Below, in pieces: positions 1 to 32,000 of a DNA stretch of 32,000 bases. How positions within the stretch are numbered: the stretch's first letter is position 1; every line of letters begins with the position of its first letter. The DNA is from Candidatus Saccharimonadota bacterium (GTDB lineage: Bacteria > Patescibacteriota > Gracilibacteria > UBA4473). The position numbers and the translations under genes are program-made. The notes under the pieces are model-generated. The model was not told where the DNA came from. It saw nothing but the letters and a program-made list of their open reading frames with translations, and did not search any database. The DNA is taken from NCBI GenBank assembly GCA_020632335.1, contig JACKFV010000001.1:540001-572000 (forward strand), written 5' to 3'.

Positions 1-2
1 CC

Positions 3-3000
3 CAGAATGGCTGGCAAGATGGCATCTGCTATAGCCTGACCAGCTACGCGGATAGCGTGGAGAGTGCCCTGGCAGTGAGCGACAGTAACCCCAGCACTGC
101 TGGGGCACAGCCCTTTGTGAGTACGCTGACCAGCGAGCCGGCGCCAAGCATCGTGAAGAGAGTGGCTGGTACCATCAGCCTGGATGGCGAGAACCACGTG
201 TACTTCTTGCCCCCGTATGGGCCACAGGTGACGTATAGCATCCAGATAAAAAATACCGGGGCCATCACGGGGCGAGAGGTGATCTTTGACTCGGTGATTA
301 CTGATGACCTGAGCGATATCTTCGCTCAGCTGGAGGGGAGCTGTGGGGTGAGTGCCGGCAGCGCTGCTACGCGCATCAGTGGCATCAGCAGCCCTGGGGT
401 ACTGAGTGGGAATAGCATTGTGTGGGACTTTACGGGGGATCACCTGGCGCCGTATGCCACGCGTACGGTGAACTTTATGGTGGACTACACCGGCTGTGAC
501 GCCGCCCCCGGGCTGGAGGTAGATAACACCGCTATGCTCGGCGGGGCTAATATGCTGCCCCTGCAAGATAGCGAGGCCGTGGTGATGGATATCCCGCTGA
601 CGCCCAGTGGGAGCTTTGCCAAAGGGGACGAAGTAGTAGGGGTAGAGATACGCGCGGGGCGAGACGACAACGTACAGCCGAATGACCTGACGACGTACGG
701 AGACACCGCCACGTACTTCCTGTATACGCAGAACCCCAGTACCGTGCGGCTAGACGACATCGTGATGCTGGATATGGTGCCCGAGGGGGAGACCTTCCAG
801 AGTGCTTCTCTGCCACCACTGGCCAACGGGACGGTGTGGTACTCGACCGATACGGGCGCTACAGACCCCGCCATACCACCAGCGTATGACTACACGCAGA
901 TGGCCACCGGTACCCCGCACATGGGGTGGAGCACTACCCTGCCCAGCCCGGCCAGTAGCGTGACGTGGGTGGCCTTCTATATACCGTGTTTGAACTCGCC
1001 CTTCTTCCCCGCGCCGAGTGGGGACGTCTGCGCGATGGCGCCTACCAGCGTCCGCGGGACGATCAAAAATACGGTCGATATTCCGGCGGACCTCTGTAGT
1101 GCCTATAGCATCTTGAATACCGGGAACTTTGCCATCTATGAGGCCAGCACGAGTGTAGTGAATGCGGACACCGACGTGAGCGCGCTGGCTAGCCCTATTA
1201 CCTATACCGATGACACCGAGCAAACCCACGTGACCCCCAGCGTGCCTACCTTCAGCATTAATAGTACTTTCACTGGGCCGTCTACGCTGCCCACCAGTAC
1301 CACGGGGGTGTATACCATTACGCTCAAGAATGACGGTACGGATACCTCTGTGGCTACCACGGTGACGCTGCATATTCCGCAGTTGTTGGTCAATGGAGCG
1401 ATGGAATACCCCTCGGTATTCAACGTAACGGGAGGCACAGCCAACCTCAGCCAGCTGCCTATAGATGGCACGGTGACGGTGACGGTAGGGCCTATCCCTG
1501 CCGGAGCGACCAAGACGGTGCAGTTCAGTGTGCTGGTGCCAGAGGGTATCTTGGTCGGGACTACCCTGAACCTTTCTGCGCAGGTGAGCGCCACGGATAA
1601 TAACGCTTGTACGGTGAATCCGCATACGCTCACGCGCAGTACAGCCCTCACGGCGCTACCAGAGCTCAACGTCTATAAGACGCGGGATGAGGCGCTGATC
1701 GGCTCAGGGGATAGTATCCACTATGACATAGAGCTCTTGAATGTGGGTACGGCCTCCAGCACGCAGACGGTGGTGGTAGACCGCATACCGCAGTACACGG
1801 TGTTTGAGACGGCTTACACCACAGGTACCAATGCAAACGGTACCACCTACACTTGTAGTGGCTGTGATGTCTTCTTTAGCGATGGGAGTACCTTGCCGGT
1901 AGGCTTTGGTACGCCGATAAACCCCATCACTCCTGCGCAGGTGGTGTCGCTCTTTACCCCGGGGGTAGAGACTTCCCCGGGTGTGTGGGGGAGCCCCTTT
2001 GGCCAGCAGACGCGCTACGTAGCGTGGATGATGGACACGCCCTATGGCACGGGGGATATCTTCCCCGTGGGGGCGGCTACCACTGTGGGGCTGAGTGTGC
2101 GCAACGACCATGATGGCCCAGGGCCGCTGACTGCCGGGTCTGCGCCCGGGACGGTGATCTACAATAATCCCTTAACGGCGAGTACAGAGCTGCTGCAGGC
2201 CATTGGGAATCAGGTCAATACGACGATCCTCCCCGACCCTGGCCTGGCCATGCAGAAGCAGGCCAATACCGAGAATATCAACGCCGGGGGGAGCTTTGCC
2301 TGGACGATTACCTTCCTCAACGACTCCGCTACGCCCAACACCGCCACGACCATCAGCGATACCATGCCCTATGGGGTGACGGTCACCGGTATGGACTTTA
2401 TCTGGAATACTGCAGCGGTGGCTAATGGCATGAGCCCGAGCCCCATAGACCTGCTGACCAGCCCCTTCGTGACGCTGACGCCGAATACCGACGGTACGCT
2501 GGAGATAGCCATAGATGTCTCTCAGGGGCTGCGAGGGGGCGACCTGCTGAACCAAGAGGGTGGTACCATCACCATCAGCGTGACGGTAGACCCCAGTACT
2601 CCCACACTGACAATGCTGACCAATAACGCCGTGGGGTGCTATGAGAACGCCAGCGCCTCGTACTGTATAGACGACAGCGACACCGTGACGGTGCGTAATC
2701 CAGACCTCTTCCTCCGCAAGCAGGTAGACAGAGAAGACCCCATCAGCGGTGAGGGCATAGAGTACACCCTGCTGCTGAGCAATGAGGGGCTGTGGGAAGC
2801 GCCTGGTGTGGTAGTGCAAGATACGCTGCCAGCGGGGGTGTGTTATACCTCTGGTACTACGGCGGTGACCTACCCTGCTGGTGCCAGCCTGGGTGAGCCC
2901 GATGCGATCTATCAGGGTGATGGGGTGACGCCTGCGTCTGCTACAGACTGTGAGACGATGGATACCATCCTTGTATGGGAGACAAGCCTGCAGTACCCCG

Positions 3001-4655
3001 GCGAGGTGCCAAACACGCTGCCGGCCAATAGCCAGGATATGTTCATCACTTATGACTCCGTGGTGCAGCCGAGTGTGCCGGCGGGTACGCTGCTGACGAA
3101 CAGTGCGAGGGTAAGCACCAGCATAGCCGAGGATGAGACGTACCCGAATACCGCCTCAGCTGCGGTGCGGCCTCCGCTACCAGACCCTTATGTAGTGAAG
3201 TCTGGGCCCCTCACAACGACCGGAGGGGATAGCTATACGTATAGCATCCAGTACGGGAATAGCAGCCGTCAGCCTGGGCACGACGCCTGGGTGATGGATA
3301 CGCTGCCGGGGTATAACGGGCAGCCGGGGAGCGTCGCGGTGGAGTTTGTGAGTGCCTCTGCGCCACAGAATGAGACGCTCTACTATTACGACCAGGTGAC
3401 CCTCGGGGTAGCCCCCCTGACGCCCGCACCGGGAGTAGCGCCGAATCCATTCTTCAGCGCTGACCCTGGGTGGACGACCAGCCCTGGGGCCTACACCACG
3501 CATATTGTGTGGGTGCCCACGGGGGCTCTTCTCCCCAGTCTCTATGGCCCGGCAACGGTACAGGTGACGGTCAACGCCGTGGACCCCATTACCGGTGTGC
3601 CCTATGGGGGGAGCCAACTCTTTACTAATGAGGCCATGGTACAGACAGACAACGAGGACCCCAACGGCCAAGACGATGACGTGAGCACCCACACCGTGAA
3701 GACCCCAGGTTATGACCTCTTTATCGAGAAAGTGGGGAGTAGTGAGGGCATCTACCCCGGGCTGACCCCGGGTGCGGACCTCACCTATACCATTACCTAT
3801 GGGAATAGCGGTACTGAGCGCATCTGCGCGGTGAAGATCACCGAGGCCTTCCCGAGCCAGTTTGTGCTGGGGAGCCCGGAGAGCGACTTCACGCTGGTGA
3901 GTCTGGATGCGGGCGCGCTCCCCACAGACCTCAGCGGCACGCCTATCTTGAGCCCCGTACCGGTGAGTTTTTCCGCTGGTACCTGGTACCTGGGTGGCAG
4001 CACGGGCTATAGTAATGTGTGTCTGGAGCCGGGCTCTATGGGGAGTTTTCAGATCTTTGGTACGGTGGACCCTGCTACGCCAGACTACAGTGTGTCTGAG
4101 GAGCTGATCCTCAATAGCATCAGTATCACGCATGATGACCCGAGCGTAGGGCCCGAGGACGTGACGGAGAATAATACCGCCAGCAGTAGCACGGTGGCCT
4201 ACCGGGCGGATGTCCTCACCACCAAGACGGGGACCACCTGCGATACCGCGACTGACGACTGCGCTGTGCCAGAGGCCAGCTATGACGCGGGGCTCTACAC
4301 CGAGCTGGGCGAATACCTGCAGTACACGGTGACCTACAACAATGCGGGGAATACCGACGCTGAGGACGTGATTATCACGGATCCTATCCCAGCGGGGAGT
4401 TGCTATGTGGTGGGGAGTCTGGAAGCGGATCAGCCCGTGGGGACGGTACTGGAGTATAGCGCGGATGATATGCTCAGCTGGAGCTACACGCCCGTAGCGG
4501 ATGCCAATGGGGCGGACTGTAGCGTGACGCACTTCCGGCTGCGGTTCTTGGCTCCACTGACAGTACCGGCGACGTATGACGGGGAGGATACCTATGTGGA
4601 CTTCACGACGCAGGGGCACTATGCGGTGTATGAGGATACCTTCCCGATACACTAG
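3..4655 (+). CDS. Giant repeat-rich surface protein, 5'-truncated by the window edge (DUF11 / conserved-repeat-domain array)
   Basis: The frame is open from nt 3, with no stop upstream of the GTG at 57 used by the ORF track, so the gene begins left of the window. It ends at TAG 4653-4655. It has about nine DUF11-type signatures (x-Y-T-[IL]-x-[VY]-x-N-x-G-x(5-8)-[VI]-x-[VI]-x-D-x-[LI]-P), for example LTYTITYGNSGTERICAVKITEAFP, LQYTVTYNNAGNTDAEDVIITDPIPAGSCYV and IEYTLLLSNEGLWEAPGVVVQDTLPAGVCY. Its composition is Thr/Gly/Val/Asp-rich and extracellular in type. The overlapping antisense ORFs are Arg/His/Gly-rich junk. Confidence 0.9.
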   Translation, partial: QNGWQDGICYSLTSYADSVESALAVSDSNPSTAGAQPFVSTLTSEPAPSIVKRVAGTISLDGENHVYFLPPYGPQVTYSIQIKNTGAITGREVIFDSVITDDLSDIFAQLEGSCGVSAGSAATRISGISSPGVLSGNSIVWDFTGDHLAPYATRTVNFMVDYTGCDAAPGLEVDNTAMLGGANMLPLQDSEAVVMDIPLTPSGSFAKGDEVVGVEIRAGRDDNVQPNDLTTYGDTATYFLYTQNPSTVRLDDIVMLDMVPEGETFQSASLPPLANGTVWYSTDTGATDPAIPPAYDYTQMATGTPHMGWSTTLPSPASSVTWVAFYIPCLNSPFFPAPSGDVCAMAPTSVRGTIKNTVDIPADLCSAYSILNTGNFAIYEASTSVVNADTDVSALASPITYTDDTEQTHVTPSVPTFSINSTFTGPSTLPTSTTGVYTITLKNDGTDTSVATTVTLHIPQLLVNGAMEYPSVFNVTGGTANLSQLPIDGTVTVTVGPIPAGATKTVQFSVLVPEGILVGTTLNLSAQVSATDNNACTVNPHTLTRSTALTALPELNVYKTRDEALIGSGDSIHYDIELLNVGTASSTQTVVVDRIPQYTVFETAYTTGTNANGTTYTCSGCDVFFSDGSTLPVGFGTPINPITPAQVVSLFTPGVETSPGVWGSPFGQQTRYVAWMMDTPYGTGDIFPVGAATTVGLSVRNDHDGPGPLTAGSAPGTVIYNNPLTASTELLQAIGNQVNTTILPDPGLAMQKQANTENINAGGSFAWTITFLNDSATPNTATTISDTMPYGVTVTGMDFIWNTAAVANGMSPSPIDLLTSPFVTLTPNTDGTLEIAIDVSQGLRGGDLLNQEGGTITISVTVDPSTPTLTMLTNNAVGCYENASASYCIDDSDTVTVRNPDLFLRKQVDREDPISGEGIEYTLLLSNEGLWEAPGVVVQDTLPAGVCYTSGTTAVTYPAGASLGEPDAIYQGDGVTPASATDCETMDTILVWETSLQYPGEVPNTLPANSQDMFITYDSVVQPSVPAGTLLTNSARVSTSIAEDETYPNTASAAVRPPLPDPYVVKSGPLTTTGGDSYTYSIQYGNSSRQPGHDAWVMDTLPGYNGQPGSVAVEFVSASAPQNETLYYYDQVTLGVAPLTPAPGVAPNPFFSADPGWTTSPGAYTTHIVWVPTGALLPSLYGPATVQVTVNAVDPITGVPYGGSQLFTNEAMVQTDNEDPNGQDDDVSTHTVKTPGYDLFIEKVGSSEGIYPGLTPGADLTYTITYGNSGTERICAVKITEAFPSQFVLGSPESDFTLVSLDAGALPTDLSGTPILSPVPVSFSAGTWYLGGSTGYSNVCLEPGSMGSFQIFGTVDPATPDYSVSEELILNSISITHDDPSVGPEDVTENNTASSSTVAYRADVLTTKTGTTCDTATDDCAVPEASYDAGLYTELGEYLQYTVTYNNAGNTDAEDVIITDPIPAGSCYVVGSLEADQPVGTVLEYSADDMLSWSYTPVADANGADCSVTHFRLRFLAPLTVPATYDGEDTYVDFTTQGHYAVYEDTFPIH

Positions 4656-4667
4656 TATAAAGACGGG

Positions 4668-7600
4668 GTGATTCTCGAGATGGTCTCTGCTACCGAGCCG
4701 CCTGCCGGAGCCGTGCCGATTACCACCTGTACTGAGCTGCAGGCTATGCAGGCTGGGGTAGAGATAGACTATTACCTGGCCAATGATATCGACTGTAATG
4801 GGGTGAATTTTGTCCCCATTGGGGATGGGACGGGCTTTGCGCAGTTTCCTCCGGACTTTGATACGGCCTTTGTGGGGCGGTTCTTTGGGAATGGCTATCG
4901 GATCTCAAACCTGAGTATTAACATTAATAAGCGAGATTTCCTGGGGCTCTTCGGTGCGGTGTATGACGGGGACCTGCACGATGTTATCTTGGTGGATGTG
5001 AACGTCAGCGGTGATGGCTCGCATATAGGGTCGCTGGTGGGGTACCAGCTGGGAGGGGTGATTACTCGCTCTGGTGCCTGGGGTACGGTGAAAACCAGCG
5101 GTGTGGGAGAAAACATTGGGGGTCTGGTAGGGGTGAATATGAATGGGATGATCAAGAATAGCTACAGCCAGATGCAGGTAGATGCTCCAGAGGCTTGGAA
5201 TGTAGGGGGGCTGGCGGGGCAGGTGAATGGCCGGGTACAGCGCAGCTACTGGGAAGGGTACCAGGTAATAGGGGACTGGAACACCGGGGGGCTCATCGGG
5301 CAGAGCCACGTAGATGCAGTAGTGGATGAAACGAATACCGTGAGTGTGTACGGGATAGAAGACGTGTATGCTCGTGGGGAGGTACAGTGTAATGGCACCT
5401 ACTGTGGGGGGCTCATCGGGGAGCATATGGGCTCTCTGGTGCGGGCGTACTTTGACGGTGTGGTGGTAGGGAAGTTCTGGGTAGGGGGGCTCATTGGAGC
5501 TACCGGGATCAGCTATGACCCGAGTGCCCCGCACGAGACGCTGGTACAAGATGTCTTTGCGGTGGGCAAATTTGTGGATAGTAGTGGAGCCCCTGGGGGC
5601 ATCGTGGGGCTGAAAACCTTTGGGACGGATATCATCACCCATGCACGGTGGTATGACGCATCTGGCACGGCGGTCAGCTGTGCGGCAGGAGGGTCTACGG
5701 GCGCTGGCATCACGGACTGTAGCGTTGAGGTATCAGAGACATTCTGTCAGGACTTCAACAATGACCCCATCAACAGCTGGGATAGCACGGCGGTGTGGGA
5801 GACAAACCCCGATGGCTGCCCTTCGCTTCGTTGGCCAAACACTAGCATACTGGCGCCCTATGGTACTTATGAGACCCTTATAGAAAGTACGGGGAACCTG
5901 GTAGCATGGGATAATCTGCTCATTGTGGATGTGCTGAATGACGGCTATATGGAGCACGAAGTAGGCCGCTGGGACGGCACCGCGTGCGTGTATGACCTGG
6001 GCATAGGCCCCGCACCTGCGGGCACGGATGGCACGGGCCTGTGGGACGCCAGCGGCATAGACCAGAGCTATACAACGCTGTGTTTCTTGAGCCATTTATA
6101 TGCTGAGGAACCCGGTACTGCAGGCGGTAGCACTGGCAGCCCGTCAGACCATACCTCGAGCATTACCCCGGGGCTAGATGCCTGGATAATGAGCTATGTG
6201 ACGGACGTCGTGCCCGACTTTACCTTTGCGGTATGGGTGGCGGACCCTGGCAGCGTGACTACCATCGACAATACCGTATGTATAGAGACCAGCACACCCG
6301 AAACCACTGAGGACAATAACTGTAGTGATGAGCAGCATATTATTCGTTTGGCAGCCATCCGGACGGAGAAACAGGTAGACCTGACCGCTGCAGATGCGGG
6401 AGATACCCTCACCTACACAATAGCAGTCTGTAATGATGGCCCGTATGATGCTGAGGACATCGTGGTAGAGGACGCGTTGCCGGATAACGTGGCGTTTATC
6501 AGCAGTAGCCCTGCAGAAGCAACGCCTGGGGTAGCCCTCTGGAATGTGGGGACACTGGGGGTAGGTATGTGCGGGACGATCACCGTGACGGCGGCTATAG
6601 ACGCTGCTCCGCCAGTGCAGGCGGGGGACGCGCTGATGAACCAGGCCTGCGCCACCACCAGCACCGGGCAGCTGGACACCACAGACGACTGCGATAGCGT
6701 GACCACGCTGATAGCGCAGCTGGCCAATGTGTGGATAGAGAAGGATGGGATCCTGCCTACGGCCAGCATTGCGCAGCCCTACTACTACACCCTGACCTAT
6801 GGTAATAACGGGAATACCGACGCTGATGACGCGGTGATCCTCGACATGCTGGACAGCAACGTGAGCTTTGTGAGTGTGACGCCTGCGAGCACGAGCCCCA
6901 GTGGCCTTACGCCCAGCTGTGTGCATGATGGCTCTCCTACAGGGGGGCAGATCACCTGTACCTTCAGCGGGACGGCGAGCCTGTGTGACAGCACTAATAA
7001 CGACGCCTGCCTGCCCGATGGTGAGACCGGTACCATCGCCATAGAGGTGCTGGTGGCTGATGACACTGCGCTGATCAATAACCCGGCAGATCCAGCGCAG
7101 CCTATCCGCCTCTATAACACGGTGGAGATCAGCACTGTGACGCCTGAGGTGGACACGAATGATAACACTGACACCCATGACGTGCCCGTGGTGCTGAGCG
7201 CGCTGAGCGGCATTGAGGGGCAGGTATTTGTAGACCATAACGGCGATGTAGTGCTGGCCTTTGGGGATGATAGCCCCATTGAGGATGTGCTGGTGTACGT
7301 GTATGGGCAGGACATCTGGGGCAATATCTATGCGCCAGATCCGCTAGCATACCCGGCCTACTATGACGCCGCTATGGCGGCTATGGGGCTGCCGTATGTG
7401 AGCAGCAACCCGGCTCCGAGCAACTTCTATGCCCTGGCGCCAGACACCACAGACGGTAACGGAGAGTACAGCTTCACTGGTATGTTCCCCGGTACCTACA
7501 GCGTACAAGAGGTGCAGCCGCTGGGGTACAACTCTACGGGGTCTCGGGGAGGGGTGAATCTGGGTGCTGGTAATGACGGTACGGGTACGGTGCAGGGGGG

Positions 7601-10600
7601 CAGTGATACCGATCTCATTACGGCTATTACTCTGAGTGAAGGCGTGGTGAGCCTGGGTAATGACTTTGGGGAGGGTCTCGGGAGCCTTGGGGATCAGCTC
7701 TGGTTTGATATTGATGCCGATGGTATCTATGCCCCCAGCGCGGGTGACCTGGGGCTGAATGGCGTGACGGTGTCGCTCTATGATAGTCTGGGGACGCTCC
7801 TGGCCACTACGGTCACGGGGAGCAGCCCTCTCACGGGCACTCCGGGGTGGTATACCTTCACGGACCTGCTGCTGGATGACGGCAGTGGCACCAGGGACTA
7901 CACCGTGGTAGTGACGGACACCGCGGGTATCCTTGCCGGGATGAGCTCTACGCACACCGTGCATGGGGGCCCCACCACGGCCAATGGGACGACGGACAAC
8001 GAAGCACGTGACCCTGCGGGCTATACCCTGACGCTTAGCCCCAGTGTGACCGAACACCTCTTTGCCGACTTTGGCTATACGGGGCCGGTGGGGTTCCTGG
8101 GCGATACGGTCTTCTATGACGCTAACCAGAACGGTATCTGGGAGGATACCATCGACACCCCTCTGGCGAATATAGAGATCAGCCTCTACCGAGACAGCAA
8201 TGGGAATGGCGTGTATGACGTGCTGAGTGACACTCTGGTGGCCACCCAGCTGACGGACGCGAGCGGCTACTACCAGTTCCAGAGCCTGCTCTATGATGAC
8301 TACCTGGTGGTGGTGACAGACGGCCTGAGTGGCCTGAGTGGCGCGTGGAGCTCGACCCACGGCGCTGCAGGAGAGAACCCCACCACGAGCGTGGTGACGA
8401 ATACCGATGACCATGCACGAGATCCACAGGGTTACGCTATTACTCTGGACGCCCTGCACAGCAGTGACCAGACGGCGGACTTTGGCTACTGGGGGCCGGT
8501 GGGGAGCATTGGGGATCAGGTATTCTATGACACTGATGGCGATGGCCTCTACAATAATGATGACACCGGCGTGCCGGGCGTGACCCTGGCGCTGTATAGT
8601 GACCAGAATGGTAATGGCGTGGTAGACAGTGGTGACCTGCTGGTGAGTACCACCGTGACGGATAGCACGGGGCTGTATAGCTTTACGAATCTCTCGGTGG
8701 ATGCGGGGGCTGGTAGTGCGGCGTACATTGTGGTGGTGACGGACGACGACGCCGTGCTGCTGGGCTATAGCAGTACCGACGGAGTGAGCACTACGCCAGC
8801 TGATGGCGACGCCAAGGACCCAGCAGGGTATAGCGTGACGCTGACCCCAAGCGTGCCGGACGTGACGCTGGTGGACTTTGGGTACCAGGGGGGGAGCATT
8901 GGGGATACGCTCTTCTTCGACGCTAATGGGAATGGGGTCTATGATGCGGGCGACACCGCTGTGCCGGCGGGGGTAGAGGTGACGCTCTATGACGAGACGG
9001 GGGCGGTCTTTGCTACCACATTTACCGACGGTACCGGGGCGTATAGCTTCCCGAATCTTCCGCTGGACGACGGCGATGGCGCCACCACCTGGACGGTAGT
9101 GGTGACCGATAGCGCGGGTATCCTCGACGGTTACCCCAGTACGGACGGAGTGAGTAGCACGCCTGATGACGGTGATGCCAAGCCCCCCACGGGCTACATC
9201 GTGACGCTGGATGGCACCACACCGATGACCACTGACCACACCGCGGCGGACTTTGGCTACCTCTACCAGGCAGATATCAGCGTGGAGAAAACCGTTGACA
9301 ACGCTACAGTGCTGCCGGGCGATACCCTGATCTGGACGATAACCGTGACGAATAACGGCCCCTCACCAGCCACGGGGGTGGTCCTCTATGACCCGCTGCC
9401 AGCAGGGGTTACCTATGTGAGTGATAGCAGTGGCGGCACGGCTGCCCCGGCTGTGGTAGTGGACTATAACCCCGTGACGGGGCTGTGGACGCTCCCTGCG
9501 GCGTTGCAGAATATCAATGATACCCTGAGCCTCAGCATTACCACCACCGTGGCGGCGGGCACAGAGGGGGACACGCTCCGTAACGTAGCCGCGTTGCAGA
9601 CCCTGGACCAGACCGACACCGACCCCACAAACAACAGCGACGACGCCGAGACGACCGTGCGCGGGGGGGAGATCGGCAGCTTGCTGTGGGTGGACTACAA
9701 CGGGAATGGTATACAAGACGACGGCCCGGTAACGGTGCCCGGTATAGCCGGAGTGACGGTAGAGCTGTGGTGGGATAGTAATGAGGACGGCACGGTAGAC
9801 ACCCTGTATGGGGTGCAGGTGACGGACGCTAGCGGGGCTTATCTCTTCACTGACTTGCCCGTGCTGCAGAGTGACCTCATCACCGGAGTGACGTATGAGG
9901 TGCGTGTAGAGGGAACCAGCCTGGCAGCTGCCGGGTGGGCGATGAGCGACAGCACGCATGGCGCAAGCCCAGACCCCAGCCCCAGCAACGCGAGTGACGA
10001 CGAGCATGACAACGCCGCGCATGACCCGGTAGCCACTACGGTGGTCCTCCACCCGAGTGATGTGAGTGAGACTGATGCGGACTTTGGGTTTGTGAGTGCC
10101 TCTGCACTGGCGGCGCTGAGCGGGTATGTCTTTGAGGACCTCTCGCAGGATACCTTCTTTGACGGTACCGAGAGTGGTATAGACGACGTAGAAGTGGTGC
10201 TCTTTGGAGTAGATCTCTACGGGAATTACTACGGGCCTGATCCTTCTCATCCGCTGTATGACGGGGTGATCCTCTACCTGGGGCTGAACCCCCTGCAGTA
10301 CAACAGTGCTAGCGGACTGACCCCCGCAGAGTACTTCATCATCGACCCCGCACTGACGGGCCCCCATGGTGCAACGCCGGGCTACACTACAGACCCCAGC
10401 TGGGCCCAGGGTTACTATGGCTGGGACGGCCTGGTGCCCGGGATGTATAGCGTGTGGGAGTACCACCCTGCGGCGGAGTCTGACCCCAGCTATAGCGTGC
10501 TGGACGCCTACACCTCCACGGGGTCTCATGCCGGGAGTGCCCTGGGGACGCCTGATGACGGGGAGGGATCGTACGAGAATAACCCGGCTGATCCGAGCAA

Positions 10601-13600
10601 TCCGGCCTTCCCCTACAGTGTGGATATGATCCTCTACACCAGTCTGAGCGCGGGGGATATGAGCCCGAATAACAACTTCGGGGAGGTGCGCAGCTATGCC
10701 ATCGCGCTGGAGAAAACGGCCGATAACGTGATCGTGGCACCTGGGGAGACCATCACCTATACGCTGGTGGTAGAGAATATCGGGAGTGCGGCGCTGCCAG
10801 CGGTGGTGGTGACGGACGTCCTGGACAGCCAGGTGACCTATGTGGCTGATAGCATCACCATCGACGGGGTGCCCTTTGCAGACGCCTCTGCGGAGGTGGA
10901 CGTGAGCGGCCTGCCGACTATGGTGATCACCCTGCCCATGAGCCTCACAGGCGCTACGCCTAGCACGCCGGGGCAAACGGTAGCCATCACCTATAGCGTG
11001 ACGGCACCGACGGGCACACCGGGCATCACTGAGCTGCTGAATACCGCTAGCGCCACAGACGACACCTGCGACTGCAGCGCGAGCGATGACGAGACGGTTT
11101 ATGTGACGCCAGACAGCCAGGCCATCACCGTGAGTAAGGGGGTGACGAGCACGAGCACCGCGGGCACCCAGGTGTACCACCCTGGCGAGGGGATCGGCTA
11201 TAGCTTTACACTGGAGAATACGGGCAATAGCGTGCTGAGTAACGTAGCGCTGCGCGATATTCTCCCGGCAGAGACGGTATATGACGTGACGATGCCGGTG
11301 AGTTATAGCTCTACGGCGGGCACGGGGCCGAGCATGCCGAGCATTGTAGACCTGCAATACGACGCTCTGGCGCATGAGATCACCGGTATGGTGCCGCTGC
11401 TCTACCCTGGGGCGACCGTGACGGTCACCTACCAGATGACCGCGGCGAGCGTGACGAGCACGAGCCTGGCCACGAATATCGTTACGGTAGAGGACGACAA
11501 TAACAACGCTGCGGCTGATGACGCGACCGTGGTGGTGGATCCTCTCCCCGGTGCCGTGTATATCGAGAAGACGATTACTCCGAATGTGGCCCTGCCGGGG
11601 GACACACTGACCATCAGTTTTGTGGTGGAGAATACTGGTACGGGCGTACTGAGCGACATGGTGATTACGGATAATGACCTGGCGCTGAGTGTCTTTGACT
11701 GCGCTGCGCTGAGCGTGCCGGGGGACATTACCCTCACCGGGAGTGCGGCCAGCAAGGTAGACAGTGCGGGTATCACTTATGATGCTGGCGCTGGAGCGCT
11801 GACCATCCCCTTCGCGGGAGAGGTCATCCCGGGGGAGAGCGTTCTCATCAGCTTTGCCTGCACAGCGGCTCTGGTAGCGCAGGACACTACCGAGACCAAC
11901 ACCGTCACCGTTACGGCTCTGGCGCCTGACATGACCACCGTGAGCGACGCTGACGATGCGGATGTCACCGTACAGCTGGCTGGGGGGCGGATAGACCTCG
12001 AGAAAGTGACCGATAAAAATCTCTACAGTGTAGGAGAGACTATAGTCTTCACCCTGACTGCTACGAATACCGGCACTGAAGCCTTGACAGATGTAGTGCT
12101 GCGTGATGACCTGGCCGCGGCCAGTATGAAGGATGTGGACTGCTCTGCGCTGAGTGTACCGGCTGACGTGACCCTGGGCGGTAGTGCTGCTGGCGCGGTG
12201 ACAGACGTGAGCCTGGTAGGCAGTACCCTTACCGTCTCCGCCAGTAGCATGGCACCGGAGGACACGCTGAGCATGAGTTTCTCGTGCATTGCGGGGGTGG
12301 TGAGCGTGCCCGAGACCTTCATCAATACCGCTACGGTAGAGGCCACAGACCCTACCGACGCTACGGTAACAGACACCGCCACGGCTGATGGGAGCATCAC
12401 CCCGCTGAGTGTGGGGATAGAGAAATCCGTCTCGCCGATCGTCTACACCCCCAGTGCGACGGTACGCTACACCGTGGTGGTGACGAATGAGAACGCTAGC
12501 ACCGCGCTGGCAGGGCTGCTCTTCACCGACCCTCTGGACCCCCAGCTGACCTATGTGCCCGAGAGCGTGACGATAGACGGCCTGCCCCTGGCGGACGCGG
12601 GCCCTGAGGTAGACGTGACCACGCTGCCGACCCTCACCATAGCGTTGCCAGAGATACCTGCTGGAGCGAGCATAGTAGTGGCCTTCAGCGTGACGGCCCC
12701 GGCGGAGGTAACGGGCCTGACGCAGATAGACAATACCGCCACCGTGACCGACCCCACCAGCGGCTATAGCGTGAGCGATGATGCGCCGGTAGTGGTCTAT
12801 GACCCGAGTAATCCGCAGCTGCGCATTAGCAAATCCGCGGAGCAGACCCTGCTGCTCCCCGGCGATTCCGTGCACTATACGGTGGTGGTAGAGAACATCG
12901 GGGCTGTGAGCGTGAGCCCGCTAGAGGTGGAGGATGTCCTCCCTGCGGCCATAGCGTATGACGCGCTGCACCCCAGCAACGTGACGGTGACGCTGAGTGG
13001 CCAGGCGCCGGTGGTGGATCCGAGCGCTTATAACGCCACTACTGGCGCCATCGACTACTCCCTGGGGACCTTCCTCCCCGGGCAGGTGCTGACGATAGAC
13101 TACTACGGCATTGCGGACCCGGCCATCACCGCGCTGACCGTGGTGCCAAATACCGCCACTGCGAGTAACGGCAACGGCCTGCAGGTGAGTGATGACGAGA
13201 TAGTGGTAGTAGACCCCAGTACCGTGCCAGGGCCAGACACCCTGGAGATAGCACTGGACAAGCAGGTAGAGGGGGGTAGCCAGTATTACGCGGGGGATAC
13301 CGTGACCTATACGCTGACGGTATCTAACCCCACCGGAGTAGCACAAGACTCCCTCGTGCTGACCGATGACCTGACCGCCCTGGCGCCGGAGATGAGTTAC
13401 ATCACGGGGTCTGCGAGCATCACCGGAGGGAATACCATTAGCCTGGTGGGCACGGTACTAACGGCACAGATACCCCTGCTGGGCATAGGGGAGACCGTAA
13501 CGGTGACCTATGAGATGCTGGTGGACAGCGCCATCACACTGCCAGCGTATAAAGTTAACACCGCGGTGCTGACGGATACCGACACCGGTGACAGCACCGA

Positions 13601-15356
13601 CGACAGTGAAGTCGTGGCCGTGACGCCGTATGAGCGTACGGTGCGGCTGACCAAACTCGCTAGCCCTACAAACCCTCACCCTGGGGAGGAGGTGGAGTAT
13701 ACCCTGGAGGTAGAAAACACCGGGAACATCTCTCTGACGGGCGTGGTGGTGAGTGATAGCTTTGACTCCCATATGGGGTATGTACCGGGGACGCTCACGC
13801 TGGACGGCCTCCCACAGCCGGATCCTCTCGCACTCCCCGTGATGGAGGTGCTGCTCCTAGACCCCTTCCTGGTAGGGGAGGTGCACCAGATCACCTATAC
13901 GCTGCGGGTAGACCCAAGCATTACCGCGCCAGTGGTGGTGCCCAATACCGCCAGCGTGACCGATGACACGGGGCAGGCCACTGCTGAGGACGACGCCCGG
14001 GTGGTGGTGACCCTGGGGTCGAGTACGACTACCGGCACCACCGGTACTACTACCGGTAGCACCACCACGGGGACGACCACCGGGAGTGTGGCCACCGGGA
14101 CCACCACCGGCATGACGACGGGAACCACCACCGGCACGACTACTGGCACGACCACCACGGGGAGTACTACTGGCACTACTACTGGTACGACTACGGGTAT
14201 GACCACCACGGGCAGTACGACCACTGGTACGACTGATGGTACGACGACGCTGACCCTCACTCGGCCGCCAGCGTATATACCCGCACCGGTGCTGGAGGCC
14301 GCTCCACAGACCCCTGCACGAGAGGCAGATGACATGCGCCGCCTGGAGGAACTGCCGCAGACGGGCTATGCCGAGAACCTCTATAGTGTGTTTGATACGG
14401 TAGATCTGGCGGAGAACTTCCGCAGTATCCTCCGAGAATTTGGTGCTGAGAGTCCCTTTGCCGATATGATGGCAGACCATGTGTACTATAACCCTGCCTT
14501 TGAGCTGCAGCTGCAGGGTGCGGTGCGCTTCCCTCAGGATGACACGGGCTACTACATCGCGCAGCCAGACGCGGTGCTGGAGACCGGGCAGATGCGCGAC
14601 ATCCTTGGCTTTGCGCTGCGGGAGGACCACGCCATGCGGGAGAAACTTTATGGTACTGGTGAAGAGAGCCTGCCAGCAGACACCCCCGTGACGGTAGAGA
14701 CCGCCAGCCGGGCGATACTCGTGAATAGTGGGCTTCTCTTGCCCGAGGCTGAGAGCGGCATAGACCTGCGGGAGGATGGCGCCTACAGCCGTATGGCGAC
14801 TTACCTGCAGGTGCTGCCACTCCCACTGCAGACCGCCACCACCACCACTACGGTGACCCACGGAGAGTTCTATGCCATCCTCTACCGGGTGCTGTGGCTG
14901 CACGATACCGGCCATGAGCGTTACCCGCAGGTGATGACCTTTACGGCTCCTACAGCGGGAGTGGGGCAGACCCCCGTGACCATGAGCCTGCTGAGTAACC
15001 GGGACGCCTATATACCGGCACTGAGTAAGGGGGTCATGCTCTATGAGGACATCCGGCCCGAGTATGACGGGGTGCGGCATATCGTGGGGCATAGTAGCCA
15101 GGTACGGAGTGGACGACGCTCTCCGTATGACAGAGCGCTGGCGCCGCTCGTCGGGCACCTGCAGGTGGGAGAGAGCGTGACGCTCACCACTGACGGCGTG
15201 ACCGAGACCTACCGGGTGAGTAGCGTGCACCGCCGACACCAGGACGACGTATCCATCTTGAAAGAGCTGGACCCGAGTGTGGGCATGACCATCACCACCT
15301 GTGACTGGGACATCACCTACCGCTGGGTGTGGCATCTGCAGCCCGTGACGGACTAG
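4668..15356 (+). CDS. Giant multidomain adhesin-like protein (3,562 aa): GLUG region, SdrD-B-like Ca-binding repeats, about 11 DUF11 modules, Thr/Gly linker, LPQTG motif, C-terminal sortase-like domain
   Basis: Uninterrupted 10.7-kb ORF ending at TAG 15354-15356. The start is either GTG 4668 or ATG 4680 and cannot be resolved from sequence. The domain calls rest on motifs read in the translation (see sub-features). No N-terminal hydrophobic signal peptide is visible (N-terminus ILEMVSATEPPAGAVPITTC). Confidence 0.9.
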   Translation: MILEMVSATEPPAGAVPITTCTELQAMQAGVEIDYYLANDIDCNGVNFVPIGDGTGFAQFPPDFDTAFVGRFFGNGYRISNLSININKRDFLGLFGAVYDGDLHDVILVDVNVSGDGSHIGSLVGYQLGGVITRSGAWGTVKTSGVGENIGGLVGVNMNGMIKNSYSQMQVDAPEAWNVGGLAGQVNGRVQRSYWEGYQVIGDWNTGGLIGQSHVDAVVDETNTVSVYGIEDVYARGEVQCNGTYCGGLIGEHMGSLVRAYFDGVVVGKFWVGGLIGATGISYDPSAPHETLVQDVFAVGKFVDSSGAPGGIVGLKTFGTDIITHARWYDASGTAVSCAAGGSTGAGITDCSVEVSETFCQDFNNDPINSWDSTAVWETNPDGCPSLRWPNTSILAPYGTYETLIESTGNLVAWDNLLIVDVLNDGYMEHEVGRWDGTACVYDLGIGPAPAGTDGTGLWDASGIDQSYTTLCFLSHLYAEEPGTAGGSTGSPSDHTSSITPGLDAWIMSYVTDVVPDFTFAVWVADPGSVTTIDNTVCIETSTPETTEDNNCSDEQHIIRLAAIRTEKQVDLTAADAGDTLTYTIAVCNDGPYDAEDIVVEDALPDNVAFISSSPAEATPGVALWNVGTLGVGMCGTITVTAAIDAAPPVQAGDALMNQACATTSTGQLDTTDDCDSVTTLIAQLANVWIEKDGILPTASIAQPYYYTLTYGNNGNTDADDAVILDMLDSNVSFVSVTPASTSPSGLTPSCVHDGSPTGGQITCTFSGTASLCDSTNNDACLPDGETGTIAIEVLVADDTALINNPADPAQPIRLYNTVEISTVTPEVDTNDNTDTHDVPVVLSALSGIEGQVFVDHNGDVVLAFGDDSPIEDVLVYVYGQDIWGNIYAPDPLAYPAYYDAAMAAMGLPYVSSNPAPSNFYALAPDTTDGNGEYSFTGMFPGTYSVQEVQPLGYNSTGSRGGVNLGAGNDGTGTVQGGSDTDLITAITLSEGVVSLGNDFGEGLGSLGDQLWFDIDADGIYAPSAGDLGLNGVTVSLYDSLGTLLATTVTGSSPLTGTPGWYTFTDLLLDDGSGTRDYTVVVTDTAGILAGMSSTHTVHGGPTTANGTTDNEARDPAGYTLTLSPSVTEHLFADFGYTGPVGFLGDTVFYDANQNGIWEDTIDTPLANIEISLYRDSNGNGVYDVLSDTLVATQLTDASGYYQFQSLLYDDYLVVVTDGLSGLSGAWSSTHGAAGENPTTSVVTNTDDHARDPQGYAITLDALHSSDQTADFGYWGPVGSIGDQVFYDTDGDGLYNNDDTGVPGVTLALYSDQNGNGVVDSGDLLVSTTVTDSTGLYSFTNLSVDAGAGSAAYIVVVTDDDAVLLGYSSTDGVSTTPADGDAKDPAGYSVTLTPSVPDVTLVDFGYQGGSIGDTLFFDANGNGVYDAGDTAVPAGVEVTLYDETGAVFATTFTDGTGAYSFPNLPLDDGDGATTWTVVVTDSAGILDGYPSTDGVSSTPDDGDAKPPTGYIVTLDGTTPMTTDHTAADFGYLYQADISVEKTVDNATVLPGDTLIWTITVTNNGPSPATGVVLYDPLPAGVTYVSDSSGGTAAPAVVVDYNPVTGLWTLPAALQNINDTLSLSITTTVAAGTEGDTLRNVAALQTLDQTDTDPTNNSDDAETTVRGGEIGSLLWVDYNGNGIQDDGPVTVPGIAGVTVELWWDSNEDGTVDTLYGVQVTDASGAYLFTDLPVLQSDLITGVTYEVRVEGTSLAAAGWAMSDSTHGASPDPSPSNASDDEHDNAAHDPVATTVVLHPSDVSETDADFGFVSASALAALSGYVFEDLSQDTFFDGTESGIDDVEVVLFGVDLYGNYYGPDPSHPLYDGVILYLGLNPLQYNSASGLTPAEYFIIDPALTGPHGATPGYTTDPSWAQGYYGWDGLVPGMYSVWEYHPAAESDPSYSVLDAYTSTGSHAGSALGTPDDGEGSYENNPADPSNPAFPYSVDMILYTSLSAGDMSPNNNFGEVRSYAIALEKTADNVIVAPGETITYTLVVENIGSAALPAVVVTDVLDSQVTYVADSITIDGVPFADASAEVDVSGLPTMVITLPMSLTGATPSTPGQTVAITYSVTAPTGTPGITELLNTASATDDTCDCSASDDETVYVTPDSQAITVSKGVTSTSTAGTQVYHPGEGIGYSFTLENTGNSVLSNVALRDILPAETVYDVTMPVSYSSTAGTGPSMPSIVDLQYDALAHEITGMVPLLYPGATVTVTYQMTAASVTSTSLATNIVTVEDDNNNAAADDATVVVDPLPGAVYIEKTITPNVALPGDTLTISFVVENTGTGVLSDMVITDNDLALSVFDCAALSVPGDITLTGSAASKVDSAGITYDAGAGALTIPFAGEVIPGESVLISFACTAALVAQDTTETNTVTVTALAPDMTTVSDADDADVTVQLAGGRIDLEKVTDKNLYSVGETIVFTLTATNTGTEALTDVVLRDDLAAASMKDVDCSALSVPADVTLGGSAAGAVTDVSLVGSTLTVSASSMAPEDTLSMSFSCIAGVVSVPETFINTATVEATDPTDATVTDTATADGSITPLSVGIEKSVSPIVYTPSATVRYTVVVTNENASTALAGLLFTDPLDPQLTYVPESVTIDGLPLADAGPEVDVTTLPTLTIALPEIPAGASIVVAFSVTAPAEVTGLTQIDNTATVTDPTSGYSVSDDAPVVVYDPSNPQLRISKSAEQTLLLPGDSVHYTVVVENIGAVSVSPLEVEDVLPAAIAYDALHPSNVTVTLSGQAPVVDPSAYNATTGAIDYSLGTFLPGQVLTIDYYGIADPAITALTVVPNTATASNGNGLQVSDDEIVVVDPSTVPGPDTLEIALDKQVEGGSQYYAGDTVTYTLTVSNPTGVAQDSLVLTDDLTALAPEMSYITGSASITGGNTISLVGTVLTAQIPLLGIGETVTVTYEMLVDSAITLPAYKVNTAVLTDTDTGDSTDDSEVVAVTPYERTVRLTKLASPTNPHPGEEVEYTLEVENTGNISLTGVVVSDSFDSHMGYVPGTLTLDGLPQPDPLALPVMEVLLLDPFLVGEVHQITYTLRVDPSITAPVVVPNTASVTDDTGQATAEDDARVVVTLGSSTTTGTTGTTTGSTTTGTTTGSVATGTTTGMTTGTTTGTTTGTTTTGSTTGTTTGTTTGMTTTGSTTTGTTDGTTTLTLTRPPAYIPAPVLEAAPQTPAREADDMRRLEELPQTGYAENLYSVFDTVDLAENFRSILREFGAESPFADMMADHVYYNPAFELQLQGAVRFPQDDTGYYIAQPDAVLETGQMRDILGFALREDHAMREKLYGTGEESLPADTPVTVETASRAILVNSGLLLPEAESGIDLREDGAYSRMATYLQVLPLPLQTATTTTTVTHGEFYAILYRVLWLHDTGHERYPQVMTFTAPTAGVGQTPVTMSLLSNRDAYIPALSKGVMLYEDIRPEYDGVRHIVGHSSQVRSGRRSPYDRALAPLVGHLQVGESVTLTTDGVTETYRVSSVHRRHQDDVSILKELDPSVGMTITTCDWDITYRWVWHLQPVTD
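4716..5616 (+). other. GLUG-motif region of the giant protein
   Basis: The opening is typical of GLUG-domain surface proteins: PITTCTELQAMQ...YYLANDIDCNG..FVPIG...F.G.F.GNGYRISNLSI......LGLFG. Repeated G-G-L-[VIA]-G motifs follow: IGSLVGY, IGGLVGV, VGGLAGQ, TGGLIGQ, CGGLIGE, VGGLIGA, PGGIVGL. Confidence 0.7.
7686..9266 (+). repeat. Four tandem units of about 132 aa each, SdrD-B-like / Cna-B-like with D-x-[DN]-x-[DN]-G calcium-type loops (in-frame coding repeat)
   Basis: The units begin LGDQLWFDIDADGIY, LGDTVFYDANQNGIW, IGDQVFYDTDGDGLY and IGDTLFFDANGNGVY. Each continues with G[VI]xVxLY.D..G....T..TD..G.Y.F..L and ends with ADFGY. Related single units flank the block at about 7203-7680 and 9661-10693. 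Confidence 0.75.
14019..14249 (+). repeat. Thr/Gly-rich low-complexity linker (77 aa) encoded by an imperfect ACN-ACN-ACN-GGN microsatellite-like tract
   Basis: Translation: SSTTTGTTGTTTGSTTTGTTTGSVATGTTTGMTTGTTTGTTTGTTTTGSTTGTTTGTTTGMTTTGSTTTGTTDGTTT. It lies in frame inside the giant ORF, about 100 nt (34 codons) upstream of the LPQTG motif. Confidence 0.9.
14352..14366 (+). other. LPXTG-type sortase recognition motif (LPQTG, aa 3229-3233), internal rather than C-terminal
   Basis: The codons ctg ccg cag acg ggc were read directly. The context is RRLEELPQTGYAENL. About 330 residues follow and contain no hydrophobic membrane segment. Confidence 0.6.
14982..15353 (+). other. Sortase-like catalytic domain at the C-terminus of the giant protein
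   Basis: The motif order and spacing match the sortase fold: AYIPALSKGVMLYED, then IVGHS (His3475, nt 15090-15092), then L.VGE.VTLTT.G.TETYRV, then D.SIL, then MTITTC (Cys3545, nt 15300-15302), then YRWVWHL (Arg3552). Compare S. aureus SrtA: IAGHT, LTLITC and a downstream Arg. This is motif-level evidence only. Confidence 0.65.
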
Positions 15357-15396
15357 CTGATAGTCAAGAGCGTCCTGCACTCTGACACACGCCCCC

Positions 15397-15424
15397 TTGT
15401 GCTTTGCCACCGGGGGGCTAGTGT
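15397..15424 (+). promoter_or_regulatory. Candidate promoter giving a leaderless PLD mRNA (TTGTGC-N16-TAGTGT, then 6 nt, then ATG)
   Basis: The TAGTGT hexamer at 15419-15424 ends exactly 6 nt before ATG 15431. The -35 match is weak. The same geometry recurs at other genes in the window. Confidence 0.3.
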
Positions 15425-15430
15425 GGGGCT

Positions 15431-16621
15431 ATGCGTGGTATACGGTCTCTTGGCGTGCGGGGGCTCCAGCTGCTGGTGATGGTGGGTCTGGTGCTGCTGC
15501 TGGGGCGGTATATGCTGGGGGGAGATACGGGGCAAGGGGCTCTGCATGAGGCGCTGCCGGGTGGCTCCTCTACGCAGACAGGGCCCTTTACGGGGGAGCT
15601 CTTTTTTAATAATCAGCTGGAGAGCACGGTGATGACCCGTGCGATCTTGCCGCTCATAGAGCAGGCGCAGCAGAGCATAGCGGTGGCGATGTATTCCTTT
15701 ACCTATCCGCAGCTGCACACGGCGCTGAATGCCGCGGTGGCACGGGGGGTTTCCGTTACCCTGGTGCTGGACCCAAGCCGCCAGGAGGCCTTTGACGCGA
15801 TGACGGCAGCGTATGGTGCGGCGGCGTACCGGGTGGTGAGTGCACACCAGGAGACCGAGCGGTCGCTCATGCACCAGAAGTTCTGGATTTTTGACGGCGT
15901 GACGCTGGCCTTTGGGTCTTGGAATGCAACGCTGTGGCAGCAGAGCTATGACCCGAGTATGCTGCTGGTGACGCGTTATCGTCCGCTTGTAGAGGCGCTG
16001 CAGATAGAATTTACCCGCCTGGCGGAGGGGCAGGGTACGTACCGAAAGCTGCGGCAGACGGGTTATCAGCCCCTGCAGGGCGTGTGGCAGACGGAAGACG
16101 GAGACCATGTGGAGCTCTGGCTGAGCCCTGGGGTACCGGGTAATAGCCTGCAGCAGCGGGTGCTGGAGCTGCTGCGTAGTGCTGCGCAGCGCATAGATAT
16201 AGCCGTCTGGCGGCTGAACGACCGTGAGGTCGCGGCTGAGATAGTGCGCGCAGCGGAGCGAGGGGTAACGGTGCGCATCCTAGTAGATGACCACTATGCG
16301 GAGGACAGCGACAGCGTGGTAGACGGGATAGCGCGGCGGCATCACTCGAACATCATGGTGCATACGGACGCGCCGCGGACCCCCCGGGTGCAGCGGCTGG
16401 GGGAGGTGCCGGCGGACTTTAACCCGTATATCCACCAGCATACGATCATGGTGGATGGGGAGACTGCGCTGAGCGGGACGAATAATTGGTCGTTTGCGGG
16501 CTACTACCGGAATGACGAGAGCGCCATCCTCAGCGATGCGCCGTGGTGGGTGGCGGGGCTGGGGCAGTCGTTTGACCAGCTCTGGGAGGAGAGCGCGCCC
16601 CTGACACTGACCGGGGAGTGA
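15431..16621 (+). CDS. Membrane-anchored phospholipase D (PLD/HKD) superfamily protein
   Basis: N-terminal anchor MRGIRSLGVRGLQLLVMVGLVLLLG. The first HKD motif is canonical: HQKFWIFDGVTLAFGSWN (15872-15925). The second motif, HQHTIMVDGETALSGTNN (16433-16486), has His in place of the Lys. The two-lobe layout is typical of PLD and cardiolipin-synthase-like enzymes. Confidence 0.8.
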   Translation: MRGIRSLGVRGLQLLVMVGLVLLLGRYMLGGDTGQGALHEALPGGSSTQTGPFTGELFFNNQLESTVMTRAILPLIEQAQQSIAVAMYSFTYPQLHTALNAAVARGVSVTLVLDPSRQEAFDAMTAAYGAAAYRVVSAHQETERSLMHQKFWIFDGVTLAFGSWNATLWQQSYDPSMLLVTRYRPLVEALQIEFTRLAEGQGTYRKLRQTGYQPLQGVWQTEDGDHVELWLSPGVPGNSLQQRVLELLRSAAQRIDIAVWRLNDREVAAEIVRAAERGVTVRILVDDHYAEDSDSVVDGIARRHHSNIMVHTDAPRTPRVQRLGEVPADFNPYIHQHTIMVDGETALSGTNNWSFAGYYRNDESAILSDAPWWVAGLGQSFDQLWEESAPLTLTGE

Positions 16622-16658
16622 TGCCGGTGAGATTCTCTCAAAAAGAATGCGGAAATGT

Positions 16659-16686
16659 TTGACAGGCCTAAAATCTCATGTATACG
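16659..16686 (+). promoter_or_regulatory. Candidate 16S rRNA promoter (TTGACA-N16-TATACG)
   Basis: A perfect -35 hexamer lies in the AT-rich spacer about 320 nt upstream of the mature 16S 5' end. The -10 match is only moderate. Confidence 0.35.
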
Positions 16687-16935
16687 ATACACGGTGCAGG
16701 GGAGACAGCTCTACATACAGGCAACCAACACTGTTACTTCTAGAGCGCTCATAGGGCAGAGGCGGATCAAAACCTCCTCCACGGCAACCCTGCAAAAGAT
16801 CTTTTCTATCTCGAGCGTAGAAACACTTGCTGTTCTTTTCGCATGGCGAAAGGACTGCGAGTGTAACAAATGTACAAACCAACGTTTATTCAACTATTTA
16901 CATTTAGTTGTGTAATTTCGATAACTTTAATTTTT

Positions 16936-16965
16936 CTCGGTTGAGGCAATATTCCGCCTCCCGAG
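16936..16965 (+). other. Stable hairpin in the 16S leader (CTCGG-tt-GAGGC / loop aatattcc / GCCTC-CCGAG)
   Basis: Ten Watson-Crick pairs were read directly, 16 nt upstream of the 16S 5' end. No T-tract follows, so it is not a terminator. It may be a processing or antitermination element. Confidence 0.4.
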
Positions 16966-16980
16966 AACATCAAACACTTA

Positions 16981-18468
<1,488 letters not shown>

Positions 18469-18653
18469 AGAGGCAAGCATGTACGTCACCGGGAGATTTT
18501 TCTCCTTTTCTTTAGACACGAACGCTCCTTCCTTTTGGTTTGTGAAGCAGCGGGAATCAACATGCGGTCGCTACGCTCGAGATTGAGGAGGTCTTTTTTA
18601 GTACCTTGAGTTTTTGAGATATTGCATTCTTTATGGTATTTCGCTAAATCAGC

Positions 18654-18681
18654 TTGACACTCCGGGGCTGATTCTTATCTT
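18654..18681 (+). promoter_or_regulatory. Candidate promoter of the ribosomal-protein cluster (TTGACA-N16-TATCTT)
   Basis: Perfect -35 hexamer. An AT-rich, UP-like tract lies upstream (tttttgagatattgcattctttatggtatttcgctaaatc). The -10 hexamer ends 25 nt before the rplN ATG. Confidence 0.45.
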
Positions 18682-18706
18682 CCTCTCGCTCGAACCCAGA
18701 GAAATT

Positions 18707-19075
18707 ATGATCCAGCATATGACCCGTCTTGGAGTGGCCGACAACAGCGGCGCAAAAGAAGTGATGTGCATTAAGGTGCTGGGGGGGTCGAAGCGGCGCT
18801 ACGCTCGGGTGGGAGATGTCATTGTGGTGACGGTGAAGGACGCGGCGCCCAAGGGGGTGGTGAAGAAGAAGAGCGTGCAGCAGGCGGTGGTGGTGCGCCA
18901 GAAGAACGACGTGCAGCGTGCTGATGGGTCGATTGTACGATTTGACGAAAATGCCGTGGTGATCGTGAATAAGGACGGACTGCCGAAGGGGACGCGGGTG
19001 TTTGGCCCGGTGGCGCGGGAGCTGCGGGCGATGGGATACCAGAAGATTATTTCTCTCGCACCGGAGGTGCTGTAA
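18707..19075 (+). CDS. rplN: 50S ribosomal protein L14
   Basis: [44 protein letters not shown]...[10 protein letters not shown] is collinear with E. coli L14. The ORF-track start at 18614 was trimmed to the conserved MIQ start. Confidence 0.97.
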
Positions 19076-19085
19076 CTCTTACCCG

Positions 19086-19430
19086 ATGAAACTCTGCGTG
19101 AATGACCCCGTTATTGTGATCGCCGGTAAGGATGCCGGCAAAGAAGGCACGGTGATGCGCGTAGACCGCAAGCACAACCGTGTGGTAGTAGAGGGGGTGA
19201 ATAAACAGATCCGCCACAAGAAGCGCACGATGGGAGAACCCGGGCGCCGCGAGGAGTTCTTTGCGCCGCTGGACGCGAGTAATGTGATGTACAAAGACCC
19301 CAAGACGGGCAAGCCAACCCGCTTGGGCTACAAGATAGAAAATGGCGCCAAGATCCGCATCGCGAAGAAATCTGGTACCGAGGTACCGCCGCAGGGCAAG
19401 GGGACATTTACTACTAATCTGACTGCCTAA
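19086..19430 (+). CDS. rplX: 50S ribosomal protein L24
   Basis: KOW-type sequence MKLCVNDPVIVIAGKDAGKEGTVMRVDRKHNRVVVEGVN. It sits between L14 and L5. The start was trimmed from 19002 to ATG 19086. Its TAA overlaps the rplE ATG (TAATG). Confidence 0.93.
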   Translation: MKLCVNDPVIVIAGKDAGKEGTVMRVDRKHNRVVVEGVNKQIRHKKRTMGEPGRREEFFAPLDASNVMYKDPKTGKPTRLGYKIENGAKIRIAKKSGTEVPPQGKGTFTTNLTA

Positions 19431-19999
19431 TGACAGTACATTCTGCCCTGGCTACGGACTGGAAGGCAACGCTGAAGCCAGCGCTGCAAAAGGAGATGCA
19501 TGTAAAGAGCCCCATGCAGGTGCCCGAGGTGACCAAGGTAGTGGTGAATGTGGGCATTGGCTCCTACCTCCAGAAGCTGGGGACCAAGGACTACAGCTTT
19601 GTGGTAGAGAACCTGCGGGCGATTACCGGTCAGCAGCCCGTGGTACGCACCGCGCGTAAGAGCGTGAGTAACTTCAAGCTCCGGCAGGGTATGCCCGTGG
19701 GGGTATATGTGACGCTGCGTGGTGAGCGGGCCTATGCTTTCCTCGAGAAGATGGTGCACGTGGTCTTCCCACGGGTGCGGGACTTCCGCGGTATTGGCCG
19801 TAAGAGTTTTGATAAGGCTGGGAATTACTCCGTGGCCTTCACTGACCATACGGTCTTCCCTGAGGGGGTGCTGCCGGAGGACGCTCGTCGGACCTTTGGC
19901 CTGCAGGTGACGGTGTGTACCACCGCCAAGACCCCTGCTGAGGGTGAGATGCTGCTCGAGAAATTGGGCTTCCCGTTTAAGAAAAAACCTACTGTTTAA
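19430..19999 (+). CDS. rplE: 50S ribosomal protein L5
   Basis: [16 protein letters not shown]...[55 protein letters not shown] matches the L5 consensus throughout. Confidence 0.97.
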
Positions 20000-20010
20000 T
20001 CTCTACTGTT

Positions 20011-20235
20011 ATGGCCAATGAGCGCGACCGTGCACGACATGTGAAGGAGAAGGCTCGCTTCTTGCTCGCGAAGGAGGAGGGACGCAAAATCCCCCACGCG
20101 ATTCGCTTCCGCAACCGCTGTGAACTGTGTATGCGGAATCGTGGGTATCTGCGAGACTTTGACCTGTGTCGTATCTGTTTCAACGAGTTGGCGCGCAAGG
20201 GCCAGCTGCCTGGTGTAAAAAAATCTTCTTGGTAA
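20011..20235 (+). CDS. rpsN: 30S ribosomal protein S14, zinc-ribbon (type Z-like) form
   Basis: C-terminal [39 protein letters not shown] with a CxxC...CxxC pattern. At 74 aa it is slightly longer than the usual 61-aa type Z. Confidence 0.93.
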
Positions 20236-20245
20236 TCTTTCTCCT

Positions 20246-20626
20246 ATGGTAGTTTCTGACCCAATAGCTGACTTCTTGACTCGTATCCGCAATGCGCAGA
20301 TGGCGCGCCGGAGCGAGGTGCGCATGCCGTACTCACAGCTGAAGCACCGCGTGGCGGAGGTCATGCAGAAGAATGACTTCCTCGCCAGTGTGGAGAAGGA
20401 CGAGAGCGGGCAGTTCCCCGTACTAGTGCTGGGACTCCCTGAGAAGACGCTGACCCTGCAGAAGGTATCTCGGCCCGGGCAGCGCATCTACACGCCGGCT
20501 ACTGAGATCCGTAAGGTCAAGAACGGCTTCGGGATCGCCATTATCTCTACCCCTAAGGGCGTGATGACGGGCTATGAGGCCCGCAGTCTGCACGTAGGGG
20601 GAGAATTTCTCTGTACCGTTAGCTAA
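20246..20626 (+). CDS. rpsH: 30S ribosomal protein S8
   Basis: SDPIADFLTRIRNAQMARRSEVRMPYS...ISTPKGVMTGYEARSLHVGGEFLCTV matches the S8 consensus. Confidence 0.97.
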   Translation: MVVSDPIADFLTRIRNAQMARRSEVRMPYSQLKHRVAEVMQKNDFLASVEKDESGQFPVLVLGLPEKTLTLQKVSRPGQRIYTPATEIRKVKNGFGIAIISTPKGVMTGYEARSLHVGGEFLCTVS

Positions 20627-20635
20627 TACATACCC

Positions 20636-21184
20636 ATGAGCCGTATAGGAAAAGAACCAGTAACCATCCCCGCGGGCGTGACCCCTACAATAGCCACTGA
20701 CTCTGTGACGGTGAAAGGCCCCAAGGGCGAGCTGCGAGTGGGCTATGAGCCCCAGTATGTGACCATTGCCATGGAGGACGGGGCGCTGCAGGTGTCTCGG
20801 GCAGATGATTCTAAGGAAGCGCGTAGCCGCCATGGGCTCTATCGGAATCTGCTACAGAATGCCGTACTGGGCGTGACGGAGGGCTTTGAGAAGCGGCTGG
20901 AAGTGAAGGGCGTGGGGTACCGCTGGGCCGTGAAGGGCAGTGAGCTGGAGATGAACCTGGGGTTCAGTCACCCGGTGCACTTTGCCATCCCCAAGGGTAT
21001 AGAGATGAGCCACCCCGAGAAGCAGAACAACGTGCTGATTATCCGTGGGCTGGATAAACAGTTGGTGGGGCAGGTAGCCGCGGATATCCGCCAGTACCGC
21101 AAACCAGAGCCCTATAAGGGTAAGGGGATTCGCTACGTTGGTGAGGTGATCGCGATGAAACAAGGGAAAACGCTGAAAAAATAA
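20636..21184 (+). CDS. rplF: 50S ribosomal protein L6
   Basis: MSRIGKEPVTIPAGV...VKGPKGEL...GVGYRW...LGFSHPV...IRQYRKPEPYKGKGIRY matches the L6 consensus. Confidence 0.97.
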   Translation: MSRIGKEPVTIPAGVTPTIATDSVTVKGPKGELRVGYEPQYVTIAMEDGALQVSRADDSKEARSRHGLYRNLLQNAVLGVTEGFEKRLEVKGVGYRWAVKGSELEMNLGFSHPVHFAIPKGIEMSHPEKQNNVLIIRGLDKQLVGQVAADIRQYRKPEPYKGKGIRYVGEVIAMKQGKTLKK

Positions 21185-21195
21185 CCATTCTTCTC

Positions 21196-21549
21196 ATGAG
21201 CGTCTCTACGAAACAACAACGATACATCGGACGTAAGCGCCGCACCAATGTGATGGCGCGTAAGGCAGGAGTGGCCTCAGGGCTGCCACGCCTGATAATT
21301 TTTAAGTCCAACAAGGGGGTGTATGCCCACCTGATGGATGACGAGCAGGGCAAAATGCTCTGTGGGGTTAGTGGTCTGAAACTCACCGGTACGGGCACCG
21401 AGCGTGCGCATGCGGTGGGGAAGGCCATTGCTGAGAAGGCCAAAGCGGCAGGAGTGCCCCAGGTGGTCTTTGACCGTAATGGCTACCGGTTTACCGGACA
21501 AGTGGCGGCTGTGGCTGCCGGAGCGCGTGAGGGCGGCCTTTCTTGCTAG
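21196..21549 (+). CDS. rplR: 50S ribosomal protein L18
   Basis: RKRRTNVMARKAG...PRLIIFKSNKGVYAHLMDDEQGKML...VVFDRNGYRFTGQVAAVAAGAREGGL matches the L18 consensus. Confidence 0.96.
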   Translation: MSVSTKQQRYIGRKRRTNVMARKAGVASGLPRLIIFKSNKGVYAHLMDDEQGKMLCGVSGLKLTGTGTERAHAVGKAIAEKAKAAGVPQVVFDRNGYRFTGQVAAVAAGAREGGLSC

Positions 21550-21592
21550 ACTCCCCCAGTGGTTGAGTCGCACAACTCCTTATATCCTTCTT

Positions 21593-22612
21593 ATGACTGA
21601 TACATCCCCGACGACGGCTCCTGAAGAAACCACAACCGTGGCACCCGTAGAGGAGCATGAGGCCAAGACTACTCAGCAAGACCGTGAGGGTCTGAGCCGA
21701 CGCCGACGCAACCGCAAGGGCAAGCGTCAGGAGCGGGAGGAGAAGGAGTTTGAGGAGTCCATCTTACAGATAGACCGGGTGACGCGCGTGGTGAAGGGGG
21801 GGCGACGGATGCGCTTCCGCGTGAGTGTGGTGATCGGTGATAAAAAGGGTCGGGTGGGCTTTGGGATCGGGAAGGCGAATGAGGTGATGGAGGGTGTGCA
21901 GAAGGCCGTTTCTCAGGCCAAGAAGCAGCTCATCCGCGTGCCGATCTACTTTGATACCCTGCCGCATGAGGTGACAGCGAGCTTCAAGGCGACTAAGGTG
22001 ACGCTCTTTCCGGCTCCGGCGGGGAAGGGACTGATTGCCGGTGGTGCGGTGCGCAAGATCCTCGAGCTGGCTGGTGTGCGTGATGTGCTCTCGAAGGTAC
22101 ACGGGTCACGCAATAGCCTGAATATGGCCTATGCAACGTTGCAGGCGATACAAATGCTGGAGGATAAGCTCCCCCCGGGCATGGAGGACCGCCAGGCAGC
22201 TCATGCCAAAGCCGAAGCCGAAAAGCAGGCCAAGGCCAGTGCAGCGGTAGAGAAGATCAAGCAGCGAGCGACGACGTCAGCAGCACCCGAGAAGAAAACC
22301 GACAAAAAGACGGAGAAAGCAGCGGTAGAGACCGTGACGCTTGGAGGGAAGCACTATGCGATGAATGACCTGCAGTTGATAGAAGGCATTGGCCCCAAGG
22401 TGGCCGAGGCACTGACTGCAGCGGGCGTCGATACCTGGAAGACCCTCAGCCAGACCAGCGCGGAGCAGCTGCGGGAGATACTGGACGCTGCGGAGGGGAA
22501 CTTCAGCGCGCAGGTGCCCGACACCTGGCCTGAGCAAGCGGCGCTGGCAGCTGCGGGGGACTTTGCCGCACTGGCTACTCTGCAAGAAAGCCTTGACGGT
22601 GGGAAGAAATAA
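21593..22612 (+). CDS. rpsE: 30S ribosomal protein S5 with acidic/basic N-terminal extension and about 150-aa C-terminal extension ending in a helix-hairpin-helix-type module
   Basis: S5 core: ILQIDRVTRVVKGGRRMRFRVSVVIGDKKGRVGFGIGKANEVMEGVQKA...TLFPAPAGKGLIAGGAVRKILELAGVRDVLSKVHGSRNSLNMAYATLQA. The start was set to ATG 21593, because the ORF-track start at 21404 overlaps rplR. TTG 21563 is an alternative start. C-terminal module: NDLQLIEGIGPKVAEALTAAGVDTWKTLSQTSAEQLREIL...TWPEQAALAAAGDFAALATLQESLDGGKK. Confidence 0.9.
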   Translation: MTDTSPTTAPEETTTVAPVEEHEAKTTQQDREGLSRRRRNRKGKRQEREEKEFEESILQIDRVTRVVKGGRRMRFRVSVVIGDKKGRVGFGIGKANEVMEGVQKAVSQAKKQLIRVPIYFDTLPHEVTASFKATKVTLFPAPAGKGLIAGGAVRKILELAGVRDVLSKVHGSRNSLNMAYATLQAIQMLEDKLPPGMEDRQAAHAKAEAEKQAKASAAVEKIKQRATTSAAPEKKTDKKTEKAAVETVTLGGKHYAMNDLQLIEGIGPKVAEALTAAGVDTWKTLSQTSAEQLREILDAAEGNFSAQVPDTWPEQAALAAAGDFAALATLQESLDGGKK

Positions 22613-22628
22613 CGTAACCTAGCACACG

Positions 22629-23048
22629 ATGAAACTGCACGAACTCCAAGCAACTCAGACAAAAAAACCACGACGACGTAAGGGCCGTGGCTACTCTAGT
22701 GGCTTTGGCACCTTTGCGGGTCGGGGGTGTAAAGGGCAAAATAGCCGCTCTGGTGGGGGGGTGCGCCTGGGGTTTGAGGGGGGGCAGTCACCCCTGCTCA
22801 AGCGCTTGCCGAAGCTCAAGGGCTTCAAGAACCCCAACCGAGTGGAGACCAGCGTGGTGGACCTGAGTGCGCTTGGTGTCTTTAGTGCGGGGGAGGCGGT
22901 GACATTGGAGACGCTGAAGGAGAAGCAGCTCATCCCGGCTAGAGCCACCAGAGCTAAGATCCTCGCTAATGGGGAGTGCACGGTAGCGCTTACCCTGGGG
23001 GATGACGTACAGGCCTCAGCGGCGGTGCGGAAGGCACTGGGGGCCTAG
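22629..23048 (+). CDS. rplO: 50S ribosomal protein L15
   Basis: MKLHELQ...RRRKGRGYSSGFGTFAGRGCKGQNSRSGGGVRLGFEGGQSPLLKRLPKLKGF matches the L15 consensus. It starts 16 nt after the rpsE stop, so no L30 gene lies between them. Confidence 0.96.
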   Translation: MKLHELQATQTKKPRRRKGRGYSSGFGTFAGRGCKGQNSRSGGGVRLGFEGGQSPLLKRLPKLKGFKNPNRVETSVVDLSALGVFSAGEAVTLETLKEKQLIPARATRAKILANGECTVALTLGDDVQASAAVRKALGA

Positions 23049-23151
23049 GAGAATACTTCTGGGAGGGGGTACGCATCCGCACTGGTAAAGGACTCCGCTG
23101 GGGTTGCCAGATAGGTGGAGAGCGCTACACTGCTGGCGTGTAGATTCTTGT

Positions 23152-25602
23152 ATGCTCAGACGGTTTTGCATTCTCGGCATGGTTCTCGGAGCGCTGATGC
23201 CACTGCTGGCGCGGGCGCAGTTCATAGACATAGACGTCACCCATCCACAGGTGGCGGCTATTAGCGCGCTGGCGGAGGAGGGCGTGGTGCAGGGCTACTG
23301 GCATGAGGGCAAGAAGTACTTCCGGCCGTTGCAACCGGTTACCCGTGCGGAGGCGGTGAAGATGGTGCTGCTCTCGGCGGCTTACCCGGTGCCAGAGGGG
23401 ATGGCGCGGTCCTTCCCTGATGTGGCAGCCGACGCGTGGTTTGCTCCGGTGGTGAGCGATGCGGTGGGGCGCGGCATTGTGAAGGGCTACCCGGATGGGA
23501 GCTTCCAGCCCTTTGGCGTGGTCACGCGGGCTGAGCTGCTGAGTATGGGGCTGCGGGCCTATGCGCGGCAGGTGCCTGCTGCGGAGGGGGAGGACTGGTG
23601 GCAGCCCATTATGCAGTATGCGGAGCAGCTGCGGCTGGTGACTGGAGGGGCGGATCCGAACACTGCGCTGACCCGTGGGCAGGTGGCGGAGCTGCTCTAC
23701 CGGCTGCAGCGGGTGGCCACGCATGACTTTACTCGGGCGTATGTGTATAGCGGGCAGGGCCTGGCCAGTTATTACAATCCTGCGCTGACGGGCAACCTGA
23801 CCGCTAGTGGTGACCGCTATGACCCAGAGAAGCTGACCGCGGCGCACCGGACGCTGCCCTTTGGCACGCAGCTGCTGGTGAGTCATGGGGAAAAGAGCGT
23901 CATCGTGACGGTGAATGACCGCGGCCCCTACCATGATGACCGTGTGCTGGACCTCAGCCAGACGGCCTTTAGTACGCTCGGGGAGCTGGGCAGTGGCGTG
24001 CTGGACGTGCAGTATGAGATCTATGAGCCGACCCCCACCACCGTGCCCGTGCCCCAGGCCATCCTGGAGGAGCTGCAGACGGAAGTAGCCGAGAGCCTCC
24101 AGATACCCGACGCGATACAGGCCGAGCTGGACCATGCGGGGGTGCGGCTGCTGGTGGATGAGAGCGATGACTCCTCCCCCAGCCAGAGCGCGCCAAACCC
24201 TTATACTGAGCTGCCCACCCTCCCCTACTATGAGGGGAATGTGAGTGAAGTGCCGGTGGACTTCTATGACGATATCACGCTGCGGCGGCGCATCCCTAGT
24301 GTGGTGTATACCGGCTCAGTGCTGCAGGTGGGGGGCCGTACGGAGCGTGGGAAGAAAGCGGTGACGATCTTCCTCCAGGAGAAAGAGACCGGCCAGCAGC
24401 TGCAGTACACGGGCAAGGTAAGCGGCGAGAACTTCAGCGTGCCGGTGGTGTTTGGTGTGCCGGGGAGCTGGAAGATGGGCATTGTCTTTGACGGTGGTAC
24501 CCGCAGCCGTGTGGCCCCCATAGCGGTGGTGAATGCCCCCAGAGAGCGCCGCTTCCCTACCCAGTACACACCAGGAGACGCGGTGTCTCCGGTGCTCACC
24601 CTGCTGCCGGAGGAGAGCCAGGTACGCCTGAGCTGGCAGAGCCGGGGCACGGTGCTGACGAAGATGGCCTTCACGCAGACCTCTCCTAAGCGGGTCTACC
24701 GCCAACTAACCATAGAGAGTGGCCTGAGCTCGCTGGATATCCCCTACGATTTCTTCCATATCTTTGCCGTGGGGGAGGAGCTCACGCTGGACCTCTGGCA
24801 GGCCGAGAGCACTGACGGGACACTCCGCGAGCAGAGCAGCGCCTGGGGTATGGCGAATTCTCAGCGGTATACGCTCGTGAGAGGATTCCGTGATGAAGAT
24901 AAGCGCAGCCGTATAGCGGTGGCGGGCTATGCGCGGTATGCACAGCCGGGCGAGAGTCTGACGCTCACGGGCGAGTTCCTCCACAATGATGGCGCGGAGG
25001 TGGCCTATGTGACGACGCCTGACGGCCTGGTGCACCCGGTGGCGCTGGCCTATGACGATGCGGGGCAGTTCACGCTCCACCAGGCGCTGAGCGATGAGGG
25101 CCTGTATATCCTCGAGCTGGTCTCAGATGCGGGAGAGATCCTCTATAACCGCGGGGTGTATGTGAGTACCAGCAGTGTGCTGCCGGTGGCGCCCTGGCGC
25201 TATAGCCCGTATGAGGAGACCACCGCGAGTGTGAGTGGTATCCTCCACTGGACTAACACCCTGCGCCGGAGCTATGGCCTGCAGGAGGTAGAGAGTGACC
25301 CTGCACTGAGCGAGGTGGCCTACCGCTATGCTGAGCAGATGGCCCGGGAGCACTTCATCAGTCATACGTCGCCGGAGGGGCTGAACTTCCAGGACCGTAT
25401 AGCACGCGCCAACCTCCCCGGGAATCACCGCTATGGCGAGAATATCTCGGTGGCTACGACGTTGCAGCTGGCGCTGGGGGGGCTGGAGACCTCTGGTTCG
25501 CATCGGCAAACTCTCCTCTCCCGCCAGTGGAGTCGCCTTGGGGTGGGGCTCTATACCGCTGGTAATGGCGATGTGTACGTGGTGCAGGTCTTTGCGGACT
25601 AG
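23152..25602 (+). CDS. Secreted multidomain cell-wall protein: signal peptide, three SLH-like repeats, RlpA-type double-psi beta-barrel, central region of unknown function, C-terminal CAP/SCP (YkwD-like) domain
   Basis: The start was trimmed to ATG 23152, giving MLRRFCILGMVLGALMPLLARA. SLH-like: FPDVAADAWFAPVVSDAVGRGIVKGYPDGSFQPFGVVTRAELLSM. RlpA DPBB: GLASYYNPALTGNLTASGDRYDPEKLTAAHRTLPFGTQLLVSHGEKSVIVTVNDRGPYHDDRVLDLSQTAF (about 23745-24030). CAP: YAEQMAREHFISHTSPEG...YGENIS...SGSHRQTLLSRQWSRLGVGLY..GNGDVYVVQVF (about 25240-25599). Confidence 0.8.
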   Translation: MLRRFCILGMVLGALMPLLARAQFIDIDVTHPQVAAISALAEEGVVQGYWHEGKKYFRPLQPVTRAEAVKMVLLSAAYPVPEGMARSFPDVAADAWFAPVVSDAVGRGIVKGYPDGSFQPFGVVTRAELLSMGLRAYARQVPAAEGEDWWQPIMQYAEQLRLVTGGADPNTALTRGQVAELLYRLQRVATHDFTRAYVYSGQGLASYYNPALTGNLTASGDRYDPEKLTAAHRTLPFGTQLLVSHGEKSVIVTVNDRGPYHDDRVLDLSQTAFSTLGELGSGVLDVQYEIYEPTPTTVPVPQAILEELQTEVAESLQIPDAIQAELDHAGVRLLVDESDDSSPSQSAPNPYTELPTLPYYEGNVSEVPVDFYDDITLRRRIPSVVYTGSVLQVGGRTERGKKAVTIFLQEKETGQQLQYTGKVSGENFSVPVVFGVPGSWKMGIVFDGGTRSRVAPIAVVNAPRERRFPTQYTPGDAVSPVLTLLPEESQVRLSWQSRGTVLTKMAFTQTSPKRVYRQLTIESGLSSLDIPYDFFHIFAVGEELTLDLWQAESTDGTLREQSSAWGMANSQRYTLVRGFRDEDKRSRIAVAGYARYAQPGESLTLTGEFLHNDGAEVAYVTTPDGLVHPVALAYDDAGQFTLHQALSDEGLYILELVSDAGEILYNRGVYVSTSSVLPVAPWRYSPYEETTASVSGILHWTNTLRRSYGLQEVESDPALSEVAYRYAEQMAREHFISHTSPEGLNFQDRIARANLPGNHRYGENISVATTLQLALGGLETSGSHRQTLLSRQWSRLGVGLYTAGNGDVYVVQVFAD

Positions 25603-26030
25603 CGTTGGCGTGCTTGCCACTCGGCCACGGCGTAGAGGAGCACCGCCAGGCTCACCCAGGTGTCGGCTAGGTTGAAGATAGGGAAGCCCCCTACAGCGAT
25701 GAAATCGGTCACCTTGCCGGCAATGAGGCGGTCCAGCAGGTTGCCCACCGCACCATTGAGCAGCAGTACCCCGGCCACGCGGTAGAGCGCGCTGTAGGGG
25801 CGCCGCCACAGCTGCCAGACCACCACCGCGATGACCAGCACGCTGAGCGCGCTACTGAGCCATACTGGCACGGGGAGGGAGAAGGCAATGCCGTGGTTAT
25901 AGTGGAGGGAGAGCTGCACCTGCTCCCCCAGGAGCCGTAGAGGTCCCTCTGCTAGGTGGGTACGGGCTAGGTACTTGGTGTATTGGTCAGCGATGAGCAG
26001 CCCGAGCGAAAGAAGAAGGTACATGAGCAA
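25599..26030 (-). CDS. lspA: Lipoprotein signal peptidase (signal peptidase II)
   Basis: ADQYTKYLA...LHYNHGIAFSL...NGAVGNLLDRLIAGKVTDFI...PIFNLADTWVSLAV matches the LspA conserved blocks (N.G.AF, GN..DR, FN.AD). Its TAG stop shares the palindrome CTAG with the convergent upstream gene. Confidence 0.9.
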   Translation of the reverse strand: MLMYLLLSLGLLIADQYTKYLARTHLAEGPLRLLGEQVQLSLHYNHGIAFSLPVPVWLSSALSVLVIAVVVWQLWRRPYSALYRVAGVLLLNGAVGNLLDRLIAGKVTDFIAVGGFPIFNLADTWVSLAVLLYAVAEWQARQR

Positions 26031-26042
26031 TAGAGAGAATAC

Positions 26043-27047
26043 TTAGCGCAGCGAGCGATAACTGGCGAGAATAGCCACCGTACTGCCCCCCAGCACCAGG
26101 AGCAGCGCTAGCAGCTGCCACAGCGAGTGGGTGACGGTGACGGCGATGGTGCCCAGCAGCAGGCTCACCCCAGTGAGGAGCGCTATGACCTGCTGGGGGC
26201 TGAGGCGTCGCTCCAGCGTGTGGTGCATGTGGGTGAGGTCGCCCTGGAAGGGGCTCTGGTGGAGGATAACCATGCGCCGCAGGGGCACAATGAGCGCGTC
26301 GATGATGGGCAGGCTCAGCACGATGAGCGTGGTGGCGATCTTAGCTCCACTGAGGATGGACAGTACCGCGAGCAGAAAACCCAGCACTTGGCTGCCGGTA
26401 TCCCCTAGCACTGCCCGCCGAGTAGCGAAGAAATACACCCCCCCAGCGCAGAGCCCTGCCATATACAGCGCCCCCTGGGTAACCGGCGCATTGGCGGGGT
26501 CCAGCACTAGCTCTGGCCGGGTGAGCCCCAGCACGCCCATGGTGAGGAACCCCACGCCGCTCAGCGGGACGCTCAGCCCATGGGAGCCGTCGATGAAATT
26601 CATGGCGTTGGTGATGAGCACTATCCACCCCACCGTGATGACCCCCGGCAGCCAGGGTACTACGCTCAGGTCTATGTTTGTGGCAGCGAAGGGGTGCCCG
26701 ATGGTGTGGATCTCCACCCCCAGGTGCACCACTGCCATGGCCAACAGCAGCTGTACGAGCAGTCGTAGCCAAGCCGGTAGACGCGCTCTATCGTCCAGGA
26801 AGCTCAGTGCTCCTAGTGCCAAAACGAGTGGTACCACCGGCCAGTACACCGGGCTGAGGAATCCAAGCCCTAGGCTCAGCACCGCGATGATAACCCCACC
26901 CGGGTAGGGCAGCGGCGCGCGGTCTCCCTCATGCGGGTAGAGGTGGGGTTTGTCCCCCAGGCCCCACTGAGCGAAGCGCGGCAGCAGCACCCCGTGCACC
27001 GTGAGGCTGAGGAGCAGCGCGAGCGGGAAGAGATAGATCATCGTCAT
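26043..27047 (-). CDS. Polyprenyl-phosphate N-acetylhexosamine-1-phosphate transferase family protein (glycosyltransferase family 4, WecA/TagO/MraY-like)
   Basis: Polytopic membrane protein with LSFLDDRARL, NAMNFIDGSHGLS (family block NA.N..DG.DGL) and THMHHTLE (compare the D..H.HH.L block of WecA/TagO). The start was set to ATG 27047 (MTMIYLFPL...). ATG 27083 is possible. The ORF-track start at 27257 overlaps pheS. Confidence 0.72.
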   Translation of the reverse strand: MTMIYLFPLALLLSLTVHGVLLPRFAQWGLGDKPHLYPHEGDRAPLPYPGGVIIAVLSLGLGFLSPVYWPVVPLVLALGALSFLDDRARLPAWLRLLVQLLLAMAVVHLGVEIHTIGHPFAATNIDLSVVPWLPGVITVGWIVLITNAMNFIDGSHGLSVPLSGVGFLTMGVLGLTRPELVLDPANAPVTQGALYMAGLCAGGVYFFATRRAVLGDTGSQVLGFLLAVLSILSGAKIATTLIVLSLPIIDALIVPLRRMVILHQSPFQGDLTHMHHTLERRLSPQQVIALLTGVSLLLGTIAVTVTHSLWQLLALLLVLGGSTVAILASYRSLR

Positions 27048-27195
27048 CGGCGTCTCTGGATTATGTGGTAGTGGCTTGGCCATAGAGTGTTCTACGGGGT
27101 CTCTCCTCGCGCGCAGTCCCCCTGGTACCAGCCGAGAGAGAGCGCTTTTTTGTTGAGGGTGTGCCACGGTGGAGGGGTCATGGAAGCAGCAGGTA

Positions 27196-28221
27196 CTAGA
27201 ACTGGGATAGCACGCTATAGGAGCCACTAAAGAGATCACGGATGTCAGTGATACCATAGCGCAGCATGGTCAGCCGGGTGAGCCCAAACCCAAAGGCAAA
27301 GCCGCTATAGACACTGGGGTCTATGCCGCAGCTGCGCAAGACGTGGGGGTGCACCATGCCCGCGCCCACTATCTCCAGCCACTTCTCGGTTCCGTCGGCC
27401 TTGGTGTAGAGCATATCCAGCTCTATCCCTGGCTCTACAAAGGGGAAGTAGGCCGGCCGCATACGCACGGTTACCTCGGTGCCGAAGAGCCGCTCGAGCA
27501 TCGTTTGCATCGTGGCCTTGAGGTGCCCCATATGAATGTGGGTATCCACCACCAGGCCCTCTACCTGATAAAACGCGGTGTCGTGGGTGGCATCGGTGGC
27601 CTCATTACGGAAGACCCTGCCGGGCACCACCACTCGCACGGGGGCCCCATATTGCAGCATACTGCGCACTTGCACGGGTGAGGTATGGGTACGCAGCACG
27701 GTATTTTCTCGTGTGTTGGCGTGCCCAGTGCGGAGGAAAAAGGTATCTTGCATATCCCGCGCGGGGTGCGTGGGGGGGATGTTCAGCGCGTCAAAGTTAT
27801 GCCATTCGGTCTCTATATGCGGTCCATCAGCAATGCGGAACCCCATAGAGCTGAAGAGATCTTCGATATCATGCCGCATACGAGTGATGGGGTGCAGGCT
27901 GCCCTTGCGCGCGGTGCTGGGCTGGGTGAGGTCATACCACTGCGCGGCTAGCTCGGCCTGCATGGCAGCGGTGCTCAGCGTCTCTTGTAGGGTATGGGTA
28001 TGGGCTTCTAGCTCTTGGCGTAGGGCCTGGAGTGCCGGGGCGATGCTGCGCTTCTCCTCGGTGCTGAGTGTCCCCAGTTGCTTATTCATCTGCGCGAGGG
28101 GGGAGTGCTTGCCCAGGTGCGCGCGTGTGTAGGCCTCCAGCTCGGGCAGGGTAGTGACGGCAGAGAGGGCCGTGTGAGCCTGAGCAGCGATGGCGTTGAG
28201 CTGAGAGAGGAGCGGATGCAT
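27196..28221 (-). CDS. pheS: Phenylalanine--tRNA ligase alpha subunit
   Basis: HPITRMRHDIEDLFSSMGF...HNFDALNIPPTHPARDMQDTFFL...LRTHTSPVQVRSM...PGRVFRNEATDATHDTAFYQVEGLVVD...RPAYFPFVEPG.ELD...WLEIVGAGMVHPHVL...GFAFGFGLTRLTMLRYGI.DIR. No pheT gene follows it. Confidence 0.96.
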   Translation of the reverse strand: MHPLLSQLNAIAAQAHTALSAVTTLPELEAYTRAHLGKHSPLAQMNKQLGTLSTEEKRSIAPALQALRQELEAHTHTLQETLSTAAMQAELAAQWYDLTQPSTARKGSLHPITRMRHDIEDLFSSMGFRIADGPHIETEWHNFDALNIPPTHPARDMQDTFFLRTGHANTRENTVLRTHTSPVQVRSMLQYGAPVRVVVPGRVFRNEATDATHDTAFYQVEGLVVDTHIHMGHLKATMQTMLERLFGTEVTVRMRPAYFPFVEPGIELDMLYTKADGTEKWLEIVGAGMVHPHVLRSCGIDPSVYSGFAFGFGLTRLTMLRYGITDIRDLFSGSYSVLSQF

Positions 28222-28227
28222 GGGCAG

Positions 28228-28255
28228 AGATTACCTTGCATTGGCGCGTTGGCAA
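28228..28255 (-). promoter_or_regulatory. Candidate pheS promoter giving a leaderless mRNA (TTGCCA-N16-TAATCT, then 6 nt, then ATG)
   Basis: The minus strand reads TTGCCA acgcgccaatgcaagg TAATCT ctgccc ATG. Its -35 overlaps the -35 of the divergent plus-strand promoter (TTGGCAA palindrome). Confidence 0.4.
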
Positions 28256-28277
28256 GGGTATACTGCACTGATATCTT
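28249..28277 (+). promoter_or_regulatory. Candidate promoter of the Pro-rich protein gene (TTGGCA-N17-TATCTT)
   Basis: The -10 hexamer is identical to that of the rplN candidate promoter. It ends 11 nt before ATG 28289, which implies a 5' UTR of only a few nucleotides. Confidence 0.4.
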
Positions 28278-28288
28278 GCCGTATACGC

Positions 28289-29437
28289 ATGAAATTCCAC
28301 TTCGGATTCGCTAACGACGACAGCCAGCCACAAGACGCCACGCAGGTGACAGAGCCGGCGCCCAAGCCACTCCCCCCAGAGCTGCAGCAGGCCGGTGACC
28401 TGGCCGAGCAGATGCAGGCGCCTACAGCGTCTGCGCGGCCCAGTACGCTTGTAGCGGAGGCCCTCCCCAGCATAGAGCCTGCTGAACGCCGCCCGAGTGA
28501 TACCCCGGCACCGAAGACGCCCCCAGTACCCACACCACCAGTAGCGCCTGCACCGAGTATGCCCGTGCCTCCCGTGTCACCCTCCCCTAAGCCGATGATG
28601 TCGGCGCCCATTCCTCCAGCAATACCGCCCTCTGCGCCAGCGCCTAAGCCAGCCGAGAATCCCTTTGCGGGGCTGCCACCCCTCACGCCGAAGAAACCCG
28701 CAGAGCCCGCCGCACCTGCTGATGCGACTTCTCCTGCTGAGAAAGCGGGGGGGAGCTTTGCCAGTATGGGTGATATGCTGCAGCAGCGGGTTATGCCAGC
28801 GCCGGAGCGGGGGATCACTCCGCCACCGCGCACGGTAGTAGAGCCCGAGAATGGGAAGACGCTCTCGCCCCAGCCCGCAGTGCCGCCGGTGACCCCCCCA
28901 GTGGGCAGGCCAGCAGAGAAGCCCGCAGCGCCCTCTCAGAGCGGGAATCCCTTCGCTAAGAAAGCACCAGAGGAGGGGAAGCCGGCAACTACTCCGGAGA
29001 AAATAACGGAGAAAAGAGTCGAGAAGCCTGAGGCAAAACCACTCGCCGTGCCGACACCCCCGCCCGTGAAGACGCCTCCGCTCCCCGAGAAAACAGTAGA
29101 GAAAGCCCCCGAGAAGATGCCAGAAAAATCTGCAGAGAAGCCTGCGGAAAAGGCCCCAGAGAAGATGCCAGAGAGGGCTACAGAACCGGCAAAACCCTCC
29201 CCAGCACCCGAGAAAATAGCGGCGGTGGTGGATCCCTTCCAGACGCTGCAGCGCCTCAGGAAGGAGCTGAACAGCTATGTGAACGATCGCAAGCAGGAGA
29301 TAGAGCAGCATAAAGAGCAGATCAAAGACCACCAGCGGGCCATCCGCCAGGTGGAGAAGGACATGCAGGCCCACCGCGATGAGGTGGAAAAGGTGGGGAA
29401 GGAGCTGCTGCAAATGGCCAAGGAACTGCTTGGTTAG
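28289..29437 (+). CDS. Pro/Ala/Lys/Glu-rich low-complexity protein with C-terminal coiled coil, function unknown
   Basis: The start was trimmed to ATG 28289 because the 28220 start would overlap the pheS start codon. There is a long PxxP / PEK-type tract (EKAPEKMPEKSAEKPAEKAPEKMPERATEPAKP). The last 70 aa or so are heptad-like: LQRLRKELNSYVNDRKQEIEQHKEQIKDHQRAIRQVEKDMQAHRDEVEKVGKELLQMAKELL. No signal peptide or TM segment is present. Confidence 0.6.
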   Translation: MKFHFGFANDDSQPQDATQVTEPAPKPLPPELQQAGDLAEQMQAPTASARPSTLVAEALPSIEPAERRPSDTPAPKTPPVPTPPVAPAPSMPVPPVSPSPKPMMSAPIPPAIPPSAPAPKPAENPFAGLPPLTPKKPAEPAAPADATSPAEKAGGSFASMGDMLQQRVMPAPERGITPPPRTVVEPENGKTLSPQPAVPPVTPPVGRPAEKPAAPSQSGNPFAKKAPEEGKPATTPEKITEKRVEKPEAKPLAVPTPPPVKTPPLPEKTVEKAPEKMPEKSAEKPAEKAPEKMPERATEPAKPSPAPEKIAAVVDPFQTLQRLRKELNSYVNDRKQEIEQHKEQIKDHQRAIRQVEKDMQAHRDEVEKVGKELLQMAKELLG

Positions 29438-29439
29438 GC

Positions 29440-29467
29440 TTGTAGAGGGGGCAGTGGTGGCTATGGT
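29440..29467 (+). promoter_or_regulatory. Candidate promoter giving a leaderless yjjX-like mRNA (TTGTAG-N16-TATGGT, then 6 nt, then ATG)
   Basis: The TATGGT hexamer at 29462-29467 ends exactly 6 nt before ATG 29474. Confidence 0.35.
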
Positions 29468-29473
29468 AGCCCT

Positions 29474-30034
29474 ATGCAGGTAGTGGTCGCTAGCCGTAAC
29501 CCCGTAAAGATAGCCGCTGCAGAGCAGGTATTTGTTCGTTCCTTCCCCCATGCAGCACTGCAGGTGACGGGAGTGAGCGTGCCTTCTGGCGTGGCGGATC
29601 AGCCCCTGACGGCCGAGGAGACCCTGCTGGGGGCGGAGAATCGGGTGCGTCATGCACAGCAGCAGCTGCCAGAAGCGACCTACACCGTGGGGATAGAAGG
29701 CGGCGTAGCGTGGCAGGAAGGGCGGCTCATGTGCTTTGCGGCCATAGTGGTGGCGGGGCCCGGGGGGCAGACGCAGTGCCTGATGACGCCGTATTTCTGG
29801 CTGCCGCCGGCAGTAGCGGAGCTGGTAGAGCGGGGCGTAGAGCTGGGGGACGCTGATGACCAGGTCTTTGGCCATAGCAATAGCAAGCAGCAGATGGGCG
29901 CTGTGGGGATCCTCACCCAGGGGCAGATAGACCGTCAGGCACTGTATGCGCATACGCTGCAGCTCTGCATTATTCCTTTTTGTCGTCCGGAGCTCTACCC
30001 TGGCGTATCTGGCGCTGGGTTGGCAGGTCTATAG
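29474..30034 (+). CDS. yjjX: Inosine/xanthosine triphosphatase (non-canonical purine NTP phosphatase, YjjX/DUF84 family)
   Basis: Collinear with E. coli YjjX: VVVASRNPVKIAAAEQVF...SVPSGVADQPLTAEETLLGAENRV..A.QQLPEA.Y.VGIEGG...GAVGILTQGQIDRQALYAHTLQLCIIPF. The last 65 nt or so overlap the convergent gene. Confidence 0.85.
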   Translation: MQVVVASRNPVKIAAAEQVFVRSFPHAALQVTGVSVPSGVADQPLTAEETLLGAENRVRHAQQQLPEATYTVGIEGGVAWQEGRLMCFAAIVVAGPGGQTQCLMTPYFWLPPAVAELVERGVELGDADDQVFGHSNSKQQMGAVGILTQGQIDRQALYAHTLQLCIIPFCRPELYPGVSGAGLAGL

Positions 30035-31295
30035 TGCCGCTGGGGTTCAGCCCCATGTGCTGCTGGTACTGCTGCAGTGCGGCCTTGGTGAGCGGGCCGA
30101 AGTAGCCCGTGGTTTGTGTGTGGTACCCCTGGGTGATGAGGAAGCGCTGCAGGCGCTGGGTGTGGGGGCTGGTGTCTCCTACCGCGAGGAAGAGCGGCAG
30201 CACGGGCCCGGGGTCTGTGGCGGAGAGTACTGGCTGCTGGGTATCGAGTGGGTAGAGTTCTGGGTAGGGGGAGGCGCTCAGCAGGGCATTTACGCGGGCG
30301 GTGGTGCGTGGGCCGAGGCGCCCGGCGCCCTGGTCATAGGGGCTGGCGATGATGTGCTCGCGCAGCTGAAAGGCCGTGAGGGCGGCTTTGGTATCACTCC
30401 CGAAGTAGCCCGTGGGTGCACGCGATAGCAGTTCCTCACGCTGCAGCAGCTGCTGGAGGTGGTAGACGTCGGTACTATAGCTGCCCTCGTCCAGCTCACT
30501 GGTGAACTGCCATCCCTCCCAGAGCTCTGCAAAGGCCGCTGCCACCGCATGCTGGGTGACTACCTGCTGCAGCTTTGCCCTACTGGCGGGGCCCATTCTC
30601 CCCGCGCCCAGGCTCTCGGGCCCCTCCACTACGTAGTAGTCCCGCTGGAAGGAGAGCACTGCGGCACGGGTCTCCTCGGTGTAGTGGGTACTCCCCGCGC
30701 CGTTATAGAACCCCAGGTACCCCAGCGCTGCGTGCAGGTCCTCCACTGTGGGGGCTGTATCGCCCAGCTGCAGGTCATGCGGTAGGTTGACGAGAAAGGG
30801 CAGGTGCAGCGTCTGCATGATGTCGCCCGTGGTGCTGAAGTTCACACTGCTGGCCACGGTACCCGGTGGGTGGAGCGTTACCTCGGTTTGGGTCATGCCC
30901 CACTGCAGTGCCCGCTGGAGCCCCTCCTCACCATAGCCCGTCCAGACATCCAGCCGTGGGTACTGCCACTGCGGTCGCACTCCAGCATCTACGATGGCGC
31001 CACCGCGGTCGTGCACCGTCCCACAGCCAAAACCCGGTATGCACACCTGCGTCCCGAAGGGGATATGCCCCGGGGCGGCCAGCATGCCGGGGTAGACTTT
31101 GGTTCCGTCAGCGCCCTGCAGGCCTTCGCCATTGAGGATGAGATCGGTCTCATAACTGCCCGTGGCATAAAAGCTCTGCCCCGGGAGCGGGCTGTAGTAG
31201 CCGGTGATGAGGTAGGTATGCGTGCCGTAGAGGCTCTCCTCGGCCCCTGCCACAGGGGGGAGCAGCGCTAGCGTGAGGAGGAGAAGGCGCTTCAT
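29970..31295 (-). CDS. Secreted peptidoglycan-active protein: signal peptide, 3D (MltA-like) domain, three PG_binding_1-type repeats
   Basis: Signal peptide: MKRLLLLTLALLPPVAGA. 3D-like region: TGYYSPLPGQ...GLQGADGTKVYPGMLAAPGHIPFGTQVCIPGFGCGTVHDRGGAI. PG-binding repeats: LGDTAPTVEDLHAALGYLGFYNG..THYTEETRAAVLSFQRDY, STDVYHLQQLLQRE.LL....TGYFGSDTKAALTAFQ and VGDTSPHTQRLQRFLITQGY....TGYFGPLTKAALQQYQQHMGL.PSG. Confidence 0.8.
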   Translation of the reverse strand: MKRLLLLTLALLPPVAGAEESLYGTHTYLITGYYSPLPGQSFYATGSYETDLILNGEGLQGADGTKVYPGMLAAPGHIPFGTQVCIPGFGCGTVHDRGGAIVDAGVRPQWQYPRLDVWTGYGEEGLQRALQWGMTQTEVTLHPPGTVASSVNFSTTGDIMQTLHLPFLVNLPHDLQLGDTAPTVEDLHAALGYLGFYNGAGSTHYTEETRAAVLSFQRDYYVVEGPESLGAGRMGPASRAKLQQVVTQHAVAAAFAELWEGWQFTSELDEGSYSTDVYHLQQLLQREELLSRAPTGYFGSDTKAALTAFQLREHIIASPYDQGAGRLGPRTTARVNALLSASPYPELYPLDTQQPVLSATDPGPVLPLFLAVGDTSPHTQRLQRFLITQGYHTQTTGYFGPLTKAALQQYQQHMGLNPSGTIDLPTQRQIRQGRAPDDKKE

Positions 31296-31711
31296 TGCAG
31301 GTCGGTGATGTCGCGTACGGGGCCCCGGGTAGCCTGCTGGGTGAGCTTCTCCAGTTGCTCGGCCATGGCGGCTTGGCGCTCTTTGGCACGGTCTTGAGCG
31401 CTGGATATGGTGCGCGTGGCCCAGAGCTGCACCCCCCAGTAGAGCAAAAAAAACACCCCCAGCGTACCGAAGAAATAGTACCAGTCGTGCTGCGGCGTGA
31501 AGAGAATCACTACCCCCGCGGTGATGAGCCCGATGATGAGCAGCAGCGGGATGGCCAGCCAGCCAAACTGCCGCACGGCATAGGCTGCTGCGAGTCGGCG
31601 CTTAGCGGCTGGGGGGAGGGACTGGTCAGTGAAGGCCATAAACCCGGTGAGGATCTCCTGCTGCGCGCTGCTGCGGTTCTCGGCCTTGAGGTACTGGAGG
31701 AAAGAGAGCAT
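31292..31711 (-). CDS. Small membrane protein with two TM helices and a charged helical C-terminal tail, function unknown
   Basis: TM segments: FGWLAIPLLLIIGLITAGVVILF and YYFFGTLGVFFLLYWGVQLW. Tail: AQDRAKERQAAMAEQLEKLTQQ. Its TGA overlaps the ATG of the downstream 3D-domain gene (ATGA, 31292-31295). A TAGAGT hexamer lies 6 nt upstream of its ATG. Confidence 0.55.
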   Translation of the reverse strand: MLSFLQYLKAENRSSAQQEILTGFMAFTDQSLPPAAKRRLAAAYAVRQFGWLAIPLLLIIGLITAGVVILFTPQHDWYYFFGTLGVFFLLYWGVQLWATRTISSAQDRAKERQAAMAEQLEKLTQQATRGPVRDITDLQ

Positions 31712-31755
31712 GGCGTCACTCTAGCGCTCTTGGGGAGAAATTGAACACGAGTTGC

Positions 31756-31783
31756 TTGACAAGGGATATAAAAGTGATACGGT
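31756..31783 (+). promoter_or_regulatory. Candidate promoter in the AT-rich island (TTGACA-N16-TACGGT with upstream TG, extended -10-like)
   Basis: Perfect -35 hexamer at 31756-31761. TG at 31775-31776 sits one nt before TACGGT. No ORF lies downstream. Confidence 0.3.
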
Positions 31784-31789
31784 GTAGGC

Positions 31790-31995
31790 GTTGTTTTACG
31801 GCTCGGCTAAAAGCTAAAAATAGTGGGATGGGGTAGGTTTACTCGTAATACTATGCTGTATACCGTAAAACACAATCGTTTGTATTGCTAATTCTGTTCG
31901 TGAATAAATAAGATTGTATATTTCAAAAAAGTGTAATTATTTTCGTTCGCAGTACAAACACAAAGGGGGCTATCTGCAAAGGTAGCCTCTTTTTT
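31790..31995 (+). ncRNA. Candidate small non-coding RNA of about 200 nt, class not recognised
   Basis: It is bounded by the promoter-like site and the intrinsic terminator. The longest plus-strand ORF I found is 12 codons (ATG 31853). An internal 9-bp long-range pairing links GTTTTACGG (31793-31801) with CCGTAAAAC (31863-31871). I saw no match to tRNA, tmRNA, SRP, RNase P or 5S signatures. Confidence 0.25.
31965..31995 (+). terminator. Rho-independent terminator (plus-strand orientation)
   Basis: Stem GGCTATC / GGTAGCC (7 bp, extendable to 9 with G-U pairs), loop TGCAAA, then TCTTTTTT. On the minus strand the hairpin is preceded by an A-run and followed only by CTTTGTGTTTG, so the plus orientation is the better terminator. 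Confidence 0.55.
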
Positions 31996-32000
31996 CCTGT

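Follow-up and report, generated by a model that had tools for sequence, protein, structure and literature searches.

Known sortases are membrane located and use lipid II as a substrate. Class C sortases are membrane anchored and act in trans on pilins that carry a pilin-motif lysine, and their lid does not contain an LPXTG sequence. In the C-terminal autoprocessing domain of Hedgehog, which has the Hint fold, a thioester is formed at the junction, the passenger is transferred to an acceptor, and the domain itself is thereby released in a single turnover. Sortase has also been fused to its own substrate by engineering; in STEPL (protein-LPETG-linker-SrtA-His tag), the attached sortase cuts the chain at its junction with the passenger, joins the freed passenger to a Gly nucleophile that has been added, and is itself retained on the resin (PMC11561820). 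In the literature searched, no description was found of a natural fusion of an adhesin, a sorting motif, SLH repeats, and a sortase, in agreement with an earlier sequence-only reading of this DNA, whose author knew of no described system with such an architecture. Nor did that literature yield a described case of SLH repeats that tether a sortase or that lie between an LPXTG motif and the enzyme.

The window, i.e., the whole 32,000-nt stretch that was analyzed (GCA_020632335.1, contig JACKFV010000001.1, 540,001-572,000, forward strand), encodes a giant protein, ORF2, with such an order of modules at its C-terminal end (Table 1). In our favored reading, to which we assign a probability of roughly 0.55, the last ~345 residues are a self-contained surface-anchoring cassette whose sortase, tethered to the wall, acts on the PxTG junction of its own chain or of a sibling chain. 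As judged by sequence comparison, the cassette recurs in Peregrinibacteria-group (CPR) bacteria with a sortase that lacks a membrane anchor, and it suggests that a giant surface protein carries its own wall-anchoring enzyme.

The left end of ORF1 is open at the window edge, and its TAG stop lies at 4653-4655. DUF11, DUF7619, and DUF7507 were present in ORF1 according to Pfam, and its residues 2 to 743 were 29 to 35% identical to aa 298 to 1185 of relative P0028, which is one continuous chain with IPETG-SLH-sortase at its end. The mechanical start of ORF2 is GTG 4668; the probable start is ATG 4680. No signal peptide was found at the N terminus of ORF2, which sits in frame behind ORF1 with a single TAG between them; the copy in the window may belong to a longer gene or may be disabled. 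The head domain had 271 homologues at an E value of ≤1e-5, with PF07581 (GLUG) in nearly all of the 120 listed. In the stalk, Pfam identified DUF11 (1.3e-91; 10 stretches), SdrD_B (8.8e-56; 6 stretches), and DUF7507 (1.1e-31; 9 stretches); DUF11 is an isopeptide-bond domain found in fibrillar adhesin stalks (PMC12617251). The Thr/Gly linker described in the sequence-only reading held up in position, length, and composition. Its DNA consists of imperfect repeats of 12 to 51 nt, and it is a candidate wall-spanning spacer; in many homologues, a 100-aa stretch that stops 30 aa short of the motif is rich in S/T/G/P/N (fraction, 0.3 to 0.79). Elsewhere in the window, an SLH-DPBB-CAP protein is encoded at 23104-25602. 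The organism thus uses SLH anchoring elsewhere as well, a context consistent with a wall-anchoring cassette.

Table 1. Features of the locus (positions in the window; residues numbered in ORF2)
Feature	Position	Residues	Strand	Description and basis
ORF1	3..4655		+	C-terminal part (at least 1,550 aa) of a large CLIPPER/DUF11 surface protein; same frame as ORF2; translation, Pfam
Shine-Dalgarno-like GGGGTGAT	4665-4672		+	7 nt 5' of ATG 4680; element 4665..4682; read from sequence
ORF2	4668..15356		+	3,562-aa fibrillar adhesin with C-terminal cassette; TAG stop, no interruption
Head domain, GLUG (beta-helix) type	4710..5900 (approximate)		+	Homologue matches
Stalk: tandem CLIPPER (DUF11), CLIPPER_2 (DUF7507), DUF7619, SdrD_B, SpaA-like	6375..14018 (approximate)		+	Pfam
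Thr/Gly/Ser low-complexity linker	14019..14249	3118-3194	+	77 aa: 49 Thr, 17 Gly, 6 Ser
Extended junction motif R3218-E-A-D-D-M-R-R-L-E-E-L-P-Q-T-G3233	14319..14366	3218-3233	+	Family column counts
LPQTG	14352..14366	3229-3233	+	Sole LPxTG in ORF2
Degenerate SLH-repeat region	14367..14927	3234-3420	+	Aligns with SLH repeats of homologues
Sortase catalytic domain	14934..15344	3423-3559	+	Pfam, AlphaFold, Foldseek
Catalytic His (IVGHS)	15090..15092	3475	+	25/25 in family
Catalytic Cys (TITTC)	15300..15302	3545	+	24/25 in family
Catalytic Arg (YRWVW)	15321..15323	3552	+	25/25 in family

The sortase layout that had been read into the C-terminal end was borne out. PF04203 (Sortase) matched aa 3450 to 3556 with 31.8 bits in the C-terminal fragment and 28.6 bits in the full protein, both above the gathering cut-off of 26.6 bits. 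The AlphaFold model (pLDDT, 87.5; pTM, 0.86) placed the domain among known sortases, as the best 50 Foldseek matches in the PDB were all sortases (probability, 1.00; E values down to 1e-8). None of the curated sortase class models (NCBIfam class D, generic sortase) came near its cut-off. Judged by the HMM match, the predicted fold, and the His3475-Cys3545-Arg3552 triad, the C-terminal domain is a real sortase.

A HMMER scan over 1.84 billion proteins returned about 35 relatives (37 matches), and those with a name came from metagenome-assembled genomes of Peregrinibacteria, Peribacteria, or 'Gracilibacteria'. In most of the large relatives, which reach 4,811 aa, the match lay at the extreme C terminus; P0001 and P0028 had a short or longer tail after it, and in P0028 the sortase domain is still followed by a TM helix at the terminus and by the tail KKHKE. 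The co-conservation of an LPxTG-type motif with a C-terminal sortase, for which a protein search had been proposed, was found in 25 fusion proteins. Their common order was Arg-x2-[DN][DN]-Φ-x5-ΦPxTG, SLH repeats, and sortase (Pfam Sortase matched 22 of the 25 modules), behind mutually unrelated passengers that included CLIPPER stalks, Cys-rich repeats, beta-helix/GEVED, and DUF4114. The family consensus was R-x2-[DN]-[DN]-Φ-x5-Φ-P-x-T-G with an IPxTG core, and the columns were occupied as follows: R, 19; [DN], 21; [DN], 23; Φ, 25; Φ, 25; P, 25; T, 23; and G, 25. This conservation matched that of the catalytic triad. The strict motif occurred once in 20 of the 25 proteins, and, where it was present, the junction copy lay 192 to 254 aa upstream of the catalytic His.

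A lone LPxTG in a Thr/Gly-rich protein of 3,562 aa, taken by itself, is weak evidence; the expected chance count in ORF2 was 0.21, with one present in 19% of shuffles. The LPQTG of ORF2 nevertheless stands above chance, because it lies directly behind the linker (0.004 expected in a given 60-aa stretch) and is conserved in homologues. As a putative sortase site, it would be cut at the Thr3232-Gly3233 bond. The idea that the arrangement arose by a chance LPQTG, or by a frameshift or misassembly that joined a separate sortase gene to the adhesin, was refuted by the comparative data. The same collinear cassette recurred in about 25 independent proteins, on unrelated contigs from different samples, with the motif in one aligned column. 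Moreover, there was no stop, no hydrophobic leader followed any of the ATG, GTG, and TTG codons in frame at 14367-14982 (20 in all), and the GC content was uniform across the region.

Behind LPQTG, the ~200 aa said to lack a hydrophobic segment proved to be ~190 aa, and no membrane-spanning segment was seen downstream of aa 3100, since the maximum Kyte-Doolittle 19-residue mean was only 1.02. The SLH-like stretches reported within this region were recovered in homologues and not by direct matching; PF00395 matched 15 of the 25 aligned family modules, whereas Pfam SLH and Gram_pos_anchor did not match the ORF2 protein at an E value of ≤1, so that the SLH-like call for ORF2 rests on its homologues. 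The region is acidic (12 K+R, 29 D+E) and is helical in the AlphaFold model, with pLDDT values of ~86 to 96 in most 10-residue blocks past an insertion of ~20 aa that directly follows the motif, and values of 51 and 66 in two blocks. Repeat 2 has lost its first half, and the TRAE-type positions read ETGQ, TVET, and THGE. Since the repeats are degenerate in these respects and escape Pfam, wall binding by the ORF2 copy specifically is uncertain.

In the favored reading, the protein would be exported and its C-terminal end would be held in the cell wall by the SLH repeats. Cys3545 of the same chain or of a neighboring copy would then attack the Thr3232-Gly3233 bond, forming an enzyme-adhesin thioester, and an envelope amine, for which a peptidoglycan stem peptide is the most plausible candidate, would accept the adhesin. 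The Gly-SLH-sortase fragment would remain noncovalently bound in the wall, and each surface protein would therefore bring its own transpeptidase. Junction cleavage, intramolecular single-turnover action, and the acceptor are what we infer; transfer to a lysine of the giant protein encoded next to it, which had also been suggested, is unsupported. The released fragment would resemble the short stand-alone relatives P0009, P0023, P0026, and P0029, in which SLH-sortase directly follows a signal peptide; these lack the motif, and the leader stops at its aligned position.

The stand-alone enzymes could act in trans in the same genomes, and the fusion is thus no proof of cis action or of a single turnover. 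Indeed, ΦPxTG might be cut only by a separate stand-alone SLH-sortase, with the fused SLH-sortase serving mainly as a retention element, in place of the classical hydrophobic helix and basic tail, and/or acting elsewhere after release. Classical sortases are multiturnover enzymes that act in trans, the terminal helix and tail of P0028 would suit such a role, and stand-alone copies lie among housekeeping genes: P0026 lies near hisS and recR in the same assembly as fusions, and P0023 adjoins dnaA in a different assembly. We nevertheless consider this unlikely, as it leaves unexplained both the intact triad in 24 of the 25 fused copies and the situation in assembly GCA_020631075.1, where, besides P0026, four fusions (P0001, P0016, P0013, and P0019) with different passengers each have a complete sortase of their own. 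For retention, the SLH domain by itself would suffice. In P0018, the sole member without the catalytic Cys (FTS), the motif Thr is gone as well (FPQLG), a co-loss seen in this single case. Together, the absence of the motif from stand-alone enzymes, the presence of one sortase per passenger, and the co-loss in P0018 indirectly support the view that motif and enzyme are functionally linked.

A link of another kind, which we regard as improbable, would be that DDΦ...ΦPxTG fills the active site as an uncleaved, autoinhibitory pseudo-substrate or lid, while the sortase stays attached to the adhesin and joins wall components or other proteins to it. Order is predicted for the residues that immediately precede the motif (mean pLDDT, 94 for aa 3219 to 3228, against 70 for aa 3229 to 3238, the block that holds the motif), and the D-[DN]-aromatic/hydrophobic signature is reminiscent of DP[FWY], the lid motif of class C enzymes. 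The best Foldseek matches also include lid-bearing class C-type sortases with long alignments (5k9a, 6bwe, and 3g69), but these are not reliable, because the rmsd is 10 to 12 Å. The whole segment is absent from the stand-alone enzymes and hence is no built-in regulatory element of the sortase, and a lid would not require PxTG to be exact, with Pro and Gly invariant and Thr in 23 of 25 proteins.

Alternatively, water might serve as the acceptor, in which case the sortase would hydrolyze the junction in its own chain, so that the giant adhesin is shed or the enzyme is freed from a carrier. Without a nucleophile, sortases do hydrolyze LPXTG at a slow rate; the cassette has no membrane anchor, and, to our knowledge, no acceptor has been established for a membrane-free sortase. 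In P0027, a TM anchor and ~90 aa precede LPLTG-SLH-sortase, and the 'passenger' is therefore only a tether, from which an enzyme could be freed. Self-release is very improbable all the same, given that a Thr/Gly spacer and an isopeptide-stabilized stalk are hallmarks of attached, load-bearing proteins (PMC12617251) and that a protease would be simpler than a transpeptidase for shedding. Taken together, these results confirm the observation made from the sequence and support anchoring by a fused enzyme as its interpretation, with the corrections that ORF2 lacks its own signal peptide, that IPxTG, preceded by an extended upstream motif, is the consensus in the family, and that 'SLH-tethered sortase' is the most fitting description of the C-terminal module.

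Compared to the classical sortase/LPXTG systems (Staphylococcus aureus SrtA with protein A; Streptococcus pyogenes SrtA), the cassette has a like fold and His-Cys-Arg triad, and in both cases the adhesins are rich in repeats, have isopeptide-type stalk domains, and carry ΦPxTG behind a low-complexity spacer at their C-terminal end. Unlike those systems, the cassette unites enzyme and substrate in one polypeptide, lacks an N-terminal membrane anchor on the enzyme, places SLH repeats and the enzyme behind the motif instead of a hydrophobic helix and a basic tail, and has an IPxTG consensus with a conserved R-x2-DD-Φ upstream. Class C pilin sortases, among the best structural matches, likewise have an N-terminal acidic/aromatic segment ordered against the catalytic domain, but they differ from the cassette in their membrane anchor, their action in trans, and a lid free of LPXTG. 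In Bacillus anthracis Sap/EA1, tandem SLH repeats form a noncovalent wall tether, as proposed for the cassette. Hedgehog/Hint and other C-terminal self-processing modules follow a like logic, but fold (Hint versus sortase barrel) and chemistry are unrelated, and the resemblance is functional only. STEPL has the same order of passenger, recognition motif, spacer, sortase, and immobilizing handle, which in the cassette would be the SLH repeats, and suggests that a self-ligating fusion is feasible; it is man-made and triggered by Ca2+/peptide, whereas the cassette is evolved and its activity is predicted. If our reading is true, the cassette would be the natural counterpart of engineered protein-LPETG-sortase fusions (STEPL, one-step ligation).

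Most of the product of ORF2, a single unbroken reading frame, is a fibrillar-adhesin stalk in Pfam (DUF11/CLIPPER, E = 1.3e-91; SdrD_B, E = 8.8e-56; DUF7507, DUF7619, and SpaA-like), and recent work has identified DUF11 as a stalk domain of the isopeptide-bond type (PMC12617251). The protein also carries a Thr/Gly linker, the DNA of which consists of imperfect 12- to 51-nt repeats, and an LPQTG pentapeptide that lies 35 aa past the linker but 329 residues short of the C terminus. The coordinates at which the sequence-only reading had placed the linker, LPQTG, His3475, Cys3545, and Arg3552 were exact on re-reading, and the absence of a hydrophobic segment after LPQTG was borne out, as the maximum 19-residue hydropathy past aa 3100 was 1.02. 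The stretch after LPQTG is acidic (29 D+E, 12 K+R), the protein ends in ...WHLQPVTD with no basic C-terminal tail, and a search with Gram_pos_anchor (PF00746), which the same reading had proposed, returned no match to ORF2 at E <= 1. A hidden frameshift or assembly join between motif and sortase, masking a separate sortase gene, had been considered as well and was rejected, since the ORF is continuous, the in-frame start codons in 14367-14982 include none with a hydrophobic leader behind it, and the architecture is conserved in the family. Without a hydrophobic segment or a leader-bearing internal start, ORF2 therefore contains neither a hidden membrane anchor nor a separate sortase gene. Antisense ORFs (13857-15410 and others) were dismissed as the long antisense ORFs expected in coding DNA of 60% GC.

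Coordinates of features in the window
Feature	Position	Strand	Details
ORF1	3-4655	+	at least 1,550 aa; open at left window edge; TAG stop 4653-4655
ORF2	4668-15356	+	3,562 aa
Thr/Gly linker	14019-14249	+	77 aa; 49 Thr, 17 Gly, 6 Ser
LPQTG	14352-14366	+	aa 3229-3233; sole LPxTG in ORF2
Catalytic residues of ORF2	His3475, Cys3545, Arg3552	+	in IVGHS, TITTC, YRWVW
PLD-like protein	15431-16621	+	membrane-anchored; two PLD-like (HKD) domains
16S rRNA gene	16981-18466	+	complete, bacterial; 1448.8 bits
Ribosomal-protein genes	18614-23048	+	rplN-rplX-rplE-rpsN(type Z)-rpsH-rplF-rplR-rpsE-rplO
S5 ORF	21404-22612	+	up to 402 aa
SLH-DPBB-CAP protein	23104-25602	+	832 aa; secreted; two SLH repeats, RlpA-like DPBB lytic-transglycosylase domain, CAP domain
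Low-complexity ORF	28220-29437	+	405 aa; PAPKP/PEK repeats

The C-terminal domain of ORF2 is a sortase by Pfam, by its predicted fold and Foldseek matches, and by its catalytic residues. The Pfam sortase search and the structure prediction suggested by the sequence-only reading both came out in favor of a sortase. PF04203 matched aa 3450-3556 with 31.8 bits in the C-terminal fragment and 28.6 bits in full ORF2, above the gathering cutoff of 26.6 bits, and it matched 22 of the 25 family modules (best E = 1.8e-14). AlphaFold run on the single sequence, without an alignment, was useless (pLDDT 37.6); AlphaFold2 with the 25-sequence family alignment produced a model of the sortase beta-barrel type with strands over aa 3423-3559 (pLDDT 87.5; pTM 0.86). 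Compared with the PDB by Foldseek, this model had nothing but sortases, of classes A, C, and D, among its 50 best matches (E down to 1e-8; probability 1.00; target-normalized TM 0.5 to 0.75). When phmmer was run against PDB sequences, only a marginal sortase match was obtained (2ln7; E = 0.41). The His, Cys, and Arg residues are conserved in 25/25, 24/25, and 25/25 sequences, respectively, with the Cys in a TxTC-like motif. The NCBIfam class D, SrtD, and generic sortase models scored 14 to 16 bits versus cutoffs of 39 to 165; since no curated class-level model came near its cutoff, the domain represents a divergent branch of the sortase superfamily.

Relatives of this module came from HMMER, run exhaustively over 1.84 billion cluster representatives, which returned 37 proteins: one false match, two ordinary small sortases, and a remainder sharing the module. 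In a word-indexed homology search, the single C-terminal sequence gave no match, the module alignment gave only one family member (P0018) plus generic SLH proteins, and a scan of a genome collection with the single protein found no relative. Many of the module-bearing proteins are large, up to 4,811 aa, with the match mostly at the extreme C terminus. The co-occurrence of motif and C-terminal sortase in giant proteins, which the sequence-only reading had proposed as a check, was found. Full-length members carry N-terminal signal peptides; named sources are Candidatus Peregrinibacteria, Peribacteria, or "Gracilibacteria," and annotation goes no further than the product names "S-layer homology domain-containing," "DUF11 domain-containing," or "DUF2341 domain-containing." The passengers joined to the cassette (junction motif, SLH repeats, and sortase domain) are mutually unrelated, including CLIPPER stalks, Cys-rich repeats, a beta-helix plus GEVED, and DUF4114, and in many of these fusions an S/T/G/P/N-rich spacer precedes the cassette. 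Two of the proteins, P0001 and P0028, have shorter or longer tails past the module. In P0028 (2,194 aa), about 120 extra residues follow the sortase domain and end in a TM helix and a KKHKE tail, which is the end of a classical sorting signal displaced behind the enzyme; P0028 alone among the homologues has a TM helix plus basic tail. The ends of P0008 and P0030 consist of amphipathic "KASLFD" repeats, and P0027 has an N-terminal TM anchor and about 90 aa ahead of LPLTG-SLH-sortase.

All fusions share the junction motif R-x2-[DN]-[DN]-Φ-x5-Φ-P-x-T-G, where Φ is a hydrophobic residue. Among 25 sequences, the Arg is present in 19, the two [DN] positions are occupied in 21 and 23, both Φ positions, the Pro, and the Gly in 25, and the Thr in 23; at the Φ ahead of the Pro, Ile (14 sequences) outnumbers Leu (5) and Phe (3). 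The strict motif is single copy in 20/25 proteins, and where it is present the junction copy lies 192 to 254 residues upstream of the catalytic His. From ORF2 alone a chance LPQTG could not be dismissed, since LPxTG arose in 19% of shuffles of the protein. The junction motif, however, is conserved to the same degree as the active site, which removes the chance explanation; the LPQTG site, as ΦPxTG, and the catalytic triad of ORF2 are both conserved among the homologues.

The SLH-like stretches that had been noted between LPQTG and the sortase fared less uniformly. In 15/25 relatives the aligned region matches PF00395 (best E = 1.6e-20), with up to three SLH repeats, but the ORF2 copy has no PF00395 match at E <= 1. 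In ORF2, repeat 2 is without its first half, the positions of the TRAE-type motifs, with which SLH domains bind the pyruvylated wall polymer, read ETGQ, TVET, and THGE, and about 20 additional residues relative to the family stand directly behind LPQTG. A confident helical domain was nevertheless predicted by AlphaFold over this region despite the degenerate repeats, and the ORF2 cassette is a somewhat degenerate member of the family. The secreted SLH-DPBB-CAP protein, also encoded in the window, shows that the organism has a further use for wall tethering of the SLH type.

Bearing on the relation between motif and enzyme are stand-alone relatives without a passenger (P0009, P0023, P0026, and P0029; 350 to 366 aa), in which a signal peptide leads directly into SLH-sortase. 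Their leader ends at the alignment column of the motif, and both the motif and its upstream element are missing. Because the motif is present only where a passenger is attached, it is not part of the enzyme, and the mature stand-alone corresponds in the alignment to the fragment that cleavage between Thr and Gly would release. A lesser rival is that the motif is a lid-like pseudo-substrate. The only hint on the placement of the motif comes from pLDDT, which is 94 over aa 3219-3228, predicted to be ordered, and averages 70 over aa 3229-3238. The main rival is that the junction is processed in trans by a stand-alone enzyme. The MAG assembly GCA_020631075.1 encodes one stand-alone, P0026, near hisS and recR, along with four fusions with different passengers (P0001, P0016, P0013, and P0019; 4,811, 2,725, 1,698, and 788 aa) at separate loci (L001, L005, L006, L007, and L008 for the five proteins). 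A reaction that is substrate borne and of low turnover predicts one enzyme for each substrate. The sole member with the Cys replaced (P0018; FTS) has the motif Thr replaced too (FPQLG), although this is a single case. Engineered STEPL fusions (protein-LPETG-sortase) cut themselves at the junction, join the passenger to a Gly nucleophile, and remain on the handle (PMC11561820); as their parts stand in the same order, the chemistry is feasible in this topology. Hydrolytic self-release is the other lesser rival to such a transfer.

In a reading to which we give a probability of roughly 0.45, the fusions would be natural single-turnover, cis-acting sortases and PxTG-SLH-sortase a portable "self-anchoring" module, with which every surface protein in these CPR bacteria of episymbiotic type would bring its own transpeptidase, acting in the wall and not the membrane and on an acceptor that is not lipid II. 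In the mechanism proposed for the cassette, the exported protein would be held in the wall at its C-terminal end by the SLH repeats, and Cys3545 would attack the Thr3232-Gly3233 bond of its own or a sibling chain. The adhesin would then ride as a thioester before going to an envelope amine, and the Gly-SLH-sortase would stay in the wall. Since the sortase is membrane free, lipid II is not to be assumed as the acceptor partner. If true, the self-anchoring reading would provide a bacterial parallel to Hedgehog-type autoprocessing, and engineered sortase fusions would have a precedent in nature.

The start of ORF2 bears on the function of this particular copy and not on the family-level finding. 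ORF2 has no signal peptide and ORF1 has no C-terminal anchor; the two share a frame, with a lone TAG and a few codons between them. Over residues 2 to 743, ORF1 shares 29 to 35% identity (7e-52 for the best segment) with the N-terminal part of P0028, in which an ORF1-like region and an IPETG-SLH-sortase end form one polypeptide. Given the shared frame, the lone TAG, and the single-chain P0028, ORF1 and ORF2 may be one gene of >5,100 codons, in which the nonsense codon may be real, read through, or a consensus error. Alternatively, they may be two coupled genes, and a good Shine-Dalgarno sequence (GGGGTGAT) lies 7 nt before ATG 4680 of ORF2. A search with the head domain of ORF2 found only a common GLUG-type head, which does not decide whether ORF2 is an independent gene. 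The idea that a fusion protein and a giant protein encoded upstream of it form a conserved gene pair was rejected, as the 1,484-aa gene upstream at the P0001 locus encodes an unrelated multipass membrane protein. The PLD-like protein encoded directly downstream of ORF2 has no conserved counterpart beside P0001.

The remainder of the window fits a genome of the CPR, the bacterial group that includes Peregrinibacteria. About 150 nt separate the 16S rRNA gene from the rplN ORF downstream of it. The rRNA gene takes the place of the S10/spc ribosomal-protein cluster's upstream half and appears unlinked, since the window contains no 23S, 5S, or tRNA genes. CPR bacteria are known to lack L30; no L30 gene was found between rpsE (end 22612) and rplO (start 22629), and no secY was found after rplO, both consistent with a CPR genome. 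The S5 ORF is far longer than usual, being extended at the N terminus by an acidic/basic stretch and at the C terminus by a part that matches HHH_5 and DUF4332 (helix-hairpin-helix). The extremely Pro/Ala/Lys/Glu-rich ORF, which has a C-terminal coiled-coil-like segment, may encode a low-complexity envelope or scaffold protein.

The sequence-only reading knew of no described system with this architecture, and our full-text literature search likewise turned up no account of a sortase that is naturally fused to its own substrate or held in place by SLH repeats. The paper on the Peribacteria genome goes no further than large exported proteins, S-layer proteins, and "a sortase A" (PMC4736985), and a survey of CPR protein families reports sortases as common in CPR and nothing further on them (PMC6744442). 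The parts are known; the arrangement and its implied mode of action are new. The fusion family would show that a sorting reaction can be self-contained, borne by the substrate, and located in the wall. It offers a concrete, testable way into the question of how the giant adhesins of uncultivated, host-dependent CPR bacteria are mounted, and it flags proteins now annotated merely as "SLH domain-containing" or "DUF11 domain-containing." It could also yield compact, naturally optimized self-ligating sortase modules for engineering, and the extended motif (IPxTG plus the upstream DDΦ element) may offer a new specificity.

Textbook sortases are trans-acting, membrane-anchored, multi-turnover enzymes. 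The ORF2 sortase lacks the membrane anchor or signal anchor found at the N-terminal side of described sortases and is not placed in classes A to F. With the LPXTG sorting signal ORF2 shares the pentapeptide behind a spacer, but not the hydrophobic segment, the basic tail, or a PF00746 match. The cassette is matched in its order of parts by STEPL, which, in contrast, is engineered.
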